IMG/VR virus record: IMGVR_UViG_3300035684_000004
Span: 1 to 62,152 of that record
DNA length: 62,152 nt
Source of the DNA: a virus
Reading direction: 5' to 3' (one strand)
Of the stretch, positions 1 to 62,152 are shown one piece after another (the first letter of the stretch is position 1; each line of letters begins with the position of its first letter). Both the position numbers and the translations under genes were made by a program. The notes beneath the pieces are model-generated. The model was given only the letters and a program-made list of their open reading frames with translations. It was not told where the DNA came from and did no database searches.

Positions 1-77
1 CGGGCGCCGGGCAGTACCACGTGTTCGGGTGCGCGTGGTCCGTGCACCACCGCTCGTGCTCGACGACCGGCTCCTCC
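1..77. repeat. Terminal direct repeat, left copy (identical to 62076..62152)
   Basis: Read directly: the first 77 nt of the window recur base-for-base as the last 77 nt. Confidence 0.97.
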
Positions 78-88
78 TGCTCACCCAT
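1..88 (-). CDS. 5' part of a 48-aa ORF that crosses the window junction (continues 62075->62017)
   Basis: ATG at 88..86 with GGAGGGG 11 nt upstream. Joined through the repeat it reads MGEQEEPVVEHERWCTDHAHPNTWYCPAPDGWVAADALPAVKEKPKED-stop. Too short for the ORF track. Confidence 0.5.
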   Translation of the reverse strand, partial: MGEQEEPVVEHERWCTDHAHPNTWYCPAP

Positions 89-118
89 CACTGCCCCACC
101 CCTCCGGGTACGAGAACG

Positions 119-472
119 TCAACCGGCGGACCGCCGCGCGGCCACCGCGTCGTCCACCGGCAGCCCCACCTCCGCGACCCGGGTCTTCTCCTGCCCCAGC
201 TGCAACAGGTCGTACAGCACCTCGAACGTCACCTCGGCCTCCCCCCGGTCCAGGTGCCTCGCCCACCGCCGGATCGCCGGCTGGTACCGGCCCGTCTGCC
301 GCGACCACGTCTCGATCGCCTCCAACAGCCACGTGTCGTGGTTCGACACCCGCCACGACGCCGGCGGCAACCGGCCGCGGCCCTTCCACCGCCACGCCGT
401 CGACGTCGGCGACCCGTGCAGCACCGCGATCTCCTGCGGCCCCACGATCCGCGGCTTCTCCCGCTCCGCCAT
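119..472 (-). CDS. Helix-turn-helix DNA-binding protein (excisionase/AlpA-like HTH)
   Basis: ORF track 117 aa. ATG 472 is preceded by GGAGGAG. The N-terminus IVGPQEIAVLHGSPTSTAWRWKGRGRLP looks like a small Xis-type HTH. Confidence 0.6.
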   Translation of the reverse strand: MAEREKPRIVGPQEIAVLHGSPTSTAWRWKGRGRLPPASWRVSNHDTWLLEAIETWSRQTGRYQPAIRRWARHLDRGEAEVTFEVLYDLLQLGQEKTRVAEVGLPVDDAVAARRSAG

Positions 473-564
473 CGCGTGCTCCTCCGTTACCGAGCCCGGT
501 GAGTGTCCGAGCCACTGGCACAGGAGTATCCCCCGCCAGAGCGCAGTCAGTCACCCTGCGCGGG

Positions 565-876
565 TCAGAACTCAAGGCGTGCCTCGACGCCATCAGCGGC
601 GGCGGCTCTCGCGGCCTTCGCGATCTCGTGCGCTGCGCGACGACGTCCGGACGGCGTCAGCCGGTACGTCGGCCGTCGTCCGCCGGCGCCGGTGACGCGC
701 TCGACCAGACCGCGCGCGACGAGCGTGGCCGTCCGGACTCGCACGAGGTCCAGGGACCAGCCCAGCCGCTCGGCGAGCACTCCGGGCGCGACGGTGCCTT
801 CGCCGCCGGTGTAGGCGTCGAGCATCGTGAGGAGCTCGACCCCGCCTGCGCTCAGGGCCTTCGTCGCGGCGCTCAC
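565..876 (-). CDS. Winged-helix (MarR/PadR-like) transcriptional regulator
   Basis: Last 103 aa of ORF 565..912. GTG 876 overlaps the upstream stop (GTGA). LAERLGWSLDLVRVRTATLVARGLVERV...PTYRLT resembles a recognition helix plus wing. Confidence 0.6.
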   Translation of the reverse strand: MSAATKALSAGGVELLTMLDAYTGGEGTVAPGVLAERLGWSLDLVRVRTATLVARGLVERVTGAGGRRPTYRLTPSGRRRAAHEIAKAARAAAADGVEARLEF

Positions 877-1259
877 AGCGCAAGCAGCGCGGCGCGGGAC
901 GCGAGCAGCCACATGCCGCTGCCGGGCGGCACGGCCAGCTCGTGTCGGCCGCTCCCGACCCGAACGGTGTAGGCCACCGACAGCACGCGGTCCTCGCGTA
1001 GGTTCGACGTGACGATCGTCAGCGTCTCCTGCTCGACGTTCTCGTCGAGGATCCGCACGGTGACGACGTTCACGCCGTCCGCTGCGAGGCGGTGCAGGTG
1101 GATCCGGCCGAAGAGCAGCTGGTCGACAGACTGCCCTGCACGCTCGGCGTCCTCGTCGCCGAGCCGGTCGAACAACTCGTCGACCTGCTGGATCCGGGTG
1201 TTCGCGGCGCGCCGGGCCCGGATGTTCGGGTGCACGGGCACCAGGTTGCTGGTGGTCAT
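873..1259 (-). CDS. Hypothetical protein (128 aa)
   Basis: ATG 1259 with CAGCGGAGGA upstream. The part of ORF 873..1508 upstream of it is low-complexity. Confidence 0.7.
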   Translation of the reverse strand: MTTSNLVPVHPNIRARRAANTRIQQVDELFDRLGDEDAERAGQSVDQLLFGRIHLHRLAADGVNVVTVRILDENVEQETLTIVTSNLREDRVLSVAYTVRVGSGRHELAVPPGSGMWLLASRAALLAL

Positions 1260-1302
1260 CTCATCCTCCGCTGACGAGTGATCGAGTGGTTCAGTGGTAC
1301 CC

Positions 1303-1344
1303 ATACTAGTACATGGTGCTGGGCGTGTGCCAGACAACGGCACA
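1303..1344 (-). promoter_or_regulatory. Promoter P1: dyad TGTGCC-N7-GGCACA (proximal half acts as -35), 18-nt spacer, -10 TAGTAT, then GTACCACTGAA
   Basis: Minus-strand reading cCTGTGCCgttgtctGGCACAcgcccagcaccatgtacTAGTATggGTACCACTGAAcc. Same architecture as P2-P4. Confidence 0.65.
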
Positions 1345-1446
1345 GGAGCCGCAGGGGACAATGAGCACGCGCGTCCGGGGTTCCCTCCGTTCACCGGACA
1401 CGCAGGGGCCCCGGGGTGCCAGCCCCGGGGCCCCACCACGCACCGG

Positions 1447-1956
1447 TCAGAACGGGCCCATGCCCCCGGACGCCGGCCGGTCACCGGGCCGGGGCTGCCC
1501 CGGGTCACCCGGGCCGTCCACGACCGCCGTCGCCGAGCTGTACTCGTACGGGTCCCGGCGGGCGTCCTTCCCGATGCCCCCCTCGACCACGCGCGCGATC
1601 GCGCCGTTCGTGCCCGTGACGCCCGTCGGCTTCAGCACGCCGTAGTGCGCGAGCACCGCGGTGCCGAACTGCGTCAGGAACACCATCGCCGTCGGCGCGA
1701 CGTCGAAGTCGCCCCCGTTCGCGGCGATCTGCGTGACGACCGACGTCAGCACGGTCAGCGCCACCAGGGTGAGCGCCTTCACGGCCGAGTCGGCGAACCG
1801 CCGGGTCACCAGCGCCACGGCGCCGGGCAGCAGCACGCCGATCAGGATGTTCAGCCAGTCGGCCGGGATCGTCACCGTGTCCGGTGCGGCGCCGGCCAGG
1901 GTCGAGACGGCGTACGCGCCGTCGTTCAGTGATGCGAGCAGCACGGTTGTCTCCAT
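1447..1956 (-). CDS. Multi-pass membrane protein, holin candidate
   Basis: 169 aa. Hydrophobic helices WLNILIGVLLPGAVALV, ALTLVALTVLTSVV and AMVFLTQFGTAVLAHYGVL, with a hydrophilic tail. Lies after the tail block. Confidence 0.6.
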   Translation of the reverse strand: METTVLLASLNDGAYAVSTLAGAAPDTVTIPADWLNILIGVLLPGAVALVTRRFADSAVKALTLVALTVLTSVVTQIAANGGDFDVAPTAMVFLTQFGTAVLAHYGVLKPTGVTGTNGAIARVVEGGIGKDARRDPYEYSSATAVVDGPGDPGQPRPGDRPASGGMGPF

Positions 1957-1984
1957 GCGTCGAGCCGGACCCCCAGGCGGGGGC

Positions 1985-2452
1985 TCACCTGCACTGTCGC
2001 AGCTGCCTCGTCATCGCCTCAGCAGATCGGCGGTGAGCGTCCCGCGTGTCCGGGACGTCGGTGTCCGCCAGGGCCCGCTCCCGCGAGATCGCCGACTCGA
2101 GCCGCGCGTTCGCGGCCTGACACTCCTCACGCGCGACCCGCCGGACGTCGGCCGCGTTGTACCCGACGTAGACCGCAGCTGCGACCATGAGCGCGGCGCC
2201 CACCGACGCGATGACACGGACAAAGCGGCTCGACGCCTTCTCCTGGATCTCGCGTCGCGCCGAGTGCAGCAGCTCCTTGTTCTCCCGGATGCCCTTGAGG
2301 ACGTCCGACAGCCCTCCCACGGTCCCGGACAACCGCTGCGTGGATGCCACGAGCGTCTCGTCGCGGCTCAGGATGTCCTCGACGTGATCGAGTCGCTCCT
2401 CGACCGCGTCGAGCCGCTCCTCTGCTCGGTCCATGCGCTCCCGCCAAGGCAC
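1985..2452 (-). CDS. Membrane-anchored coiled-coil protein (lysis-region neighbour)
   Basis: 155 aa. GTG 2452 with AGGAGGGG 8 nt upstream. Heptad-like N-terminus and one TM helix (VIASVGAALMVAAAVYVGY). Confidence 0.6.
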   Translation of the reverse strand: MPWRERMDRAEERLDAVEERLDHVEDILSRDETLVASTQRLSGTVGGLSDVLKGIRENKELLHSARREIQEKASSRFVRVIASVGAALMVAAAVYVGYNAADVRRVAREECQAANARLESAISRERALADTDVPDTRDAHRRSAEAMTRQLRQCR

Positions 2453-2473
2453 GCCCGGCCCCCCTCCTACTGT

Positions 2474-2767
2474 TCAGCCCTCCCCGCGACCGAGAGCACG
2501 ACGATCCCGACACTGCCGGTCCAATGCGTCCACGGTACGTGTCAGCTCCGGCACCAGGCCCCGAACTAGCGCCATCGTCGCCTCGTACGTCTCGGCGAGC
2601 TCCGTCCCGGACAGGTGGCCCAGCTGGTCGCGGACCGTCGGCCGGTCGGGCGCGACGTAGCGGGCGTTCGGGCGAGGGTTGCCGCCGGCGGCCACGGACA
2701 CCATCGTCGCCTTACCGTCGCGTCGTGCGCGAGGGGCGAGGCCCCCCGGGATCGTCGTCACGCTCAC
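2474..2767 (-). CDS. Hypothetical protein (97 aa)
   Basis: GTG 2767 is preceded by AAGGAGGAGGG. Overlaps the 3' end of the upstream ORF by 56 nt. Confidence 0.5.
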   Translation of the reverse strand: MSVTTIPGGLAPRARRDGKATMVSVAAGGNPRPNARYVAPDRPTVRDQLGHLSGTELAETYEATMALVRGLVPELTRTVDALDRQCRDRRALGRGEG

Positions 2768-3047
2768 GCCAGCCCTCCTCCTTCATGCGGTCCAGCAGTC
2801 CCGTCTCGACGTCCACGGCTCGTGTCATCAGCGGTACCACCGTCTCGATCATCAGCGCCGTGCTGTCGCGTACACGTTCCTCGAGCGCGGCCTTCTCGGC
2901 CTCGAGCTTCTCGATCTGCTTCCGCGCAGTCTCAAGCTCTCTGGCTAGGACTATGCCCCAACCCTTGATGAGCATGACGAGCAGCACGCCCGCGATGCCC
3001 AGGTTCGCGATCGTGGACACCCAGTCCAACGACGACCCCTCGCTCAC
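2712..3047 (-). CDS. Small membrane protein (N-terminal TM + coiled coil), holin/lysis candidate
   Basis: Last 111 aa of ORF 2712..3533. GTG 3047 overlaps the stop of 3044..4228 (GTGA). TM segment STIANLGIAGVLLVMLIKGWGIV. Confidence 0.6.
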   Translation of the reverse strand: MSEGSSLDWVSTIANLGIAGVLLVMLIKGWGIVLARELETARKQIEKLEAEKAALEERVRDSTALMIETVVPLMTRAVDVETGLLDRMKEEGWRERDDDPGGPRPSRTTRR

Positions 3048-4228
3048 GGAATCCCCCCCTGCCACGGCGACGAGTAGGGCGACGCCAGACCGCTCGCGTA
3101 CTGCTCGGGTGAGTCGAGGACCCCGATCCGCTGCCGCTGCCACAGCGGCGGCGCCAGCGACGGCGGCGACGACCAGGACGCGAACCTCGAGTTCACCTGC
3201 CCGCGGCCGTACGTCGGGTCCCACGCTCCACCGTGAGCGGTGAGCGTCGGGCCCGCGGTAGCGCCGGTCGGCGTGAGGATGGTCGTCGCAAACGCCGGGG
3301 TTGCTGCGGTCACGTCGACGGCGAGCGCGGGGTACAGCATCCGCCGCAAGGTCGGGTCGGTCAGCACAGGCCCGGAGGTCAGCCCGGCTCGGGTGGCGGG
3401 CAGCGCGACGTAGTCCCCGACGATCTCGGTGGCGTAGACGTGCCGGCGGGTAGGCCCGACGTACGAGACGTTCAGGAACCCCAGGTTGGCCCGGCCGATC
3501 GTGGGGCTGTGCCCGTCCCAGTACCCGACCCACGTCTCGCCGGTGTTCAGGTCGAAGCCGTACACGACAGCGCCTGACCCGTACGACACGGACTCCAACG
3601 CGAAGTCGTCCGGGCCGAGCGGCAGGAGCTGGCTAGGGGTCCGGGACGCCACCGGGCACCGATCGATGTCGAAGTAGCCGCCGCCGGCGTAGTCCGGTCC
3701 GACAGGCGACGAGCCTCTCGTCCCGGTGAGCACGAGCACCGGGTTCGTCGGGTCCGTGACGTCCCACCCGACGAACCCGCGGCTCGAGTCGCCCTGCTGA
3801 CCCACGGCGTACAGGTGCGTCCCGTCGCCGGAGAAGAACGGCGTCGGGCTGCCGAGCACGGTCCCCGAGCTGGTCGAGTACCCCACGTCGGTCGTGACGT
3901 CCCGTGCCACCAGGGTCGCGCCGGACGCGACGTCGACGAGGTGCAGGAACACGCGGATGCTCTCGCTGCCTGCCGGCGCGGTCGGCGTGTTCGTCTCGCT
4001 GTGGAACATCGCCAGCAGCGACCCGTCGAGCGTTACAGCCCCGCTGCTCACGTACATCTGCGGGATCGTCGACGCCGTCCACGTCACGGTCCGCACCCGC
4101 GTGATCGTGTCGTCGGCGACCTGCCACACCGACGTCGCGGACGCCGTGTTGACCTGCTGCGTCCCGCTCATGAAGTACGCCGCCGGGTACGACGCGACGA
4201 AGTACCCGTCGGGCAGCAGCAGCCCCAC
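3044..4228 (-). CDS. Minor tail protein (position-based)
   Basis: 394 aa, Ser/Thr/Gly-rich, last large ORF of the tail block. GGAGGG upstream of GTG 4228. Confidence 0.6.
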   Translation of the reverse strand: MGLLLPDGYFVASYPAAYFMSGTQQVNTASATSVWQVADDTITRVRTVTWTASTIPQMYVSSGAVTLDGSLLAMFHSETNTPTAPAGSESIRVFLHLVDVASGATLVARDVTTDVGYSTSSGTVLGSPTPFFSGDGTHLYAVGQQGDSSRGFVGWDVTDPTNPVLVLTGTRGSSPVGPDYAGGGYFDIDRCPVASRTPSQLLPLGPDDFALESVSYGSGAVVYGFDLNTGETWVGYWDGHSPTIGRANLGFLNVSYVGPTRRHVYATEIVGDYVALPATRAGLTSGPVLTDPTLRRMLYPALAVDVTAATPAFATTILTPTGATAGPTLTAHGGAWDPTYGRGQVNSRFASWSSPPSLAPPLWQRQRIGVLDSPEQYASGLASPYSSPWQGGIP

Positions 4229-4231
4229 CCG

Positions 4232-6466
4232 TCAGCCCTCCAGCGGGCCGGGCAGGATCCGCCCCGACACGTAGCACGACGACGCCGCGTAGAACGCCAC
4301 CCAGATCCACGGCGGCTTCACCGACCGGTACGAGATCGGCGCCGTCGAGTCCAGCTTCCCCGTGAGCGGGCTCGACGACACACCGTCCCACGGCGACGTC
4401 TGCTGCCCCGGGGAGTACCCGGCTGCCTGCCCAGGGCCCCCGATCGCGTCGATGAACCCGAGCGTTTCGAGGTTCTCCTGCTGCTTCTGGTACGGGCCCC
4501 GGCCGTACCCGTCGGTCGACGTCGGGTTCCCGACGTACTTCTGCAGCTGCGCCGCGGTGACGGCGTCGCCGAAGAACGCGACGTAGAACGCGCACGCCGG
4601 CGACGTCTTCAACGTGATCCGTGCGATCTTCCCGGCCGCCGACAGCGGGATCGACTGCACGACCCACAGGTTGGCGAACAGCGGCAGCTTCGGGATGATC
4701 CCCGCGGACGACTCCCCGTCGAAGGGCTCGACGGCGTCCGGGGTGACCTGCGAGCGTCGCGCCCGCCGACCAGGGAGCCGCAACGGGTCGTCCTTCGAGT
4801 CCTCGTCCTGCCGGATGATCGCCGCCACAGTCGGCAGGTCCCGCGCGAGCTCGTCGACGGTCAAGGACACCTGCCCAGGCCCGGACGACGGCGCGCCCTG
4901 CACCTGCGCGATGTGCAGGTCGACGGTCGCGCCCTGGAACGACTGCACGCGCAAGACGTCACCCTCCCGGATCCGCCACCGCGAGCCCTCGTTCGGGTCG
5001 ACGGTGAGCTGCACCGTGCCCACCCACCCCGGGTACGCCTCGCCCGAGCGGCGGGTCCGTGCGTACTCCTCCTTTGCGGCCGCGATGCCCACAGCCTTGC
5101 TGATCCCGGAGCCGTAGTTCGTGTCCCGCTCGACCCGCAGCAGCCGGCTCGAGTACGCGGTGTTCTTCCCGATCACGGTGCCGTCGGCGGCGTACCGGAA
5201 CGGCTCGGTCCGGCCGTCGCCGGCGATGGGTCGGCGCAGCTCCTTCCCGATCTGCGTCCCCGAGTACAGCGGCCACAGCGCGTTCCAGGTCTGCGGGCCG
5301 ACCACGCCGTCGACGGTGATCCCGGCCTGGTCCTGGATGGAGCGGATCGCGGCCTCGGTCGCGGACCCGTAGGTGCCGGTCACCGCGACGTCGCGGGTCA
5401 GGTTCAGCTCGTTGATGCGCCGCTGGATGTCGCTGACGCCCTCACCGGAGTCGGTGTCGGCGTCCGTCTCGCCTAGGCCGATCGTGTTCCCCGGCGACGA
5501 GTTCGGGTAGGCGGGCTGCTGCGCGATCTGCCCCGGGTAGCGCCAGTTCGCCCACGAGTAGCCGTCCTGCCGGATCCCGCGGCCGAAGAACACGTTCGGC
5601 GCCTCGGTCAGGTCCGAGCGCAGCTGGAAGTCCATGCCGCGCTGCCCGTACCGCACCGTCCACACCGTGCCGCTGGTCCGCTGCCGCAGCTCGTACGCCC
5701 GCCGCACTGTGCGCCGGCGCCGGACCGTCCACCCGATCGGCAGGGTGCTCTGCACGTACGCCATGACCGACTCGTTGCTCGAGCCCCGCCCGGCCGTCGA
5801 GTGCCCGGTCGTCACGGTCGCGATCGCGGCGACCCGGCGGGTGACGACCTCCTTGTTCAGCGCCGTAGCGATCAGCTTCCCGCGGTCGGTCGCAGGGATG
5901 TACTGCCCGGGCTTGTGCGTCGCCAGGCCAGCCGGCCCGGCGAGGTCACCCACCAGCTCGAACGTCGTGCCCTCGCCGTTGGAGCTGGTGGCCTTCGCGG
6001 TCAGCTCGCCGGACCACAGCGGCACCGCGTCCCGGACGCCGGCCGGGGTGACGATGTACAGGTCGACCGACGCGCCGTCCCGCAGGAACGACGTCGCCCC
6101 GGTCCCGATCTTCTCGAAGCCGCTGACCTTCGGGAACCGGATGCTCGCCGGCCCGCAGCCGAACGGGTCCATCAGCACGTACCGGTCCACGATGGTCTGC
6201 ACGCCCCGGAACACCGTGCGGTCGACGCCGTCGATGTAGACGTGGAAGAAGCCGACGTCGGCGCGGATCACGCTCGACGGCGCCCACTCGACGGGCTGCC
6301 CGTCGACGAGCGTCGGCGCGGGGAACACCTCGCTGATCCGCTGCAGCGGCGCGAACCCGGACGCCGGCGCGCCGGGCGGCGGCGACGAGTCGACGGAGCT
6401 CGCGAGGCCCTCGAGGTTCAGGCCCGGCCGGACCGTCGTCGACGGCACGAGGGTGAGGGTGGCCAT
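4232..6466 (-). CDS. Minor tail protein with peptidoglycan-binding motif
   Basis: 744 aa from ATG 6466 (TGATG overlap with the upstream stop). ITVDGVVGPQTWNAL is a PG_binding_1-type motif. The N-terminal 112 aa of ORF 4232..6802 look non-coding. Confidence 0.75.
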   Translation of the reverse strand: MATLTLVPSTTVRPGLNLEGLASSVDSSPPPGAPASGFAPLQRISEVFPAPTLVDGQPVEWAPSSVIRADVGFFHVYIDGVDRTVFRGVQTIVDRYVLMDPFGCGPASIRFPKVSGFEKIGTGATSFLRDGASVDLYIVTPAGVRDAVPLWSGELTAKATSSNGEGTTFELVGDLAGPAGLATHKPGQYIPATDRGKLIATALNKEVVTRRVAAIATVTTGHSTAGRGSSNESVMAYVQSTLPIGWTVRRRRTVRRAYELRQRTSGTVWTVRYGQRGMDFQLRSDLTEAPNVFFGRGIRQDGYSWANWRYPGQIAQQPAYPNSSPGNTIGLGETDADTDSGEGVSDIQRRINELNLTRDVAVTGTYGSATEAAIRSIQDQAGITVDGVVGPQTWNALWPLYSGTQIGKELRRPIAGDGRTEPFRYAADGTVIGKNTAYSSRLLRVERDTNYGSGISKAVGIAAAKEEYARTRRSGEAYPGWVGTVQLTVDPNEGSRWRIREGDVLRVQSFQGATVDLHIAQVQGAPSSGPGQVSLTVDELARDLPTVAAIIRQDEDSKDDPLRLPGRRARRSQVTPDAVEPFDGESSAGIIPKLPLFANLWVVQSIPLSAAGKIARITLKTSPACAFYVAFFGDAVTAAQLQKYVGNPTSTDGYGRGPYQKQQENLETLGFIDAIGGPGQAAGYSPGQQTSPWDGVSSSPLTGKLDSTAPISYRSVKPPWIWVAFYAASSCYVSGRILPGPLEG

Positions 6467-6873
6467 CAGTCGCCCGCGTCCATGATGAGCGTGCCGTTCG
6501 TCATGGTGGGCGCGGAGCCGATGTCGAGTGGCGCGGCGTCCGCGAGCTCGATGAAGTCGAAGACGTGCTCCCCGGTCGAGGTGGGCGCGTCGACGATGAA
6601 CACGCGCCGGACGACCTCCCCGAGGGCGTACCCGCCGGGCACGGTCGGCCAGACGACGTCGAGCAGGGTGGCCATCTGCCCCAGGCCGGTCGCGGACCCC
6701 CACGACGCGGTGCTCCTGGCGAGGCTCGCGCGGGCGTACCCGGTGTAGCCGGGCTCGACGTAGGCGTCGCCGGTCAGGGACACGTCGAGGCCGAAGTACC
6801 ACGTGCTCGGCGGGGTCAGCGCGTCGCCGCGGAACAGCCAGTTCAGCAGCAGCTCGCCGTACTCGGTCTGCAC
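6466..6873 (-). CDS. Minor tail protein (position-based)
   Basis: 135 aa. GTG 6873 with GAGGAG upstream. Downstream of the tape measure. Confidence 0.6.
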   Translation of the reverse strand: MQTEYGELLLNWLFRGDALTPPSTWYFGLDVSLTGDAYVEPGYTGYARASLARSTASWGSATGLGQMATLLDVVWPTVPGGYALGEVVRRVFIVDAPTSTGEHVFDFIELADAAPLDIGSAPTMTNGTLIMDAGD

Positions 6874-6882
6874 GGTCGCTCC

Positions 6883-7332
6883 TCAGTAGGCGGTCGGGTT
6901 GCAGGGCCAGTCGACGACGAGCTCCTCACGGAACCCCCACCGCATCGCGTCGCCGTCACGGCCCTCGGTGCGCTCGCTGATGTTCGGACTGCCGGTGAGC
7001 CGCCACGTCCTCACCACGCCGGCGATCGTCACCCGGAACTGCGCGTCGGGGCCGGCCTCCACGGCGTCGACGAGCGTGTCGTAGGCGTTCTGCAGCGCCG
7101 CGTACGACGCGGCCACGATCCGGACTTCCCACCGGAGACGGTCGACGTCGAGCACGGACACGATCTCGACCTCACCGGCGACGTACGGGCCCTGCTCGAC
7201 GATCCGCCGCTTCGGCCGCCCGGGCCGCTTCCACGTGATCGTCTCGTAGGTCGCGCCGGCGGCGCCGCTCGTCGAGAGCAGCACGGTCCCGCCGGGGTTC
7301 AGGACCTCGAACAGCGTGGAGAACACGGGCAC
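6883..7332 (-). CDS. Minor tail protein (position-based)
   Basis: 149 aa. Starts 2 nt after the tape-measure stop. Confidence 0.6.
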   Translation of the reverse strand: MPVFSTLFEVLNPGGTVLLSTSGAAGATYETITWKRPGRPKRRIVEQGPYVAGEVEIVSVLDVDRLRWEVRIVAASYAALQNAYDTLVDAVEAGPDAQFRVTIAGVVRTWRLTGSPNISERTEGRDGDAMRWGFREELVVDWPCNPTAY

Positions 7333-7333
7333 G

Positions 7334-10300
7334 TCAGGACACCCCCTTCGTCGGCGAGTACGTGCGCCCGCCGGACGACGCCGACGGGACGTCCGAGAGG
7401 CGCCCGACGACGACCTTCTCGATGTTGTACGTCTGGCTGTTGTCGGTGCTCGACCGCGACGCCACGGGGATCGGGACCGGCACGAGCCGGGGCCCGGCCA
7501 TGTTCAGCACGGAGCTGATGGGGCGGCCATCGGGTGACCCGCCGTCCCAGAACTTCGGCAGCGTCCGCGTCCGCACGGCCTCCATGAACGGCATGCCGTA
7601 GTAGTCAACGGACGCCGTCGGTTGCACGAACTCGCGTCGGGTGACGAGCACGGGGACCTGGTCGCGGCCGAACGCCCCCCAGTCGATCGGGCCGCCCTCG
7701 GCACGGGGCTTCTGGAACTTCGAGCCGCTGGCGTTGCCCGCGGTCGGCGCCGCCCGACCCTTCGCGTTCACGTACACCGGCCGGTTGTCGAGCTCGGACT
7801 GGATCGCCGTCGAGATGTCGATGCCGAACGCGGCCGCGATGCGCTTGATCTCCCCGGCGGGCAGCTTCAAGCTGCGCACCAGGGCGTCCATCGTGGCCTT
7901 GCCGCCGGCGGCGGCCTCCGCCGCGGCGATCGCCATCGCGGACTTGAGGTCCTTCGTGTACTGGTCGGTCGGCGCGTTCATGGCGATCGCCGCGATTCGG
8001 GCCTGCTCGGCCACGAACCCCGACAGGTTGGCGATCTGCGTCTCCGACTCGTTCACCATCTTGATCAGGTTCCCGGAGTGGTCGGCCAGGAGCCGCTGCA
8101 GCACCGGCTCCGCCCGCTCCGGGCCCTGCGCGAGCAGCTTCGCCACGACCGTCGGGTCCAGGCCTCGCTGGATCGCGCCGTTGATGTCGCGGATGAACGA
8201 CTTCGACAGGTCGATGGAGCGGCGGTACCGGCGCTCGAGCGTGTTGTTCGCCTGCTCGGCGCGCGCCTCCGCGAGCCGCTGCTCCGCGGCCTCCACCGCG
8301 CTGGACCGGCCCGTGCCGCCCGACCCGCGCGCGGCGATGAGCGCCTCGTCGTCCTTGAGCCGCTGCCGGGCCCGGTTCAGGGACTGCTGCTGCGACAGCC
8401 ACGACTTGTAGCTCTTGGTCCGGCCGGCGTGCATGAGGGCTTCCTTGTCGGCGATCGACTGCCGGTCCCTTGCCAGCCGCTGCTCGTCCCGCAGCGACGT
8501 CGTCCCGCCGCTGGTCGACTCCCGCCGCGCCTTCGCCAGCGCCGCCTGCGCGTCGGCGACCTTCTTCGCGTCACCGGTCGGGTCGTACTTCCCGAGCACG
8601 TCGGTGTCCCGCTCGAACGCCGTCTTCGCGGCCTTCACCACCCCCGAGATGGCCTCCTCGAGCTTCTCCATCGCCTCGATGTCGAGCTGCGCGTTCGCCG
8701 CGATCGACGCGGCCGTCGCGGCGTCCTCGTTCTTGAGGTCCTTCACGTAGCCGATGAGCCGGCGCCGGGCGTCAGCGCTCGAGTCAAACGTCCCCGACAG
8801 GTCGATGTTCGCGCGCTGCGCGAGCACGCCGAGCGCCTGGTTCGACAGGCCCGTCTCCAACGCGACCTCGGTCAGGTTGGCCTGCGTGTTCTCCAGCTTC
8901 GCGTTCAGCTCGGTGTAGGCCTTCGCGGCGGCTTCGCCCTCGGCGGCGACCTTCCCGACCTGGCCGTCGCCGAACACCTCGCTCGCGCCGGCCTTGAGGG
9001 TGCCCAGGACCCCCTCGTACTGCTTCCCCACCTCGACGGTGTGCTCCATCGTCTTCCGGAGCCCGTCGAGCTGCGCCCGGGCGGCCTTCGTGTCGTAGGC
9101 GTTGAACGACGCCCGGACCTTGTCGGCGTTCGCCTTCGCCTGATCCTGCGCGTCGTTCCACTGAGAGAACCCGCGGATCACCAGGAAGATCGCGGCGGCG
9201 AGGCCCGCGGTCATCGCGATCGACGCCGCGCCGGCGGCGGTCGCGAACCGGGCCGTGGCGGCGGCGGCGCCGTTCGTCGCGACGACGTACGCGGCGGTCG
9301 TCACAGTCAGGTACGCCGTCCGGGCGGCCTGCACCGTCGCGGCGGCCCCGGCAGCGACGAGCCCGGGGATGAGCCGGGCGAGGTACACCGCGGCGACCAG
9401 CTCGACGATCTCGACGTGGTCGGCGAGGAACTCGGTCAGCGCCCGGAGCACGTTCAGCATCGCCAGCAGGGGCCCGACGACCGCGACGCCGGCGATCGCA
9501 GCGAGGGCGCCCGCCACCGGGGCGGCGTCCTGCGCGAGCTGCACGAGGATGCTGGCCAGGTTCCCGGCCGTCGCCCACACCTGCTCGAACACCGGCGCCA
9601 CGGTGTGCAGCGCGGCGTTCAGGTACGGCAGGACGTCCCCGCCGGCCTCCCGGGCGGCGCCGAGGAACGCGTTCAGCGGCGGCAGGACCTTGAGACCGAC
9701 GGCGATCCCGGCGGCCTCCGCCGAGTTCCGGAACAGCGTCAGCTGCGCCTGCGTGGACTTCATCTGCTCGTTGAACGCGCGCTGCGTCGCGCCGGTCCGC
9801 TTGCTCGAGTCGGCGATCCCGTCGACCGCGGCCTGGTAGTTCGCGCCGTCCGCCGACAGCAGCGCTAGCACACCCCGCGCGGCCCGGACGTCGTCGAACA
9901 TCCGCACGAGCTGCTCGCTGGACCCGCCGGTGACCCGGCCGATGTCCTGGATGACGGCCTGCAGGCCCTTCTGCTTCAGCGCGCTCGCACCGGACTCGTA
10001 CCCGAGGGCCTTGTAGACCTTGGTGAGTTCCTCGGTCGGCTTGATGAGCTTGGTCAGCAGCTGGTTCGTCGCGGTCGCGGCTTCCGGTGCCTGGATGCCG
10101 GCCAGGGTGATCGCTGCGTACGCCGCGCCGACGTCCTGCAGCGGGACCTTCGCGGCCGCCGCGATCCCGACGAAGTCACCGAGGTTCTGTGCAAGGTCGT
10201 GGAACGTCACCACGCCCTTGTTGACCACCTGGAACAGGACGTCGCTCACGTCGCCGGCAGAGGCGGCCGAGAGGCCGTACGCGTTCAGTGCCGCGGTGAT

Positions 10301-10765
10301 GGCCCGCGCCGACGTGTCCGTGTCGGTCAGGCCCGCGCTAGCAGCTTTCGCCGAGACCTCCAGCACGTGGAACGCCTCGGCTCCGGCGAAGTTCGACGAA
10401 ATGATCTCGTAGAGCCCGTTCGCGAGGGTCGTCGCGGCCTGGGGCACCGTCTTCGCCAGCTCGAGGACCTGCTCGCTGGCGCCGGCGAAGTTGGTGCGGA
10501 CCTCGTCGCTGATCGTCGACACGTTCCGCATCGACGCCTCGAACGGCACCGCCGCGGCGGCGGCGACGCCGAGCGCCGTGGCGATCGCGGCGCCCCCGAG
10601 CACGACGCCCTTGGTGACGTTCGACCCGAGGATGGAGCCGAACCGGCCGCCCTGCTTCTCGGCGTTCGCGGCGAACCGGTCGATCTGCACGGTCGCCTGG
10701 TTCAGGGCGCGGGCGAGTCCGGTGCCGTCCCCGAGGACGTAGACGGTGACCGTGCGCACACCCAT
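7334..10765 (-). CDS. Tape measure protein
   Basis: 1143 aa, the largest ORF. Ala/Gly-rich helical sequence with hydrophobic central segments. Follows the major-tail and chaperone genes. GAGGAG precedes ATG 10765. Confidence 0.9.
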   Translation of the reverse strand: MGVRTVTVYVLGDGTGLARALNQATVQIDRFAANAEKQGGRFGSILGSNVTKGVVLGGAAIATALGVAAAAAVPFEASMRNVSTISDEVRTNFAGASEQVLELAKTVPQAATTLANGLYEIISSNFAGAEAFHVLEVSAKAASAGLTDTDTSARAITAALNAYGLSAASAGDVSDVLFQVVNKGVVTFHDLAQNLGDFVGIAAAAKVPLQDVGAAYAAITLAGIQAPEAATATNQLLTKLIKPTEELTKVYKALGYESGASALKQKGLQAVIQDIGRVTGGSSEQLVRMFDDVRAARGVLALLSADGANYQAAVDGIADSSKRTGATQRAFNEQMKSTQAQLTLFRNSAEAAGIAVGLKVLPPLNAFLGAAREAGGDVLPYLNAALHTVAPVFEQVWATAGNLASILVQLAQDAAPVAGALAAIAGVAVVGPLLAMLNVLRALTEFLADHVEIVELVAAVYLARLIPGLVAAGAAATVQAARTAYLTVTTAAYVVATNGAAAATARFATAAGAASIAMTAGLAAAIFLVIRGFSQWNDAQDQAKANADKVRASFNAYDTKAARAQLDGLRKTMEHTVEVGKQYEGVLGTLKAGASEVFGDGQVGKVAAEGEAAAKAYTELNAKLENTQANLTEVALETGLSNQALGVLAQRANIDLSGTFDSSADARRRLIGYVKDLKNEDAATAASIAANAQLDIEAMEKLEEAISGVVKAAKTAFERDTDVLGKYDPTGDAKKVADAQAALAKARRESTSGGTTSLRDEQRLARDRQSIADKEALMHAGRTKSYKSWLSQQQSLNRARQRLKDDEALIAARGSGGTGRSSAVEAAEQRLAEARAEQANNTLERRYRRSIDLSKSFIRDINGAIQRGLDPTVVAKLLAQGPERAEPVLQRLLADHSGNLIKMVNESETQIANLSGFVAEQARIAAIAMNAPTDQYTKDLKSAMAIAAAEAAAGGKATMDALVRSLKLPAGEIKRIAAAFGIDISTAIQSELDNRPVYVNAKGRAAPTAGNASGSKFQKPRAEGGPIDWGAFGRDQVPVLVTRREFVQPTASVDYYGMPFMEAVRTRTLPKFWDGGSPDGRPISSVLNMAGPRLVPVPIPVASRSSTDNSQTYNIEKVVVGRLSDVPSASSGGRTYSPTKGVS

Positions 10766-10779
10766 GTGTCAGCCGCTCC

Positions 10780-11433
10780 TCAGTAGCCGGGCTTGAGCTG
10801 GATCCGGGGGTGCTGCTCGTCGCCGGCCTCCCGGCGCGCGTCGGCGAGCAGCCCGCACCAGAAGCAGCCGTCGACCACGAGCTGCGCGGCGTCCGGGTTG
10901 AGGCGGCCCCGGTCGGGGACCCCGCAGCCCGTGCACGCCGACCGCGAGTCGACGAGCTCGGCGATCGCAAGGTGCCGGTCGTCCTCCGACCAGCGCAGGA
11001 ACTCGCTGCGCGGGATCCGGTACTCCCGGCACACGGACATCTCGACCTGCAGCAGCGGCGCCCGCCGGAGCCGCTCGGTGGCCCACTCCCAGCCCTTCGG
11101 CCCGGACACGCGGATCGCGTCCTCGACGATCGCAGCCCACACGTCCGGGGTCGTGGTGTCCGGCCACTGCGCGACGTCGCCGGGGGTGACGTCGGTCCGC
11201 GGTTCGTCGCCGTACTTCTCCCACCGCACGGTGTTCGCGACGACGTCCGCCTCGAACGCCTCGTGCGCCGCGTCCCGCTCGGCCTCGGGCGCGTCACCCT
11301 TCACGGTGTGCGCGGCGACCAGCTCGTTCCACCGGTCACCGCCGCACGGCACCATCCCGAGCAGCCACGTCACGACACCCTGATCGTCGGTGTCGTCGTC
11401 CTCGAGCTCGTACTCCATCACCTGCTCGGTCAC
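10780..11433 (-). CDS. Hypothetical protein, acidic N-terminus and Cys-rich C-terminus
   Basis: 217 aa. GTG 11433 overlaps the upstream stop (GTGA). Contains CTGC...CFWC pairs. Confidence 0.6.
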   Translation of the reverse strand: MTEQVMEYELEDDDTDDQGVVTWLLGMVPCGGDRWNELVAAHTVKGDAPEAERDAAHEAFEADVVANTVRWEKYGDEPRTDVTPGDVAQWPDTTTPDVWAAIVEDAIRVSGPKGWEWATERLRRAPLLQVEMSVCREYRIPRSEFLRWSEDDRHLAIAELVDSRSACTGCGVPDRGRLNPDAAQLVVDGCFWCGLLADARREAGDEQHPRIQLKPGY

Positions 11434-11621
11434 GACGCTCCCCTCGTCTCGATCTCGTCCGCGCGCGGCACGACCGCGGACGCGAGCACCTCATGCATCC
11501 GCCGGTGCCGCACCGCCGCCCGCCGCCGGCCCTCGCGCACGACCAGACCGAGCTGCGGCCGGCACGGGCACGTCAGGTCAGGCTCGTGCTCCTCCCCAGC
11601 GGGCATGAGGTGCAGCGCCAT
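11430..11621 (-). CDS. Small ORF (63 aa) in the -1 frame at the end of the chaperone candidate
   Basis: ATG 11621 shares the A of the upstream TGA. Peptide MALHLMPAGEEHEPDLTCPCRPQL... Confidence 0.4.
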   Translation of the reverse strand: MALHLMPAGEEHEPDLTCPCRPQLGLVVREGRRRAAVRHRRMHEVLASAVVPRADEIETRGAS

Positions 11622-12271
11622 CAGCCCTGCTCGGTCAGCGCCCGCAGCGATGGCTGGCGCGCCTTGTCGGCGGTCCGGAGCGACTGGTTCACGGCGATCG
11701 CCGTCGCGACGAGCACCTCGACGTCCGCGGCCGACCACGCGCTCTTGGGCGGCAGCCCGCCGGCGTGCTCGTCGTCGCCCTCTTCGCTGGCAGCGAACAC
11801 CTCGTCCCAGTCGACGTCGGCAGGGGACACGCAGCAGTCCTCGACGAGCGCCCTCGGGAACGTGTCGGGGTTCCACGCCAGCTCCTGACCTCGGGCGGTC
11901 GCATCGGCCTTCTGCTGCTCGGTCGGGGGGTGCTGCAGGACCATCGCCCGGAGCCGGCGAGCGCCGTTCGCCTCGAACACGAACCACGTCGTCGCCTCGT
12001 CGAGCGCCTCGTTCGCGGCCGCCAGGTCGCCTTCGATCTGCGCGAGGCCCTCGGCGTCCTCCCGCTGCACGTTCTCGAGCGCAACCTCCGGGTCGACGCC
12101 GGCGGCGGCGTACTCCGCGAGCCGCCGAGGCCTGGTCCGCTCGAGCTCGATGCGGACCTTGTCGCGGGCCTGCTCGATGTGCTCGACCCGGTCCGCGACC
12201 TCGTCGTCGAGGTAGATCCCCACGACCATCCGCCGCGGCTTCTTGCTGCCCTGCTTGCTCTTGCTCGACAC
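11621..12271 (-). CDS. Tail assembly chaperone candidate
   Basis: 216 aa and acidic. Lies between the major tail protein and the tape measure. GGAGGAGG precedes GTG 12271. The call rests on position only. Confidence 0.55.
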   Translation of the reverse strand: MSSKSKQGSKKPRRMVVGIYLDDEVADRVEHIEQARDKVRIELERTRPRRLAEYAAAGVDPEVALENVQREDAEGLAQIEGDLAAANEALDEATTWFVFEANGARRLRAMVLQHPPTEQQKADATARGQELAWNPDTFPRALVEDCCVSPADVDWDEVFAASEEGDDEHAGGLPPKSAWSAADVEVLVATAIAVNQSLRTADKARQPSLRALTEQG

Positions 12272-12507
12272 GTGGCCTCCTCCGTTGTGACGGGGGCGCC
12301 GTCCGGGCGTTATAGCCCCGGGCCTACCGGGGGAACCGTCCGTGGGCGCCTACCCTGGCGGTAGGCCCGTGCTGGTGATGCGCGGCGCTGACGGTGTGAC
12401 CGACCAGGAGGCCGATCGACACCGCGGGGGGTGGGCCCGGGTCCGGTCAGGACCGGGGGACGACCGGGACGACGACGACCGGCCCGGGCCCAGCTCCTCC
12501 CCGAGCG

Positions 12508-12999
12508 CTACGTGATCGCCTTGTCCTTGCGGGGCTGCCCCGTGAACGCGACCTGGCACACCGACCGCGCGAGCTGCGCGTCCAGCGACAGGTCCCGGTT
12601 CAGCGCACCCGACTTGTGCGGCCAGATGTCGACCTTGTCGCCCGTCGTCGGCGCCAGCTTCGACGGGCACACCACCAGGTAGCCGCTCGACCCCTCCACG
12701 AGCGCCGTCCTGGCGGCGGCCCGGACCGTGGAGTCCGCGGACACCGTCCCGTCGTCGTCGAGGATCGTGATCGTCCCGTCGCCGAGGGTCTGCGGGCCGT
12801 CGACCTGCAGCTCCTCCTTCTGCGACATGACCGGCGTGTTGATCCGGTTCAGCGACGTCTCGAACCCGCCGAGCGCGGTGACGGCCGCCGTGATGTTCGT
12901 GCCGGCCGCGAGCTCGGCCGCGGTCGGGCCCGCCGTGGACGACGCGATCGTCGGCACCACGAAGATCGAGGACTGGCCCCGCCGGAAGTACAGCGACAC
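12508..12999 (-). CDS. Major tail protein
   Basis: 163 aa with a beta-rich sequence. Sits at the canonical position upstream of chaperone and tape measure. Confidence 0.7.
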   Translation of the reverse strand: MSLYFRRGQSSIFVVPTIASSTAGPTAAELAAGTNITAAVTALGGFETSLNRINTPVMSQKEELQVDGPQTLGDGTITILDDDGTVSADSTVRAAARTALVEGSSGYLVVCPSKLAPTTGDKVDIWPHKSGALNRDLSLDAQLARSVCQVAFTGQPRKDKAIT

Positions 13000-13002
13000 G
13001 GG

Positions 13003-13350
13003 TCAGCCCTCCGTGCTCGACGTCGACCCCGACCGGCTGGCCGACGTCGTGCTGCTCGTGCCGGCCGACCGCTTCGACGACCGGCTGAACTTCTTCGCCT
13101 GCTCCTTGCGCAGAGCGGCGCGGTCGACCGGGCCGGCCGTCCCGTCGTCCTGCGCGTCGGGGTCGGCCTTCTCGATGCTGTCGACCGCCTCGCCGTTGCG
13201 GTCCACCAGCACCCAGCCCCGGTCCTCCCACAGCGACTCGAACGCCTCGACCGTGAAGGTGGCGATCAGGTGCTCGGACGGCGTGTCGGGGTCGGCGATC
13301 AGGTCGCCGTGGGTGTCGAGGTGCGCGGCGAGCACGTGGGTCTGCGTCAT
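13003..13350 (-). CDS. Hypothetical acidic protein (115 aa)
   Basis: ATG 13350 with GGAGG upstream. Preceded by a conserved leader element. Confidence 0.65.
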   Translation of the reverse strand: MTQTHVLAAHLDTHGDLIADPDTPSEHLIATFTVEAFESLWEDRGWVLVDRNGEAVDSIEKADPDAQDDGTAGPVDRAALRKEQAKKFSRSSKRSAGTSSTTSASRSGSTSSTEG

Positions 13351-13448
13351 GGACGCCTGCCTCCGGTGCTGTGAGCTGGGTGCCGCTCAGCCCGGGGCCC
13401 CGCCCGTGGCGGGTGGTGGGTCTGTCGTCCGCGGGTGGTCGCGGTCCC

Positions 13449-13464
13449 GGTCACAGGGTACGGG
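13449..13464. repeat. GGTCACAGGGTACGGG 16-mer, copy 1 (core of a ~100-bp related leader)
   Basis: Exact second copy at 25313..25328. The flanks share GGTGCCGCTC, CCGGTGCTGT and GCGCCGCCCG blocks. Confidence 0.85.
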
Positions 13465-13494
13465 CGCCGCCCGTCCGCCGGGGTCAGGACACGG

Positions 13495-13692
13495 CTACGA
13501 GCGCATCCCCCGCGTCACGACGTCGCGCCAGGCCCCCGGAGGCACGTCCTGTGGCCGCCACGCAATCGGGGACTCCAACCAGATGGGAGGCAGGCCCTCG
13601 TGGACCGTGACCAACAGCCCGTCCCGGAGAAGCCGCGGCTTGCGTGACCTGGGGGTGCTGTCGCTCCGTTCGCGATCACCGTCCGGGCTCAT
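13495..13692 (-). CDS. Possible small ORF (65 aa)
   Basis: ATG 13692 lies 4 nt after the upstream stop. Third-position GC is weaker than in neighbouring genes, so the call is uncertain. Confidence 0.3.
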   Translation of the reverse strand: MSPDGDRERSDSTPRSRKPRLLRDGLLVTVHEGLPPIWLESPIAWRPQDVPPGAWRDVVTRGMRS

Positions 13693-13696
13693 GCGT

Positions 13697-14143
13697 TCAG
13701 GTTACGGGCTGCAGGGTCAGGGTGACCGGCAGCACGGCGTTCCCCCACCCACCGCCGAACGCCGGCGGCGGGAGCTGCGCCTCGGTCAGCTCGCGGAGCA
13801 GCACCTGCGTGCCGGCCACCGCGAGCGGCACCGCCCACCCCGACACCGACCGCGCGACCAGCGCGCGCGCCGCGCGGCCGCGGAGCTGGATGACCTGCTC
13901 CACCGACGTGCCGATGCACGTCACCCGGATCCGGACCCGCACCAGCTCGTACCGGCCGACCATCGTCTCGCTGTGCAGCGACGGGCCCGCCGTCTCGACC
14001 AGGCACATCGGCGCCGTCGGCGCGCCGTCCAGGACGTGCTCGTCGACCCGCAGCCCCGGGACGTCGGCGAGGCCCGCGAGCAGGCACGCCCGGACGCCGG
14101 CGACCGCCGGGACCTCCGCCTGGTACAGCTGCTGGTCGGTCAT
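13697..14143 (-). CDS. Neck/tail-terminator-type protein (position-based)
   Basis: 148 aa from ATG 14143 (ATGA overlap). Last gene before the major-tail region. Confidence 0.5.
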   Translation of the reverse strand: MTDQQLYQAEVPAVAGVRACLLAGLADVPGLRVDEHVLDGAPTAPMCLVETAGPSLHSETMVGRYELVRVRIRVTCIGTSVEQVIQLRGRAARALVARSVSGWAVPLAVAGTQVLLRELTEAQLPPPAFGGGWGNAVLPVTLTLQPVT

Positions 14144-14610
14144 CCGCTGAACACCGGCCCACCCCGCCGCCCCGACACCAGGGACGCGACGAGCGCGTCC
14201 AGGCGCCGCTCGAGCTCCTCCTCCGCCTCGTCGACGGCCGGGCCGATGTGCGGGTACGCCGGCTGGTCGAACCGGCGGCCGAGGGAGTCCGCGCCGTGGA
14301 ACCCGTACTCGAGGCGGTCGGCCTGCGGCGCGTCCGTCCAGACGGCGGCCGAGACACCGGAGTGGTCGACCTCCCACGACGACACGTACTCGCCGGTGAC
14401 GACGTTCGGGCCCGGGCCGGTGCCGGGGATGTGGCCCTGGTTCGGGCCGTGGAACCCGGTCATCGCGTTCCGCTGGATCCGCCGCCGCAGCCCCTCGGCG
14501 CTGGCGCGGGTCAGCGCCTCGCACTCGGTCCCGAAGCGGGCGGCGTCGAGCGCGAACTCCGCCGCGATCTCGCGGGCGCCTCGGACCTCGATCCCTCGTC
14601 TGGCGGGCAT
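14140..14610 (-). CDS. HK97 gp10-like neck protein
   Basis: 156 aa. The ...APQADRLEYGFHG... segment matches the gp10-family EYG signature. GAGGAGG precedes ATG 14610. Confidence 0.65.
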   Translation of the reverse strand: MPARRGIEVRGAREIAAEFALDAARFGTECEALTRASAEGLRRRIQRNAMTGFHGPNQGHIPGTGPGPNVVTGEYVSSWEVDHSGVSAAVWTDAPQADRLEYGFHGADSLGRRFDQPAYPHIGPAVDEAEEELERRLDALVASLVSGRRGGPVFSG

Positions 14611-14619
14611 GGTGCCTCC

Positions 14620-15048
14620 TCAGGGGCGGGTGACGGGCGACGCGGACAGCAGCACGACGATCCCGGCGGACGACCGCTGGATCAGCGTGACGGCGTACTC
14701 GGCGCCGACGAGCGCCGCGTCGCGGGACGTCTCCACGACCACCTCGTCGCGGAGCTGCACCTCGACGGCGTCCTCGTCGCGGAGCAGGACCTGCACGGTG
14801 GCCTTCCCCGCTGGCCGGGCGGGGAGCTTGTCGCTGACCTGCACGTCGCGGGTCGCCGGCGTGACGATCGCGGGCACACCCTGCGCGTACGCCGCCTGGA
14901 CACCGTCCTCTGGCACGAGCGTCACCGGGTCCACGGCGGCACCTGCGGGGTCCCGCGGCCGCCGCAGCGTCACCGTGCACGCGGACGTGAGGATCGCCTG
15001 GTCGACGTCCCGCTCCGCGCGGGTCAGGGTCGCAGCGAGGTCAACCAC
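14620..15048 (-). CDS. Head-tail joining/head-closure-type protein (position-based)
   Basis: 142 aa. GTG 15048 overlaps the upstream gene by 8 nt. Confidence 0.5.
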   Translation of the reverse strand: MVDLAATLTRAERDVDQAILTSACTVTLRRPRDPAGAAVDPVTLVPEDGVQAAYAQGVPAIVTPATRDVQVSDKLPARPAGKATVQVLLRDEDAVEVQLRDEVVVETSRDAALVGAEYAVTLIQRSSAGIVVLLSASPVTRP

Positions 15049-15643
15049 CGTCGATCTCGCTTCCGAGCCTGGTCAGCAGCGCGTCCTTCACGGCCTGCCC
15101 GATGCCCACGCCCATCGAGCCCTCCGCGATCGCGTTCTGCAGCGCGGCCGGGTCGAGGTGCTCGACCCACTGCCGCGCGTGCGCGCGCCACGGGGTCGGG
15201 ACGTCCATCTGGACCTGCACCACCCCAGGGCCCTCGAACGTGAAGTCCGTGTCGTGCGCGGCGACGAGGACCACCTTCGGCGTCTGCGCTGCCCGGACCG
15301 CCAGGTGCACCTCCCGGACCTGCCTCGACCAGTCCTGCCCGTTCACCACGACCGTGCCGGCGCCGGTCGGCTGGACGTTCACCTGCACGTGCGCCGTGTC
15401 GGGAGCGGCGAACGTCTCGCGGGGCGGCCGCGGCGGGGTCTGGACCTTCGGACCCTCCACGTACTGCGTTCCGCCACCGTTCATGGACGGCACCGCGATC
15501 GGGTTCTCCATGTCGGCCGGGTCCGGACCTCCACCGCAGGTAGGGCAGTCCGGGGAGCAACCCTGCCCGTGCCCAGGGCAGTTGATGCCGCAGGCTCGGG
15601 AGTGCGGGCGCCTGTCCTTGTCTCCGCTCATGCTGGCCATCAT
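15041..15643 (-). CDS. Hypothetical protein with Cys-rich N-terminus
   Basis: 200 aa from ATG 15643 (ATGA overlap with the MuF-like stop). N-terminus ACGINCPGHGQGCSPDCPTCG. Confidence 0.6.
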   Translation of the reverse strand: MMASMSGDKDRRPHSRACGINCPGHGQGCSPDCPTCGGGPDPADMENPIAVPSMNGGGTQYVEGPKVQTPPRPPRETFAAPDTAHVQVNVQPTGAGTVVVNGQDWSRQVREVHLAVRAAQTPKVVLVAAHDTDFTFEGPGVVQVQMDVPTPWRAHARQWVEHLDPAALQNAIAEGSMGVGIGQAVKDALLTRLGSEIDGG

Positions 15644-16680
15644 GACGTGCCGGTCGGGCCCTGCGCCGGTGCCCGCCGCGTCGCGAGCGCCGCCCGGCGT
15701 GTCCCACCCGGCGGCACACCACCAGCGGCACGCGCCGACGCCCGCGCGAGGGTCTGCGCATGCCGGGCGGCCGCCGGCGCCAGCACCGCCAGCGCGCGGG
15801 TGTCGAGCCGGCCCGACGGCGTCCGGACGGCGGGCAGGTCCGGCGCGACCCGGTCCGGCGCCCCACCGGGCGACAGCGGCTGCGCGGCGCGCGCCTGCTC
15901 GTCGGAGCGGACGTCGAGCCGGGGGAACGACGACCGGCCGCAGTTCGGGTGCGCCAGCGGGTACGCGCCCGCTTCCTCGAGGGACCGGATCGTGCCGTTC
16001 GCCTTGTCCGGGTCGTCGTGCCGGGTCCACCCGCACCCGAACCCGTCGCTGATCTCGACGTGCGTGACGCCGGCCTGCCGGAACAGGTCGAAGCTCCCGA
16101 GCTGCCACGTCTCGGCGAGCTTGGTCCGGACCGCCATCCGCGCGTACGTGTCGAGCTGGTGCCGCGACCCGTCCCGGTAGACGACCGCGGTGAGGCCCCG
16201 GTCCCGCAGCGCCCGCTCGAGGACCTTCGCCTGCTCCCCAGCCGTCCCGTCCACCTCGGAGATCCGGGACACGGCCCGGGCCAGCGCCCGCGCCGTCGAC
16301 AGCGCGTACGACGACGCGCCCCGCAGGTCGGCGACCAAGTCCCGGACGGCGGCGTCAACGACACCCTTCCGGACCTCGAGCGCCCGGCCCAGCTCCGCGA
16401 CGGTCCCCGACGCCGCGGCCTCCACCACGCCCCGGACGGCGTCCGACACGGCAACGTCGGCGCTCGCGTCGAGCTGGTCGATGAGCGCGACGGCCTGCGC
16501 CGCGAACGCCGCAGCGCGGCGCCTGCGGACCGCCGGGGGCTCCTGGGTGAAGGTGCCCCGGATCCGCGCCAGAGACTCCAGGAGACGCCTGGTGACGCTC
16601 TCGTACGGGGCCACGAGGGTGTTGGTGTGCCGCTCCACTCCGGCCGCGCCGAGACCGCGCCGCCCGGCCGGAGTGGTCAC
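15640..16680 (-). CDS. MuF/SPP1 gp7-like minor head protein
   Basis: 346 aa. C-terminal CGWTRHDDPDKANGTIRSLEEAGAYPLAHPNCGRS fits the W..D...NG....HPNC signature. Confidence 0.75.
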   Translation of the reverse strand: MTTPAGRRGLGAAGVERHTNTLVAPYESVTRRLLESLARIRGTFTQEPPAVRRRRAAAFAAQAVALIDQLDASADVAVSDAVRGVVEAAASGTVAELGRALEVRKGVVDAAVRDLVADLRGASSYALSTARALARAVSRISEVDGTAGEQAKVLERALRDRGLTAVVYRDGSRHQLDTYARMAVRTKLAETWQLGSFDLFRQAGVTHVEISDGFGCGWTRHDDPDKANGTIRSLEEAGAYPLAHPNCGRSSFPRLDVRSDEQARAAQPLSPGGAPDRVAPDLPAVRTPSGRLDTRALAVLAPAAARHAQTLARASARAAGGVPPGGTRRAALATRRAPAQGPTGTS

Positions 16681-17057
16681 GGCCGCAGCCAGCCCGTCCC
16701 GCCACCCAGGTACCGCCTCGACGTCCCGCGGTACGACGGGCCCTGCAGCCGGCCGCCGGTCGTCAGGCCGACCGTGACCCCCGCGATCGCGGAGAGCCGG
16801 TCAACCTGCGCCCGGAGCAGCGTCACGTTCCCGCTCGAGGACTGAGCGATCGACAGGCCGCCCGGCAGGCCGATCGACACCGACCCGGCGACCTGGTCGG
16901 CGAGGCGCTCCCCGAGGACCTGCGCGGCAACCGCCGCCCAACGCCGCGTCTCCGGCACGTCGTTGATCTCGTCCCACAGGTCGGTGAGCGCGTCGTCGTC
17001 CGGGGACGTGCCCACCTCGGCCCGGATCCGGCGCAGCTGCTGATCGGTCATCGCCAC
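16677..17057 (-). CDS. Head-tail connector (gp6-like) candidate
   Basis: About 126 aa. The start is ambiguous (GTG 17057, GTG 17066 or ATG 17051). The N-terminus MTDQQLRRIRAEVGTSPDDDALTDLW is typical of small connector proteins. Confidence 0.5.
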   Translation of the reverse strand: MAMTDQQLRRIRAEVGTSPDDDALTDLWDEINDVPETRRWAAVAAQVLGERLADQVAGSVSIGLPGGLSIAQSSSGNVTLLRAQVDRLSAIAGVTVGLTTGGRLQGPSYRGTSRRYLGGGTGWLRP

Positions 17058-17093
17058 GACACCCACCCCTCTCGTTCGCTGCCAGTCACCAGA

Positions 17094-18326
17094 TCATGAC
17101 GTGGTGTGCATCCACATCTTCGGGGCCACACCGTTCGCGTCCCGGCTCGCGTTCTGCCCGTCAGCGGTGAACTGGGCCGGCAGCGACGAGAACCCGCTGG
17201 TCGTACCGGTCCCGTCCACGGCCACCATCCCGTACGTCGCCGTGTTCGCTCCGGGGGTCGCCGCAGAGGTGCTCGTCGACCACCCCGCGGACGCCGTCGG
17301 CGCGTTCAGCGCCCGCCACTGCACGTTGCTGCCCGTGGACAACCCTGCCAACCAGTACCACCCCGGCGTGAGCGCGAGCGGCGCCGTCAGCGACGCGGTG
17401 CGCATCGCCGACCCGGCGCCCGACAGGAACGGCGTCACCTCGCGCAGCAGCGCTCCAGGCAGGCCCGCCGCGTTCGTGTCGTAGATCCCTAGGTGGATCA
17501 GCCCGCTCGTCTTCCCCAGCGTGATGTCCATCGCCAGCTTGTCCACGGGCACCGTGCTCGGCACCAGGATCGGCGACGCGTACGCCGTAGCCAGCGTCGG
17601 CGCGACGTCCGCGCCGCCAGTGTTCAGGTTCGTGTACCAGCGCCCCGTCGTCCACGGGATCCCCCCGACGCCGCTCCCACCGGACCCGGACGGGCCCGTC
17701 GCGCCGCGGATGTCGACGGCGTCCGCGAGGACCGCGGTCAGCCCAGCGGCACCCACGTACAGGCCGGTCGCCGGCTTCGTCCCGGACCCCCCAACCCAGT
17801 CGAGGACCTGCAGCACCCGCCGCGACCCATCCGACACGACAGCGAGCGCCGGGGTCCACCCGTTCACGCCGTCCGCGCCCGCAGGGCCCGCCGCTCCCGC
17901 CGGGCCGGTCGGACCTGCGGCGCCGACCTCGCCAGCCGGACCGCTCGGACCAGCCGGGCCGGTGGGCCCCGCGGGGCCTGTGGCGCCGGCTGGTCCGGTG
18001 TCTCCGGTGTCGCCCTTCGGACCGGGCGGTCCGGCCGATCCCGTCGCTCCTGCGGGCCCCTGGGCGCCGGCGGCGCCGGTGTCTCCCTTCGGACCCTGGG
18101 CGCCTGCCGGGCCAGCAGGACCCGACGCACCAGCTGGACCCGTGGCACCCGCCGGGCCCGCTGGTCCCTGCGGTCCCGTCTGGCCCGCCGGACCCGGCGG
18201 GCCAGGGACGCCGCCCTCGAGCACCACCGCCGCCGGCGGGCCGCTCGGCGCCGCCACCGCGCCGCCCGTCGGGGGCACCGTGACGACGGCCGCGCCCGGC
18301 GCCGGGACGACGACCGGGTCAGCCAC
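17094..18326 (-). CDS. Collagen-like (Gly-X-Y repeat) fibre protein
   Basis: 410 aa. About 100 residues of uninterrupted GPAG/GPQG/GDTG triplets, followed by a globular C-terminal domain. Confidence 0.85.
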
Positions 18327-18780
18327 CGGTCGTCACCTGCCCCGACAACAGCACCCCGCCCTCAAGGAACCGCACCACCCGCCCGCTCGTGTGCTTGAGC
18401 TCCAAGTCGAACGGCGCCGGCCGGCTCTGGTCCACCCACGTCCACGCCTCGCTCGCGGCCGCCGCGAGCTGCACCGTGATCCGGCCCGCCTTCCCCCCAG
18501 CGGTCAGACCCGCGTGCGGGGACGGCGTCGGGACCGTGTACTCGTCCAGCGTGATCGGCCCCGCGACGCCGTCCGTGACGTCCGCAGTGTGGAACCGCGC
18601 CAGCAGCGCGCCGCCCCGGGACTCGCGGACCTCCATCCGCGCGATCCAGCTTCCCGGCCACCCCGCCGGCAGCCCGGCCGGGTTCCCCTCGGCCCACAGC
18701 CACGACACCGACCAGTCCGCGCCCTGGGGGATGACCAGGGGCCCGGACAGCACCGCCAACGACGCCGGCTTGTGCGCCAC
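18319..18780 (-). CDS. Hypothetical protein (153 aa) of the fibre cassette
   Basis: GTG 18780 is preceded by AAGGAGGA. Confidence 0.65.
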
Positions 18781-18837
18781 CCTCGTCCTCCTTCTCGAGC
18801 TCGTACCGCGCTGGCCACCCCGCCGCTATGCCGAGGG

Positions 18838-20313
18838 TCAGACGGTGAGGTCGGTGACGTCGCGGACCAGGAACTGGCTGACCTCGCCGTAGACCGCGCG
18901 TGTGGTCGGGGTGTTGCCGAGCACGAAGTCGAAGCGCAGGGTGTCCGTGCCGGCGGGAGTGGTGAACCGGCGGTGCGCGACCGCGTAGGTGTCCAGCACG
19001 CCGGACAGGTGACAGCACCACGTGTAGGAGCCGGTGTTGGAGCCCGACCCGCGGGGGATGCAGCCGAAGGAGAAGTTGGTGCCGTTGACGGCGTCGCTCT
19101 CGAGGTCGACATGCACCAGGGCGCTGACCTCGTACGTACGCCCGCCCTGAACGCCGGTGACATCTGCGCGCCAGAAGTTGGACCCCGGCGCGGTGCTCTG
19201 GGCCAAGCTGATGCGCTGCCACTTCCCGTAGGTGGCGGCGGGCGTCGACAGGCTCGGGGTGCCGACCTTGCTGAGGCCGTCTGCGAGGCCGTCGGCGTTG
19301 GTGTCAGTGTTGAACAGGCCGCCGCCGGTGACGAGGTTCTGCTGGGTCAGGATCGACGTCGAGAGCGGGGGAGCGCCGTTGCGGAACCTGCTGGTGAAGC
19401 GGGTGTCGGCTAGGGCTGCCTGCGCGATGGCGAGGTGCCCGGCCTGGTTGGGGTGGACGTTGTCCAGCTTGAGCGTTGACCGGTACAGGCCGGTGGCGGG
19501 GTCGACCAGGGCGCTGTGGGCGTCGATGATGGGGTAGCCGTAGGCGCGGTGGAGCTCCCAGATCCACGCGTTCCACTGCTGGACGTAGCCGTTGACCGTC
19601 GTGCTGTCGTCGCGCGGAGGGATCGTCCACAGCCCCGGGGTGATCCCCGCAGATTCAAGGGCGGCGCGGATGCGTGCGTGCGTGGCCTGCGACTCGGCGA
19701 ACGAGTAGCCCACGGCGCCGACGTCGTTGGTGCCGAGCGCGATGGTGACGACCTCGGGACGCGGCGTGATCGCCAGGACTGTCGGCAGCAGTGTCGACTC
19801 GCCCTGGGCCAGGGTGTAGCCGCTGGTTCCCACGTCGCCCCGGTAGCGGACCGTCTGGCGTGAGAGAAGCCCGAGCTGCCGATGCCAGGCCATGCCGTAG
19901 GAGGTCTGGTAGGCGGTGATCGAGTCGCCCATCGCCACGTGCCCGATCGGCTGGCGCCGGGGAACATAGGTGCCCGGTAGGGCGGCGAGCGCGGCCCGGA
20001 TGTCCCCACCGGGAGCGCCCTCCGCGGCGCCCGTCAGGTCCTTCCCCGTGGACGTCACGACCCCCACGTCACCCCGCGGCGCGCCCTTGTAGTCGAGCAT
20101 CTTCAGGTACAGCGTGGCGGTCGAGCTGTAGAACTCGGCGGTGCCCTGCGGGGTCCGGTTCCGCACCGTCGACCCCGACAACCCGTGCGCGTTCGGCACC
20201 GGCGTCACGCCGTCCGCCTCGACGACCGTGACCGGCGTCGACCCGCCGGACGCCGTGTCGACGCGGTACCACGGGCCCCGCTCCACCGCCACGCTGTGCC
20301 TGTACAGAGGCAT
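18838..20313 (-). CDS. SGNH/GDSL hydrolase-domain protein with C-terminal beta-sandwich-like domain
   Basis: 491 aa. Blocks AMGDSIT, GTND and DNVHPN are present. The N-terminal ~95 aa are paralogous to 20354..21898. Confidence 0.8.
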   Translation of the reverse strand: MPLYRHSVAVERGPWYRVDTASGGSTPVTVVEADGVTPVPNAHGLSGSTVRNRTPQGTAEFYSSTATLYLKMLDYKGAPRGDVGVVTSTGKDLTGAAEGAPGGDIRAALAALPGTYVPRRQPIGHVAMGDSITAYQTSYGMAWHRQLGLLSRQTVRYRGDVGTSGYTLAQGESTLLPTVLAITPRPEVVTIALGTNDVGAVGYSFAESQATHARIRAALESAGITPGLWTIPPRDDSTTVNGYVQQWNAWIWELHRAYGYPIIDAHSALVDPATGLYRSTLKLDNVHPNQAGHLAIAQAALADTRFTSRFRNGAPPLSTSILTQQNLVTGGGLFNTDTNADGLADGLSKVGTPSLSTPAATYGKWQRISLAQSTAPGSNFWRADVTGVQGGRTYEVSALVHVDLESDAVNGTNFSFGCIPRGSGSNTGSYTWCCHLSGVLDTYAVAHRRFTTPAGTDTLRFDFVLGNTPTTRAVYGEVSQFLVRDVTDLTV

Positions 20314-20353
20314 TGCCGTCTCCCTACTCGCAGATCAGTTCAGGTCGTCGAGG

Positions 20354-21898
20354 TCAGCAGCCGATGGACGCGAGCGCCGCGGACGCCTCCGACGCGATCT
20401 TCCGCGCGTACCACTCGACGCCGTAGGTGGTGGGGTGCGTCGCGTCGGTGTCGGTGATGACGTCGGCGTTCCCGGTCCCGGCGAGCGCGCCCACGCGGCC
20501 GTTGCCCGTGATCCACGGCAGGGCGCGGACGCTGCTCGTGCTGGCCCCTCCCGCCGACCTGGCGTACCAGGAGCCGGTCAAGGCATCGAGGAAGACCCAC
20601 GGTCCCGCCGTGGCCTGCAGAGCAGCCAGAACCCCGTCCCGGACGTCGACGTAGTTCCCGTTGCTGGCGTTCGTCAGGTTCGGCGTGAACGGGGCGGCGC
20701 AGATGATCGGTGCAACAGCGGAGTACGCACGGATCGCCGCGAAGAGCGCCGTTGCTTCGGCCTGCAGTGCGGCCTTGCTCTGCCGACTCTGGTCGTTCAA
20801 CCCACCGAACACACCGAACGCCGTGGGTGCCTGAGGCAGGACATCCAACGCAAGCCGCTCACGGAACGTCGTGTAGTTGCCGCTGTTGTTGTTCAGGAAG
20901 CCAGTGCCGCCGACGCTTGAGTCGTACACGGTGTCGAAGCCCAGCAGCCGTCCGACTCTCGGGTAGAGGTCGTACACGTTCTCGCTGCTGGCTCGCTGAC
21001 CGAACGAGTCGCCCAGCACGCCCCAGCTCGCGGCGTTCAGCCGCGCAGGCGCGGCAATCGAGTCGGTCGGCCCCACGGCCATCGCGATGACGCCGTTGGC
21101 GTACCCCTCAAAGCGGATCGTCCGCCACTGCCGGGAGCCGAACGCCAGCTTCGTCCACGACTTCACGTTGCCGCTCTTGCCGTTGACGCCGTAGCTGGTG
21201 GCGATGGGCTCCCCGTCGATGACCCACATGCCGCCGTAGTCGTTGTAGAAGCGGAACTCAACGTCCGGAGCGTCAGTGTCGATCTCCCACGTGGTCCGCT
21301 GCAGGGCGAAGTTGGCGCCCTGGCCGGTGCCTGACGTCCCACCCTGGTAGTACGTGTCGCCGCCAGCGACCACGCTGTTCGTCCGCGCATTGATCCACCG
21401 CACCCGGGGGTCGGACATCAGCATCGTGACTGCGCTCGTGATGGTCGGCGAACCGCCGTTGGCGCCGTGCGTGATGGTCGGCGGTGCCGCCATGACGGTT
21501 CGCGGCTTCTGGCTCAACCGACGCATCGCAGGGTTCGGGCCCACCTGCCCGCGGGTGACCTGCGCCGGCTGGATGAAGACGAGCGGAAGAGATCCGCCGG
21601 GCGGTGCATCGGTGGCAGCAGTCAGGTCCCGTCCGGTGGACGTCACGACCGGGTCGCCGAGCAGGGCGCCCTTGTAGTCGAGGTGCTTGAGGTACAGCGT
21701 CTGCGTCGTCGACACGAAGTCGCACGTGCCCTGCTCCGTCCGGGGCCCGACGGTCGACCCGGACCCGCCGAACGCATTCGCGACCGGCGTGACGCCGTCG
21801 AGCTCGAGCACCGTCACCGCGCTGTCCACCCCGGACGACGAGTCCACCCGGTACCACTCCCGCCACGCCAGCGGCGCCCGGTGCCTGTACAGCGGCAT
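20354..21898 (-). CDS. SGNH/GDSL hydrolase-domain protein (paralogous N-terminus)
   Basis: 514 aa. Blocks VLGDSFG, GGLND and DATHP are present. It shares the MPLYRH...WYRVD...DGVTPV...TLYLK.LDYKGA N-terminal domain. Confidence 0.8.
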   Translation of the reverse strand: MPLYRHRAPLAWREWYRVDSSSGVDSAVTVLELDGVTPVANAFGGSGSTVGPRTEQGTCDFVSTTQTLYLKHLDYKGALLGDPVVTSTGRDLTAATDAPPGGSLPLVFIQPAQVTRGQVGPNPAMRRLSQKPRTVMAAPPTITHGANGGSPTITSAVTMLMSDPRVRWINARTNSVVAGGDTYYQGGTSGTGQGANFALQRTTWEIDTDAPDVEFRFYNDYGGMWVIDGEPIATSYGVNGKSGNVKSWTKLAFGSRQWRTIRFEGYANGVIAMAVGPTDSIAAPARLNAASWGVLGDSFGQRASSENVYDLYPRVGRLLGFDTVYDSSVGGTGFLNNNSGNYTTFRERLALDVLPQAPTAFGVFGGLNDQSRQSKAALQAEATALFAAIRAYSAVAPIICAAPFTPNLTNASNGNYVDVRDGVLAALQATAGPWVFLDALTGSWYARSAGGASTSSVRALPWITGNGRVGALAGTGNADVITDTDATHPTTYGVEWYARKIASEASAALASIGC

Positions 21899-21941
21899 TG
21901 CTCTCTCCCTGGATCAGCGCCACGCCAGCCGTGGCCGTGCC

Positions 21942-22823
21942 CTACTTCCCGGCGAGCGCCCCGCGGACGGTGCGCCACGCGGCGTCCGTCCCCGGCCCCC
22001 ACACGCCGTCCACCCCGAGGCCGGGCACCAGCGCCCGCCACGCCGTCTGCAGCGCCCGCACCGTCCGCGCGTGCGACGTCTTCGACTGCGCCCCCCACGC
22101 GCCGTCGACGTGCGCGCCGCACGCGGCCTGCGCCGCCCGGACCTGGGCCTCGGTGCCGGCGCCGTCGCGGAGCTCCCGGACGGCGGTCACGGCCCGGTCC
22201 GTCTGCGGGCCCCACGCACCGTCGACGCCGACGTGCACGGCCCGCTGCGTCGCGAGCACGACCGCGCGCTGCTTCGGGACCGCCGTCGTGCCGCCCGTGA
22301 GCGGCTTCCCGTCGAGCAGCTTCGCGTACTCCCCGAGCAGCTGCCCCGGGCACGACGTCGGGTGGAACGTGAAGTGCGGCTCCACCTCGAGACCGGAGCC
22401 GGCGGCGCGGGACTGCTGCACCCACCACCCCAGCGCGCCGAGCGCCTCCGTCGTCGGGGGCCGGCCGTCGTTCAGGTGCACGAACGCGTGGAACCGGTCG
22501 TTCCCGTCGTTCGAGCCCTGCGCGGCCGTCCTCACGCCCAGGCCCCGCCCGGCGAACGCGTACCCGTGCTGGCAGAACCCGCCGCTGTACGCGATGTCGT
22601 TCCACCCGCGGGGCTGCTCCATGTGCATCTGCTGCCAGCGCCGCCAGATCGCCTCGCACACCGTGTGCGACCGGATCGTCAGCGGGTCCCCGCCGTAGTG
22701 GACGGCGACGCCGCCGGGGTTGGTGTCGATCTGGTGGGACACGCTGCGGGGCGCGACGAGGCCGAGCTGCGCGCGCGCGCGGAATCCGACGATCCGCGGC
22801 CGGACCAGCGTCAGGCCGGTCAC
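21942..22823 (-). CDS. Endolysin: N-acetylmuramoyl-L-alanine amidase (Amidase_2/PGRP-like) + PG-binding repeats
   Basis: 293 aa from GTG 22823. Contains AVHYGG...WNDIAYSGGFCQHG, plus three VDGAWGPQT-type repeats. Confidence 0.88.
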   Translation of the reverse strand: MTGLTLVRPRIVGFRARAQLGLVAPRSVSHQIDTNPGGVAVHYGGDPLTIRSHTVCEAIWRRWQQMHMEQPRGWNDIAYSGGFCQHGYAFAGRGLGVRTAAQGSNDGNDRFHAFVHLNDGRPPTTEALGALGWWVQQSRAAGSGLEVEPHFTFHPTSCPGQLLGEYAKLLDGKPLTGGTTAVPKQRAVVLATQRAVHVGVDGAWGPQTDRAVTAVRELRDGAGTEAQVRAAQAACGAHVDGAWGAQSKTSHARTVRALQTAWRALVPGLGVDGVWGPGTDAAWRTVRGALAGK

Positions 22824-22969
22824 GCCGGCCCGCCCTCGATGTCGTCGTCGCCGGCGTCGAGGGGCTCGCCGCCCTGCCCGGTGGGCGCGACGTCCGGGTC
22901 GGGGATGACGAGCGGGTCGGGGACCGCCACCCATCCCGCCCCGGTGTCGACGTGCTTCGCGTCGGCCAT
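22820..22969 (-). CDS. Small acidic ORF (49 aa)
   Basis: ATG 22969 lies 3 nt after the upstream stop, and its TGA overlaps the endolysin GTG (GTGA). Below the ORF-track size cut-off. Confidence 0.45.
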   Translation of the reverse strand: MADAKHVDTGAGWVAVPDPLVIPDPDVAPTGQGGEPLDAGDDDIEGGPA

Positions 22970-22972
22970 GCG

Positions 22973-23566
22973 TCAGCCGCCGAGCTTGTCGAAGATCGTG
23001 CGGCGGTTCTTCCCGCCCCGCTCCCGGTCGAGCACGATCTGCGCGTGCTCCGGGTGGTCCTCGATGTACTCGACGACCTGCGCGACGGTGTGCTCGCCGG
23101 GCTGGAAGTCGGTGACCTCGTCCGGGTCGGTCGCCGGGGCGTCCGAGCCGTACGACCGGTTCACCTCACGGAGCCGGGCCGAACGCGGCTTCCGCGTGGT
23201 CGTCGGGATGTGCGGCAGGACCTTGTCCTCGTGGCCAGCGGGGATCGGGTCGCCCGGGTGCAGGTACACCGACTCGCCGTCGACGCCGTGGATGACGACG
23301 GACCCGTCGAAGGTGTCCGCGATCCACTTCTTCGTGTCGCCCGACGGCTCGTCGTCCTCGTCGTCGTCCTGGGTCGCGGCGGCCGCGGCGCGGGCCTCCG
23401 CGAGCTCGGCCTTGAGGCGCTCGATCTCGGCGGCCTGCGCCGCCTGCGCGTCCGTGGTGCTCTGCGCGCCGTCCACCGGCGGCGGGCCGCCCGGGTCGCC
23501 GGCAGGGGACGGTGTCGGCGCCCCGGTGGTCGTGGTGCCCTGCTGGCCTCGCTGCTGTCCTGGCAC
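22973..23566 (-). CDS. Hypothetical protein (197 aa) after the major capsid gene
   Basis: GTG 23566 with CAGCGGAGGGA upstream. Has a coiled-coil/acidic middle. Confidence 0.65.
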   Translation of the reverse strand: MPGQQRGQQGTTTTGAPTPSPAGDPGGPPPVDGAQSTTDAQAAQAAEIERLKAELAEARAAAAATQDDDEDDEPSGDTKKWIADTFDGSVVIHGVDGESVYLHPGDPIPAGHEDKVLPHIPTTTRKPRSARLREVNRSYGSDAPATDPDEVTDFQPGEHTVAQVVEYIEDHPEHAQIVLDRERGGKNRRTIFDKLGG

Positions 23567-23673
23567 GGTCGTCCCTCCGCTGTCTGCTCTGTCGTGGATG
23601 CGGCCCCGGCGCCGCCCGCTGCTGGACGACACCGAGGCCGCTGTCTCGTGCTGTCGTGCTCCCCCGCCCGGCG

Positions 23674-24738
23674 TCAGCCGATCGTCGCGATGGTGAGCTG
23701 CCGCGGGTCGTCGAGGATCGGCATCCCGCACCCGGACACCTTCGTCCAGGACGTGATCGGGTCCTCGGAGAACCAGGTGCCGCCGATCAGGCCGGGCGCC
23801 GTCTCCCGCGTGAGCGCGCCCGTCCGGATCAGCTGGAACGAGTCGCGGGTCACGCCGAGCTGCGTCTCCCCGAGGCCGTCGGCGACCATGACGAGCTTGC
23901 CCGCGGGGATCAGCGGGACGTCGGTGCCGAGGTAGTTCGTGATCGCGTGCTCGACGACCACGAGCTGCGGCAGGCCCCGCTGGGCGCGGACCTGGTTGAC
24001 CTCGTCGATCGACAGGTCCGGCACGTTCGTCAGCGACGCCGCGCCGGCGTACCGCACCGTCTTGTACTGGGTCGTCTTCCCGAGCGCCTGCGCCATCGCG
24101 AGCCGCGTGTACGCCTTCCTCGGCCGCTTGAAGCCGAGCTGGGTCATCGCGAGGACCCACGCCTCCTCGTCGGCGATCGGCGTCGACGACGCGGCGTTCG
24201 TCCACAGCGGCGACGCCGTCGGCTTCTGCCCCGAGCCAATCGCGTAGTCCGTCTCGGCGAACAGGTTGTTCTCGCCGGCCAGGGTGAACTTGCCGGTCGT
24301 GAGGAGCTGCGCCTTCGCCAGCGCCAGCCGCAGCTTGATCGAGTCGGTCTGGTTCCGGAGGTCGTCGAACGCCTCGTTCACCAGCGCCGCGTCGTACGCC
24401 GGCGTCGTCCCGTTCTGGTTCAGGAACATCAGCTCCAGGAACTCCGACTCGCGCAGCGGGAGCTTCTGGCTGATCGGGGGCAGCTCGACTTCCTGCTCCG
24501 TCGCCTTGAGGTTGCGGCGGCCGAGCGGGGACTCCGAGTCCCACGTGCGGTACACCGCGGCGTACGACCGGCGCGTGACCGTGCCGAACCGCGCCTTGTT
24601 CGTCGCGACCCGCCGGTCGGGCAGGACGTTGAGGAAGTCCAGCACGCCAGGGTCGTCCCCGTACGGGTCCGGGAGCTCCCGGACGAAGATCGTGGCCTCG
24701 ACCGGGTCCACGAGGTTCCACGGGCTGAGAGTCGGCAT
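23674..24738 (-). CDS. Major capsid protein (lambda gpE-like family)
   Basis: 354 aa. Its size, and its position after the scaffold and decoration genes, match lambda gpE. The sequence style matches Phage_cap_E. Confidence 0.85.
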   Translation of the reverse strand: MPTLSPWNLVDPVEATIFVRELPDPYGDDPGVLDFLNVLPDRRVATNKARFGTVTRRSYAAVYRTWDSESPLGRRNLKATEQEVELPPISQKLPLRESEFLELMFLNQNGTTPAYDAALVNEAFDDLRNQTDSIKLRLALAKAQLLTTGKFTLAGENNLFAETDYAIGSGQKPTASPLWTNAASSTPIADEEAWVLAMTQLGFKRPRKAYTRLAMAQALGKTTQYKTVRYAGAASLTNVPDLSIDEVNQVRAQRGLPQLVVVEHAITNYLGTDVPLIPAGKLVMVADGLGETQLGVTRDSFQLIRTGALTRETAPGLIGGTWFSEDPITSWTKVSGCGMPILDDPRQLTIATIG

Positions 24739-24785
24739 CTGCTGCTATCTCCTGTCGGGACGGGCGGGAGCGCGGAGGCCGCTGC

Positions 24786-25199
24786 TCAGACGAACTTGAA
24801 GTAGGCGGCGAGGTCGGCCTTGCCGTTCGCGTCCAGCGCGACCCCGTTGTTGATCGTCGTGATCGCGGCGTCGACGACGACACCCTCGAACCGGAACGCG
24901 GCGAGGATCGGGGTGGTCGTGGGGTTCTCCGGGTCGACGGCGACGTCGGCCTCGAGGAACCCGACGCACACGTTGCGACCGTCGCCGGCGGCGTCGTCGT
25001 ACTTCCCGTACCGGCCGGTCGCCGTGATCTTCCCGAGGTACAGGCCGCTGGGCAGCCGGCCCTGCGGGTAGAACGCGCTCGTCCACGTCGACACGTCGAG
25101 CGTGCAGGGGCGGACGGTGTCCATGCCCTTCGCCGACGCCAGCCACTGCGGGCCGGACATGTCGATGTCGGTGACCTGACGGAGCCTGAGGTTCACCAC
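24786..25199 (-). CDS. Head decoration protein candidate (gpD-like position)
   Basis: 137 aa, immediately upstream of the gpE-like capsid gene. AGGAGA precedes GTG 25199. Confidence 0.55.
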   Translation of the reverse strand: MVNLRLRQVTDIDMSGPQWLASAKGMDTVRPCTLDVSTWTSAFYPQGRLPSGLYLGKITATGRYGKYDDAAGDGRNVCVGFLEADVAVDPENPTTTPILAAFRFEGVVVDAAITTINNGVALDANGKADLAAYFKFV

Positions 25200-25312
25200 A
25201 GCGGGGATCTCCTATCGGGGCGGCTGGTGAGGGGTGCCGCTCCGACCGGTGCTGTCCCGGCTGGTCGTCCACGTCCCCGCCGTGCGGGGTCTCTGGCCCG
25301 TGGTGGCCCGAC

Positions 25313-25328
25313 GGTCACAGGGTACGGG
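25313..25328. repeat. GGTCACAGGGTACGGG 16-mer, copy 2
   Basis: Exact match to 13449..13464. Lies in the 179-bp gap upstream of the decoration gene. Confidence 0.85.
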
Positions 25329-25378
25329 TCGGCGCCGCCCGCTCGTGGTGCCGCGCCGAAACCCGCCCCCGTGTCGCG

Positions 25379-26080
25379 CTACTTGAGCAGGTGCGCGGGC
25401 TTCTTCCCGGTGAGCCGCTCGATGTGCGCGGCGGCCTGCGCGCCCGGCTTGCTCTTCCCGTCCCCGGACGCGCCGGGGGACCCGACGGGCGGGGTGCCCG
25501 CGCCGCCGGTGGACGGCGTCCCGGACGCCGAGCCGGCGAACGCGCCGGGCAGCTGCTCCTTGAGCTTCCCGACCGCGGCCTTCACCGCTTCCTCGTCGGA
25601 GTCCACGGTCACGCCGAGCGCGGTCAGCGACGCCGTGAGCAGCTCGGGGCTGGTCGCGTTCGCGGCGGTCAGGTGCTTGATCGCGAGCGCGTTCAGCCGC
25701 TCCTTCTTCGCCTCGGCCAGGACCCGCTCGGCCTCGGCCTTCGCCCGCTCGGCGTCGGCCTTCGCCTTCTCCGCCTCCGTCATCGACGCGGCCTGCTGCT
25801 CGGCGTACCGCCGGTACCCCTCGGCCACGATGTTCGGGTCCTCGACACCCAGGCTCTTCGCCCACTCCTGGATCCCCGAGCGCCGGCCCTGGTCCTTCTC
25901 CCGCGCGGCGACCTCGCTGGTGCGGGTGTCGAGCTCCTGCGCGAGGTGCGGGTGCGCCTTCAGCACGTCCGCGAGGGTCCGCGGCGCGGTCGGCGCTCCG
26001 GTCCCGCCGCCGGCCTGGCCGCTGTCGTCGTCGGGCAGGGGCAGTGCGGCGGCCAGCCACGGGCGGTTCTTCGGCGGCAT
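25379..26080 (-). CDS. Scaffolding protein
   Basis: 233 aa, helical and rich in Ala/Glu/Lys. Lies between portal and capsid genes. GGAGGGA precedes ATG 26080. Confidence 0.7.
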   Translation of the reverse strand: MPPKNRPWLAAALPLPDDDSGQAGGGTGAPTAPRTLADVLKAHPHLAQELDTRTSEVAAREKDQGRRSGIQEWAKSLGVEDPNIVAEGYRRYAEQQAASMTEAEKAKADAERAKAEAERVLAEAKKERLNALAIKHLTAANATSPELLTASLTALGVTVDSDEEAVKAAVGKLKEQLPGAFAGSASGTPSTGGAGTPPVGSPGASGDGKSKPGAQAAAHIERLTGKKPAHLLK

Positions 26081-26141
26081 GTCGTCCCTCCGGGGTGTCG
26101 ATCGTCGTCAGCACGGAGGGTACGGCCCGTCACGCGCGGTG

Positions 26142-26160
26142 TGTGCCAGTTCGCGGCACA
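26142..26160. promoter_or_regulatory. Perfect dyad TGTGCC-N7-GGCACA upstream of the scaffold gene
   Basis: Read directly: tgtgcc agttcgc ggcaca. Confidence 0.6.
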
Positions 26161-26172
26161 CCCGGCGTGGCG

Positions 26173-28062
26173 TCACCTACCGGGGCGGGGTGAGGGAGGC
26201 TCCGGGGGCCCGCTGGGACGCGCGGAGTCGCCCTGAGGCTCGCGCTCGCGGCCCGCGGGGGGAGTGGTGGGGGGCTCGCCCTCCGGGTCGCTGGTGTCGC
26301 CGCCGAAGCCGCCACCGCCGCCGGCCGGCGGCTCGTCGCCGTGGTCGTGAGGCTCCGGCTCGACGTACGGCACCCCGAGGTACTTCGCGGCCGCCTCCAC
26401 GTTCCCCGTCGCCTCGACGATCCCCACCGCGATCTCCGTGCGCTCGGACTGGATCCGCTGCACCTCGGCCTGCGCGTCGTCGATCGGGACGCCAGCCTCC
26501 ATCAGCATCATGACCGCAGTCAGCGTGCTGATCGCGCCCTTCGTGAGGAGGTCGCCGACCTCCTGCAGCGTCGCGGCCCGGTCCGCGGGGAGGCCCTTCC
26601 CGAGGACCATCTGGATCGCCGGCAGCGGGCCCGCGGGGATGAGCTGGTTCGCCGACGCGAACGACGCGACCATCTTCCCCAGCAGGTCGTACTTCGCGCG
26701 CCGCACGGCGGTCATCTCCCGCTCGAGGGCCTCCACCGACGCGAACCCCAGCCGCATGCTGTACCCCGACGGGACCTGGTCGGGGGCGACCATCCCGAGC
26801 AGCACCTGCCCCAGCCGGGTGTTCCTCGCGAGCTTCTGCGCCAGCCGGTCGTTCTGCTTGATGAGCGCGTCCAGCGTCCGGGACGTGTCGAGCAGCGACA
26901 GGTCCTGCCCGGCGAACAGGTTCGACCAGCCGGCCGCGCCGGTCTGCGGCGCCTCGGTCAGGCCCTTCCCGACCAGGTGCGGCGACGCGACCGTCTCCGC
27001 GTTCAGCGCGAGGTCGGTGTCCCCCGACGCGATGTCGTCGAGGATCTGCGCGACCGTCGTGAGGATGCTCTTCCCCCACAGGTTCGACCCCGGGTAGTCG
27101 TTCGGCACCCCGATGACCGGCATGAAGTCGACGCCCAGGTCGACGGGCGGCACGAGGAACCGCGCGGCCGCCTTCGGGAACGAGTAGACGTCGCTGCCCT
27201 CGATCTTCGCGGGGTCGTAGTCGGCCTGCTCGTACCAGCACGTCCACCGGGTCGGCTCGTCGCGGTACGGCATCTTCCGCGGCCGGTCCAGGGGGCGCAT
27301 CCGCCACGTCGTCCGCCGGATCCACTCGACGTCCTTCTCGTCCGTCCACTGCCACGCGAGGTGCACGACCGGCGGGTAGTCGGCGTCCTTCCACCCCAGC
27401 TGCACGTACTCCTTCGACGTGATCGCGTCCCAGTGCGGGAAGTAGAACCCGGGGTCGTACCCCGACAGGCGCGGCCGCTTCACGTCACCGTCCCAGTGGA
27501 GCACCAACACCGAGTCCCCGAGCGTGATCGTGCGGTTCTCCGCCTCGACGAGCTTCTGCCCGACCTTCTCCTTCTCGAACCACCGCTTGAGGTACTCCTG
27601 CACCTCCACCGGCAGCGACCCCGCCCCGGGGGTGACGAGCTCCCCGCCGGGGTTCTTCGCCGGCTCGGCGTCCGGGACCCGGAACCGCTGCTCGTCGCCC
27701 AGCACCAGGGACCGGGCGGTGTCGATCAGGTTCTGCGGGTCGCCGTACTCGCGGTACTGCAGCGCCTGCGGGAACGCCACCGGCGACTCCGCGCCGTCCG
27801 CCTCCGTGACCGGCTTCGCGCGCCACATGTGCGACGGGAGCCAGTGCCGGCGCACGTTGTCCGCGTACGCCTGCAGCACCTGGTACGCCAGCAGCCGCCG
27901 GCGGTCGTCCTTCGGGAGCCACGTCCCGATCCCCGGCGCGAGCAGCGTCGGGAGCTGCCCCGCGCCGATGACGTGCGTCAGGCCCGCCCACTGGTCGTGG
28001 AGGAACGGCTGCCGGTACGCCCCCTGGCCGAGCTGGCTCACGTGCTGGCTCTGGATCGTCAC
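26173..28062 (-). CDS. Portal protein
   Basis: 629 aa. It is the first large ORF after TerL and precedes the scaffold. Has a Gly/Pro-rich C-terminal tail. Confidence 0.8.
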   Translation of the reverse strand: MTIQSQHVSQLGQGAYRQPFLHDQWAGLTHVIGAGQLPTLLAPGIGTWLPKDDRRRLLAYQVLQAYADNVRRHWLPSHMWRAKPVTEADGAESPVAFPQALQYREYGDPQNLIDTARSLVLGDEQRFRVPDAEPAKNPGGELVTPGAGSLPVEVQEYLKRWFEKEKVGQKLVEAENRTITLGDSVLVLHWDGDVKRPRLSGYDPGFYFPHWDAITSKEYVQLGWKDADYPPVVHLAWQWTDEKDVEWIRRTTWRMRPLDRPRKMPYRDEPTRWTCWYEQADYDPAKIEGSDVYSFPKAAARFLVPPVDLGVDFMPVIGVPNDYPGSNLWGKSILTTVAQILDDIASGDTDLALNAETVASPHLVGKGLTEAPQTGAAGWSNLFAGQDLSLLDTSRTLDALIKQNDRLAQKLARNTRLGQVLLGMVAPDQVPSGYSMRLGFASVEALEREMTAVRRAKYDLLGKMVASFASANQLIPAGPLPAIQMVLGKGLPADRAATLQEVGDLLTKGAISTLTAVMMLMEAGVPIDDAQAEVQRIQSERTEIAVGIVEATGNVEAAAKYLGVPYVEPEPHDHGDEPPAGGGGGFGGDTSDPEGEPPTTPPAGREREPQGDSARPSGPPEPPSPRPGR

Positions 28063-28117
28063 GACGCGAGGATGACACGCGGCGGGTGTGCCAGTCCCTC
28101 AGACACCCTCAGACGGC

Positions 28118-28156
28118 ACGGAACCCCCGGTCGGGTCGATGTCCCGGGGGTTCCGT
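28118..28156 (-). terminator. 13-bp GC-rich hairpin after 28199..28468
   Basis: ACGGAACCCCCGG / CCGGGGGTTCCGT arms read directly. No U-tract. Confidence 0.55.
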
Positions 28157-28198
28157 CCGCCGTGCTCGGGGGGGAGGAGCGCGCCGGTGCCAGGCACG

Positions 28199-28468
28199 CT
28201 ACTCCCGGCGTGTCGCCCGCGTCCACGCCTGCCACGTCGCGTCCTGGACGGCGTCCCACACCTCGGCGTGCAGGCCGCGCATCGGCGTGCCCGGCCGCCA
28301 CCCGAACCCGGTCAGGTAGTCGAACCGGAGCCGCTCGGTGAACCGCTGGAACTCGGCGGCTGGCCAGGGATCGCCGGGTCGGGGTCGGTGCTGACGCAGC
28401 CAGGCGTCGACGTCGGCGTCAACTGCTCCGGGGGAGTGTCCGGCCTGCCCGTCGGGGTGGCCGGGCAC
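28199..28468 (-). CDS. Hypothetical protein (89 aa)
   Basis: GTG 28468 lies 1 nt after the upstream stop, with GGGGGAG upstream. Confidence 0.5.
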   Translation of the reverse strand: MPGHPDGQAGHSPGAVDADVDAWLRQHRPRPGDPWPAAEFQRFTERLRFDYLTGFGWRPGTPMRGLHAEVWDAVQDATWQAWTRATRRE

Positions 28469-28469
28469 G

Positions 28470-28964
28470 TCACTCCCCCGGTGGGGCTGGGGGGTCGGCG
28501 TCACCACCGTCTCCCCCGTCGTCGCCGTCGTCGGTTTCTCCCCCGTCGTCACCCGGGTCAGTGTCCACGGGCGCCGGTGGGTTCCCGCAGCCTGGGGTGA
28601 CGGGCTGGCAGTCGGCGATCCGGGAGTTCACGATCTCGAACTGCCCGCGGACCACGTACCCGACCCCGACGATCGTCCCTACGAGCACCGCCGCGACGGA
28701 CGCGACCATGAGGGCGTACTCGACGGCGGACGCGCCCCGGTCCCGGACCCGGTCGGCGACGGGCTTCCTCGGCCGGGGGAGCCGCACGCGGACGCCGTCG
28801 TGCTCGACCTCGACACCCCGCGCGGTGCCCGGCAGGTACGGGCGCCGGCCGACGCGGCCGGTGCGGATCCAGTCGATCGCGGCGATCACGCCGAGAGACA
28901 TGACGATGACGGGGATGACGATCGCGAGGAGGCACACGATGCCGGCGAGCACAAGCCTGAGCAT
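28470..28964 (-). CDS. Membrane protein containing a Flp/Tad-type prepilin-like segment
   Basis: 164 aa. An N-terminal TM helix is followed by ADRVRDRG-ASAVEYALMVASVAAVLVG, which matches the Flp signature G/(A,S)xA(I,V)EY(A,G)L plus a hydrophobic helix. Acidic Asp/Gly tail. Confidence 0.6.
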   Translation of the reverse strand: MLRLVLAGIVCLLAIVIPVIVMSLGVIAAIDWIRTGRVGRRPYLPGTARGVEVEHDGVRVRLPRPRKPVADRVRDRGASAVEYALMVASVAAVLVGTIVGVGYVVRGQFEIVNSRIADCQPVTPGCGNPPAPVDTDPGDDGGETDDGDDGGDGGDADPPAPPGE

Positions 28965-29133
28965 GCGTCGGAGTGTGCCAGCGACTCACCCACCCGCCCA
29001 GGGCCAGCGGGCAGGACCCGCCGAACGGACGACCTCGACAACCTCGGCATACCCCCGTCATAAGTCCGCGGTAGGGCCCGACCCCTGACACGACTTCCTA
29101 CGTGCTCGGCGGGCTGGAACCCCCCAGGCGAGT

Positions 29134-29345
29134 TCAGCGGCCGAGGCGCGGGTTCCTCCGGGCGTCCGGGTGCCCGATGTGCCACGCGCGCTTCAAGCTG
29201 TCGTCCCTGCACTCCGTGTGCACTGGTACACGTTCATCGACTTCGCACCCATCCGTTGCCGGTACGCGATCGCGCCGGCCACCGCGGCCTCGCGCGACCA
29301 GTACGGCTTCTTCGCGCACCCCCGGTCCCGTCGCCGCTTCTTCAC
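29134..29345 (-). pseudogene. Small zinc-finger-type ORF interrupted by a -1 frame change near 29215
   Basis: Frame a (GTG 29345, GTGA overlap with the TerL stop) reads VKKRRRDRGCAKKPYWSREAAVAGAIAYRQRMGAKSMNVYQC, then stops. Frame b continues ECRDDSLKRAWHIGHPD to 29134. Confidence 0.45.
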
Positions 29346-30880
29346 CGCGTCCTCCCCCCACCCGACCACCGCTGCGACGACGGCCCGGTCGGGCGCCGCT
29401 CCTGCGACTTCTTCGACCGGTTCGCGGGGAACATCAGCCACCGCAACGCGTGCACCATCGCGTCGACCCGGTCCGGGGACGGCTCGTCCTTGTCGCCCGT
29501 CCACGTCGTCGCCTCGTCCTCGAGCTCCTCGAGCGGGTTCAGGATCGCGCCCGGCTGCGCCAGCGGATGCGAGCTGTCGGGCACGAGCCGGCCCGTGCCG
29601 TCGTCCACCATCGGGATCACCGGCAGGACGTGGTGCACGCGCGGGGGCTTCTGCTCGTACAGCAGCGCGATGGTCTGCGCGCGCAGCCACTTCGACTGGT
29701 TCGGCCCCGACGGAGTCACCCGCACGATCGGCGGCCGCGCGGGCGCGGGGTTCCCGATCCTGCGCTGGTGCTCCACGATCCGGATCCACGCGGCCTTGAG
29801 GATCGACTCGACCATCTCGCCGCCCACGTTGTCCTCGACGATGACGACGTCGACGTCCTGGTCGATGGCCTCCTGCCAGACGACTTCCGCCCACTCCTCC
29901 GGGGTGTACCGCCCGGACAGGTCGTTCAGGACGTACGCGTGGACGTCGCCGTCGAGGCCCACGGTGATGATCCCGGTGAGGTCGGAGACCTCCCCGGACG
30001 TCTTCGCGGGGTCCACGCCGATCGCCTTCACCTGCAGCCGCGGGACGGCGTCCGACCGGAGCCGGCCGTCGTCGATCCACGCCTGCTGCAGCATCGCGCC
30101 CTCGACGTCGGTGAGCAGCTCCCCGTGCAGCTCCTGCCGGCCCAGGCGGGTGCCCTCGTACCGGGCCTGCAGCACCGCCACCGCCGCCGGCGACAGGTTC
30201 GCGAGGTTGTCCGCGGTGTGCCCCCGCGTGACGTGCACCCGCATCCCCTCGGGGCCGTTCACCAGGTCCCGGACGTGCGGCAGGTTCTTCGGGGTCGTCG
30301 TGACGATGACGCGGGGGTCGGTGGCTTCGCGGAGGCAGAACCACAGCTGGTCGAACATGTCCTGCGCGACCTTCCGCGGCCACGCCGCGTACTCGTCGCA
30401 CCAGGCGCCGTCGAACGCGTACCCGCGGATCGCGTCGGGGTCCTCGGCGGAGAACGCCCGGATCATCGTGCCGTCGTCGAGGGTGATGAGCAGCGCCGGG
30501 CTCTTCTTGTAGCTGAACGTGCCGGGCTCGAACACGGCGAGCAGGCCAGCGGACCGGGCCTCGTAGCAGATGGCCTGCACCTCGCGGTGCGTCTTCGCGA
30601 TCACCGCGTAGTGCCCCGGGCCGAGGCCCGCGGCCTGCCGGGCACGGGACCACTTCTTGACCGTCTCCGCGCCGGTGCGGGTCTTCCCCCACCCCCGCCC
30701 GGCGATGATCGCCCACACGTCGTACGGCTCGGCCGGCTCGAGCTGGTCGGGCCGGGCGTGACGCTCCCAGTCGTACTCGCGGCGCTTCAGCTCAGCGATC
30801 AGCGCCCGGGACCGCCGGTACAGCTCGCGGTCGGTGAGGAGCTCGGGTGGCCGCCACGTCGGCGGCCGGTACGTCGTCAC
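29342..30880 (-). CDS. terL: Terminase large subunit
   Basis: 512 aa from GTG 30880. Walker A in AIIAGRGWGKTRTG. The C-terminal nuclease-type region includes IITVGLDGD and VIVEDN. Confidence 0.92.
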   Translation of the reverse strand: MTTYRPPTWRPPELLTDRELYRRSRALIAELKRREYDWERHARPDQLEPAEPYDVWAIIAGRGWGKTRTGAETVKKWSRARQAAGLGPGHYAVIAKTHREVQAICYEARSAGLLAVFEPGTFSYKKSPALLITLDDGTMIRAFSAEDPDAIRGYAFDGAWCDEYAAWPRKVAQDMFDQLWFCLREATDPRVIVTTTPKNLPHVRDLVNGPEGMRVHVTRGHTADNLANLSPAAVAVLQARYEGTRLGRQELHGELLTDVEGAMLQQAWIDDGRLRSDAVPRLQVKAIGVDPAKTSGEVSDLTGIITVGLDGDVHAYVLNDLSGRYTPEEWAEVVWQEAIDQDVDVVIVEDNVGGEMVESILKAAWIRIVEHQRRIGNPAPARPPIVRVTPSGPNQSKWLRAQTIALLYEQKPPRVHHVLPVIPMVDDGTGRLVPDSSHPLAQPGAILNPLEELEDEATTWTGDKDEPSPDRVDAMVHALRWLMFPANRSKKSQERRPTGPSSQRWSGGGRTR

Positions 30881-31044
30881 CAGAGCCACCGGTCCGGGGG
30901 CGCGTCGCGCCGGGACCCGGCCGAGCACGGCGGCCCACCCGCCTGCAGGTAGATCCCGGCGTCGCTCAGCATCCGTCGGCAGGTGCGGCAGTGCTTGAGC
31001 TGCCACCACCGCAGCCGGCGGCCGCACCACTCGCAGCGCTTCAT
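30877..31044 (-). CDS. Small zinc-ribbon ORF (55 aa)
   Basis: ATG 31044 overlaps the RHH stop (ATGA), and its TGA overlaps the TerL GTG. Peptide MKRCEWCGRRLRWWQLKHCRTCRRML (CxxC...CxxC). Below the ORF-track cut-off. Confidence 0.45.
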   Translation of the reverse strand: MKRCEWCGRRLRWWQLKHCRTCRRMLSDAGIYLQAGGPPCSAGSRRDAPPDRWLW

Positions 31045-31250
31045 GAGGGCCGCACCGGGTGGCGCTCGGCGTACTCCCGCAGCGCGGCCTTGATGACCTC
31101 GTGCCGGGTCGTTCCGAGCGCAGCCGCTCGCCGGTCGAGGTAGTCGACACCCGGGCGCCGTACGTCGATCTGCAGGGTCACGACCTCCTCCTCCGGGTTG
31201 CGCTGCTTGCGTGGTCTGCCTGACGGGCGGCCGGTCGGGCGGTAGGGCAT
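31041..31250 (-). CDS. Ribbon-helix-helix (CopG/Arc-like) DNA-binding protein
   Basis: 69 aa. TLQIDVRRPGVDYLDRRAAALGTTRHEVIKAALREY fits a beta strand followed by two helices. Confidence 0.6.
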   Translation of the reverse strand: MPYRPTGRPSGRPRKQRNPEEEVVTLQIDVRRPGVDYLDRRAAALGTTRHEVIKAALREYAERHPVRPS

Positions 31251-31287
31251 CCAGTCACGGTACCCGCGAAAGTCCTACCGGAAAGCC

Positions 31288-31854
31288 CTACTGGATCCGG
31301 CGTCCGATCTCGGTCTGCAGGCCCGCGAGGTGCTCCCGGATCTGCTCGTCCGACATCGCGCCCAGGTCGACGTCGTCCGCGGCGCCGCCGTCCACGTGCT
31401 CCACCCGCTCCGTGGACTCCCCGACCACCATCCGCTGCACCTTGATGCCTGCCTCGATGTACGCCAGCAGATCCCGCGCGTTCAGCTTGGACGGCTCGAG
31501 GTCCCGGAGGCGCTGCACGGCCTTCGCGACCAGCAGGTTCGCGACCGACAGGTGCTGCTCGGCCAGCTCGTACCGGCGGTCCCGCATCCGGGCCTCGTGG
31601 AGGCGGACCTGCTCGGCGTCCCACGCCTGCGACCGGCGGACCCACTGCCACTTCGCGGACAGCTGCATCAGGTACTGCTCGCTGACCTGACGCTCTCCCG
31701 CAACCTTCCTGAGCGTGCGTGCGCGGCCCATCCCGCGGTAGTGGTCGAAGTGGCCGTACGCCGCCGGGGGCTCGTCGGGCCAGCGGTCCCACTGCTCGAG
31801 GGTGGTGCCGTCGGGGTCGAGGCCGGCGAGCTCGTCGGTCGGTGTCGTGCTCAT
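31288..31854 (-). CDS. terS: Terminase small subunit
   Basis: 188 aa from ATG 31854. HTH-like RTLRKVAGERQVSEQYLMQLSAKW followed by a coiled coil. Upstream of TerL. Confidence 0.7.
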   Translation of the reverse strand: MSTTPTDELAGLDPDGTTLEQWDRWPDEPPAAYGHFDHYRGMGRARTLRKVAGERQVSEQYLMQLSAKWQWVRRSQAWDAEQVRLHEARMRDRRYELAEQHLSVANLLVAKAVQRLRDLEPSKLNARDLLAYIEAGIKVQRMVVGESTERVEHVDGGAADDVDLGAMSDEQIREHLAGLQTEIGRRIQ

Positions 31855-32108
31855 CGCTGGTCCTCGGGGATCAGGTCGAGGACCAGCAGCGGGTCGCTGA
31901 GGGGTCCGGTGTTCGCGCCCCACAGGTTGGCCTTGAGCTCGCTGATGCGGACGGCGAGCATCAGCCGGTGGTAGGCCATGCTGCCTTCGTCGCCGCCCAC
32001 TGCGAGTTCCCAGGCGACCTGGTGGCTCCGGGCGGCCTGGGTCAGGTAGCGGCGTTGCATGGCCTGCCGTGCATGCGGCGGGACGAATCGAGCCAGCAGG
32101 GTGCTCAC
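31851..32108 (-). CDS. Hypothetical protein (85 aa)
   Basis: GTG 32108 overlaps the upstream stop (GTGA). Confidence 0.55.
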   Translation of the reverse strand: MSTLLARFVPPHARQAMQRRYLTQAARSHQVAWELAVGGDEGSMAYHRLMLAVRISELKANLWGANTGPLSDPLLVLDLIPEDQR

Positions 32109-32524
32109 CGGGTAACGCTCGACAGGTAGAACATGTCGACGGGTGGGCCGGCGAGGCCTCCGCCGTCGGGGTGGGGGTCGTGCGCGAGCTGGCCGGTGGC
32201 GGCGTTCACGAGCACGGAGTGGAGCCAGGGACCGCGGCGTGAGGGGCCGGTCGCGATGACGTGCTCAGGCCAGGAGCCGGGGGCGTAGACGGGGAACTGC
32301 GGGTCGGCGTGGAGGATCTCGATGGCGCCGACCGACCACATGGCGATGTAGCTGCGCAGCGAGCCCCACCAGTCGTCGTGCTCGACGAAGTGCGGGACGT
32401 CGTGGAGGGACTGCTCCAGGAGCGACGCGACGCAGGCGCGGAGGCAGTCGCCGGGCCGTCCTTGGGCGTCGTGGCCGTTCGTGGAGCCGGGTGGGGGCAG
32501 GATCTCCTGCTGGACGGGGATCAC
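32105..32524 (-). CDS. Hypothetical protein (139 aa), possible Cys/His hydrolase fold
   Basis: GTG 32524 overlaps the upstream stop. GDCLRACVASLL, with downstream His/Asp residues. Confidence 0.55.
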   Translation of the reverse strand: MIPVQQEILPPPGSTNGHDAQGRPGDCLRACVASLLEQSLHDVPHFVEHDDWWGSLRSYIAMWSVGAIEILHADPQFPVYAPGSWPEHVIATGPSRRGPWLHSVLVNAATGQLAHDPHPDGGGLAGPPVDMFYLSSVTR

Positions 32525-33024
32525 TGCAGGTACCGGATGTCGGCAGCGATGGCCCGGCGTAGCCCCGCCTCGACCTGGTCCACGTCGAGGCCACTGCTGG
32601 GCGCGAGGTCCTCTGCGATGGCCCGGAGCCGGCCGTCGCGGGTGTCGAGCAGCTCGCGGGCCTGCTGGTCCCGGTACGCACGTCCGGACGGCGTCACGTT
32701 GTCGTTGAAGCGGATCCGGGCGCCGTGCTGGTGGGGCCAGGCGCGGCGCATGGCCTCGTCCTGGTGGGTGCGGAGGGCGTAGACGGTGCGCTCGCGGGCG
32801 GCGCGGAGCTGCTCGGCCTCGTCCTGCTGCCGGGCGAGGTCGGCCTGCCGGTCCTTGATGGCCTGGCAGGCAGCGTCGAGTTCGCGCTGTAAGACGGTGA
32901 CGCTGCTCGTGTCGACGCTGCCGTCTGCAGGGAGCCAGCGCTGCTCGTTGAGGTATCGGCGGGCGTCGCCGATCGGGTCCGGGTGATGGCCGCCGTCCCA
33001 CATCGCGGTGCTCGGTTCGGTCAC
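32521..33024 (-). CDS. Hypothetical coiled-coil protein (167 aa)
   Basis: GTG 33024 with AAGGGA upstream. Confidence 0.6.
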   Translation of the reverse strand: MTEPSTAMWDGGHHPDPIGDARRYLNEQRWLPADGSVDTSSVTVLQRELDAACQAIKDRQADLARQQDEAEQLRAARERTVYALRTHQDEAMRRAWPHQHGARIRFNDNVTPSGRAYRDQQARELLDTRDGRLRAIAEDLAPSSGLDVDQVEAGLRRAIAADIRYLQ

Positions 33025-33110
33025 GGTGTCGTCCCTTCTGGTGGTGCGTCCCGGGGTCAGGGTAGGCCGAGGGGTGTGCTGTTCGGTGGCACATCCGGGC
33101 GTGGACGTGG

Positions 33111-33153
33111 GAGCGCCCCGCACCTCTTCGGGCCGTAGAGGGCGGGGGCGCTC
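33111..33153 (-). terminator. Long GC-rich hairpin after 33168..34514
   Basis: GAGCGCCCCGC...GCGGGG(G)CGCTC arms with an inner CCTCT/AGAGG stem. Confidence 0.55.
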
Positions 33154-33167
33154 GGTCGTGGGCCGGG

Positions 33168-34514
33168 TCAGGTCGGGCCGGTGTACGTGCTCCGGACGTG
33201 GTCGAGCTCGTTGGCGAGGCGGTCGATCTCGGCGCGAGCCTCGGCGAGCCGGCGCTTGGCCTTGCGGTGCTTCCTCGCGAGGCGGTACCCGTCCCCGAGC
33301 AGCGAGTTCCGGTGCTTGCGCAGGTCGTGGTACGCGTCGTGGAACGTCCGGACCATGTCGGCGTCGCTGCCCGGCAGGCCCAGCAGGCTGTTGCAGCCCC
33401 CGTCGTCGCAGTTCCCGAACACGCCGCGGATCTCCATGAGGAGGTCGGCGGTCACGCCCGGCCGCTCGGTGGCCGGCTTCTCGGCCAGCGTGTCGACGAG
33501 CTCGCGGACCGCGAGGGCCAGGACGTCGACCGGCTCGTCGTTCCTGGTGCGAGCGACCTTCCCCGCGTCGAGCGCGGCGTGGAGGTGCCCGGCGGCGCGG
33601 GTGGAGCGGCCCCGGAGGTCGTCGGCATCCTGGTCGCGCTGCTCGGCGAGCTGTCGGTACTGGCCGACGAGGTTCGCGAGGTTCTCGACGACCGGGTCGT
33701 CGACGCTCCACGTCTGGCCGGCCTGCTCGGGGTGCAGGGCGTCGCGGACATCTCGGACGACATGAGCGAGCTGGTTCGCGTGGTTGAGGGTCGTCTCGCG
33801 GTACCGGACGAGCAGGTCGGGCAGGGTGGCGTCGATGTCGCGGGGCGGGTCGTCGAGGCCGAGCCAGCCGCGGACTAGGTAGATCAGCTCGTTGTGCTCG
33901 GCGGTGATCGCGGCCTGCTTCTCCCGCTGGCGTCGAAGCTGCCCGGTCGCGGCCAGGGCGAGTTCGGTCACGCTCTTCGGGCCGTCAATCAGGTCGGGGG
34001 ACACCATCCCGTCCAGCTCGGTCCAGAGCAGCGATCCGAGGTCCTGCAGTGCTTGGTCGCTGGTTGCGGCGGCGCGGCGCAGGTCGTTCAGGTCAGCGTT
34101 CGTGAGGGTGACGGTGCCGTTCCCGTTGTCGGTGGACGGGGTGGGGCCCCGGTAGGCGATCGCGTGCAGGAGGTGCCCGGGGACCAGGTGGTCGTGGCTG
34201 CCGCGTCCATCGGCGCAGGGTCGGCGGCCGGCGCTCGCGCAGTCGACGCCGGCGTCCAGGAGCGCCGGCGTGCAGTGCGCCCAGGTGTGCGGCTCGGCGG
34301 CCGCGGGCTTCTCGCTGGGCGGGGACAGGCGGTCCTCGTGGCGCTGCACCTGCCGGGCGAGCTCGGTCACGTCGCACGCGAGCTGGTACACCGGCAGCGC
34401 GAGCTGGTGGGCGGTTCCGGCGGTTCCGCGGTTGTGCTGCCTGCGCAGCTCGTGCGTGAGCTGGGCGAGGCTTCTGACGAGGTCTTGACCTTGGGGCTGC
34501 ATGTCGTCGGGCAT
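33168..34514 (-). CDS. Hypothetical protein (448 aa), helical
   Basis: ATG 34514 with CAGCGGAGGAG upstream. Confidence 0.75.
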   Translation of the reverse strand: MPDDMQPQGQDLVRSLAQLTHELRRQHNRGTAGTAHQLALPVYQLACDVTELARQVQRHEDRLSPPSEKPAAAEPHTWAHCTPALLDAGVDCASAGRRPCADGRGSHDHLVPGHLLHAIAYRGPTPSTDNGNGTVTLTNADLNDLRRAAATSDQALQDLGSLLWTELDGMVSPDLIDGPKSVTELALAATGQLRRQREKQAAITAEHNELIYLVRGWLGLDDPPRDIDATLPDLLVRYRETTLNHANQLAHVVRDVRDALHPEQAGQTWSVDDPVVENLANLVGQYRQLAEQRDQDADDLRGRSTRAAGHLHAALDAGKVARTRNDEPVDVLALAVRELVDTLAEKPATERPGVTADLLMEIRGVFGNCDDGGCNSLLGLPGSDADMVRTFHDAYHDLRKHRNSLLGDGYRLARKHRKAKRRLAEARAEIDRLANELDHVRSTYTGPT

Positions 34515-34550
34515 GGGACTCCTCCGCTGAGTCGGGTGGTGCTGGGTGGG

Positions 34551-34907
34551 TTACGCCGCCGCGGTCGCGGGGCGGTCGGTGGGGCCGGCTTCGAGCACGG
34601 CGCGCTCCGGGGCCGTGCCGAGGACGTACCGAGGGCTGCACCGCGCGATCGCTCGAGCCTCGGCCTGCGCGAGGGTCGCCGTGACACGTGCCGAGCGGGC
34701 GTGGTCGCCGGCGGCGCGGCGCGCCTTCTCCGCGGTGCCGAGGTGCCAGTGCCAGGCGGCGAGCGCCGGGTCCGGTGCGGGCACCGGCGGGTAGAGCCGG
34801 GCGAACGTGACGGCCGACAGGGCGGCGACGACGTCGGCGGTGAGCTGCCACGCGGCGCCGTCGAGCATCGCGTAGGCCTGGCCCTGCTCGTCGTACTCGA
34901 TGATCAC
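34551..34907 (-). CDS. Hypothetical protein (118 aa)
   Basis: GTG 34907 overlaps the upstream stop (GTGA). Confidence 0.6.
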   Translation of the reverse strand: MIIEYDEQGQAYAMLDGAAWQLTADVVAALSAVTFARLYPPVPAPDPALAAWHWHLGTAEKARRAAGDHARSARVTATLAQAEARAIARCSPRYVLGTAPERAVLEAGPTDRPATAAA

Positions 34908-35701
34908 TGGTCCCCCTGGGCGTTGAGGAAGCGGGTCACGCGGTGCTCGACCCGCTGCGGGACGCGGGCTTGGGCCTGAGCGTGCTCGTTCGCGGCCGCG
35001 AGGTCCAGCGTGCGGTCGTCGAGCACGGGCCCCTGCGTGACCTTCGGCCGGGTCGGGATCCGGGGGGCGCGTGCTCCGTGCTCGCGCAGGTGCGCGCGGG
35101 CGGCGCGGGCCTGCGTCCACGCGGCGACCTCGTCCGGGCTGGGGCCGGTCGTGCGGAGGCGGGTGGCGCCGGTGTCGGGGTTCTGCGGCGGGAGGTCCCT
35201 GGGGTCGGCGACGGCGCGGGGCGCGGCGGGCATGACCCGGGGCGGGCGCTGCGCCGGCGTCCACGCGGGCGGCGGGAGGTCGGCGGGGTCGCCGGTCGCG
35301 AACGCGAACTGCTCGGGGGTGAGGGCGTCGCCGGCGAGGTCCTCGGCGACGTCGAGCAGCTCCCCGACCGTGGGGCCGTCGTCAGCCAGCGCGTCCGGGT
35401 GGGCGTCGTCGAGCTCGGCGGCCGGCGGCAGGCCAGGGTGCTCGGCGGGCGGCTCAGGCTCGACCGGGGCGAACGGCAGGTCCGGGACGGGCTCGTCGTC
35501 GAACCGCTGCGGGCCGGGGCCGGGCTCCGGTGCCGGGTGGAGGGGCCGCTCCCCGGAAGGCGCCTGGGACGCTGTGAGGCCGTCTGTGGCGGGCGCGGGC
35601 CCGCAGGGCGGGTGGGTGGTGAGCCCGGTCCGCCGGGACCACTCAAGGTTCACGGGGAGCCCGCAGTGGCAGCGGAGGACGTCGACGAGGCGGCGGGTCA
35701 C
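34904..35701 (-). CDS. Hypothetical Pro-rich protein (265 aa)
   Basis: GTG 35701 overlaps the upstream stop. N-terminal CHC...C cluster. Confidence 0.6.
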   Translation of the reverse strand: MTRRLVDVLRCHCGLPVNLEWSRRTGLTTHPPCGPAPATDGLTASQAPSGERPLHPAPEPGPGPQRFDDEPVPDLPFAPVEPEPPAEHPGLPPAAELDDAHPDALADDGPTVGELLDVAEDLAGDALTPEQFAFATGDPADLPPPAWTPAQRPPRVMPAAPRAVADPRDLPPQNPDTGATRLRTTGPSPDEVAAWTQARAARAHLREHGARAPRIPTRPKVTQGPVLDDRTLDLAAANEHAQAQARVPQRVEHRVTRFLNAQGDQ

Positions 35702-35943
35702 GGCGCGCTCACCGGCCCGCTCGTGACGACGATCGACCCGTCGACGTGCGCGGCTGTCGCGCAGCCCTCCGGGACCAGCGAACCGACCAGGTCGAGCAGG
35801 GCGCGGTTCTCGGCCTCGAGGTCAGTGAGGCGCAGCAGCACCGGGCCGTCCTTGGTCAGCCAGCCGGCGCGGACGAGGATCGGGAACTCGACGACGTCCC
35901 CACCGGCCGGGCGGCCGGTGGGGAACTGCAGCACGTCACCCAT
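35698..35943 (-). CDS. Hypothetical protein (81 aa)
   Basis: ATG 35943 lies 5 nt after the upstream stop. Confidence 0.55.
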   Translation of the reverse strand: MGDVLQFPTGRPAGGDVVEFPILVRAGWLTKDGPVLLRLTDLEAENRALLDLVGSLVPEGCATAAHVDGSIVVTSGPVSAP

Positions 35944-35948
35944 CGTCG

Positions 35949-36335
35949 TCACGCCGGGTTCCGGACGGCGTTCAGCCGGATCGCGGCCGGCCACACCCGC
36001 ATCCCGGACCGGCGGCCGCGGACGTCGTGCGCGGGGTCGGTCTGCGGGCGCACGATCCGCGTGCGGGGCTGGGCGTCGTCGTCGGCCTGCTGGTCGCTGC
36101 GGGTGTCGTCGTACAGCACGATGGATGACCCGTGCAGGTGGGACGTGAAGCGGCGGGCGGTGCCGGCGATCGTCCACGTGGGGCCGTCCCAGCGGAGGAC
36201 GACGGCGCTGGTGCAGCCGCCGGTGACGAGCGCGACCGCGCGCTGCGCGGCGTCGACGTGGTCGCTGGCCTTGATGGTCTTCACGCCGCGCTGGCGGGCG
36301 GTCACGACCTGGACCTCGAAGCGTGCCTGGCTCAT
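35949..36335 (-). CDS. Hypothetical protein (128 aa)
   Basis: ATG 36335 with GGAGG upstream. Confidence 0.65.
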   Translation of the reverse strand: MSQARFEVQVVTARQRGVKTIKASDHVDAAQRAVALVTGGCTSAVVLRWDGPTWTIAGTARRFTSHLHGSSIVLYDDTRSDQQADDDAQPRTRIVRPQTDPAHDVRGRRSGMRVWPAAIRLNAVRNPA

Positions 36336-36395
36336 GGCCTGGCCTCCGTTCACTGCTCGGGTGCGGGGTGTGCTGTTGAGTCACCCACCCCCCGA

Positions 36396-36426
36396 CCTTC
36401 CGTCCGGTGCCAGCCGGAACGGAAGG
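36396..36426 (-). terminator. Hairpin after the DUF932-like gene
   Basis: CCTTCCGTCCGG / CCGGAACGGAAGG arms (one bulge). Confidence 0.5.
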
Positions 36427-36449
36427 CCGGGGAGCGGGGATGGGCCGAA

Positions 36450-37676
36450 CTACCGACCCGAGGTGACGAACGCGGCGCGCTGCTGGCGGATCGCGTCGCC
36501 GGCCAGGTCGCTGATCGCTCCGTGCTTGACCGTGTCGAGGACGCGCAGCGCTTCGCGGTCGCCGGTGTCGCCGTCGAGCGCGCGGAGCATCTGCCGCTCG
36601 AGCCGGGTCGTGCCGCGAGCGGTCTGCACGTGCGTCGACCACGTGTTGAACGCCTGCACGACCCCCCACGCGGTCCCCGACCACGGCGCGACGCGCTGGT
36701 CACGCCTCCAGAGCTGGTGCAGCTCGTCCTGCTTCCCGAGCGCCATCGTCCGGGATCGGCCCTCCAACGTGGCGCCCTTGTCGTCGACGAGGGGGGCGAC
36801 GAGGTTCACGAAGGCCTCGTACTCGTGGCCCGTCACCGGCTGGCGGGTGAGGAGGTCGAGCTCGATCTGCCAGGCGTCGGCCTCCCGCTCGATCATGAGG
36901 CCGAGCGCCTGCCGGGCCTTCGTGATCTGTGCGTCGTTCAGCTGGCTGCCGGACGTGTGCCGCATCCGCCACACCGGGACGTCCTCGCCGAGCGCGCGGC
37001 GGTGGCTGTTGTCGCAGCACACGTTCGTGGCGTTCTCCCGCGCGGACGTCGCGTACGACTGGTCGTGGCTCGTGGAGATCAGCGCGTGCGGGCGGATCGT
37101 CACCCCGGACTGGTGCTCGAGCGCGTCGGTCTCGACCTGCACCCACCCGACGCGGCCGCCCTTGAGCGTGCCCGCCGAGCTGATGTACAGCGTGTCCTGG
37201 ATGATCGAGGACAGGCCGTCCAGCAGGATCTCCCCGTACTCGTGCACACGGTGCCCGGACTTCACCACGTGCAGCACCTCGCCGGTGTCCGAGCGACGCA
37301 GGCTTTTCCAGCCGGGCACGCCCTTGAAGCTGAGGGCCTCGCGCCGGTCCGGTCGGCCCTCCTCCTCGAACACCACGTACTCGTCGACGTCGGCCAGCTC
37401 GCGCTCCACGACCGACCAGTCGAAGCAGCGCCGGCGCACGACCTCCACCGGGATGCCGTGCGCGTAGAACGGGGCCTCCCCGAACTCGGGTCGCCACGCG
37501 CCCGCCCACCACGGGAACCCGTACCGGTCGGTCATCCCGACGACCACGTTCCGGGCCAGCGTGCTCGCGCCCTCCCGACTGTACTCGGCCGGGTCCGCGA
37601 TGAGCTGCGCCGCGACCCCCGCCGCGATCTGCTCCCGGGTCGGGACTACGGGCTCCGTGCTGATCTGCAGTGCCAT
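36450..37676 (-). CDS. DUF932-like (phage/plasmid-like protein TIGR03299 type)
   Basis: 408 aa from ATG 37676 (CAGCGGAGGAG upstream). AGTLKGGRVGWVQV...LISTSHDQSYATSA...NVCCDNS...WRMRHTSGS fits the DUF932 pattern. Confidence 0.72.
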   Translation of the reverse strand: MALQISTEPVVPTREQIAAGVAAQLIADPAEYSREGASTLARNVVVGMTDRYGFPWWAGAWRPEFGEAPFYAHGIPVEVVRRRCFDWSVVERELADVDEYVVFEEEGRPDRREALSFKGVPGWKSLRRSDTGEVLHVVKSGHRVHEYGEILLDGLSSIIQDTLYISSAGTLKGGRVGWVQVETDALEHQSGVTIRPHALISTSHDQSYATSARENATNVCCDNSHRRALGEDVPVWRMRHTSGSQLNDAQITKARQALGLMIEREADAWQIELDLLTRQPVTGHEYEAFVNLVAPLVDDKGATLEGRSRTMALGKQDELHQLWRRDQRVAPWSGTAWGVVQAFNTWSTHVQTARGTTRLERQMLRALDGDTGDREALRVLDTVKHGAISDLAGDAIRQQRAAFVTSGR

Positions 37677-37698
37677 GCTCGCTCCTCCGCTGAGCTGT

Positions 37699-37718
37699 CC
37701 CGCACCGGCCGGTGCGGG
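37699..37718 (-). terminator. Perfect 20-nt palindrome CCCGCACCGGCCGGTGCGGG
   Basis: Read directly. Lies between tRNA-like element 1 and the next RBS. Confidence 0.5.
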
Positions 37719-37722
37719 ATCG

Positions 37723-37779
37723 TAGGCCGCCGGGACTCGAACCCGGGTGCTGCTGACGCCCAGCGCGCCGCGCGGCCCT
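37723..37779 (-). ncRNA. tRNA-like element 1: acceptor-like stem closing a canonical T-arm, no D or anticodon arm
   Basis: Minus strand reads AGGGCCG-25 nt-CCGGG UUCGAGU CCCGG-CGGCCUA. The closing stem has 5 Watson-Crick pairs plus one G-U pair. Starts 7 nt after the stop of 37786..38088. Confidence 0.4.
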
Positions 37780-37785
37780 GGCCGA

Positions 37786-38088
37786 TCAGGAGTCGAGCTG
37801 CTGCCAGCCGCGCGGCGCACGCTGCGGGTCGGTGTCCCCGAGCTCGTCGGCCACTTCCGGCGCGACGTAGAGCAGGTTCACGCCGTGGTGGGTCAGCAGG
37901 TGCAGCGACACCGTCCGGTTGAACGTGACGAGACGGTGGCTGATCGCCCGACCGCTGATGCGCAGTGCGTCTTCGAGGGTCCAGTTGTTCGGACCGCGGG
38001 TGCCGATCCCGCGGCCTTGATTCGCCTTGTCGGTGGCGGTCAGGATGCGCGCCGCCTCGTCCGGGGTGATGTCGCGCTTGGTGCTCAC
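37786..38088 (-). CDS. Hypothetical protein (100 aa)
   Basis: GTG 38088 with CAGCGGAGG upstream. Confidence 0.65.
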   Translation of the reverse strand: MSTKRDITPDEAARILTATDKANQGRGIGTRGPNNWTLEDALRISGRAISHRLVTFNRTVSLHLLTHHGVNLLYVAPEVADELGDTDPQRAPRGWQQLDS

Positions 38089-38152
38089 GAGGACCTCCGC
38101 TGTCCTCCGGGTGGCTCCCGCCGGTTGGTAGGGAGCGCTTCTTGTTGTTCTC

Positions 38153-38194
38153 AGTCTAGTACCCGTACCAGTGCGTGTACAGGTGAACGGCACA
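38153..38194 (-). promoter_or_regulatory. Promoter P4: TGTGCC-N7-TGTACA(-35), 17-nt spacer, -10 TAGACT
   Basis: Minus-strand reading cCTGTGCCgttcaccTGTACAcgcactggtacgggtacTAGACT. Confidence 0.6.
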
Positions 38195-38215
38195 GGAGGC
38201 GCACGTTCTCGCAGG

Positions 38216-38434
38216 TCAGAACGGGGGCGCCGACAGCCGCTCGACCTCGCCCTTCAGGTGCTCGAACCCGCTCACCAGCGCCAACGCCGGCCCACCTGCC
38301 ATCACCAGCTCGCCGTCCACGTTCACGGTGGCGGCGAACCCCAGCCGCGTCAGCGCGCTCGCCGCGGCCCGCGCCATCCCCTTCTCGTCTGCCAGGTCCG
38401 GAGCGACCAGCCCTGGCTGCACGTGCGCGGTCAT
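38216..38434 (-). CDS. Hypothetical protein (72 aa)
   Basis: ATG 38434 overlaps the upstream stop (ATGA). Confidence 0.55.
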   Translation of the reverse strand: MTAHVQPGLVAPDLADEKGMARAAASALTRLGFAATVNVDGELVMAGGPALALVSGFEHLKGEVERLSAPPF

Positions 38435-38586
38435 GCCGCAACCGTCACGATCAGCTGCGAGCCGGCCGCCGTCAGCCAGAACGCCGTCGACGCCGCGGGC
38501 AGGAACCCGATCCGCTCGTACGTCCTGACCGTCGCCCAGGTCACGCTCGAGAACACCGCGAGCGTCACCGCGATCACGAACCACAT
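38431..38586 (-). CDS. Small two-helix membrane protein (51 aa)
   Basis: ATG 38586 with CAGCGGAGG upstream. Peptide MWFVIAVTLAVFSSVTW...AFWLTAAGSQLIVTV. Confidence 0.6.
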   Translation of the reverse strand: MWFVIAVTLAVFSSVTWATVRTYERIGFLPAASTAFWLTAAGSQLIVTVAA

Positions 38587-38633
38587 GGAGGCCTCCGCTG
38601 CCTCTCGTGCACCACCCTCGCGGCGGTGCTGAG

Positions 38634-38679
38634 CGCCCGGGGCGGGACTCGAACCCGCCGACGTGCTCCTGACCCGGGC
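38634..38679 (-). ncRNA. tRNA-like element 2: perfect 7-bp acceptor stem + canonical T-arm minihelix
   Basis: Minus strand reads GCCCGGG-UCAGGAGCACGUCG-GCGGG UUCGAGU CCCGC-CCCGGGC-G. Begins 8 nt after the stop of 38688..39005. Confidence 0.45.
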
Positions 38680-38687
38680 GGCCTTGC

Positions 38688-39005
38688 TCAGGCCGGGTAG
38701 AGGCAGAGCGCGTACCCGGCGTAGGGCTCCGCGAAGACGCCGATCGTGGCGAACTCGTCCAGCAGCTCCCAGCTCGCCTCGATCGCCCAGTCGTACGGTC
38801 CGCCCTCGAGCAGCACCGTGGGCGTCGGGCCGGCGCTCGGCCAGTCCCACGCGGGGTTCAGCATCGGACCCTCGGCCCGGTAGGCGGCCTGCTCGCCGGT
38901 GGGCGCCGGCCCGTCGTAGCCCATCTTCGGGCCGAGCCAGGTCGCGACCAGCGCGAGCGCCTTGTCCTTCTGGTCCTTGGTCAGCTTCTTGGTCGTGGTG
39001 CTCAT
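38688..39005 (-). CDS. Hypothetical protein (105 aa)
   Basis: ATG 39005 with CAGCGGAGG upstream. Confidence 0.65.
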   Translation of the reverse strand: MSTTTKKLTKDQKDKALALVATWLGPKMGYDGPAPTGEQAAYRAEGPMLNPAWDWPSAGPTPTVLLEGGPYDWAIEASWELLDEFATIGVFAEPYAGYALCLYPA

Positions 39006-39052
39006 GTCCGCCTCCGCTGCGGTCGTGGTGGGTGCTGCTTGATCTACTTCAA

Positions 39053-39081
39053 ACACTAGTAGACGTACTAGTGGCGTGCCA
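39053..39081 (-). promoter_or_regulatory. Promoter P6: -35 TGGCAC, 17-nt spacer, -10 TAGTGT
   Basis: Minus-strand reading cTGGCACgccactagtacgtctacTAGTGT. Confidence 0.5.
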
Positions 39082-39210
39082 GGGGAACGGGTGGGGTGAA
39101 CGGGTGATGTTTCCGCAGGTAGAACGGCCTGAGACGCACGGAGGGCGCCCCGCCCGCCGCCCCTGGTGGGGAGGAGGGAGGAGCGCCCTGCGCGCTGTGA
39201 TCGGCTGGTG

Positions 39211-40128
39211 TCAGCTGGCCTTGGCCCCGCTGCCCTTCCGCTTGTCCTTGGCCGCGTCGTACCCGCCCTCGAGCTGCTCGAGCGCGGCGTAGCTGGACTT
39301 CCCGCAGGGCGGGCCGTCGATCTGCTCGATGCGCAGCGCGCCCGCCGTGTCGCGGACCAGCAGGTCGAACACCCACAGCTTGCCGTCCTCCGCCTTGCGG
39401 AGCAGCCAGCCGACGCCGTCCTGGTCGACGTACACGTACTCGCTCTTCCCGGGCACCGTCACCCCGGACAGGTAGCCGTTCGTGCTGAACGTCGGGCCGT
39501 CCGTGATGAACCGCTTCTCGGCCAGGTCGAGCGCCTTGCCGTACGTCTCGGACGCCGCCGGCCGACTGAGGTTCTTGCGGTCGTCGTCGACCCGCGCGCG
39601 CTCGACGAGCGTACGCCGACTGGCCACCTTCGGGTCCTCCGCCTTCGGCTCGGCCCTGGGCCGGTCGCTGGCCTTCTTCGTGGCGGCGGACAGCTTGTGC
39701 TGCTGCGCCGGCTGCACCGACGTGGTCCGGGGCGCAGGGAGCTCGTCGACCTCCGCGCCGGCGAGCGCGGCGAGGTTCCCCGCCGCCTTCGCCTCCTGCT
39801 CGCCCTTCTTCGCCTTCCCGACCCCGTAGATGCTGAGGAGCATCCGCGGGGGCAGGTCGCCGTGCGCGAGCTTCGCGGCGTCGATCGTGCTGAGGCCCAC
39901 GTTGACCAGCCGGGTCGGGTTGGCGTCCACGCAGGTCCCGACGATCATCCGGGCGGCCTTGAGCGCGTCCTCGGGGGAGTCGGCGAGCATGGCGGGCAGC
40001 GCGGTCAACGCCCGCTTCACCTGGTCGGCCGCCTCGCGGGTGAGGACCTTCGCCTTCGCCTTACCGCCCGTGGCCGCCGGGGCCTCGGTCTTGCTGGCCG
40101 GGTTCCTGCTCTGGGTGCTCGTGCTCAT
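39211..40128 (-). CDS. Hypothetical Lys/Ala-rich protein (305 aa)
   Basis: ATG 40128 with CAGCGGAGG upstream. Confidence 0.7.
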   Translation of the reverse strand: MSTSTQSRNPASKTEAPAATGGKAKAKVLTREAADQVKRALTALPAMLADSPEDALKAARMIVGTCVDANPTRLVNVGLSTIDAAKLAHGDLPPRMLLSIYGVGKAKKGEQEAKAAGNLAALAGAEVDELPAPRTTSVQPAQQHKLSAATKKASDRPRAEPKAEDPKVASRRTLVERARVDDDRKNLSRPAASETYGKALDLAEKRFITDGPTFSTNGYLSGVTVPGKSEYVYVDQDGVGWLLRKAEDGKLWVFDLLVRDTAGALRIEQIDGPPCGKSSYAALEQLEGGYDAAKDKRKGSGAKAS

Positions 40129-40207
40129 CGTGACCTCCGCTGTCACTAGATGGTGGGTGTTGCTGACATTCATCAATCTATCTGCATTCGCATTCTCGTG
40201 TCATGAT

Positions 40208-40243
40208 TTCGGCCCGGGAATTGCAGAGAATTCCCGGGCCGAA
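40208..40243 (-). terminator. Perfect 15-bp hairpin closing the FtsK-like operon
   Basis: TTCGGCCCGGGAATT-gcagag-AATTCCCGGGCCGAA read directly. Confidence 0.7.
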
Positions 40244-40262
40244 CGGTGGATTTCGCGTTGGG

Positions 40263-40886
40263 TCAGATGCCTGCCGCCATGAACACGAGGGCGGCGCCTG
40301 CGCCGGCGGCCAGCAGGATCGAGACGGCGTGCGCGGTCCACCCGTCGCTGCGCAGCCCGACACCGCGGTGCGACCACCACGGCGCGAGCGGGATCCCGTG
40401 CCCCGCCTGCCCCCACACCCGCTTCCCGTGGACGAGGTCGCCGGCGAGGTGCGAGCACCAGCCGACCAGCGCAGCCCAGGCTGGCCACGTCGGGATCGAG
40501 ACGCCGGCGAGCAGCAGCCCCAGCTCGACGCTCGCGAGGACGACCGCGCCGAACGCTGCGGCTCCCCACCAGTGGGTGATGCCGCGGTGCTGGCACGGGT
40601 CGCCCCGCCGGACGGCGCGTCGCCACCTCGGGTGCCGGGTCGCGGCCCACGCGAACGCGAGCCACGCGGCGCGCAGGACGTCGGCCCACAGCGGCCGCCG
40701 CGCCCGGTGGAGCCACTGGTCGACGTCGGGCGACAGCTTCCCCCCGGCCGTCGCGGACGCGGCGAGCGCGCTGCCCAGTGCGAGACCGGCCAGGGTCGGC
40801 CCGTGCGCGCCGTGCAGCCAGCCGAGTGCCAGGCCGTAGCCGGTGCCCCACGCGGCGCCCAGCAGCTGGTGGTCGGCGCGGTTCAT
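40263..40886 (-). CDS. Membrane-bound metal-dependent hydrolase-like protein (DUF457/YdjM-like)
   Basis: 207 aa from ATG 40886 (ATGA overlap). Hydrophobic throughout, with MNRADHQLLG...ITHWWG...CSHLAGDLVHG His/Asp motifs. Confidence 0.5.
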   Translation of the reverse strand: MNRADHQLLGAAWGTGYGLALGWLHGAHGPTLAGLALGSALAASATAGGKLSPDVDQWLHRARRPLWADVLRAAWLAFAWAATRHPRWRRAVRRGDPCQHRGITHWWGAAAFGAVVLASVELGLLLAGVSIPTWPAWAALVGWCSHLAGDLVHGKRVWGQAGHGIPLAPWWSHRGVGLRSDGWTAHAVSILLAAGAGAALVFMAAGI

Positions 40887-41128
40887 GACCGCCAACCGGG
40901 GTCGTCGAGGTCGGGGTTTCCGACCAGCACAGGCGGCCACTGCTGTTCGGGGACCTGCGCGAGCAGCCCGTTCCGAATCGCGTACCTCAGGCTCGCGGCT
41001 AGCCCTGCGAGGAACTGGTCGGCGCGAGAGTCGCGCGGCCGCGACAGCTCAGCTACGTACCCGGCCGAAGCGGCGGCCTGCACGACGAGTTCGACGAGGT
41101 GCTCGTCCACCTCGTGCCCGCCGATCAC
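40883..41128 (-). CDS. Hypothetical protein (81 aa)
   Basis: GTG 41128 overlaps the upstream stop (GTGA). Confidence 0.5.
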   Translation of the reverse strand: MIGGHEVDEHLVELVVQAAASAGYVAELSRPRDSRADQFLAGLAASLRYAIRNGLLAQVPEQQWPPVLVGNPDLDDPGWRS

Positions 41129-41934
41129 GCCGTCCCCGCTTCCCGGACGAGGTGCGGGCGCCGCGCCTCGGCGAGCCGGTCGGCGCCGGCCTTCCGCGAC
41201 CCGAGGCCGAACAGGTCCTGGACGCCGACACCCGTGAAGCCGTGCCCGGCCGCGAGCTCCTCCCGCAACCACGCGACGTGGTCGTCGAACGACGTCCCCC
41301 ACGGCGCGCCGTCCCGCCACCCGCCACCGGCGGGAAGTGCCGGGTCCACTGGCGGCGGGGGTGGCGGCGTGGACTGGCGGGCCGCCACCTCCACCGCCTT
41401 CGCCTCGGCGGCCGCCACCCGAGCCGCCAGCTCCTCCAACTGCGCCGCCGCTCGCGCCGCCGCCTTCTTGGCGTCCGTCTCCGCCACGTACCGCCCCAGC
41501 TTCGCCTCCGCCAGCTCGGCGGCCGTGGCGGCGAGGTCGTCGCGGTACTGCAGGCTCGCCCGCCACCGCGACACGATCCGCCACTCCACCACGATCACGA
41601 CCAGGCCGACGCCGAGCGCCTGCCACCGCGGGGACGGCTCGTACACCGACAGCGTGACCGACGCCGCGAGCAGCGCGACGGCGCCCAGTTCGTCGGCGAG
41701 GTGCGCGCGCGGGTCGGTCCACGTCCACAGGACGTACGGCGTCAGGACCAGCGGCACCGCCCACGCCAGGACGCCGAACCCGGCGTGCTGGCCGGCGTGC
41801 AGCTCAAAGCGGCCGACGAGCACCCCGACGGCGAGCAGGGAGACGGTGAACAGTGCCGCCCGGCCCGCCGTCACCAGCTTCTGCGTCCGCGTCCTCGGCG
41901 GCTGGCCAGCGCCGGTCGTCTGCGTCGTGCTCAT
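41125..41934 (-). CDS. Multi-pass membrane protein with coiled-coil C-terminal half
   Basis: 269 aa from ATG 41934 (GGAGGA upstream). About four hydrophobic helices, then an Ala/Glu-rich coil and a PPPPPP linker. Confidence 0.7.
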   Translation of the reverse strand: MSTTQTTGAGQPPRTRTQKLVTAGRAALFTVSLLAVGVLVGRFELHAGQHAGFGVLAWAVPLVLTPYVLWTWTDPRAHLADELGAVALLAASVTLSVYEPSPRWQALGVGLVVIVVEWRIVSRWRASLQYRDDLAATAAELAEAKLGRYVAETDAKKAAARAAAQLEELAARVAAAEAKAVEVAARQSTPPPPPPVDPALPAGGGWRDGAPWGTSFDDHVAWLREELAAGHGFTGVGVQDLFGLGSRKAGADRLAEARRPHLVREAGTA

Positions 41935-42427
41935 CGTCCTCGTCCTCCGTTGCGTCGATCGGGGCTGTCGACCCGGTGCCAGCCTGGCCCGACAGGTCTT
42001 CGGTGGGGTGCTCCTCACGGCGGGGCGCCGGCGGCGGGAGCGGCTCGTCGTCGTCCTCGAACAGGAACGCGTCGAGCTGGTCGTTGCGGCGGCCGCGCAC
42101 CACCGCCACCCCGGCGGCCGCCACGAGGGCGAGGCCCGCCACGGCGAGCACCGCCAGCCACGGGACGCCGCCACCCTGCTCGGTGGCCGGAGCCGCCACG
42201 GGACCGGTGGCGGCCGGTGGCGGGGCGCCGGTGTCCGCTGCCACCGCGACCGCCACCGCGACCACCCCGGCCGCCACCAGCCAGCGCAGCACCGGCCAGG
42301 CGTGCACGAGGTACGGGTGGCGGCGGCCCAGCTCGCCGGCGGCCGCCATCCGGGTGATGCCGTTGACCCTCCGAGTCGCCAGGAGCAGCGCGAGCAGCAC
42401 CAGCGCGACGACGATGACCCAGCGCAT
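41804..42427 (-). CDS. Membrane protein (three hydrophobic segments, acidic tail)
   Basis: 207 aa. ATG 42427 begins MRWVIVVALVLLALLLA. The last ~40 codons overlap the next gene, so the 3' end is uncertain. Confidence 0.6.
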   Translation of the reverse strand: MRWVIVVALVLLALLLATRRVNGITRMAAAGELGRRHPYLVHAWPVLRWLVAAGVVAVAVAVAADTGAPPPAATGPVAAPATEQGGGVPWLAVLAVAGLALVAAAGVAVVRGRRNDQLDAFLFEDDDEPLPPPAPRREEHPTEDLSGQAGTGSTAPIDATEDEDDEHDADDRRWPAAEDADAEAGDGGPGGTVHRLPARRRGARRPL

Positions 42428-42469
42428 GTGCGCCTCCTCTGCTGTGCCGCCCGGGGGCCGGGCGGGCTC

Positions 42470-43009
42470 CTACTGCGCGGTGAACGCGCCGCCGTGCTTC
42501 TGCCGGCGCTTCGCCGACAGGATCGTCTGGTTCACCTCGGCGCGGACCTTCGCCGCGCTCGCGGCCCGCTTCGCGACTGTCGCCTCCGCAGCGGCCAGCT
42601 TCACGTGCGCCCGGCGGAGCCGGAACGACGCGAGCGCCTTCTGGCTCGTGGTGAGCTGGTCCGCCCGCTTGATCGACCGGCGGAGCAGCGCCTCGGCCTC
42701 GAGGATCGCCGCCCGGCCCGCGAGGGCGTGCTTCGCGATCCGCACGAGGTACGCCCGGTGCGCGGCGGGGTTCCCGATCCCGGCGTAGGCCTGCGCGGGG
42801 TGCGCGCGCGCGTTCCCGGTCGAGCTCTCCCCGATCGCGGTGAACGTGCCCGTGGACTGCCCGGTCCCGACGGGCGGCGTGCCCCACGCGGCCTCAGCGG
42901 CCGGCATCACGTCGGCTGCAGGCATCGGAAGGGTGGGCCGCGGCGAGCGAGGGGCGCGCGGCGGACGCGGCGTGCGGGGTGGGGTGGTCGCTGGCTGGCT
43001 CACGGTCAC
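42470..43009 (-). CDS. Hypothetical protein (Pro-rich N-terminus, helical basic C-terminus)
   Basis: 179 aa. First ORF downstream of the repeat array. Confidence 0.6.
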   Translation of the reverse strand: MTVSQPATTPPRTPRPPRAPRSPRPTLPMPAADVMPAAEAAWGTPPVGTGQSTGTFTAIGESSTGNARAHPAQAYAGIGNPAAHRAYLVRIAKHALAGRAAILEAEALLRRSIKRADQLTTSQKALASFRLRRAHVKLAAAEATVAKRAASAAKVRAEVNQTILSAKRRQKHGGAFTAQ

Positions 43010-43018
43010 TCTCCGTAC

Positions 43019-43171
43019 TTGTCAGGTGGTCTTGTCAGGTGCGATGTCAGGTCCCGTTACGCCGGACAACGAGCGGTTGTCAGGTGCGATGTCAGGCCGC
43101 TTGTCAGGTGCCTTGTCCGGTCCGACGGCTTAGGGAGAGCGCCGACAACCGCCGCCGCCTCTTGTCCGTCC
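43019..43171. repeat. Array of 8 direct copies of TTGTCAGGTG-type 10-mers, plus an inverted copy
   Basis: Copies start at 43019, 43032, 43044, 43077, 43089, 43101, 43113 and 43162. An inverted TTGTCCGG lies at 43062..43069. Phasing is 12-13 bp. The 20-mer TTGTCAGGTGCGATGTCAGG occurs twice. Confidence 0.92.
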
Positions 43172-43180
43172 GGGCACACG

Positions 43181-45700
43181 TCACGCGGTCAGCGCCTCCA
43201 CGTCACGCAGCGCAGCGTCGTCGCGCGCCTCGTCGAGCTCGTCGCCGTCCTCGTCGGCGGGGTCGTAGTCGTCCGGGATGACGAGCGGCTCGTCGAGGAC
43301 GTGCTCGCTGATCGCCCACTCGCCGCGGGCGAGCTGCCGCGCGGTCGCTGGCCGGCCCGGGCGGGTCTTCGTGTGCGCCTCGAGCCGCGGGTACAGCGCC
43401 GGGCGGACGTCCTCGCCGGGGAAGTCGAGCCACAGCGCGACGAGCGTCTCCGTGCTGACCCGCACCCACCGGGTCCCGTCGGGGCCGGCCTGCACCTCGC
43501 CGGGCGGCACGCGCTCGCCGTCCGAGAGCTTGACGTGCTGGGCCGGGTCCGTTTCGGTGAACAGCCGGCGCACCATCGCCTGGAAGTTCGCGGCGCGCTG
43601 CTGCGGGGACGGCCGCGGGCCGGACGCCGGCAGGGACCAGTCGACGGCCGGGTCGTCGTCGCCGTCCTGCGGGCCGTCGACCTGCGCGACGAACCGCTCG
43701 ACGGGGATCCGCGGGTCGGGCGTCTCGTCGGGGTCCGGGCCGAGCTCGTGGGTCACCTCGGCGTCGATCTCGTCGTCCAGCAGGTCGCTCTCGAGCGCGA
43801 CCTGCTGGCGCATGTGCTCGCTCATCGTGTCGTCGTCCTCCTCCAGCTCGGCGAGCGCCAGGTCAGGCGCCGCCTCGGTCTCTTCGTCGGGGTGCACGGG
43901 CTCCTCCTGCTGCGCCGGCGGCCCGGCCGGGGTCGGCGGTGTCGGGGTCGGCGGGGTTGGCTTCGGGGCCTGCTCGATCCACTTCCTGACGGCCGGGTCG
44001 CGCAGCTGCGGCACCTTGCCGTACTTCGACGACAGCCACGTCCCGACGGTGACGACGTCGCGGCGGGCGTACGACGCGCGGCGCGTCGCGGCGCCCGCGA
44101 ACACCTCGGCGGTGGCCTGGTCGAGCTCGTGCCACTCCGGGTGCTTGACCATCCACTCGGCGACCGTGGCGGCGAGCAGCAGCCGGTCGGGGCGCTCGGT
44201 GCGGCGCTTCATCGGCCACCGGTTCTTCTTCTCACCCGCGAGCTCGGCGTAGTGCAGGCCCGGCTGCTCCATCGGGTCGAAGGTCCACGGCTCGGCGCCG
44301 GCGTCGAGGGTGTCCTCGGACAGCGCCATCCGGGCGTCCTCAGGCTTGTCGCACGCGAACGCCATCGACTCAGGAACGAGGTTCCGGAAGTCGGTCGACA
44401 CGTTCTCCTCCGACGGCCGCTGCAGCTCGGTGACGACCTTGAAGCCGGCGGAGCGCCACACCTCGACGCCCCGGGCCCACTCCTCCTCGAACGGGCCCAT
44501 CAGCGGCGCGGCCTCCGCGAACCAAGCCAGGACGAACGGGATCCCGAACTCGGTCCAGCACCGCGGCGTCCACCGGTCCTCGCCGGTGAGGTCGGTGATG
44601 AGCTGCGTCCGCACCGGCACCGCGGCGGCCAGCGCACGGAGCTGCGCCTCGGCTCCCTCCGGCGTGGACTCGAACCAGTGCAGGAACGGCCGGACGAACG
44701 GCACCCACTGCCCGGCCTTGCGGGTGTCGGACGCGATGACAACGATGCCCTGCCGGGCGACGAGCTCGCCGAGCAGGTTCACCTGGAACGCGGTCTTCGC
44801 CGCGCCGCTCTTCCCGGACGAGATCAGCGACGGGGAGCCGACGAAGTCGTCGGTCGGGGTCATCGACCAGCGCGACTCCTTGCGGTCCGCGGTCCACCCG
44901 ACCCGGATCGGCTCCCACACGCCGGCGCCCGCCCGGACCGGGCCCTTCCAGTCGGGCACGTTGTCGAGGTACGCGCTGCGCGAGATGACGAGCTTGGTGC
45001 GGTGCGCGAGCGTCCGGCCGGCCTCGAGCACGGGGTCGATCCGCACGGACCCGGACGGCAGCTTCGCCTTGGCCTCGATCCGCTGCTTCGCGCGGACCAG
45101 GTCCTCGCGGGTGTTCTCGGTGTGCTCGACGAGCACGTGCCGCTCGCCGTTCTTGTCCTCGGCCTTCACCGGGCGGGTGCTGTCGGCGAGGCCGACGGCG
45201 CGCTGCCAGGCGCCGTCCTCGTCGCCGTGGTGGTCCGTGCCGTCGCCGCGGTGCACGGGGTACTGCACGACGACGTGCCACAGCGCGATCAGGCACCCGG
45301 TCGGCAACACGAGCACGATGTGCCAGAACGGCACCGCTCCGATCAGGGTGGTGACCGACCAGACGGCAGCGAGCCACCCGATGGACAGGGCGAGCCGGCG
45401 CCGGTTCCACGGGTTCCGGGACTGCGAGGACCTCCACAGCGCCACGGTGAGCGCGGCGCCGCACGCGCCGAGCATGAACGTCAGGTGCGGGACGTAGTCG
45501 AAGCGGACGGCGAGCGCGTGCCAGCCGAGGCCGAGCAGCGGGACGACGAGCACGAACACCACGAACGGCAGGACCGCGGTGTCCCAGCCGCCCTTAACGA
45601 CGTCGAACAGGCCGCCCTGCCCGCGCCGCCACTGCTGCGGCGCGGGCTGCGCGGTCGGCTTCGGCTTCGCGGTCGTGCGCGGCCGGGTCCTGCTCGCCAC
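43181..45700 (-). CDS. Membrane-anchored FtsK/SpoIIIE/TraB-like ATPase candidate
   Basis: 839 aa. About four N-terminal TM helices. P-loop-like LISSGKSGAAKT, and a Walker-B-like FVLAWFAEAA. The C-terminus is acidic with an RPATARQLARGEW helix. GGAGG precedes GTG 45700. Confidence 0.6.
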   Translation of the reverse strand: MASRTRPRTTAKPKPTAQPAPQQWRRGQGGLFDVVKGGWDTAVLPFVVFVLVVPLLGLGWHALAVRFDYVPHLTFMLGACGAALTVALWRSSQSRNPWNRRRLALSIGWLAAVWSVTTLIGAVPFWHIVLVLPTGCLIALWHVVVQYPVHRGDGTDHHGDEDGAWQRAVGLADSTRPVKAEDKNGERHVLVEHTENTREDLVRAKQRIEAKAKLPSGSVRIDPVLEAGRTLAHRTKLVISRSAYLDNVPDWKGPVRAGAGVWEPIRVGWTADRKESRWSMTPTDDFVGSPSLISSGKSGAAKTAFQVNLLGELVARQGIVVIASDTRKAGQWVPFVRPFLHWFESTPEGAEAQLRALAAAVPVRTQLITDLTGEDRWTPRCWTEFGIPFVLAWFAEAAPLMGPFEEEWARGVEVWRSAGFKVVTELQRPSEENVSTDFRNLVPESMAFACDKPEDARMALSEDTLDAGAEPWTFDPMEQPGLHYAELAGEKKNRWPMKRRTERPDRLLLAATVAEWMVKHPEWHELDQATAEVFAGAATRRASYARRDVVTVGTWLSSKYGKVPQLRDPAVRKWIEQAPKPTPPTPTPPTPAGPPAQQEEPVHPDEETEAAPDLALAELEEDDDTMSEHMRQQVALESDLLDDEIDAEVTHELGPDPDETPDPRIPVERFVAQVDGPQDGDDDPAVDWSLPASGPRPSPQQRAANFQAMVRRLFTETDPAQHVKLSDGERVPPGEVQAGPDGTRWVRVSTETLVALWLDFPGEDVRPALYPRLEAHTKTRPGRPATARQLARGEWAISEHVLDEPLVIPDDYDPADEDGDELDEARDDAALRDVEALTA

Positions 45701-45872
45701 CTTGCCTCCGTTCAGCGTGCCAGCGCTGTCCTAGTCGGTGGGACGCACGTCTATGTCACGTCGTGCCGTCCCGCGGCACAAGAGTGGGGCATGATCTGCC
45801 GTAGCGCAACCACTTGTCAGACACGCGGGCGCGTTTCCGCAGGTCACGAGCGGGCGGGTGCTGACAAACGAC

Positions 45873-45906
45873 AGTGCCCCCCACCCCGGGTGGGGTGGGG
45901 GGCACT
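45873..45906 (-). terminator. Perfect 15-bp hairpin terminator
   Basis: AGTGCCCCCCACCCC-gggt-GGGGTGGGGGGCACT, followed on the minus strand by GTCGTTTG. Confidence 0.8.
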
Positions 45907-45989
45907 GGATCGCGCGGGGTGATGGCCGCCACCCGGCGATCACCGCCGCGCTGGCAAGGCGAGGACGAACTAGCCAGCGTGGCGGAGTC

Positions 45990-46589
45990 CTACTCGGTGG
46001 ACGAGAAGTCCACCGCCACGACCGGGCCGGACGCCGCGCGCTTCCTCGGCCTCCGCGTCGTCGTCTCGCCACCGGTCGCCGGCCGCTCGCCGTCCGGGCC
46101 CGGCTCGCCCGGGTCGCGGGTGCCGGTGCCGTCGAGGTCCAGGGGCTGCTCCCCGAGCCGCACGTCCCGCAGCTGGTGCATCAGCCCGACGACCGTCTCC
46201 GTCGGCTTCCCGGGCAGGGCCTCGTGCATGAGGTCGAGGAGCTTCTGCCCCTCGGCGTTCTCGCCGACGACGTCGTTCAGCTCGCTCAACAGCCCGCGCA
46301 GCTTCTCGGCGAGATCGATCGTGTCGCGGTCCAGGACCGGCTCGACCGCGACGAACCGCAGCTCGATGCTCGGCGCCTTCTCGATCCCCGGCCGGCCGAT
46401 GTGCCCCACCCGGCCCTCGAGCACGCCGACCACCGGGAACCGCAGCGACTCCCCCGTCTGGTCGTTCTCCCGCAGCGCCGTCATGAACGCCTCGTACATC
46501 GGCTTCGCCATCAGGTCCAGGCCGCTGGCCTCCCGGGACGGCTGGTACCTCGACAGGCTCACCGTCGGCTCGTTGCTCTTCTCCGCCAC
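45990..46589 (-). CDS. Hypothetical protein (199 aa)
   Basis: GTG 46589 is preceded by AAGGAGGA. Confidence 0.7.
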   Translation of the reverse strand: MAEKSNEPTVSLSRYQPSREASGLDLMAKPMYEAFMTALRENDQTGESLRFPVVGVLEGRVGHIGRPGIEKAPSIELRFVAVEPVLDRDTIDLAEKLRGLLSELNDVVGENAEGQKLLDLMHEALPGKPTETVVGLMHQLRDVRLGEQPLDLDGTGTRDPGEPGPDGERPATGGETTTRRPRKRAASGPVVAVDFSSTE

Positions 46590-46602
46590 GTCATCCTCCT
46601 TG

Positions 46603-47070
46603 TCAGCCTCGCCGCGACCTGCGGCGAGGGAACAGCGACTCCATGCTCATCAGCCCGGGGCGCGGCGCCGGGTCCCCGCCGACGTCGAGGTCCAGGGCTG
46701 CCTGGCCCGCTGTCGGGCCGGACTTGGGGCGCGGCCGCGGCTTCCGCTCGCGGTGCGGGGGGTTCTTGCACGTCGCCCAGTGCGGGATCCCGGGCCGTTC
46801 CTCCGCGCGGAGCGGCTCGGCCTCCGACAGCACGCGGGCGATCCAGGAGCCGTGCTGGTCCTTCTTCACGCCCAGGTTCGGCACCGGCTTCCCGGGCTCG
46901 GCCAGCAGGCGGCCGCCCTCGGTGAGGAGCGGCGGGAGCGGCCAGTCGACCATCATGGGCCGGCCACCGACCATCTTGCCGGTGCGCTCGTCGAGCTGCC
47001 GGGCGGTCCGCATCCACATCGTGGTGCCGTCGCAGCCGGGCTGCGAGCAGACCGTCGACCGCTCAGCCAC
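46603..47070 (-). CDS. Hypothetical protein (155 aa) with N-terminal CxxxC
   Basis: GTG 47070 lies 2 nt after the upstream stop. The RBS is weak. Confidence 0.5.
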   Translation of the reverse strand: MAERSTVCSQPGCDGTTMWMRTARQLDERTGKMVGGRPMMVDWPLPPLLTEGGRLLAEPGKPVPNLGVKKDQHGSWIARVLSEAEPLRAEERPGIPHWATCKNPPHRERKPRPRPKSGPTAGQAALDLDVGGDPAPRPGLMSMESLFPRRRSRRG

Positions 47071-47072
47071 GG

Positions 47073-47300
47073 TCAGAGCTCAACCGTCTCGTCGTTGCAC
47101 AGCGGGCAGGTGTCGTCGTCGTGCCCCCGGGGCGGGATCTGCCACACCACCAGCCAGACGATGAGACCTGCCAGGCCGAGGACCCGGAGCAGGGTGGCCA
47201 GGCCGTCGTTCGGGGTGTCGAACGCGAGGCCCATGCCGGTCAGCAGGCTCGCGGCCGAGGCGATCAGGACGACGCGCATGGCGATCAGGTTGTGGAACAT
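47073..47300 (-). CDS. Small two-helix membrane protein (75 aa)
   Basis: ATG 47300 with CAGCGGAGGG upstream. Has two hydrophobic helices and a C-terminal CPLC. Confidence 0.7.
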   Translation of the reverse strand: MFHNLIAMRVVLIASAASLLTGMGLAFDTPNDGLATLLRVLGLAGLIVWLVVWQIPPRGHDDDTCPLCNDETVEL

Positions 47301-47342
47301 CGGGCTGCCCTCCGCTGGCAGTCGGGTGATTCAGTGGTACTG

Positions 47343-47385
47343 ATACTAGTACACGGTCTGGGGTCGTGTACAGGCGAACGGCACA
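47343..47385 (-). promoter_or_regulatory. Promoter P2: TGTGCC-N7-TGTACA(-35), 18-nt spacer, -10 TAGTAT, then GTACCACTGAA
   Basis: Minus-strand reading cCTGTGCCgttcgccTGTACAcgaccccagaccgtgtacTAGTATcaGTACCACTGAAtc. Confidence 0.65.
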
Positions 47386-47389
47386 GGTG

Positions 47390-48292
47390 TCAGGCGCCGC
47401 CCAGGTAGTCCGCACACGCCAGCTCGACCGCCCGCCACAGCGGCATCTCCCGGTCGCCGGCGTCCCGCCGGACCTTCTTCGCCGCCCGGACGATGACCGC
47501 AGCGGCGTCCGGCGGCACCGCCCGCGTCCCGAGCATGGACTCCACCGGCACGTGCTCCTTCCGGCGCGGCTCGCCGTCGCCGTCGAGCCAGCCGGCCTGC
47601 GTCGCTTCGAGGTTCGCCTCGAACACGTCGAGGATCAGGCCCAGCGCCGTGGCGACGTTCCCGACCTTCCACGCGGCGTGCGCCGTCTCGAGCGCGTCCA
47701 GCGTCGGGTCGTACTGCGCGAGCGCGGCGACCCACCGGCCCGCGACCGTGCCGGCGAGCTTCCGGGCGTCGTCCAAGGCCTGCTGCGCCCGCTCGAGCTC
47801 GGCGGGCAGGAACACCAGCGTCACCGTCTGGAAGTCCAGGTTCGCCTCGGACAGGCCCTGCACGTCAACCTTCGTCAGCAGGTCGAGGGTCTTGTCGTCG
47901 AGGCCCGCGTACGCCCGCCAGTCGACGTCGTCGAGCTGCTCGTACAGCGCCTTGAGCGTGGCCGGGTCGTCCTCGCCCTCGATCGCGTTGTGCGACAGCT
48001 GCCGGGCGATGATCTGCTGCTTGGACTGCTCATCGCGGACGACGAGCACGTGGTCCTCATGGTCGCGGCCGAGCGCCGTCATCGCGGCCTCGATCCGGTG
48101 GTGCCCGGACACGATGTCCCCGGGCACGGCCGGGTCAGGCTCGTAGATCAGGGGGAGGGACGTGAGCCGGCCGTCGGCGCGGATGTTCGCGACCAGCCGG
48201 TCGAACGTCTCCTTCCGCATAAACCGCGCGTTGACCGCCTGCGGGTTGAAGTCGGCGAGGCGCCGCTTCTGGATCTCGACGTTCAGGGTCAT
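47390..48292 (-). CDS. ParB-like nuclease (ParBc/Srx) domain protein
   Basis: 300 aa from ATG 48292 (ATGA overlap). N-terminal LPLIYEPDPAVPGDIVSGHHRIEAA motif. Confidence 0.72.
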   Translation of the reverse strand: MTLNVEIQKRRLADFNPQAVNARFMRKETFDRLVANIRADGRLTSLPLIYEPDPAVPGDIVSGHHRIEAAMTALGRDHEDHVLVVRDEQSKQQIIARQLSHNAIEGEDDPATLKALYEQLDDVDWRAYAGLDDKTLDLLTKVDVQGLSEANLDFQTVTLVFLPAELERAQQALDDARKLAGTVAGRWVAALAQYDPTLDALETAHAAWKVGNVATALGLILDVFEANLEATQAGWLDGDGEPRRKEHVPVESMLGTRAVPPDAAAVIVRAAKKVRRDAGDREMPLWRAVELACADYLGGA

Positions 48293-49680
48293 GCCGGCCA
48301 CCTCTGGTCGCTCGAGTGCTTGTCCATCCACGTGGCGAGCGCGCCGGCGAGGTCCCACGCCCCCAGCGGGCCCTCGTAGTTCAGCATGTAGCGGTGCACG
48401 CCGTCCTTGGCCGTGCCGCCCTCGCCGCCGTCCTCCCGCTTCGCGAGCTTCATGCCGGGGATCCCGCGGCCGTACTTCGCGGACTGCGGGTTGTCGCTGA
48501 ACGCGGTCGTCAGCACGGTCCGGAGCCGGCGGGACAGGGGCCGCTGCAGGAGATGCCGGGCCTCGTCGCTCATGGCGGCCATCACGATCAGCTTCGAGAG
48601 GCGGCGGTACTGCGTCCACGCGACGGGGAAGTCGGACAGCAGGTACGCCTGCGACGGCTCGTACTTCGGGCCGCTGTACGCGAACGCGCCGATCAGCTTC
48701 CCGCCCGCGGAGACGCCGACGGCGAGCAGCGGGCTGCCCGGCAGGATGCTCTTGTTCATGAACTGCGAGCGGAGCGCGGAGAACTCCGGGCCGGTGAGCA
48801 CGTGCAGGCGCAGCGGGCCCTCGAGGTCCTCCCACGGGCCGAGCTTCGGCATCAGCACCGGCGCGGTCTGCTGCCGGGGCTGCACGATCCGGGTGGTCAT
48901 GCCCGCGCTGTACACGTAGATCGAGACGCCCCGGTTCGTCGTCTGCACCACACCCCGGAGGTGCTCGCGCAGCTCCGGGCGCTCAACGTGCAGGCCGAGG
49001 ATCCACGCGGGCCGCTCGACGACCAGGCGGACGAGCTCGTCCTTGCCGTGCTCGTCGAGCGGCGGGTACGTCGGCGCCGGCCAGTCGAAGAACGTGTCGA
49101 TGCCCGCGAACTGCTGCTCGTAGTCGCCGCGGGCCTTCCCGTCGCTGGTGCGCTCGCCGCCGTAGAACGGCGGGAACATCACGACCGGCGCGGCTGGTGG
49201 GGCGACGTCGGCGACGAACTCGCGAACGTCCATCGGGGAGAACGACGCGAGCTGCAGGGTGAGGCCCTCGAGCTTCGCGCGGGTCTTCCCGTGCATGGTG
49301 GGCCACTGCTCGCGGGTCGCGGCGAGCATCCGCTCGTAGTAGCGGCCGGTCTTGCCGATCAGGCCGAGGAACCGGGTGCCGAGCATCAGGGTCGCCATCG
49401 TCCCGGCGCGGCCGTCGAGGTACGGCGCGAGCCAGTCGAGCCGCTCGGCGTGCTCTGGCTTGAGCGTGAACGGGAGCTCGGCGCCGGTGAGGTACCAGCC
49501 GAGCGCGCAGGAGTAGCCGGTGACGTCGTTGCTGTGGAGCCGACACCCGCGGTCGGCGAGCACCCGTTCCAGGGTCATGTTGCCCGAGCACCCGACGTAC
49601 ACGTCGTCGTCGGGGCCCCACTCCGCGGACCGCTCCCAGACCAGCGAGCGCATGTCGCCGGGTATCGAACCGTGGAACAC
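48289..49680 (-). CDS. D12-class adenine-methyltransferase-like protein with degenerate motif IV (FPPF) and an unknown C-terminal domain
   Basis: 463 aa from GTG 49680 (CAGCGGAGGAG 7 nt upstream). YVGCSGNMT resembles motif I. VVMFPPFYGG sits where DPPY is expected. Confidence 0.5.
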   Translation of the reverse strand: MFHGSIPGDMRSLVWERSAEWGPDDDVYVGCSGNMTLERVLADRGCRLHSNDVTGYSCALGWYLTGAELPFTLKPEHAERLDWLAPYLDGRAGTMATLMLGTRFLGLIGKTGRYYERMLAATREQWPTMHGKTRAKLEGLTLQLASFSPMDVREFVADVAPPAAPVVMFPPFYGGERTSDGKARGDYEQQFAGIDTFFDWPAPTYPPLDEHGKDELVRLVVERPAWILGLHVERPELREHLRGVVQTTNRGVSIYVYSAGMTTRIVQPRQQTAPVLMPKLGPWEDLEGPLRLHVLTGPEFSALRSQFMNKSILPGSPLLAVGVSAGGKLIGAFAYSGPKYEPSQAYLLSDFPVAWTQYRRLSKLIVMAAMSDEARHLLQRPLSRRLRTVLTTAFSDNPQSAKYGRGIPGMKLAKREDGGEGGTAKDGVHRYMLNYEGPLGAWDLAGALATWMDKHSSDQRWPA

Positions 49681-49795
49681 GGGGGCCTCCTCCGCTGAGA
49701 CGGCGTCGCCCCCGGGGGCAGTCGGCCAGGAACCTTGCGGAGGAACCGACATGACCACACCCGGGGGCGACAGGGGCCGGTCCCGGGGGACCGAG

Positions 49796-49867
49796 AGCGG
49801 GAGGCAGGGATCGAACCTGCCCCTCCCCCCTGGAAGGGGGGCGCGCCACCTTCGGCGCTTCTCCCGC
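49796..49867 (-). tRNA. tRNA-Gly (anticodon UCC)
   Basis: Hand-folded cloverleaf: GCGGGAG AA GCGC CGAAGGTG GCGC G CCCCC CTTCCAG GGGGG AGGG GCAGG TTCGATC CCTGC CTCCCGC T. All stems are Watson-Crick, U33 and A37 are present, and no CCA is encoded. Confidence 0.9.
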
Positions 49868-49870
49868 GTG

Positions 49871-49904
49871 GTCGCCCACCCGCACGGGGGTTCGGGTGGG
49901 CGAC
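49871..49904 (-). terminator. 12-bp hairpin immediately 5' of the tRNA
   Basis: GTCGCCCACCCG / CGGGTGGGCGAC arms read directly. Confidence 0.5.
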
Positions 49905-49923
49905 TGAACGGCACAGTACCGGA

Positions 49924-50082
49924 TCAGCCCGGCGCTGGCGCCAGATGTGCCTTGCCTGCTTCGATCGCCGCGTTCCGTGTCGCGTACGCCGGCTTGGAGT
50001 CCACCTGGTGCGTGAGGCAGTGCCAGCCGAACAGGCCGTCAGCCTCGAGCAGCCAGGTGTCGACGAGGCACCGTTCGCTCAT
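49924..50082 (-). CDS. Small ORF (52 aa)
   Basis: ATG 50082 overlaps the upstream stop (ATGA). Peptide MSERCLVDTWLLEADGLFGWHCLTHQVDSKPAYATRNAAIEAGKAHLAPAPG. Below the ORF-track cut-off. Confidence 0.5.
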   Translation of the reverse strand: MSERCLVDTWLLEADGLFGWHCLTHQVDSKPAYATRNAAIEAGKAHLAPAPG

Positions 50083-50390
50083 CGCGTTGCTCCCGTCGGT
50101 GCGTCGGCCACGGTCGCGAGGTACTTCCGGGCGGCGTCCATCGCCCGGGCGTGCTCGTCGGCGCTGCTCTCCCGGAGCCTGAGCTGGCGGTGGGCGTCCT
50201 CGTCGTCGTGGTCGCCGTCGGCGTGACCCACCAGGAACGCGGCCGCCTCCTCCGTGTGCCCGCCGAGGTGCAGCACGTCCGCGAGCGCGTCGGCCTCGGT
50301 GCAGGTCATCGCGGTGCCGATCGCGGTGGCGGTCCAGGAGTCGCCCACGACGTCCGCGAGGTACGCGACGGCGCTGGTCAGGTCGCTCAC
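50079..50390 (-). CDS. Hypothetical acidic/His-rich protein (103 aa)
   Basis: GTG 50390 overlaps the ParB stop (GTGA). Confidence 0.6.
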   Translation of the reverse strand: MSDLTSAVAYLADVVGDSWTATAIGTAMTCTEADALADVLHLGGHTEEAAAFLVGHADGDHDDEDAHRQLRLRESSADEHARAMDAARKYLATVADAPTGATR

Positions 50391-52072
50391 GGCTTGGCCA
50401 GCTTCGCGGCGCGCTTCTCGACGTCGGACAGCTGGTAGCCCATGCGCTCGCTCAAGAACCGCAGGTACCGGGCGGTGTGGTCCGGCTTCCCGCGCCAGTC
50501 GTTCCGGTCGGTGGCCTGTTCGTACGCCGCGAGCACGAGCGTGAGAACCTCGACCAGGCCCGCCGGCTCGGTCTTCTTCCCGGCGGCCGTGACCCGCTTG
50601 AGCAGCTCGTCGCGGGCGTAGGTGACCTTCTTGACGCCGAGCAGGGTCAGGCCGTAGGTGTCGCCGAAGTGGTCGCGGAGCGCGAACCCGTCAGCGACCA
50701 GCGCCGCCATGAGCAGCTGGGAGGTGCCCTTGGGGACGGCCTTCATCTTCACCGCGGTCTTGAGCCACTCCCGGCGCAGCTCCTCCGCCGCCGTCCACGC
50801 CTTGTTCGACGCGATGACGTCGGCGCGCTCCGCCCGGGCCTGCTCTTTCGCGGCCGCCTCGTCGAGGGGCTGGCCGACGCCGCCCATCGTGGCGGCTGAC
50901 GCGCCGCCGCGGATCGTGTGCAGGTCGGGCTGCGTGCAGACGTACGCTCCGCCGGCGTACTTCACCCACTCGGACTGGCGGGGCTTCTCGGCGAGCTCGT
51001 CGCCCGGCAGGGCGACGTCCTCCACCGGACGCGGCGTCACGACGTCCTGGTCGATCTCGTAGTCGCCGTCCTCGTCGTCGTCGAGCGCGTCGTCGCCGGC
51101 CTCGAAGTCCACCTCGTCGTTGACCATCGCGAGCACGACCCGGTGGCCGGCCCCGTGCACGAGCTCGCGGGTGTCCAGCCACACGTCGCCGTTGAAGACG
51201 TCGACCTGCACGCCGTGACCGGGGCAGTCGGCGTGCTCCGCGCCGGTCATCGTCTTGTACGGGTCGTCGGGCTCCGACACGGCGAACGACCGGAGCGCCA
51301 CGCACGGCTCGTCGTCCGGGACGACGCGCAGCCCCAGCTCGAGCGCCTTCTCCAGACCCGCCTTGACCAGCCGGTCCTCGACCTCCTTGTTGCGGACCTC
51401 CTGGATCCGCTGCCGCAGCATCCACGAGCCGCCCTGCGCGAGCTCGATCAGCTCTGCCTGCTCAGGCTTGCCGTCGAACTCGGCCAGGGCGGCCGCGACG
51501 TCGAGGTACTGGCCCGGGTTCGGCTGCTCCATCAGGAACGCCTTCGCCGTCTGCGACCGGGCCACCGTGAGCCGCTGCGCGACCGTGTCCGGCCGCGTCT
51601 TCGTGGCGGCCGCGATCTCGTCCGCCGACATGCCGAACAGCGACAGCTGCTCGACGGCGTTCAGGCGGTCCAACTCGGTTAGCCCGGCGCGGGCGTCGTT
51701 CTCCGCGATCTGCGTGAGCAACCGCTCGATCTGCGCGGGGTCGTTGTGCTGCTCGTCGCCCGCGATGAGCACGGGCACGCGGTCCAGACCGGCCTCGATG
51801 GCGCCGACGGTGCGGCGGTGCCCGAACTTGACCCGCAGCTGGTCGTAGCTCTTTCCCTTGTCAGGAACGACGACCATGCCCGTTCGGACGGCGACGATGG
51901 GCTGCAGGACGCCGTGGAGCCGCAGGGACTCGACGAACTCGGCGTCGGCGGCGGTGGTCATGCGGACGTTGCGGTCGAGCAGCAGGGACCGCGGGTCGCG
52001 GTACACGAGCTCGAGGTCGTACGTCGGGGTCCCGGCCGGTGTCGTGGCCGGTGCATCGGTGGTGCTGGTCAA
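50387..52072 (-). CDS. ParB/Spo0J-family protein (N-terminal ParB domain + HTH, long C-terminal extension)
   Basis: 561 aa. LRVKFGHRRTVGAIEAGLDRVPVLI is followed by an HTH-like SADEIAAATKTRPDTVAQRL. TTG start at 52072, with GGAGGAG 6 nt upstream. Confidence 0.72.
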   Translation of the reverse strand: MTSTTDAPATTPAGTPTYDLELVYRDPRSLLLDRNVRMTTAADAEFVESLRLHGVLQPIVAVRTGMVVVPDKGKSYDQLRVKFGHRRTVGAIEAGLDRVPVLIAGDEQHNDPAQIERLLTQIAENDARAGLTELDRLNAVEQLSLFGMSADEIAAATKTRPDTVAQRLTVARSQTAKAFLMEQPNPGQYLDVAAALAEFDGKPEQAELIELAQGGSWMLRQRIQEVRNKEVEDRLVKAGLEKALELGLRVVPDDEPCVALRSFAVSEPDDPYKTMTGAEHADCPGHGVQVDVFNGDVWLDTRELVHGAGHRVVLAMVNDEVDFEAGDDALDDDEDGDYEIDQDVVTPRPVEDVALPGDELAEKPRQSEWVKYAGGAYVCTQPDLHTIRGGASAATMGGVGQPLDEAAAKEQARAERADVIASNKAWTAAEELRREWLKTAVKMKAVPKGTSQLLMAALVADGFALRDHFGDTYGLTLLGVKKVTYARDELLKRVTAAGKKTEPAGLVEVLTLVLAAYEQATDRNDWRGKPDHTARYLRFLSERMGYQLSDVEKRAAKLAKP

Positions 52073-52109
52073 GGTGCTCTCCTCCGCTGAGAGTCGACGG
52101 GCCTGCGGG

Positions 52110-52577
52110 TCAGGCGCCGTCTCGGATGTCGTCGAACAGTGTTGCGTCCATCGTGGTGCCGCCCGTCGGCGCGACGTATCGCCGTCCGAGCTCGATGACC
52201 TCTTCGCCGGTCTGCTCGAGCCACCAGCCCGCGAACATCGACCGGTGGCACCAGCCGCCGGGCTTGGCGAGGTTGTCGAAGCACAGCAGCACGGGGTGCT
52301 GCCGGCCGCTGTTGGCCAGCAGCACGCTGATGCGCTGCTGGATCCGCTCGGGGCCGTACCCGGCGAGCATGTTCCGGTACTCCCGCTCGTACTCCGCGCG
52401 GGGGAGGACGACGGGGCGCAGGAACCGGGCGAGCGGGGTGACCTCGCGCAGAGAGGCCATGTCGCCGGCGTACGTCGGTGGCCGTCGGGTGGGCGCGCCG
52501 AGCGTGGTCCGGACGGGGAGCCGGTCGGGTGCCTGCTGGCGCTCGAACTCGCTGTACGAGCACGTGAAGATGGTCAA
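52110..52577 (-). CDS. DUF488-like protein
   Basis: 155 aa from TTG 52577 (AAGGAG 7 nt upstream). VLLCFDNLAKPGGWCHRSMFAGWW fits the LLC.E....CHR signature. Confidence 0.6.
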   Translation of the reverse strand: MTIFTCSYSEFERQQAPDRLPVRTTLGAPTRRPPTYAGDMASLREVTPLARFLRPVVLPRAEYEREYRNMLAGYGPERIQQRISVLLANSGRQHPVLLCFDNLAKPGGWCHRSMFAGWWLEQTGEEVIELGRRYVAPTGGTTMDATLFDDIRDGA

Positions 52578-52660
52578 GGCTCCGCTCCTTGGGTGGGGTG
52601 TGGTGCTACTAGTAATGGTACCAGTGGGGGTCGGTGGGGGCCCGCGTGACGGCCGGGTGG

Positions 52661-53047
52661 TCACCGCAGCCGGCGGTCGGCCTCGACCCGGGCCTGGTAC
52701 AGCACAACGACCCGGTCCCACGTCTCCGGTGAGCACGGGCGCTTGAGCCCGGCGAGGCGGGCGATCTCCTTGCGGAGGTCGGGCGGGGCCGCGGCGATGC
52801 GCTGCACGGTCCAGACGTCGGCGACGTGCGGGACGTGCGCGCCGGTGCGGCGGAAGCCGGGGGCGCCGCAGTCGAGGGACGGCAGGCCGTGCTGGGTGGT
52901 GACGACCCAGCGGCCTTCCTCGTCGCGGGTGACGGGCTCGGCGCAGCGGCGGCACCGGCGGTGGGTGGTGTTCGCGGCGATGAGCCAGCGGACGACGGTC
53001 GTGGCCTTCGCGTCGCGCTGCTCCGCGATGTGCTCCTCGAGGCTCAC
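52661..53047 (-). CDS. Hypothetical protein (128 aa)
   Basis: GTG 53047 overlaps the upstream stop. Contains HRRCRRC. Confidence 0.6.
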   Translation of the reverse strand: MSLEEHIAEQRDAKATTVVRWLIAANTTHRRCRRCAEPVTRDEEGRWVVTTQHGLPSLDCGAPGFRRTGAHVPHVADVWTVQRIAAAPPDLRKEIARLAGLKRPCSPETWDRVVVLYQARVEADRRLR

Positions 53048-53352
53048 AACGTGCCGCCGTAGAGCACGGCGGCACCGTCCGGGAACGGGAGCGCGGGCGC
53101 TTCGAGCTGGACGAGCGTCGCCTTCGGGTAGGGCACACCCGTCTCGCTGATCGTGACGTAGACCAGCGCGCGGTGCTTGTCGCTGACCCACACGTGAGTC
53201 GGGGTCCCTTCGGGGTCGTAGGTGAGGCAGACGTCCGCGAAGTCGACCCCGTGTCGGCTGAACCACGTCCACCATGCTTCGACCTCGACTGCGGGTCGTC
53301 CCAACTCGGCGATCCGGTTCGCGGTGCCCATGACCTTCTGTGCGGTGATCAC
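53044..53352 (-). CDS. Hypothetical protein (102 aa)
   Basis: GTG 53352 overlaps the upstream stop (GTGA). Confidence 0.6.
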   Translation of the reverse strand: MITAQKVMGTANRIAELGRPAVEVEAWWTWFSRHGVDFADVCLTYDPEGTPTHVWVSDKHRALVYVTISETGVPYPKATLVQLEAPALPFPDGAAVLYGGTL

Positions 53353-53783
53353 AGCAGCCGCCCGGCGGTGTCGGCGGGCACCGTCTCGATGACCAGCTCG
53401 ATGCCCTCGTACCCGACCGTGCGGTGCGCCGGGAACCGCGTCTCCGTGACTAGCGTGTCCCGGTCGTCCGGTATCAGGCCGCCGGCGACAGCACCGTCCA
53501 CCAGCGACTTGCAGGCGAGCGCCACGGCCATCGTGTCGATGGGCTGCTCGTTCTTCCGCAGGTGCGTACAGGTGACGCGCACGGGCGGTACGAGCGGCTG
53601 CGCGGTGCCTTCCTCGAGCGCCGTCTCTGCGAGCTTGCGGCCGACGTCGCGCCACTTCGTGATCTCGTCCGTGACGACGTACCCGATGGCGTTCGACCGG
53701 CCGGCCTTCGCTGCCTTCGCGAGGCCGACGAGCTCGTTCATCAGCATCGGGTCGCCGCGGAACGTGAGGACGACGCGGGCCAT
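53349..53783 (-). CDS. RusA-like Holliday-junction resolvase candidate
   Basis: 144 aa from ATG 53783 (ATGA overlap). VRVTCTHL...PIDTMAVALACKSLVDGAVAGGLIPDDRD parallels the RusA D.DN..K...D.L....DD block, but only partly. Confidence 0.45.
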   Translation of the reverse strand: MARVVLTFRGDPMLMNELVGLAKAAKAGRSNAIGYVVTDEITKWRDVGRKLAETALEEGTAQPLVPPVRVTCTHLRKNEQPIDTMAVALACKSLVDGAVAGGLIPDDRDTLVTETRFPAHRTVGYEGIELVIETVPADTAGRLL

Positions 53784-54238
53784 CACGACGTCCCGGACGA
53801 CGGCTGCTGCAGGAGCGGGTCGGACGGGTCGAGCTTCTCGGCGGTCCACGCGCCGACCGGGCCAGCGGGGAGACTGCGGTGCGCGATCGCGATCGCGGCG
53901 TCCGCGCACGTCGCGGGGTCCAGGTCGACCCGGAAGCGGCGCAGGTTCTCGAAGACCTCGACGTACCGGAACGGGTCCGCGCCCCGCTCGATCGCGGCGC
54001 GGCCGACGCGCTCGCGGAGCATGAGGTTCAGGGTGGCGATGAGCCGGTCGGTGCAGCCTTGGCACGACGCGGCGGGGTAGTGGGCCGCGGCGGCGCCGTT
54101 GAGGCGCGCGGGGGTGGGGCGGAGGCTGGCGGGGTGCCCGGCGGTGGTGGCGAGGCGGACGTGGTCGACGGCGTGGTGTCGGGCGGCGGCGACGATGACG
54201 GTGTGGCCGCAGGTGTCGTCGGTGACGATCCAGGTCAT
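53783..54238 (-). CDS. Hypothetical protein (151 aa)
   Basis: ATG 54238 is preceded by GGGAGGA. Confidence 0.65.
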   Translation of the reverse strand: MTWIVTDDTCGHTVIVAAARHHAVDHVRLATTAGHPASLRPTPARLNGAAAAHYPAASCQGCTDRLIATLNLMLRERVGRAAIERGADPFRYVEVFENLRRFRVDLDPATCADAAIAIAHRSLPAGPVGAWTAEKLDPSDPLLQQPSSGTS

Positions 54239-54282
54239 GAGGGTGGTCCTCCCGGAGGAATCGGGGGTGGATGCTGGGAACG

Positions 54283-54323
54283 GTAGGCCCGGCTCGCCCC
54301 GGGGAAGGGGCGGCCGGGCCTAC
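54283..54323 (-). terminator. 17-bp hairpin with one bulge
   Basis: GTAGGCCCGGC(T)CGCCCC-ggggaa-GGGGCGGCCGGGCCTAC. Begins 7 nt after the stop of 54330..54731. Confidence 0.7.
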
Positions 54324-54329
54324 GTGTCG

Positions 54330-54731
54330 TCAGGAGCCGTCGATGCCGGTGTGGCCGCCGGCCATGACCTCGGCGATCCAGGCGGGCATGACCGTGTCGG
54401 TGTCGTCGACGAACCCGCAGCCTTCGAGCACTTCGATGACGGAGCACGGCGGCACGTTGAGCAGCACGACGCGCTGCAGGTACTTGACCAGCTCGGGGCG
54501 CTCGCGGAGGACGTCGCCGGCGAACTCGCCCCACTCGACGGTCGCGCGCGAGTCGCTGCCCCACTTGATCTGGATCTCCCAGACGATCCCGTCGGGGAAG
54601 CCGTCGGCGGTGTGCGCCTCGTGCTGCACCGTGATCGTTGGCGTCGTGATCCCGCACGCCTGCGCGTACCAGGCCTCGTGCGCCCGGACGAACGTCCACG
54701 CCGGCGGGGTGAACGGCTGCGGGGTCACCAC
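54330..54731 (-). CDS. Hypothetical protein (~133 aa)
   Basis: GTG 54731 or 54728, overlapping the upstream stop. Confidence 0.6.
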   Translation of the reverse strand: MVTPQPFTPPAWTFVRAHEAWYAQACGITTPTITVQHEAHTADGFPDGIVWEIQIKWGSDSRATVEWGEFAGDVLRERPELVKYLQRVVLLNVPPCSVIEVLEGCGFVDDTDTVMPAWIAEVMAGGHTGIDGS

Positions 54732-55123
54732 GACTGACGCGCCTCGTGCAGCGCCGACGCGTCGGCCTGCGGGTCGTTGGCGAGGACGTCGCGCATCCTC
54801 TGCAGGTCCTCGCGGGTGTTCGCGCACCAGAACAGCTCGAACGCCGACTTCGAGTCGAGCCCCAGCAGGTCCTCGGCGACACTGGCCACCTCGTCGGTGA
54901 TGGCGCCGTCCGGGGACGTCACGAACACCTCGATGGCGTCGTCGCTGGCCCATTGGTACCCGGCCGCCAGCGCGACGTGGCCCGCGAGGCAGGCGGCGGT
55001 GCCGCAGTGCCAGGAGGCCTGCCGCCAGGTGTCCGGGTTGGCGTCGATCCGGGCGAGCGCCTTGTCGAGCAGCTCGATGTTCACGGCCGTGGCCGTGTCG
55101 GTCGTGGGTGTCGGGTCGGTCAT
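54725..55123 (-). CDS. Hypothetical protein (132 aa)
   Basis: ATG 55123 with CAGCGGAGG upstream. Confidence 0.65.
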   Translation of the reverse strand: MTDPTPTTDTATAVNIELLDKALARIDANPDTWRQASWHCGTAACLAGHVALAAGYQWASDDAIEVFVTSPDGAITDEVASVAEDLLGLDSKSAFELFWCANTREDLQRMRDVLANDPQADASALHEARQSW

Positions 55124-55160
55124 GCTCGCCTCCGCTGCGAGTAGTGGTTCAGTGGTACTC

Positions 55161-55202
55161 ATACTAGTGGGTGGTGTGGGTGCTGTACAGGCCAGCGGCA
55201 CA
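55161..55202 (-). promoter_or_regulatory. Promoter P3: TGTGCC-N7-TGTACA(-35), 17-nt spacer, -10 TAGTAT, then GTACCACTGAA
   Basis: Minus-strand reading gCTGTGCCgctggccTGTACAgcacccacaccacccacTAGTATgaGTACCACTGAAcc. Confidence 0.65.
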
Positions 55203-55217
55203 GCACCCACACCCGCG

Positions 55218-55937
55218 TCACCGGGAGCCGCGACGCGCCCGACCCTTCCGCCTCGGCTGCTGCCGGGCCGGCGGAGCGGCCGCGAGCTTCGCGGCGAGCG
55301 CCTCCACGCCGCCGGTCTGCGGCTCGACCCGGCGGGCCGGGGGGAACACGGCGGCCGCCGGGGCGGACATCAGGTTGAGCGTCGTGGTGGCCGACATCGC
55401 GAGCGCCACCGTCGGGGCGTCCTGGTCGACCGCCACGGTCCGGGTCGACGCCTCGGACGCCGCGACGGCCAGGGTCGCGGCCTCCCGGCGGGCGCGGCGG
55501 CCGTCGACGAGCGAGCGGATCCGGTCGATGTCCAGGTCGCTGAGGGACACGTTCTCGCCCCACGGGCCGTCCTCGCCGGCGGGGCGGTACCCGAGGATCA
55601 GCACGGGCCCGGCGAGGGGCTCGTCCAGGAGGCGGGTGCGGAGCCGGTCGGGGACGCCCTCGGGGAGGCGGGGGAGGAGCTCGTCGACGATCCGTTCGGC
55701 GAGCTCGTTCTGCCGGGAGCGGGGCGCGGACGCGGCCTGCCAGGCGGTGAGGATGCTGCCGCCGCGGGCGCGCCAGGTGGCCTTGGCGGCGACGTCGCTG
55801 GGGCCGACGCCGTCGACGGCGGCGGCGATCGCGTCGCGGGTGCCGCGGACGTGGACGACCTCGAGGATGCCGTCGTGGGTGATGCGGATCGCGCGGACCG
55901 GGGGCGGGCCGTGCGGGGTGTCGGGCTGGGTGGTCAT
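55218..55937 (-). CDS. Hypothetical protein (239 aa)
   Basis: ATG 55937 (ATGA overlap) with GGAGGA upstream. Confidence 0.65.
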   Translation of the reverse strand: MTTQPDTPHGPPPVRAIRITHDGILEVVHVRGTRDAIAAAVDGVGPSDVAAKATWRARGGSILTAWQAASAPRSRQNELAERIVDELLPRLPEGVPDRLRTRLLDEPLAGPVLILGYRPAGEDGPWGENVSLSDLDIDRIRSLVDGRRARREAATLAVAASEASTRTVAVDQDAPTVALAMSATTTLNLMSAPAAAVFPPARRVEPQTGGVEALAAKLAAAPPARQQPRRKGRARRGSR

Positions 55938-56224
55938 CGTTCCTCCGTTGCTGCGGTGGTGGTGCTCGGGGCCGCGTGTCCAGCGCGGCCGTGGGCGAGT
56001 GCGGTGAGCGCCGAGCGGAACGCCCGGAGCCACACGTCGATGCGCGCCGTGGGGATGGCCTGCTGCTCGGCCTCCCCGCGAACCGAGACGACGTACTCCC
56101 AGGTTCCACCCTCGGGGCGTCGGGACTCCACGAACTTGAGCAGCCCGTCCTGTTCCAGGCGCTGCAGGTCCTCGACGCGTCGTGCGTGGTTGCGGGGCGA
56201 GCGCACCGGTCCTCCTGTGGGCAT
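55934..56224 (-). CDS. Small winged-helix DNA-binding protein
   Basis: 96 aa from ATG 56224 (GGAGGA upstream). VEDLQRLEQDGLLKFVESRRPEGGTWEYVVSVRG resembles a recognition helix plus wing. Confidence 0.55.
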   Translation of the reverse strand: MPTGGPVRSPRNHARRVEDLQRLEQDGLLKFVESRRPEGGTWEYVVSVRGEAEQQAIPTARIDVWLRAFRSALTALAHGRAGHAAPSTTTAATEER

Positions 56225-56261
56225 GCGTCCTCCGTTACTCCACCTCCCGGGGGCCGGGTGG

Positions 56262-56353
56262 TGTGCCAGTGAGTTGTACAGAAGGAACTCTATTGGCAGG
56301 ACCGGGAATGTACAGGAGGAATGCGGAATGGGCGTGCAAGGAAAAGCGGAATG
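56262..56353 (-). promoter_or_regulatory. Promoter P5 (-35 TGTACA 56309..56314, -10 TAGAGT 56287..56292), downstream dyad TGTGCC-N7-TGTACA (56262..56280) and four GGAATG repeats
   Basis: GGAATG copies at 56305, 56318, 56325 and 56348. This 180-bp gap looks distinctly less GC-rich than its flanks. Confidence 0.55.
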
Positions 56354-56404
56354 CACCGAACAGGTGATTCCGCTGTCCTCTGAACGCTGCTCGGGCCCGG
56401 AGCG

Positions 56405-56854
56405 TTACGACCAGGGTGTCTCGACGGTGCACGGCGCGAGGTCCGGCCGCGCGGTCCGGACGCCGGACACGAACAGCTCCCACCACACGCCGGCCGCGGG
56501 CCCCCACACGAGCAGCGTGGCGTCGGGGTCGGCGAGCAGCGCGTCGACCTCGGCGCCGTGCCGCACGAGCAGGAACAGGTCGTACGCCCACCCGTCGTAG
56601 CGGCCTTCGTGCTCGACGAGGCCGTGGCAGCCGGTCGTGCCGGACCCGCAGAGGACGACGGCGAGGCGGGGGTCCAGCGGACGGGACGTGCCTCCCGCGC
56701 CGCGGGGGAGGATGTGCTGCAGCGTCGGCCGGTCCCGAGTGCCGCACGCCAGGCAGGTGCGGCCGTCGCGCTCCATGACCTGCGCGTAGACCTCGGCGTC
56801 CGCGGCCGCGAGCTCGGCGCGCCGGTGCTGCTGAGGTGTCTTCGACGTCCGCAC
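56405..56854 (-). CDS. HNH endonuclease
   Basis: About 149 aa from GTG 56854. CLACG...LQHILPRGAGG...LCGSGTTGCHGLVE. Confidence 0.7.
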   Translation of the reverse strand: MRTSKTPQQHRRAELAAADAEVYAQVMERDGRTCLACGTRDRPTLQHILPRGAGGTSRPLDPRLAVVLCGSGTTGCHGLVEHEGRYDGWAYDLFLLVRHGAEVDALLADPDATLLVWGPAAGVWWELFVSGVRTARPDLAPCTVETPWS

Positions 56855-56873
56855 TGTGCCACCGTATGGCACA
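56855..56873. promoter_or_regulatory. Perfect dyad TGTGCC-N7-GGCACA abutting the HNH start codon
   Basis: Read directly: tgtgcc accgtat ggcaca. Confidence 0.6.
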
Positions 56874-57040
56874 CCACCACGGCGGGGGCCGGTAACGGGC
56901 CGCGCACGGTGTGCGATGGGGCCGGACGTGGTGCGGGACCCCGCTGATTCCTCCAGCGGGGTCCCGCTCGCGCAGTCTGCCACCGGGGCCGGGAACCGGC
57001 CAGCGTCAGCCGTGGCGGAGGGCTGACGCTGGCCGGTGCT

Positions 57041-57358
57041 CTAGCGGTCGCCCGCGGCGCGCTGCGCCCAGTCCGGGCCGGCGGCGGCCAGCTCGCGCCA
57101 CCGGTCGGTTGCGGGCCGGACGGTGCCGGGCGGCTCCCAGCCGGTGCGCTTCCCGTTCGGGGACGACACGACCCGCCCGCAGGCGTCGCACTCGGCGTCG
57201 AGGAACACGACGGAGCCGGTGACGGTCGCGGGGAGCGGGCGGAGCTTCCCGTCGCAGCCGAGGCGGCCGCAGTCGCCGGTGGGCTCCTGGCGCTGGACGG
57301 CGTCCATCCAGTCGGCGAGCAGCTGGGCGCGGGCGGGGTCGGGGGCCTGGTCGGTCAT
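57041..57358 (-). CDS. Hypothetical zinc-ribbon-like protein (105 aa)
   Basis: ATG 57358 with GGAGG upstream. CGRLGCDGK...CDACG. Confidence 0.65.
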   Translation of the reverse strand: MTDQAPDPARAQLLADWMDAVQRQEPTGDCGRLGCDGKLRPLPATVTGSVVFLDAECDACGRVVSSPNGKRTGWEPPGTVRPATDRWRELAAAGPDWAQRAAGDR

Positions 57359-58056
57359 CGGGTGCCTCCGGTGGGGGCGGTGTCTGGTCGTCCCGCTCGG
57401 GCGCGGGCTCTGGCTGTTGTCCGTGCTGGTGCTCATTGTGACGGGGTTCTGTGCTGCGCGCTAGCACGAACCCCCGTGGCGTGGCTGCACGTCGAGCAGG
57501 ACAGGGCGTCGTCCTCTTGTGGTCACCTCTCAACCCCGCCGAGGTGCTCTGCCTGCCTGTCGCCCTGGTGAGGATCGAGTTCTAGGTCAACACCCTCTGC
57601 CGGTGACCACCGGCAGCACCTCCTGCGGAGGTGAGGTGGAGTGCCTACCGGCACCGCCTACTGGACCAGCTCGCTGCGCTCGCCTGATTCACCCGGGCCC
57701 TCACCCCCCAAGGTTCTGGTCGGGGCAGCATCCACCGCGTGTCGTTCGCCCGTAGCTGGGCACAGCGATCTGCCTCCATCTGACGGAGGATCACCCGGCC
57801 GAACTGCGCCGGGGAGGGTACAGCGTGCTGCTTCGACGGTCGCGCCAGACGGTGCTCACCGATACGATGGTGAGCACGTCAGCTCGTGCGTCCCGGTGGC
57901 CCTACCACCGGTTCTGATCGCCTTGCTGGCCAGCCTCTACACCCGTTCCCGCGGGTGATGAGGTGTGCCTGCCCTGAGGCTAGGGGATGGGGCCCGCCGG
58001 ATCCAGTTGGTCCGGCGGGCCCCGCACGCACTTCGCACTCACGGCGCGTGTCGCTG
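57359..58056 (-). other. ~0.7-kb ORF-free, hairpin-dense region (candidate large structured RNA or cis-acting DNA element)
   Basis: No credible ORF in any frame. There are at least 10 short GC-rich hairpins, for example 57597..57616, 57617..57633, 57852..57877, 57893..57911 and 57989..58023. Confidence 0.5.
57989..58023 (-). terminator. 13-bp hairpin 34 nt after the stop of 58057..58326
   Basis: GGGGCCCGCCGGA-9 nt-TCCGGCGGGCCCC read directly. Confidence 0.6.
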
Positions 58057-58326
58057 CTACCCGGGCGCGTCGCCCACAGCCACGTCCACACCCTGTGCAC
58101 GACGTCGCGTCTTCCGGCACCACGCGCGCAGCCGGTGCCGGTCCTGACGCCGCTTGCCGCACCCACACCCGCACAGCCCCTCCGGCGGGCTCGGCGCCGG
58201 AGGCGGCGCCTGGTGGTACGTGCACCGCCCGTTCAGCCACCCGCGCCGCTGACACCGCTGGCCGGCGTTCGGGCCCCAGCGGATCGGCTCCCAGCAGACC
58301 AGGTCGCCCGGACGCGCGAGGTTCAC
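58057..58326 (-). CDS. Cys-rich small protein (89 aa)
   Basis: GTG 58326 lies 5 nt after the upstream stop, with GAGGGG upstream. Peptide LVCWEPIRWGPNAGQRCQRRGWLNGRCTYHQ... Confidence 0.5.
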   Translation of the reverse strand: MNLARPGDLVCWEPIRWGPNAGQRCQRRGWLNGRCTYHQAPPPAPSPPEGLCGCGCGKRRQDRHRLRAWCRKTRRRAQGVDVAVGDAPG

Positions 58327-58331
58327 GCCCC

Positions 58332-58517
58332 TCACGGCCGGACGCCCGTCGTCTCGTCGAACGGCACCGGCTTCCCGTCGACCACCGCGACGTGCTCGTC
58401 GTGCTCGCCCGACACCACGCACACCGCGTGCACCACGCCCTCGATGCCGGCCAGCAGCGTCGGGAGCGACCACCCACAGATCGGCGGCACCTCCCGCGCC
58501 GCGCCGCCCGTCCGCAC
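58332..58517 (-). CDS. Coding segment, frame A (61 aa as given in the ORF track)
   Basis: Third-position GC is high by eye, but no convincing RBS precedes it. It may be the C-terminal part of a frame-shifted gene. Confidence 0.4.
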   Translation of the reverse strand: MRTGGAAREVPPICGWSLPTLLAGIEGVVHAVCVVSGEHDEHVAVVDGKPVPFDETTGVRP

Positions 58518-58527
58518 GTCCGCGAGC

Positions 58528-58716
58528 GTCCACGAACGTCGGCTCGCCCGTCTCCCCGCTCACGTCCGGACCCACGTCGTCGTACACGTCGTCATCGTCG
58601 AGGATCGGGTCCCGCTCCTGCCCCCTGGACCGCAGGTACGCCCACAGCGCCGCGTCACGCTTCCGCGCCCGCTCCGCCAGCTCCTCGTCCTCGAACCGCT
58701 CCTGGAGCTGCGCCAT
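58528..58716 (-). CDS. Coding segment, frame B (MAQLQERFEDEELAERARKRDAALWAYL...); 3' limit approximate
   Basis: ATG 58716 with GGAG 8 nt upstream. This frame has no stop until 58057, yet its third-position GC collapses after ~58535. Confidence 0.4.
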
Positions 58717-58949
58717 CCGCGCCGCTCCGGGGGCTCGCTCACGCTTTCGTACGTGACGGCCCTCTCGGACGGCACGCCCAGCATCCGCAGCGGCGCCGAC
58801 ACCATCAGCCAGCCGCCCGCCGGCACGTGTACCGGCGGATCCAGCCGCCCGTCTTCCGTGACCCGCGCAACGTCCCCCGTGCGCTCCAACTGCGCGTCGT
58901 ACCCCGCCGCCATCGACCCCGGCAGGGGCCACCTCACTACCTCGTCCAT
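58560..58949 (-). CDS. Hypothetical protein, frame A (credible to ~58720, then an Arg/Ser-rich tail)
   Basis: ATG 58949 with CAGCGGAGG upstream. MDEVVRWPLPGSMAAGYDAQLERTGDV... Confidence 0.5.
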   Translation of the reverse strand: MDEVVRWPLPGSMAAGYDAQLERTGDVARVTEDGRLDPPVHVPAGGWLMVSAPLRMLGVPSERAVTYESVSEPPERRGWRSSRSGSRTRSWRSGRGSVTRRCGRTCGPGGRSGTRSSTMTTCTTTWVRT

Positions 58950-59350
58950 GCACGCCTCCGCTGCGCTCTCCGCCGACGCTGCTGCGCCCGCGTCTCCCTC
59001 ACGATGTCCACCGGCGACTCCCACACCGAATCCGCCGCGTACTCCCCCCGATGCGGCCGCGTCGGCCGCACCACCAACCGGTACGCCGACTCCTCCTTCA
59101 CCATCACACCCGGCGGCGGCAACGCCCCCTGCTCGAAGTCCTCGACCGCACGCTCCGTCGTTCGCCGCGTGAAGGTGGCCGGCACATGCCCGCAGTCCGT
59201 GACCGTCGCCTCTTCCCGGGCCCAGGCCAGGAACTCGGCCTCGTCCTTCACAAACGCGTACCGCCGCGGAGGCGCGACCTTGCAGACGCCGACGGTGCCG
59301 GGCGGCAGGTCGACGTCGTCCGGCCACCGCACCAACAGCAGCAGGCTCAC
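58937..59350 (-). CDS. Hypothetical protein (137 aa)
   Basis: GTG 59350 overlaps the J-domain gene stop (GTGA). Confidence 0.55.
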   Translation of the reverse strand: MSLLLLVRWPDDVDLPPGTVGVCKVAPPRRYAFVKDEAEFLAWAREEATVTDCGHVPATFTRRTTERAVEDFEQGALPPPGVMVKEESAYRLVVRPTRPHRGEYAADSVWESPVDIVRETRAQQRRRRAQRRRAWTR

Positions 59351-59994
59351 GAGACGCCCAGGACGTCGAGCGCCTCGCTCAGCCGCTGGAACTCCTCGTC
59401 CGACCCGCCCGTGTCCGGGTGCGCCGCACGCCTGGCCCTCACCAGGATCGGCTTCCGCAGCTCGTTCTCCGACATCACCGCCGCCCGGTTCATCGGCGCC
59501 TGCACCGTCATCCCCGCCAGCCGCAGAACCGTGGTGATGGCGTCCTCGCGAGACATCCGCGTGTCCACCGGCGCCGGCGACGACCCGGCCGGGAGCGCCT
59601 TCCACCCGGTGTACTGCTCACCGCGCTTCGTGACGCCGTACCGGTCCACCGCCCGCAGCGCCTGCAACGACAACGCGAGCGCCCGCACGTTCGCCTGCCA
59701 CCCGTCGTACGCGTCGGTCTGGTAGATCAGCGGCCCGTGCCTCGACTCGAACGCCAACCGAACGCCGGGGTGCTGCGGCTCCCGCGCGTTCGCCCGCGGC
59801 CACCCGTCCAGCCGGATCTCCGACGTGCTCAGCCCGACCTCGATGACGATGTCCCGCGCGCCAAGCAGCTCCAACTCCTTGGTCAGCAGCTCGAGCGTGT
59901 CCGTCCAGCCCACCCGGAACGTGTACCGCGACCGCCGGTCTTTCGCCGGCGTCGACGGCCCCTGCCACGTCAGGGGGTGGAACCGCACGTCCAT
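59347..59994 (-). CDS. J-domain (DnaJ-like) protein
   Basis: 215 aa from ATG 59994 (ATGA overlap). C-terminal ILVRARRAAHPDTGGSDEEFQRLSEALDVLG carries the HPD motif. Confidence 0.75.
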   Translation of the reverse strand: MDVRFHPLTWQGPSTPAKDRRSRYTFRVGWTDTLELLTKELELLGARDIVIEVGLSTSEIRLDGWPRANAREPQHPGVRLAFESRHGPLIYQTDAYDGWQANVRALALSLQALRAVDRYGVTKRGEQYTGWKALPAGSSPAPVDTRMSREDAITTVLRLAGMTVQAPMNRAAVMSENELRKPILVRARRAAHPDTGGSDEEFQRLSEALDVLGVS

Positions 59995-60359
59995 CAGGCA
60001 CCGCCGAGGGGGTTCGTGACGGGCTCCACCACACGCCCGTCCGCCAACGGCACCCGGCCACCCGCGTGGACGTCGCACCGCCCCGACCGGTACGGCTTCG
60101 ACCCGCGCATCGACTCGTGCGTCACCACCGCCGGCTGCCGGCACGCCGTCGTCTTCCACGCGCCGTGCCCGCCCCCGCCCTGGCTGCACGTCTCGCCCTC
60201 ACGGGCCGGCCGCCACGACGGCGGGGCCAGCTGGTAGCTGACCTCGATGTCCCGGACCCACCGGTCCGGGCCCACCAGCTCGAACTCGGACGGCTGCGGG
60301 ATCGCGGCGACGGCCGCGTCCGACATGACGGCCAGCGGGGCGTTCTGCTCGTTGCTCAC
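59994..60359 (-). CDS. Hypothetical protein (121 aa) with Cys/His cluster
   Basis: GTG 60359 with GGAGGA upstream, directly after the annealing-protein stop. Confidence 0.6.
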   Translation of the reverse strand: MSNEQNAPLAVMSDAAVAAIPQPSEFELVGPDRWVRDIEVSYQLAPPSWRPAREGETCSQGGGGHGAWKTTACRQPAVVTHESMRGSKPYRSGRCDVHAGGRVPLADGRVVEPVTNPLGGA

Positions 60360-60369
60360 GTCGTCCTCC

Positions 60370-61362
60370 TCAGGACTGCTCGTCGTCCGGACCGCCGGGC
60401 GCCTTCGCCGGCTTGGCAGCCGCCTCCAACGCCTGCAGCACCGACACCTGCTTGTGCTTGAAGTGCAACCCGATCCGCTCAATCACGTCGGGCAGCAGCA
60501 TCGGACCCGCGATCTGCAGCAGCGGCCCGGCCGGGCGGAGGTCGTCCACCGTGACGTGCTGCGGCGACAGGCCACGCGCACCTGTGAACAGGTTCAGCAG
60601 CGTCTCCCGGTCGTCCGCCGCGATCGCCTTGCTGAGCACCTCACGCCCCGCCGGCGTCAGCGGCTTCACGGCCCACGGGTCCTCGCCCTGCGCTGCCTGC
60701 CCGGCACGCTGCCGCTCGGCGCGGCCGGACGCCGGCACCTCGCGCCGCTCGTCGTCGTCCTGGCTCTGCCGGCTGAGCTCAGCCCGGGCCCGCTCGCTCT
60801 TCGACCACAGGTACGTGCCGACCCCGAGACGCATCGCGGCGTTCCGGATCGCGTCGCCGATCATCACCTTGACGTCGCGGGGCGCGCCGGTCTTCCCGTC
60901 GGCGTCGCCGAACCCGATCGCGGTGAACCCGGCCACGTGCAGCCGGATCCAGATCCCGCCGTTCTCGATCCGCGGCGGGGAGTGCTTCGCGAGCCAGTCG
61001 AGGATCACCGTCGGGTTGTCGGGCAGGCCCGTGTTGTTCAGGACGGCGGCCAGCGCGCGGTCGTCGATGTCCGGGTGCAGCGGCTCCCACGACCAGGTCG
61101 GGTCGACCTCGAGCAGCCGGGTCGTGACGCCGGCGTGCCCGACGTACGACAGGTGCGGCGCAGCGGCGCCCTGCAGGTGCCGGCCCCCGCACGTCGTGCA
61201 GTCGACCGGCTTCCCCTCCTTGGCCCACGGCTTCGGGAGGAGCTCGATCTCGTCCCGCCGGAACGGCTTGGTCAGCTTCTCGAACACCTGCCGCTGCTCG
61301 TCGGTCAGTCCCGACAGGTCGATGGCCTCGTACTCGAGGCCATCGGTGGGCGTGTCTGTCAA
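60370..61362 (-). CDS. Rad52/Sak-like single-strand annealing protein
   Basis: 330 aa from TTG 61362 (GGAGGAG 6 nt upstream). LSYVGHAGVTTRLLEVDP...GIWIRLHVAG...MIGDAIRNAAMRLGVGTYLW. Confidence 0.7.
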   Translation of the reverse strand: MTDTPTDGLEYEAIDLSGLTDEQRQVFEKLTKPFRRDEIELLPKPWAKEGKPVDCTTCGGRHLQGAAAPHLSYVGHAGVTTRLLEVDPTWSWEPLHPDIDDRALAAVLNNTGLPDNPTVILDWLAKHSPPRIENGGIWIRLHVAGFTAIGFGDADGKTGAPRDVKVMIGDAIRNAAMRLGVGTYLWSKSERARAELSRQSQDDDERREVPASGRAERQRAGQAAQGEDPWAVKPLTPAGREVLSKAIAADDRETLLNLFTGARGLSPQHVTVDDLRPAGPLLQIAGPMLLPDVIERIGLHFKHKQVSVLQALEAAAKPAKAPGGPDDEQS

Positions 61363-61536
61363 CGTGCTCTCCTCCGCTGAGAGTGGGTGGGGGTGGTACC
61401 AGTCCAATGGTAGTGGTACTAGTGGGCGTGGCGCCAGTGGTACGGCTAGTAGTGACCCGTGCGTGTCGCGCCCGCACCCACACGATCCGGACACCGGCCG
61501 CCGGTAGCGTCAGCCGCGCACACACCAGGAGGACTC

Positions 61537-61956
61537 GTGGCACGCGACTACCGCAAGCTCAGCAAGCGGGCGCTCCTGGAGCGCATCGCCCAACAACTCG
61601 ACGAACAGGGGAAGACCTTGAGCCAGCTCGACGACTCCGTCAGCAACTACCTCACCGCCGTCCGGACGGAGCTCGACGAGCTCCGCGCGAAGCTCGCGCA
61701 GGCCGTGGCCGACGACGCCAACGCCGCGGAGGTCCGCGCCGACGTGGAGGAGAACATCGCCCGCCTCGAGGCCGCGACCACCGAGCTGCAGGCCAACGAC
61801 CCGCCCGCCGAGCCCCCGGCCGACGGCGGCGAGACGGGCGGCGACGGCACCGACGGCGAGACCACGCCCGTCACCGACCCGGGCGCCGGCGCGGCCGGCA
61901 TCCCCTCCGGCGGCGAGCCCGGCGAGCCCGACCTCGGCGGCGGCAAGACGCTCTGA
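61537..61956 (+). CDS. Coiled-coil protein with acidic Gly/Pro tail (the only confident plus-strand gene)
   Basis: 139 aa from GTG 61537 (AGGAGGA upstream). Transcribed divergently from the annealing-protein operon. Confidence 0.6.
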   Translation: MARDYRKLSKRALLERIAQQLDEQGKTLSQLDDSVSNYLTAVRTELDELRAKLAQAVADDANAAEVRADVEENIARLEAATTELQANDPPAEPPADGGETGGDGTDGETTPVTDPGAGAAGIPSGGEPGEPDLGGGKTL

Positions 61957-61969
61957 CCCACCGCACGAC

Positions 61970-62003
61970 GAAGGGCCCGCAGCCACCAGGCTGCGGGCCC
62001 TTC
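61970..62003. terminator. Bidirectional 15-bp hairpin between convergent genes
   Basis: GAAGGGCCCGCAGCC-acca-GGCTGCGGGCCCTTC read directly. Confidence 0.8.
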
Positions 62004-62016
62004 CCGTTCCCCCGGG

Positions 62017-62152
62017 TCAGTCCTCCTTCGGCTTCTCCTTCACCGCCGGGAGCGCGTCCGCCGCGACCCACCCGTCGGGCGCCGGGCAGTACCACGTGTT
62101 CGGGTGCGCGTGGTCCGTGCACCACCGCTCGTGCTCGACGACCGGCTCCTCC
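62017..62152 (-). CDS. 3' part of the junction-spanning 48-aa ORF (see 1..88)
   Basis: Stop codon TGA at 62019..62017. In frame with ATG 88 once the repeat is collapsed. Confidence 0.5.
   Translation of the reverse strand, partial: EEPVVEHERWCTDHAHPNTWYCPAPDGWVAADALPAVKEKPKED
62076..62152. repeat. Terminal direct repeat, right copy
   Basis: Identical to 1..77. Confidence 0.97.

Follow-up and report, generated by a model that had tools for sequence, protein, structure and literature searches.

A conserved repeat array behind a TraB-type translocase gene in a complete tailed-phage genome resembles the clt loci of Streptomyces plasmids

Which protein reads a dense array of short direct repeats placed directly behind a DNA translocase gene in a tailed phage, and what would the phage use it for? 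The array lies in a window of 62,152 nucleotides (the whole stretch of DNA analysed here), the ends of which share an exact overlap of 77 nt, indicating a circularly assembled, complete element of 62,075 bp. The window is a complete siphovirus-like tailed phage genome with a G+C content of 72.6% and nearly all of its genes on the minus strand. Genes for the small and the large terminase lie in its left half, together with those for the portal, the major head protein, the tape measure and an endolysin. The 839-aa protein adjoining the array is encoded in the other half, as are a single-strand annealing protein, an HNH endonuclease, a DUF932 protein, a DAM-like/GNAT protein and a protein of 561 aa that matches ParB_N weakly. 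The genes scanned included no recognisable polymerase, helicase, primase, integrase or repressor.

All eight repeat copies that a first-pass annotation had listed between 43019 and 43171 were found at their positions, as were an inverted TTGTCCGG at 43062-43069 and a duplicated 20-mer starting at 43032 and 43077. The spacing of 12–13 bp described for the copies within each cluster also held, and a second inverted copy, at 43141-43149, had been missed. The heptamer TGTCAGG occurs 10 times in the 62,152 bp of the window, and six of these ten copies lie on one strand inside 43020-43108. At the rate seen outside the array (4 per 62 kb), the Poisson probability of at least six copies in 90 bp is ~1e-16. 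The exact 10-mer TTGTCAGGTG, for which a genome-wide search had been proposed, is found four times in the genome, all four inside the array. Moreover, tandem-repeat and direct-repeat scans of the whole window revealed no second non-coding, multi-copy array of short repeats. Copies of the unit elsewhere in the genome are scattered singles, mostly in coding sequence or at gene boundaries; non-coding copies at a conserved position are confined to the array and to the promoter of the translocase gene.

On the coding (minus) strand, where it is most clearly read, the unit forms a 12-bp repeat with the core CCTGACAAG / CCTGACATC and can be written as a 9-bp unit CC[T/G]GACAAG. Eight direct and two inverted 9-bp units of the CCTGACAAG type are packed within 152 bp, and the array fills the 177 bp between the translocase stop and the ribosome-binding site of the next gene. 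Following the minus strand from the stop at 43181, the first unit is reached after 12 nt. It belongs to a stop-proximal inverted pair (43141..43169), in which a direct ACGGACAAG (minus strand, 43169-43161) and an inverted GCCGACAAC (plus strand, 43141-43149) stand 11 nt apart. A conserved non-repeat block, TCTCCCTAAG (43129..43138, minus strand), precedes cluster A (43076..43120, minus strand), whose four direct units keep an exact 12-bp spacing (CCGGACAAG at 43120-43112, CCTGACAAG at 43108-43100, CCTGACATC at 43096-43088 and CCTGACAAC at 43084-43076). Next comes the central inverted unit CCGGACAAC (43062..43070, plus strand), which faces cluster A and is separated from its last unit by 5 nt. 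Three direct units then form the promoter-distal cluster B (43018..43051, minus strand), with CCTGACATC at 43051-43043 and CCTGACAAG at both 43039-43031 and 43026-43018. Measured from start to start on the minus strand, the units of the two clusters are 12, 12, 12, then 33, then 12 and 13 bp apart. The last unit of cluster B stops 3 nt short of the ribosome-binding site of the next gene, so that the order closes with 3 nt, GGAG, 7 nt and a GTG at 43003.

This downstream gene (42470..43003, minus strand) encodes 177 aa with a proline-rich N-terminal region and a basic, helical C-terminal half. It is kept in relatives, has no family match and is probably co-transcribed with the translocase gene. 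The start had been placed at 43009. Judged from the sequence, the GTG at 43003 is most likely the true start, because the N-terminus MSQPA is conserved in relatives from this second GTG onwards, with the GGAG 7 nt upstream.

The array is kept at the same position in all six lineages with the translocase gene (45–58% protein identity). Loss of the array from close relatives that keep the flanking genes, a case raised in the first-pass annotation, was not seen among these lineages. The relatives’ contigs are syntenic, with a ParB-like gene, a DAM-like/GNAT gene, small genes, the translocase gene, a gene of 150–180 aa and, further on, a DUF932 gene. In every lineage, the gap behind the translocase gene measures 155–185 bp and has the same layout, including the stop-proximal pair and the position of cluster B. 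A six-way alignment revealed that the ACAA cores, the TTGT of the central inverted unit, the CCCTA of the non-repeat block and the ribosome-binding site plus start are invariant. The unit pooled over the six lineages reads (G/C)(A/G)(C/G)(C/T)G(G/A)ACAA(G/C). Spacing within clusters is 12–13 bp in 6/6 lineages, and the distance from cluster A to cluster B is 33–35 bp in five of the six and 44 bp in the relative L004; the window carries one extra unit per cluster compared with its relatives. In the relative L011, the central inverted pair shows a single compensatory change, an anecdotal observation. We are confident that the array is a conserved cis-acting element tied to the translocase gene.

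A structured RNA was considered as the conserved entity and rejected. RNAalifold applied to the six intergenic regions returned a consensus fold of -10.4 kcal/mol with a covariation term of +0.67, which is slightly unfavourable. The fold thus lacks covariation support, which points to a protein-binding site at the level of DNA.

Relatives of the translocase, all drawn from a large protein collection and its contigs, extend well beyond these lineages: an exhaustive profile search yielded 515 representative relatives, 121 of them at E <= 1e-30. One of the wider relatives, P0021, is encoded on a 49.7-kb contig that also carries genes for terminase, portal, protease and capsid, and another, P0015, shares a 45-kb contig with an integrase and HTH regulators. 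The gap behind P0015 (locus L019) repeats the layout of the array with another unit, CCGACCAAG, in direct and inverted copies, and it also contains a CCCCTAGG block and a last unit beside the ribosome-binding site. The gap behind P0021 (locus L020) holds palindromes, not a direct-repeat array of this kind. No close relatives were found among GenBank phages by megablast and tblastn, and peptide-pattern scans of IMG/VR and GTDB genomes retrieved none.

The gene to which the array is tied (43181..45700, minus strand) had been labelled FtsK-like. The relation to the FtsK family stands; more specifically, sequence comparison identifies the gene as a TraB homologue encoding a TraB-type translocase. 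From sequence and model, the 839-aa product is predicted to be a membrane-anchored DNA translocase of the FtsK/SpoIIIE family, with hydrophobic N-terminal segments, a motor domain and a C-terminal winged-helix-like domain (about aa 697–810). A Pfam scan of the protein and its neighbours gave no match, and PHROGs, searched with the same proteins, returned just a family of unknown function and a weak FtsK match. The closest homologues are five metagenomic relatives with 45–58% protein identity. Next come Streptomyces proteins named ‘plasmid transfer protein TraB’, the best named relatives (E 1.7e-29, or 6.9e-39 with the family profile). BLASTP aligned aa 83–545 with P0007, the TraB of an integrative element of the AICE type, at E 8e-39 and 29% identity; P0007 itself is 72% identical to TraB of pWTY27 and 50% identical to TraB of pJV1 (NC_001759.1). 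A tblastn search against plasmids matched TraB of 52 actinomycete plasmids, including pWTY27 (NC_013667.2; E 3e-20).

Structure prediction agrees with this assignment. The translocase-family profile matches the FtsK motor in the PDB, and the AlphaFold model of the motor (residues 235–560; pLDDT 77, pTM 0.80) has an FtsK fold, matching the E. coli FtsK motor in Foldseek with E 1.3e-7 and probability 1.0. EccC/EssC and the conjugation coupling protein TcpA are also matched (overall E 1e-7 to 1e-5). The C-terminal ~115 residues align with the C-terminus of TraB, and seven positions (P, W, W, L, A, G, W) are invariant across nine sequences. The model of this domain (pLDDT 82) comprises a helix, two strands, two helices and a β-hairpin. 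Foldseek found no significant match for it in the PDB, and hhalign against an FtsK gamma domain sequence was negative. From the model topology and the TraB alignment, we infer that the domain is winged-helix-like.

In the six closest proteins, the Walker A motif GxxGAAKT and the Walker B motif WxAE are invariant and do not conform to the canonical GxxGxGK[ST] and hhhh[DE]E. Alanine stands in place of both the glycine that precedes the lysine of the P-loop and the first acidic residue of Walker B; the lysine, the threonine, the second glutamate and a QRPS motif are retained. GxGK and EE are kept in the wider relatives and in TraB. Because of the altered Walker residues, the ATPase activity of the phage translocase may be weakened.

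The homology to TraB directs attention to a known kind of DNA site. Streptomyces TraB binds a plasmid locus named clt, for cis-acting locus of transfer, in which direct 8-bp repeats are read by the C-terminal winged-helix domain (PMC4447253, PMC4170104), and specific binding of clt by the cognate translocase has been demonstrated for pWTY27 and pSVH1 (PMC3583192). Conjugative transfer depends on the presence of such a locus in cis. Several features of such loci recur in the phage: the array sits on the same replicon as a gene for a TraB/FtsK-family translocase and adjoins it, it consists of direct copies of a 7–9-bp word within ~50–200 bp together with inverted repeats, and the word is concentrated at the locus and not spread over the replicon. 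Since the phage gene is homologous to TraB of pWTY27 and pJV1, and since the clt loci of these plasmids match the array in place and layout, we favour the interpretation that the array is probably a clt-type recognition site for the adjacent TraB-like translocase, its putative binder. The first-pass annotation had left four readings unranked, namely a clt/TRS-like site, a DnaA-dependent origin, a ParB centromere and an operator. TraB homology, together with clt-like position and layout, now sets the first of them ahead, the operator may have a secondary or dual role, and the origin and the centromere are not supported.

As a clt-type site, the array could work as follows. The C-terminal winged-helix-like domains of a membrane-anchored FtsK-type hexamer would bind the 9-bp units CC[T/G]GACAAG. 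Set 12–13 bp apart in two clusters, with inverted copies among them, ten units would concentrate subunits on the phage DNA, so that a translocase ring could assemble around the double-stranded phage genome. The motor, presuming that it is active, would then move the phage genome through a membrane or a hyphal cross-wall, as TraB of Streptomyces plasmids does with plasmid DNA. Single units at the promoter of the translocase gene would provide autoregulation. Another protein of this poorly annotated phage could also be the binder. The array could in addition, or instead, act on expression, because it abuts the next ribosome-binding site with no intervening terminator.

The units at the promoter deserve closer attention. 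Within 41.5–47.5 kb, a single sigma-70-like promoter was predicted, CTGACA-18-GATCAT (45791..45820, minus strand), and its -35 element is a copy of the array unit (CTGACAAG, 45820-45813, minus strand). Upstream of it stands an inverted copy, TTTGTCAG (45861..45868, minus strand), with 40 nt between its 3' end and the beginning of the promoter copy, and the relative L001 has TTTGTCCGG at the equivalent place. The arrangement of promoter and units is the same in L001 and L011 and similar in L010. Further upstream, a strong intrinsic terminator with a 16-bp stem and a T-rich tail (45872..45907, minus strand) ends the preceding transcription unit, indicating that the translocase gene heads a unit of its own. 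These observations bear on the proposal that the array is an operator for the next gene (given as 42470..43009), in which a phage or host regulator other than the translocase would bind the units, control the translocase promoter and block or tune read-through into the genes that follow, first the 177-aa gene and then those for membrane proteins. That a unit forms the -35 of the only such promoter in the region, with an inverted copy upstream, fits this proposal, as does the last unit beside the ribosome-binding site. Moreover, Streptomyces plasmids control traB by the repressors TraR, KorA and KorB, which bind nearby (PMC4447253, PMC4170104). However, none of the flanking genes matched HTH, GntR or any other family of regulators, no promoter-like site was predicted inside the array, and ten units over 150 bp far exceed what a simple operator needs. 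An equivalent position, an equivalent layout and a related unit also characterise the pWTY27 clt, a proven translocase-binding site (PMC3583192). We therefore consider a purely regulatory array unlikely. An operator role is compatible with the clt interpretation if the translocase regulates its own gene.

Other candidates were tried and set aside. An array of promoters was rejected: the units resemble a -35 hexamer, but have no -10 partners inside the array. A genome-wide polarity of the KOPS kind was suggested by the word GACAAG, whose strand skew of 31 to 0 is expected from codon usage (GAC-AAG) with nearly all genes on one strand; it was likewise rejected. A pac or cos site was dropped, the small-terminase gene (31288-31923) being 11 kb away.

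An iteron-type replication origin had been proposed from the match of TTGTCC to the start of the actinobacterial DnaA box; host DnaA, or a phage initiator that escaped recognition, would bind it. The array is the only non-coding repeat array of the genome, no initiator was recognised among the genes scanned (nor, as noted above, a polymerase, helicase or primase), and the arrays of relatives hold one or two units that match TTGTCCACA at 8/9 positions, all of which would suit an origin. Yet no unit in the window comes within 2 mismatches of TTGTCCACA, its CACA half being replaced by GGTG, and no recognisable initiator gene lies nearby. An AT-rich unwinding element is also missing from the array, whose lowest GC content over 30 bp is 50%; the AT-richest spots of the genome are at 39.0 and 40.2 kb. 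A spacing of 12–13 bp does not correspond to helical-repeat phasing. In the homologous plasmids, the equivalent array is clt and stands apart from the replication origin, which in pWTY27 is a distinct repA/repB locus with its own iterons (PMC3583192). An origin at this place is thus improbable.

Even less probable is a parS-like centromere through which the 561-aa ParB-domain protein would partition an extrachromosomal prophage. Some plasmid centromeres, such as parC of R1, do consist of two clusters of short direct repeats, and a circularly assembled genome that encodes a ParB_N-domain protein and has no recognised integrase would be in keeping with such a role. However, the ParB-like gene (50387-52072) is 7.2 kb distant, its ParB_N match falls below the Pfam cut-off (24.4 vs 26.3 bits), and no ParA or ParM partner was found, either in the scanned genes or in the relatives’ gene tables. 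No canonical 16-bp parS was detected within 3 mismatches, and it is the translocase gene, not the ParB-like gene, that has units clustered on either side. We consider this reading very improbable.

As a clt-type site, the array would belong to a known class of element, met here in the new context of a tailed phage. We found no description in the searchable literature of a clt and a TraB-type pump in a complete tailed-phage genome. A clt-like pick-up site for cell-to-cell DNA pumping is unexpected in a virus. FtsK-like genes are common in actinobacteriophage annotation; a phage TraB-type translocase with an array conserved in six lineages offers a defined candidate protein-DNA pair. If the pair is functional, double-stranded DNA transfer of the Streptomyces type would not be confined to plasmids and AICEs, and phages of mycelial bacteria could shift their genomes between compartments without lysis, with consequences for the spread and containment of infection in colonies of Streptomyces and for the flow of genes between phages and conjugative elements. 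Should the altered ATPase motifs instead denote an inactive motor, the pair could serve for DNA anchoring or exclusion, likewise a novelty.

It is doubtful, though conceivable, that this lineage of tailed actinophages carries a working conjugation module of the Streptomyces type, with a TraB-like pump and clt. If so, the genome of an infecting or resident phage would be pumped as double-stranded DNA through cross-walls or into neighbouring hyphae without virions, giving a virus a second way to spread, akin to conjugation, in a multicellular host. In BLASTP comparisons with the neighbours of traB in pJV1, pWTY27 and the AICE loci L013 and L016, no homologues of plasmid spd, traA or traR were detected beside the phage gene. 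The phage may use the array for genome spread through the mycelium, anchoring, exclusion or regulation.

Among known systems, the FtsK-like genes of actinobacteriophages such as Mycobacterium phage Thibault and Streptomyces phage Geonosis likewise place an FtsK-family ATPase gene in a tailed actinophage (PMC11536984). Those of GenBank phages are, however, generic and not TraB-type, and none matches the phage translocase at E <= 1e-5. For actinophage FtsK-like genes, no description of a cognate cis-acting repeat array was found in the searchable literature. The principle of a hexameric FtsK-family pump that reads short repeated 8-bp words through a C-terminal winged-helix domain, predicted for the phage, is shared with FtsK-KOPS, SpoIIIE-SRS and the clt/TRS of pSVH1, in which 8-bp GACCCGGA repeats are read by the TraB winged-helix domain (PMC4170104, PMC4447253, PMC3583192). 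The words of these three systems differ from the phage unit, and whereas the phage units form one local array, KOPS and SRS are dispersed, strand-skewed chromosomal words.

The resemblance is closer to the clt of pJV1. In the literature, this locus is given as nine CCGCACA[C/G][C/G] repeats with two imperfect inverted repeats (PMC3583192; see also PMC4447253, PMC9513070). In the pJV1 record, four units directly follow the traB stop and, after a gap of 43 bp, five units at 11–13 bp lead up to the next gene. Like the phage array, the locus thus comprises two clusters of direct 9-bp units (4 + 5 in pJV1, with a spacing of 8–13 bp overall) and occupies the whole interval from the translocase stop to the next gene. 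The units share the pattern CC..ACA, and the phage relative L004 has units CCGCACAAC/CCGCACAAG. The 3' half of the pJV1 unit is ACACC, whereas that of the phage unit is ACAAG, and we detected no inverted unit of the same pattern in pJV1. Furthermore, pJV1 replicates by the rolling-circle mode and carries genes for a GntR-type regulator and traA beside traB. Comparable arrays stand behind traB in AICEs. Locus L016 has eight units of the CCT[G/A]ACACC type, divided between two clusters; the 40 bp that separate them contain CCCCTAGG and an inverted copy. Locus L013 has four units (three CCTAACA and CCTCACACG) at the same place.

The most extensive similarity is with the clt of pWTY27, a plasmid of Streptomyces sp. 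Y27; this TraA/TraB-bound locus comprises the last 16 bp of the tra gene and the following 159 bp, contains four TGACACC repeats and inverted repeats, and has been footprinted by its translocase (PMC3583192). In the plasmid record, CCTGACACC, TGACACC, CTGACACC and TGACACC span the traB stop and are followed by CCCAAACCCCTAGGCAGG, an inverted GGTGTCA, CCTGACAG and CCTGACGG; these form clusters of 4 and about 2 degenerate units, ~40 bp apart. Both this array and that of pJV1 begin at the traB stop, with 7–19 bp between units. There are differences. The carrier is a 14-kb theta-replicating conjugative plasmid and not a 62-kb tailed phage, its TraB has the canonical P-loop GxGK, unlike the phage translocase, and its units are spaced at 7–19 bp, whereas those of the phage keep a regular 12–13 bp. 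A terminator-like hairpin separates the plasmid array from the gene that follows, whereas the phage array reaches the next ribosome-binding site. Both loci contain a CCCTA(G/A)G block, which lies before cluster A in the phage and in the gap between the clusters in pWTY27; the phage block TCCCTAAG / TCTCCCTAAG resembles CCCCTAGG in the pWTY27 clt and in loci L013, L016 and L019. In both cases, a homologous translocase gene is accompanied by a site that begins at or just before its stop and spans ~175 bp, with an inverted copy in a gap of ~40 bp between the clusters. The direct 7–9-bp units of the two sites share the core CCTGACA (CCTGACACC in the plasmid, CCTGACAAG in the phage), a core that is also common to the units of L016.

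The two ends of the window carry the same exact 77-nt direct repeat (1–77 and 62076–62152), and the contig is therefore a complete phage genome of 62,075 bp, assembled as a closed circle or else terminally redundant or permuted. None of the genes scanned between 31000 and 62152 was recognised as a member of a DNA polymerase, helicase, primase, integrase or repressor family. This non-structural half encodes a DUF932 protein (36450–37820), a DAM-like/GNAT protein (48289–49914), a ParB_N-like protein (50387–52072), an HNH endonuclease (56405–56983) and a single-strand annealing protein (60370–61494). Elsewhere in the genome, an extended run of repeats with 9-bp and 18-bp periods, of the CCGGGCCCG type, spans 17867–18203. 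The run probably encodes collagen-like Gly-X-Y repeats within a tail or fibre gene, which the composition-based gene call is likely to have missed.

The AT-richest spots of the genome, at 39038–39075 and 40130–40245 (minus strand; 37% GC per 30 bp), sit upstream of genes for 122-aa and 321-aa proteins. One of them contains the palindrome ACTAGTACGTCTACTAGT, and the other is preceded by a terminator-like hairpin (GGCCCGGGAATT...AATTCCCGGGCC). Both resemble strong promoters or regulatory sites; as candidate unwinding regions they would be preferable to the repeat array behind the translocase gene.

The translocase mRNA has a conserved 5' leader, present in the window (45700–45790, minus strand) and in the contigs of three relatives, L001 (9900–10000), L010 (2225–2320) and L011. 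Its inverted repeat, GGACGnCAC ... GTGCGTCC, precedes TAGTGACTGG; the element might serve as a hairpin with a regulatory role or as another binding site. At the level of the protein encoded by 43181–45700, all six of the closest phage proteins share a GxxGAAKT Walker A and a WxAE Walker B motif (residues 296–303 and 392–396 of the window protein), whereas plasmid TraB and the wider relatives have GxGK and EE. A further relative, P0011, is intermediate, combining GSAKT with EE. Judged from these motifs, the ATPase of the six closest phage proteins may have been weakened or re-tuned.

TraB-like genes of the wider family are also found on two other phage-like contigs. One, L019, encodes an integrase and HTH proteins; the array there (12388–12544) is built from CCGACCAAG units and a CCCCTAGG block. 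L020 carries terminase, portal and capsid genes, and the region behind its TraB-like gene (12217–12353) holds, in place of direct repeats, the palindromes TCGCGAATATTCGCGA and GGCGAATATTCGCC. On the Streptomyces conjugative plasmid pWTY27 (NC_013667.2), the RefSeq annotation places a 'phage major capsid protein' gene at 10642–12102, about 650 bp beyond the plasmid's clt, which again hints that phages and TraB-type elements have exchanged genes.

Second in line downstream of the array is a gene (41804–42427, minus strand) for a 207-aa protein that has approximately three hydrophobic segments and ends in an acidic tail. In relatives, a gene for a YdjM-like membrane hydrolase lies a few genes further along. 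The location is reminiscent of plasmid spread (spd) genes, but the search for sequence similarity to them found none.

Follow-up and report, generated by a model that had tools for sequence, protein, structure and literature searches.

A conserved, bipartite non-coding tract in a high-GC siphophage genome, probably a new phage non-coding RNA or leader

What fills nearly 700 nucleotides without a gene in a phage genome that is otherwise tightly packed? The window analyzed here is the whole 62,152-nt IMG/VR record IMGVR_UViG_3300035684_000004, a complete, circularly assembled, high-GC siphophage genome of ~62 kb. Most adjacent genes overlap by 1 to 4 nt or lie less than 100 nt apart, and the initial annotation singled out a 698-nt gap among them as a possible large structured non-coding RNA or cis-acting DNA element. 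Homologues exist for both flanking genes, which fixes the gap at positions 57359 to 58056 and confirms its length of 698 nt, the longest gene-free stretch of the contig. The tract is identical in three independent assemblies.

57359 to 58056, no strand assigned: the whole non-coding tract of 698 nt, between the Cys-rich gene and gene A
58057 to 58326, minus strand: right-flank gene, which closes the upstream (early) operon and encodes a Cys/Arg-rich protein of 89 aa, GC3 0.92
57041 to 57358, minus strand: gene A, for a 105-aa zinc-ribbon-like protein with CxxxxC...CxxC motifs, its ATG preceded by GGAGG

The Cys-rich protein has homologues with 51 to 55% amino acid identity, of full length (89 aa) in lineage L086 (52% identity, E 6e-22) and of ~42 aa in L112 and L123, and it gives a faint match to DUF5763. 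Homologues of gene A in the relatives share 44 to 66% amino acid identity. An upstream in-frame ATG at 57436 was rejected as the start of gene A because it is missing in L086 and because local indels are not multiples of 3.

The tract is neither a missed nor a decayed gene. GC3 periodicity is absent over ~57375 to 58050 and likewise over the homologous stretches of the relatives, all open reading frames within the tract score negatively in a codon model trained on this genome, and independent gene callers place no gene there; the earlier view that none of the six frames yields a plausible protein thus holds. The composition of the tract also sets it apart, as had been estimated by eye: its GC content of 68.6%, compared to 72.6% for the genome and 75 to 77% for the flanks, falls within the lowest 2% of 698-nt windows. 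All seven perfect hairpins listed in the initial annotation, between 57445 and 58023, are present at the positions given there. For perfect hairpins whose stems measure 7 bp or more, the density is ~10 per kb in the tract versus 2.5 per kb genome-wide (~4-fold; top ~3% of windows). The fold z score of the whole gap ranges from -3.6 to -5.0 on the plus strand and from -2.9 to -3.1 on the minus strand, against a mean of ~-0.4 (standard deviation, ~1.2; minimum, -3.5) in 40 control windows; its fold stability therefore lies in the extreme tail of the controls, not far beyond it. Two further identities were considered and rejected: the tract is not a dispersed repeat or MITE-like element, and it holds no copy of the genome's repeated promoter-leader module.

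Relatives that carry the locus were reached via a ParB-like protein and then a two-sequence profile of gene A. Gene A alone matched only itself in a first search, and early scans anchored on the annealing protein (IMG/VR and GTDB genomes) or on gene A or the ParB-like protein (IMG/VR) returned nothing. At the nucleotide level, blastn with the gap and the surrounding 12 kb found no match among GenBank phages, exact-pattern scans of IMG/VR and GTDB with a 22-nt core of the invariant block described below found none, and a degenerate probe for the distal block found nothing in IMG/VR. A degenerate probe for the proximal box gave 20 matches, all by chance, in low-GC unrelated contigs. Eighty metagenome loci found via the p215 protein (at most 54% identity) were set aside as too distant, since they have neither the gap nor any further neighboring gene in common with the window; Microbacterium phage RubyRalph, which has a p215 homologue and a genome of the same size, was also set aside, being tightly packed with another layout.

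The relatives comprise ~7 lineages of uncultivated high-GC phages, all metagenome-derived. The tract is kept in them as a non-coding stretch, so the earlier concern that relatives might carry a protein gene here is answered. They share the gene order of Cys-rich gene, structured module, proximal box, gene A, and HNH, with tract lengths of 662 nt in L090, 764 nt in L113, and ~660 nt in L119. This comparison reveals a bipartite tract, in which an unstructured control region of gene A comes after a promoter-like block and a structured module. In L086, L112, L120, L121, and L123, inserted same-strand genes separate the module from the proximal box, and the length and architecture of the module are kept even with up to three genes between it and gene A. 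The promoter with its module (unit 1) and the control region of gene A (unit 2) are thus separable. The window aligns with the other lineages in blocks only, and it is missing a ~50-nt hairpin that all others carry just upstream of hairpin H2. L090 and L086 are near-identical over ~115 nt, which could stem from recent recombination rather than selection. The elements of unit 1 in the window are as follows.

57977 to 58005, minus strand: P1, a sigma-A-type promoter-like block pointing toward gene A, with a -35 element TGGATC (58005 to 58000), a 17-nt spacer, and a -10 element TAGCCT (57982 to 57977)
57597 to 57970, minus strand: structured module of ~374 nt, a putative non-coding RNA or structured leader, recognized by fold z score, consensus fold, and covariation
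57934 to 57963, minus strand: H1 stem-loop, ~7 nt past the predicted transcription start
57893 to 57911, minus strand: H2 hairpin, CCGGUGG/CCACCGG, with six stem pairs invariant in 7/7 and a variable loop
57852 to 57877, no strand assigned: H3, a 9-bp hairpin whose plus-strand loop TACGAT (57863 to 57868) is a candidate antisense -10 element facing P1
57773 to 57814, minus strand: local hairpins H4 (57794 to 57814) and H5 (57773 to 57789), present in sequence and fold, where alignment with relatives is poor
57597 to 57633, minus strand: H8 (57617 to 57633) and H9 (57597 to 57616), two abutting perfect hairpins that close the module on its 3' side

The module measures ~375 to 420 nt across lineages, and in each phage its folding is more stable than that of shuffled sequence. 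Single-sequence fold z scores (sense and antisense, respectively) are -2.5 and -3.3 in the window, -4.3 and -3.4 for the full module of L090, -6.8 and -6.7 for that of L086, and -2.5 and -2.2 for the part of the module held by L084, compared to -1.2 to +1.2 for coding controls. Consensus-fold z scores are -4.45 for L090 with L086 and -2.08 for the window with L084, whereas coding controls from the same phage pairs range from -0.7 to +1.5. In an alignment of eight related sequences, with the structure derived from the very alignment tested, 92% of cells are paired versus 86% in shuffles (0/500 shuffles reach 92%), and 13 pairs are changed on both sides versus 4.9 ± 1.6 in shuffles (0/500) and 2 to 6 in slid registers. 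The helices of the module therefore show compensatory changes beyond chance, as a check proposed in the initial annotation had sought. Its proposal of a large structured non-coding RNA stands insofar as the element is conserved, hairpin-rich, non-coding, and compensated; the structured part extends over ~375 nt, not 700. Neither strand is favored by thermodynamics, wobble counts, or covariation: helices common to both orientations contain 3 G.U versus 2 A.C cells, and the consensus fold comes out slightly more stable for the antisense strand (-46 kcal/mol) than for the sense strand (-34 kcal/mol).

Individual helices illustrate how structure outlasts sequence. The lower stem of H1 (CCUC/GAGG) is conserved, while its upper stem is rewritten and still paired, as ACCCG/CGGGU in the window, CCCGGC/GUCGGG in L090, and CCGGG/UCCGG in L086. 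H9 and its L084 counterpart differ on both sides of four of eight pairs, and the hairpin remains perfect. Two or three adjacent hairpins of unrelated sequence end the module in every lineage, including L084/L119, L112/L121, and L123, and these tandem hairpins start 337 to 367 nt past the -10 element in the window, L090, and L086. A third helix can enclose H8 and H9 to form a three-way junction. At -10.0 and -13.5 kcal/mol, H8 and H9 are much weaker than the operon-end hairpins of this genome, and the tandem hairpins of the window, L084, and L090 (-9 to -17 kcal/mol) are weak for terminators. Most lineages have no U-tract after them; a UUUCG tail is present in L090 only.

The block upstream of the module has the hallmarks of a promoter, and we predict that P1 is a sigma-A-type promoter firing in the direction of the genes. 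A strict E. coli-type promoter scan found no match in the tract; by sequence criteria, P1 has the actinobacterial sigma-A form, a TANNNT hexamer with conserved A2 and T6 and a -35-like element 16 to 19 nt upstream. The -10 element reads TAG(C/T)(C/A)T, with variants TAGCCT, TAGCAT, and TAGTCT and with T1, A2, G3, and T6 invariant in 7/7 lineages. The spacer is fixed at 17 nt in all seven, and the -35 element resembles T(T/G/A)G (TTGCTC, TGGACT, TGGCAT, TAGCTT, or TGGATC). Each genome has a single match to the P1 profile, at the homologous place. TANNNT hexamers are rare here, numbering 36 in the genome, of which 28 are intergenic and 27 lie on the coding strand, and the strongest of them are members of an obvious promoter family. 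The -10-like hexamer also accounts for part of a long-range AGCCTC/GAGGCT pairing proposed earlier, which would fall outside the transcript if P1 is the promoter.

A second hexamer of this kind lies in the loop of H3. The stems of H3 differ between lineages, and on the antisense strand its loop is TANNNT in 7/7 (TAGAAT in three, TACACT in two, TAACCT, and TACGAT). A -35-like TGGyCT stands 17 nt upstream in five of the seven lineages, the window and L120 being the exceptions. Two conserved -10-like hexamers thus point at each other from opposite strands, 115 to 170 nt apart, and because of this second TANNNT opposite P1 we can only infer which strand is transcribed. TACCCT at 57820 was rejected as a promoter because it is not conserved.

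Downstream of the module, a ~240-nt segment of different character leads to gene A. It is unstructured and T-poor and contains conserved boxes.

57511 to 57540, minus strand: conserved block GGCGGGGTTGAGAGGTGACCACAAGAGGAC, 30 nt, 100% identical in the window and L084/L119
57435 to 57469, minus strand: proximal box TCGTGCTAGCGnnCAGCACAGAACCCnGnCACAAT, whose profile matches once per genome
57359 to 57434, minus strand: unstructured leader, rich in A and C and poor in T, with the Shine-Dalgarno sequence GGAGG (57369 to 57365) at its end

The sequence around GGCGGGGTTGAGAGGTGACCACAAGAGGAC is only ~59% identical between the window and L084. L090, L112, and L121 also contain the core of the block, GGTGACCACAAGA, as a tandem duplication. 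In every lineage the proximal box lies 60 to 200 nt upstream of gene A, even where genes stand between box and module, and it is a candidate operator or second promoter of gene A. The leader varies in length between lineages, with fold z scores of -0.7 in the window and +1.1 in L090. Across the whole unstructured segment (57596 to 57359), the sense strand contains 9% T versus 23% A, a bias that L090 and L119 share. Its lack of structure, together with a depletion of T confined to the sense strand, suggests that the segment has a role that is strand specific and exercised at the RNA level. Two candidate elements in this region were rejected: GGTNACCAC as an enriched operator, with 5 copies found versus 2.7 expected genome-wide, and a proximal hairpin at 57443 to 57475 as a conserved RNA stem, given uncompensated mismatches in L090 and L086.

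Strong hairpins stand on either side of the region and of gene A.

57989 to 58023, no strand assigned: perfect hairpin of 13 to 15 bp, ΔG -34.7 kcal/mol, 33 nt past the stop codon of the Cys-rich gene
56995 to 57037 and 56933 to 56967, no strand assigned: immediately behind gene A, two strong perfect hairpins of 17 bp (ΔG -37.6 kcal/mol) and 14 bp (ΔG -32.5 kcal/mol), respectively

The first, which L086 does not conserve, is likely a factor-independent terminator of the upstream operon and might also end a transcript of the antisense strand. Other long hairpins of this genome are likewise placed after stop codons, and the pair behind gene A are likely its terminators. No U-tract was found after any of these three or after the tandem hairpins at 57597 to 57633, and terminators without a U-tract are common in Actinobacteria.

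The tract is non-coding, conserved, and bipartite, with conserved fold stability, compensatory changes, and conserved promoter-like hexamers, and on this evidence we regard a new phage non-coding RNA or leader as its probable identity. In our leading reading, held with moderate confidence, it marks the boundary between the early operon and the next unit and consists of a promoter and a ~375-nt structured RNA, either a non-coding RNA or a leader, followed by the control region of gene A. From the features described, we infer transcription, the transcribed strand, the transcript end, and the action of the RNA. P1 would direct synthesis of a hairpin-rich RNA of ~375 nt, from ~57970 to 57597 on the minus strand, with H1 as a 5' stem-loop, the conserved hairpins H2 and H3, and the adjacent H8 and H9 at its end. 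The module, presumed to act at the RNA level, could be a stable non-coding RNA that ends at the tandem hairpins. Alternatively, it could be a structured leader with these hairpins as a leaky terminator or attenuator, so that transcription into gene A and what follows it would be gated or delayed. The promoter-like element in the H3 loop, facing P1, may add antisense control, and unit 2, with its 30-nt block, proximal box, T-poor leader, and strong ribosome-binding site, would serve as the control region of gene A.

More tentatively, unit 1 may represent a new phage structured RNA family of ~350 to 420 nt with its own sigma-A promoter, acting as a temporal-switch regulator or as a host-directed trans-acting RNA. 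As a switch regulator it might, for example, allow RNA polymerase to pass the strong terminators behind gene A, through processive antitermination or attenuation. The carriers would then be a clade of uncultivated high-GC actinophages with the unit at the boundary of early and middle genes, a proposal we put forward with equal reserve.

A DNA-level element, either a replication origin or another replication or recombination site with the hairpins as DNA structures, is a live but weaker alternative to the RNA reading, and we consider it unlikely. Under an origin, repeated GGTNACCACAAG motifs would be initiator-binding sites and the promoter-like elements would provide transcriptional activation, again with a low probability. 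Hairpin potential is indeed equal on both strands, and the genome yielded neither a second origin candidate nor a replication initiator. The sign of the third-position GC skew changes precisely at the tract despite co-oriented genes, and this flip is kept in L086; however, the genome has several GC3-skew blocks rather than one origin/terminus pair, by the bacterial rule the tract has a terminus-like polarity, and codon-usage differences between gene modules would explain the blocks equally well. In L112, an 85-nt stretch immediately upstream of the module contains two perfect DnaA boxes (TTGTCCACA) and one 8/9 match, and the window has three 7/9 matches at 58070 to 58102, but DnaA boxes are missing from five of seven lineages. 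GGT(A/G)ACCACAAG is tandemly duplicated in L090, L112, and L121, beside their lowest-GC stretch (45%). In the window, the tract has no AT-rich unwinding stretch (minimum 40-nt GC content, 57.5%), and the truly low-GC spots of the genome are all promoter modules. An iteron-type origin, with at least three direct repeats and an AT-rich element, is not found in the tract, which has no iterons and no direct repeat with at least three copies, only two-copy short repeats. The T depletion of one strand downstream, which suggests a role at the RNA level, and the insertion of genes between the two units with the loss of neither also argue against an origin.

Two other DNA-level functions raised in the initial annotation fare worse. 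A packaging site is unlikely because the large terminase gene, at ~29.3 to 31.2 kb, is 26 kb away from the tract, in a circular assembly from which physical genome ends are not readable. The protein scans found no integrase, and the tract has no tRNA-like core, which makes an attachment site unlikely as well; a 22-nt gap block, the only gap sequence searched for as an attP, matched none of 185,579 genomes.

Could the tract instead be an ordinary inter-operon spacer, made up of early-operon terminators, a promoter, and a long 5' untranslated region of gene A, and serving as a hot spot for the gain and loss of small genes, with hairpins that serve only to stabilize or terminate transcripts and without a dedicated function as RNA? 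Flanked on both sides by strong insulating hairpins, gene A resembles a self-contained cassette, the genes inserted here differ between relatives, and the ~50-nt hairpin of other lineages is lost from the window. Terminator hairpins also keep their structure while their sequence drifts, which counts in favor of a spacer. We nonetheless find a spacer rather improbable, as H1, H2, H3, and the sequence blocks are conserved although the flanking proteins are only 45 to 65% identical, and the 30-nt block is 100% identical against a 59% background. A ~375-nt structured unit with its own promoter is not expected of a plain spacer, nor is the constancy of the module at a distance of up to three genes from gene A.

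A plus-strand antisense RNA is considerably more doubtful. Starting from the H3-loop hexamer TACGAT (57863 to 57868), it would run across H2, H1, and P1 to the hairpin at 57989 to 58023, and at ~150 nt in the window it would act, with the same low probability, on the sense transcript or by promoter interference. The hexamer's presence in 7/7 lineages, with a TGGyCT element at 17 nt in 5/7, is consistent with such an RNA; the plus strand of the gap folds slightly better, the 57989 to 58023 hairpin gains a U.G pair on the plus strand only, and face-to-face promoters are a known phage switch design (P22 ant/sar, phage 186 pR/pL). Against it, the -35-like element is missing in the window and L120, L086 has no terminator hairpin upstream of P1 and the L090 type has no room for one, and the H3-loop hexamer could be a conserved RNA loop motif. 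An antisense RNA would also leave unexplained the tandem hairpins and the ~250 nt of conserved structure downstream of H3.

A decayed or mis-assembled protein gene, or unrecognized small proteins, is highly improbable: several frames of 30 to 105 aa are open in the gap, including a plus-strand frame at 57641 to 57958 with a good ribosome-binding site, but none scores positively (-49 for the 105-aa frame), the conserved blocks are broken by indels that are not multiples of 3, and the identical assemblies, the missing GC3 periodicity, and the non-coding relatives all speak against coding.

If the leading reading is correct, the locus would add a new RNA family and possibly an early-to-middle switch mechanism in phages of high-GC bacteria; if it proves to be an origin, it would join the few that are defined in these phages. 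Either way, it offers a compact, comparatively defined example, in which a promoter-like block precedes ~375 nt whose structure is conserved and whose 3' end is defined, and natural variants carry insertions between the unit and the next gene. It also yields testable predictions, namely, the transcript ends, the hairpins to mutate, and read-through of the terminators after gene A.

We compared the tract with known structured RNAs and control regions. The covariance-model check proposed in the initial annotation matched no family at the tract: Rfam 15 at gathering thresholds found only a tRNA in the whole window, and permissive scans of 56900 to 58400 (E ≤ 10) and of L084, L086, L090, and L091 (E ≤ 5) found no plausible family there. 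The likeness to GOLLD (RF01998) and ROOL (RF03087) that the annotation had suggested is not borne out in the window or in these four relatives. These RNAs and the tract module are all large and structured, and some are phage-borne; however, GOLLD and ROOL span 500 to 800 nt versus ~375 nt here, and they often adjoin tRNA genes, whereas the sole tRNA gene of this genome (Gly-TCC, 49795 to 49867) lies ~7.5 kb from the tract. Closer in setting are the highly transcribed intergenic non-coding regions of actinobacteriophages, which the available text of PMC10986025 describes as having no known function and no curated family, such as nc_1 to nc_3 of Rhodococcus phage WC1 and the right- and left-end non-coding RNAs of mycobacteriophages D29, Kampy, and L5. 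By RNA-seq, these long regions are among the most highly expressed parts of their genomes, and none is given a defined structure or family in that text (PMC10986025). Like the tract, they are intergenic and non-coding and lie at gene-module borders in high-GC actinobacterial phages; they are defined by RNA-seq coverage, whereas the tract is known from sequence, and the same text reports no conserved secondary structure for them. By blastn, the tract has no sequence similarity to any GenBank phage.

The face-to-face arrangement at the head of the module, here of promoter-like elements on opposite strands, is shared with P22 ant/sar, phage 186 pR/pL, and lambda oop. Those are temperate-phage control regions, whereas no repressor or integrase was found in this phage and the antisense -35 element is absent from the window. 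Gene A itself resembles a moron, an independent promoter-gene-terminator cassette between phage genes, in its strong bracketing hairpins and in a site that takes different small genes in different relatives; the moron concept covers inserted genes, not a conserved ~375-nt structured non-coding unit upstream. A further comparison, offered as a lead only, is with promoter-proximal antitermination RNAs, exemplified by the put sites of phage HK022 (two adjacent stem-loops) and the Bacillus EAR element. The put sites are ~70 nt long and near the promoter, whereas the tandem hairpins of the tract lie ~340 nt downstream and are not conserved in sequence. By analogy with put and EAR, the module may be a cis-acting structured RNA that follows a promoter and heads a unit that must cross strong terminators, and its H8 and H9, like the put sites, are two directly adjacent stem-loops.

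The gene-free tract at 57359-58056 (698 nt) is a real, conserved feature. Codon periodicity is absent from the frame plot between ~57375 and 58050, a codon model built from the genome's long genes scores every ORF in the gap below zero, and other gene callers placed zero genes inside it, in agreement with the initial annotation, which saw a genuine gap with no plausible protein. Its impressions of unusual length, lower GC content, and dense hairpins also hold: the gap is the genome's longest gene-free stretch, its G+C content of 68.6% (window, 72.6%) puts it among the 2% of windows of its size that are poorest in G+C, and its perfect-hairpin density is ~4x the genome average. Fold stability exceeds that of dinucleotide shuffles on both strands; relative to 40 control windows it falls in the extreme tail, yet not far past the most extreme control. 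On the left, gene A (57041-57358) is a genuine flanking gene with homologues; on the right, the Cys-rich ORF (58057-58326), missed by pipelines, has a 52%-identical homologue in the related contig L086. Beyond it lies a second uncalled stretch (58518-58936, 419 nt), with a clear coding signal (MAQLQERFEDEELAERARKRDAALWAYL...) at 58520-58716 on the minus strand. The signal shares its open frame with the Cys-rich ORF, and a called 61-aa gene in a different frame (58332-58517) sits between them. A small gene that was missed, an overlap, or a frameshift could explain it; a search of L086 found no homologue.

The genome is siphophage-like and has nearly all its genes on the minus strand. In minus-strand order, an early/recombination block comes first (single-strand annealing protein, 61.4-60.4 kb, and the phrog_9210 "DnaJ-like" protein), then the tract, gene A, and an HNH endonuclease, then a ParB_N-like protein, a DAM-like/GNAT-like protein, and tRNA-Gly, and last the large terminase (~30 kb), portal, capsid, tape measure, endolysin, and holin. 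The contig begins and ends with the same 77 nt (1-77 and 62076-62152, an exact direct repeat), which shows it to be a complete genome, closed as a circle of ~62,075 bp. Identical sequence is present in the NCBI metagenome assembly GCA_034691665.1 and the Logan assembly SRR11829736, where comparison of 15-kb and 7.6-kb stretches gave 0 differences. The large terminase is ≤38.5% identical to that of any GenBank phage, and by this sequence measure the phage is very distant from sequenced phages. A DAM-like-phage1 and GNAT-phage-like fusion protein (48289-49680) and the 561-aa ParB_N-like protein (50387-52072), separated by a tRNA gene (tRNA-Gly(TCC), 49795-49867, preceded by a 12-bp hairpin) and two small ORFs, remain paired in L085 and L086; the pair looks like a DNA-modification module.

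Neither direct DNA searches nor several scans anchored on proteins succeeded in finding relatives. A search via the ParB-like protein, 5 kb away, recovered L084, a 10.6-kb Logan contig syntenic with the window from gene A through ParB, whose first 440 nt, untranslated, align to the gap in blocks. A two-sequence gene A protein profile added three further clusters, whose members led to more contigs and brought the family to about seven separate lineages: the window; L084/L119; L086; L090/L113-115; L123-125; L112/L121/L091; and L120. L086 (59.5 kb) shares synteny with the window genome-wide; the window aligns well to its relatives in blocks only.

The tract is most probably a transcribed, structured non-coding unit (ncRNA or regulatory leader) that sits where the early and middle operons meet and has a promoter of its own; a separate gene A control region comes after it. 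We hold this reading with middling confidence. Its features are as follows.

58023-57989, hairpin of 13-15 bp, 33 nt past the Cys-rich gene's stop codon
58005-57977, minus strand, promoter-like block P1, from comparison of the seven lineages that include the region
About 57970-57597, minus strand, structured module
57963-57934, minus strand, hairpin H1, beginning ~7 nt past the predicted start site
57911-57893, minus strand, hairpin H2, stem invariant and loop variable in 7/7 lineages
57877-57852, hairpin H3, stems variable and loop conserved
57633-57597, hairpins H8 and H9, directly adjacent and perfect, ending the module
57596-57359, minus strand, unstructured segment, fold z of -0.7 to +1.8

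Across the seven lineages, the P1 hexamer is TAGCCT, TAGCAT, or TAGTCT, with variation confined to positions 4-5, the spacer is 17 nt throughout, and the -35 variants are TTGCTC, TGGACT, TGGCAT, TAGCTT, and TGGATC. TANNNT occurs 36 times in the window genome, mostly in intergenic DNA (28/36) and on the coding strand (27/36), and its best copies belong to an obvious repeated promoter-leader module; the motif is thus a good promoter predictor in this genome. That ~90-nt module precedes genes in five minus-strand copies (1260-1352, 38112-38202, 39005-39100, 47305-47392, and 55123-55211), with weaker copies at 61366-61429, ~56292, and ~40180. Its consensus is CTGTGCCGTT..CTGTACAC..GTAC-TAGTAT-G.GTACCACTGAAyCAC..CAGCGGAGG, where CAGCGGAGG is the ribosome-binding site; its copies make up most of the genome's lowest-GC spots, and in L121 the inserted genes are preceded by a TAGTAT...CAGCGGAGG unit of similar form. 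The HNH gene is separated from its neighbor by a low-GC intergenic stretch (56207-56404, GC 59-64%) with TANNNT at 56312 and 56292, which probably serves as promoter for the operon that follows. A second class of -10-like hexamers in intergenic DNA, TACCCT (13460, 25324, 26122, and 33064) and TACCGT (2537, 31262, and 54285), all on the minus strand and often within CCG-TACCCT-GTGACC, lies mainly before structural and other late-region genes and may be a distinct promoter class.

Other long perfect hairpins in the genome lie 3-80 nt past stop codons and have no U-tract, as is usual for Actinobacteria, so the hairpin at 58023-57989 is likely a terminator; it is not conserved in L086. We consider it unlikely that the whole tract is an ordinary spacer with terminators. 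The module's single-sequence fold z is -2.5 in the window, -4.3 in L090, -6.8 in L086, and -2.5 for the part present in L084, against -1.2 to +1.2 in coding controls of the same size. Consensus-fold z against column shuffles is -4.45 for L090/L086 and -2.08 for window/L084, and -0.7 to +1.5 for coding alignments from the same phage pairs. Consensus helices of an eight-sequence alignment are paired in 92% of cells versus 86% in shuffles (0/500 reach 92%). With the structure taken from the very alignment tested, these eight sequences, which are few and related, show 13 pairs changed on both sides, versus 4.9 ± 1.6 in shuffles (0/500) and 2-6 in slid registers. The upper stem of H1 varies in sequence among lineages with pairing kept, and between the window and L084 both sides of 4/8 pairs in H9 have changed, yet the hairpin is still perfect. 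H8 and H9 can be enclosed by a third helix to form a three-way junction. This tandem-hairpin end keeps its architecture in unrelated sequences. Where its distance from the -10 was measured, it begins 337-367 nt past that hexamer, and similar counterparts close the module in the remaining lineages. A further hairpin of ~50 nt, absent from the window, is present in all other lineages.

In the unstructured segment, the sense (minus) strand is strongly T-poor, and a 30-nt block is identical between the window and L084 against a background identity of 59%. The segment also contains a proximal box, TCGTGCTAGCGnnCAGCACAGAACCCnGnCACAAT, which every lineage has once per genome, just upstream of gene A, and a leader that varies in length and closes with GGAGG and the ATG. 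Five relatives carry same-strand genes between module and box:

L086, 9488-9796, zinc-ribbon protein, 102 aa
L123, 1239-1511, 90 aa, homologue of the L086 zinc-ribbon protein
L120, 2050-2811, HTH_36 protein
L112, 1538-2572, 344-aa protein
L121, 416-1933, three-gene block including DUF5131

This site is a gene-insertion hot spot, and the inserts thus divide the region into two units, promoter plus module and proximal box plus leader plus gene A, which directly abut in the window.

A DNA-level role, such as an origin of replication, is a weaker alternative. Third-position GC skew changes sign exactly at the tract in the window and L086, though the genes are co-oriented, and two perfect DnaA boxes lie beside the L112 module; however, there are no iterons, the window tract lacks an AT-rich stretch, DnaA boxes are absent from most lineages, and the genome's several skew blocks would also be explained by module-specific codon usage. 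In plus-strand terms, the blocks at 31.9-38.1 and 47.1-57.4 kb have positive skew and the one at 58.1-62.0 kb has negative skew; either replication asymmetry or codon usage differing between modules could produce them. The L112 boxes match TTGTCCACA, the DnaA-box consensus of Actinobacteria, perfectly in two copies and at 8/9 positions in a third. All lie within 85 nt (831-915) immediately upstream of the module's promoter-like block, and a search for this type in the other lineages found none.

Fold stability and covariation are the same for both strands, and G.U (3) and A.C (2) cells are equally rare in helices common to both orientations. We favor the sense strand because P1 is aimed at gene A, the relatives' inserts are on the same strand, and the downstream segment is T-depleted on one strand only. 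On the opposite strand, the H3 loop reads TANNNT in 7/7 lineages, so the module may hold face-to-face promoters; a -35-like TGGyCT lies 17 nt from it in 5/7 lineages, the window not among them. That an antisense RNA is the main product seems quite improbable, and a decayed gene is scarcely credible.

The structured non-coding unit that we prefer matches no established family. Rfam 15 at permissive thresholds gave no match at the tract in the window or four relatives, and membership in GOLLD, ROOL, or any other curated family therefore falls away; for the first two, the initial annotation had noted a likeness in size and phage context and claimed no homology. A near-threshold guanidine-II riboswitch match in L084 (6604-6655; 31.8 bits versus a gathering score of 32) lies inside the ParB-like coding region and is probably a false positive. 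Closest in kind are intergenic non-coding regions of actinobacteriophages that are highly transcribed and have no known function (PMC10986025). In its pair of adjacent stem-loops, with strong putative terminators to cross beyond them, the tract resembles the put-type antitermination RNAs of HK022, and it also recalls face-to-face promoter switches; both likenesses serve as leads only.
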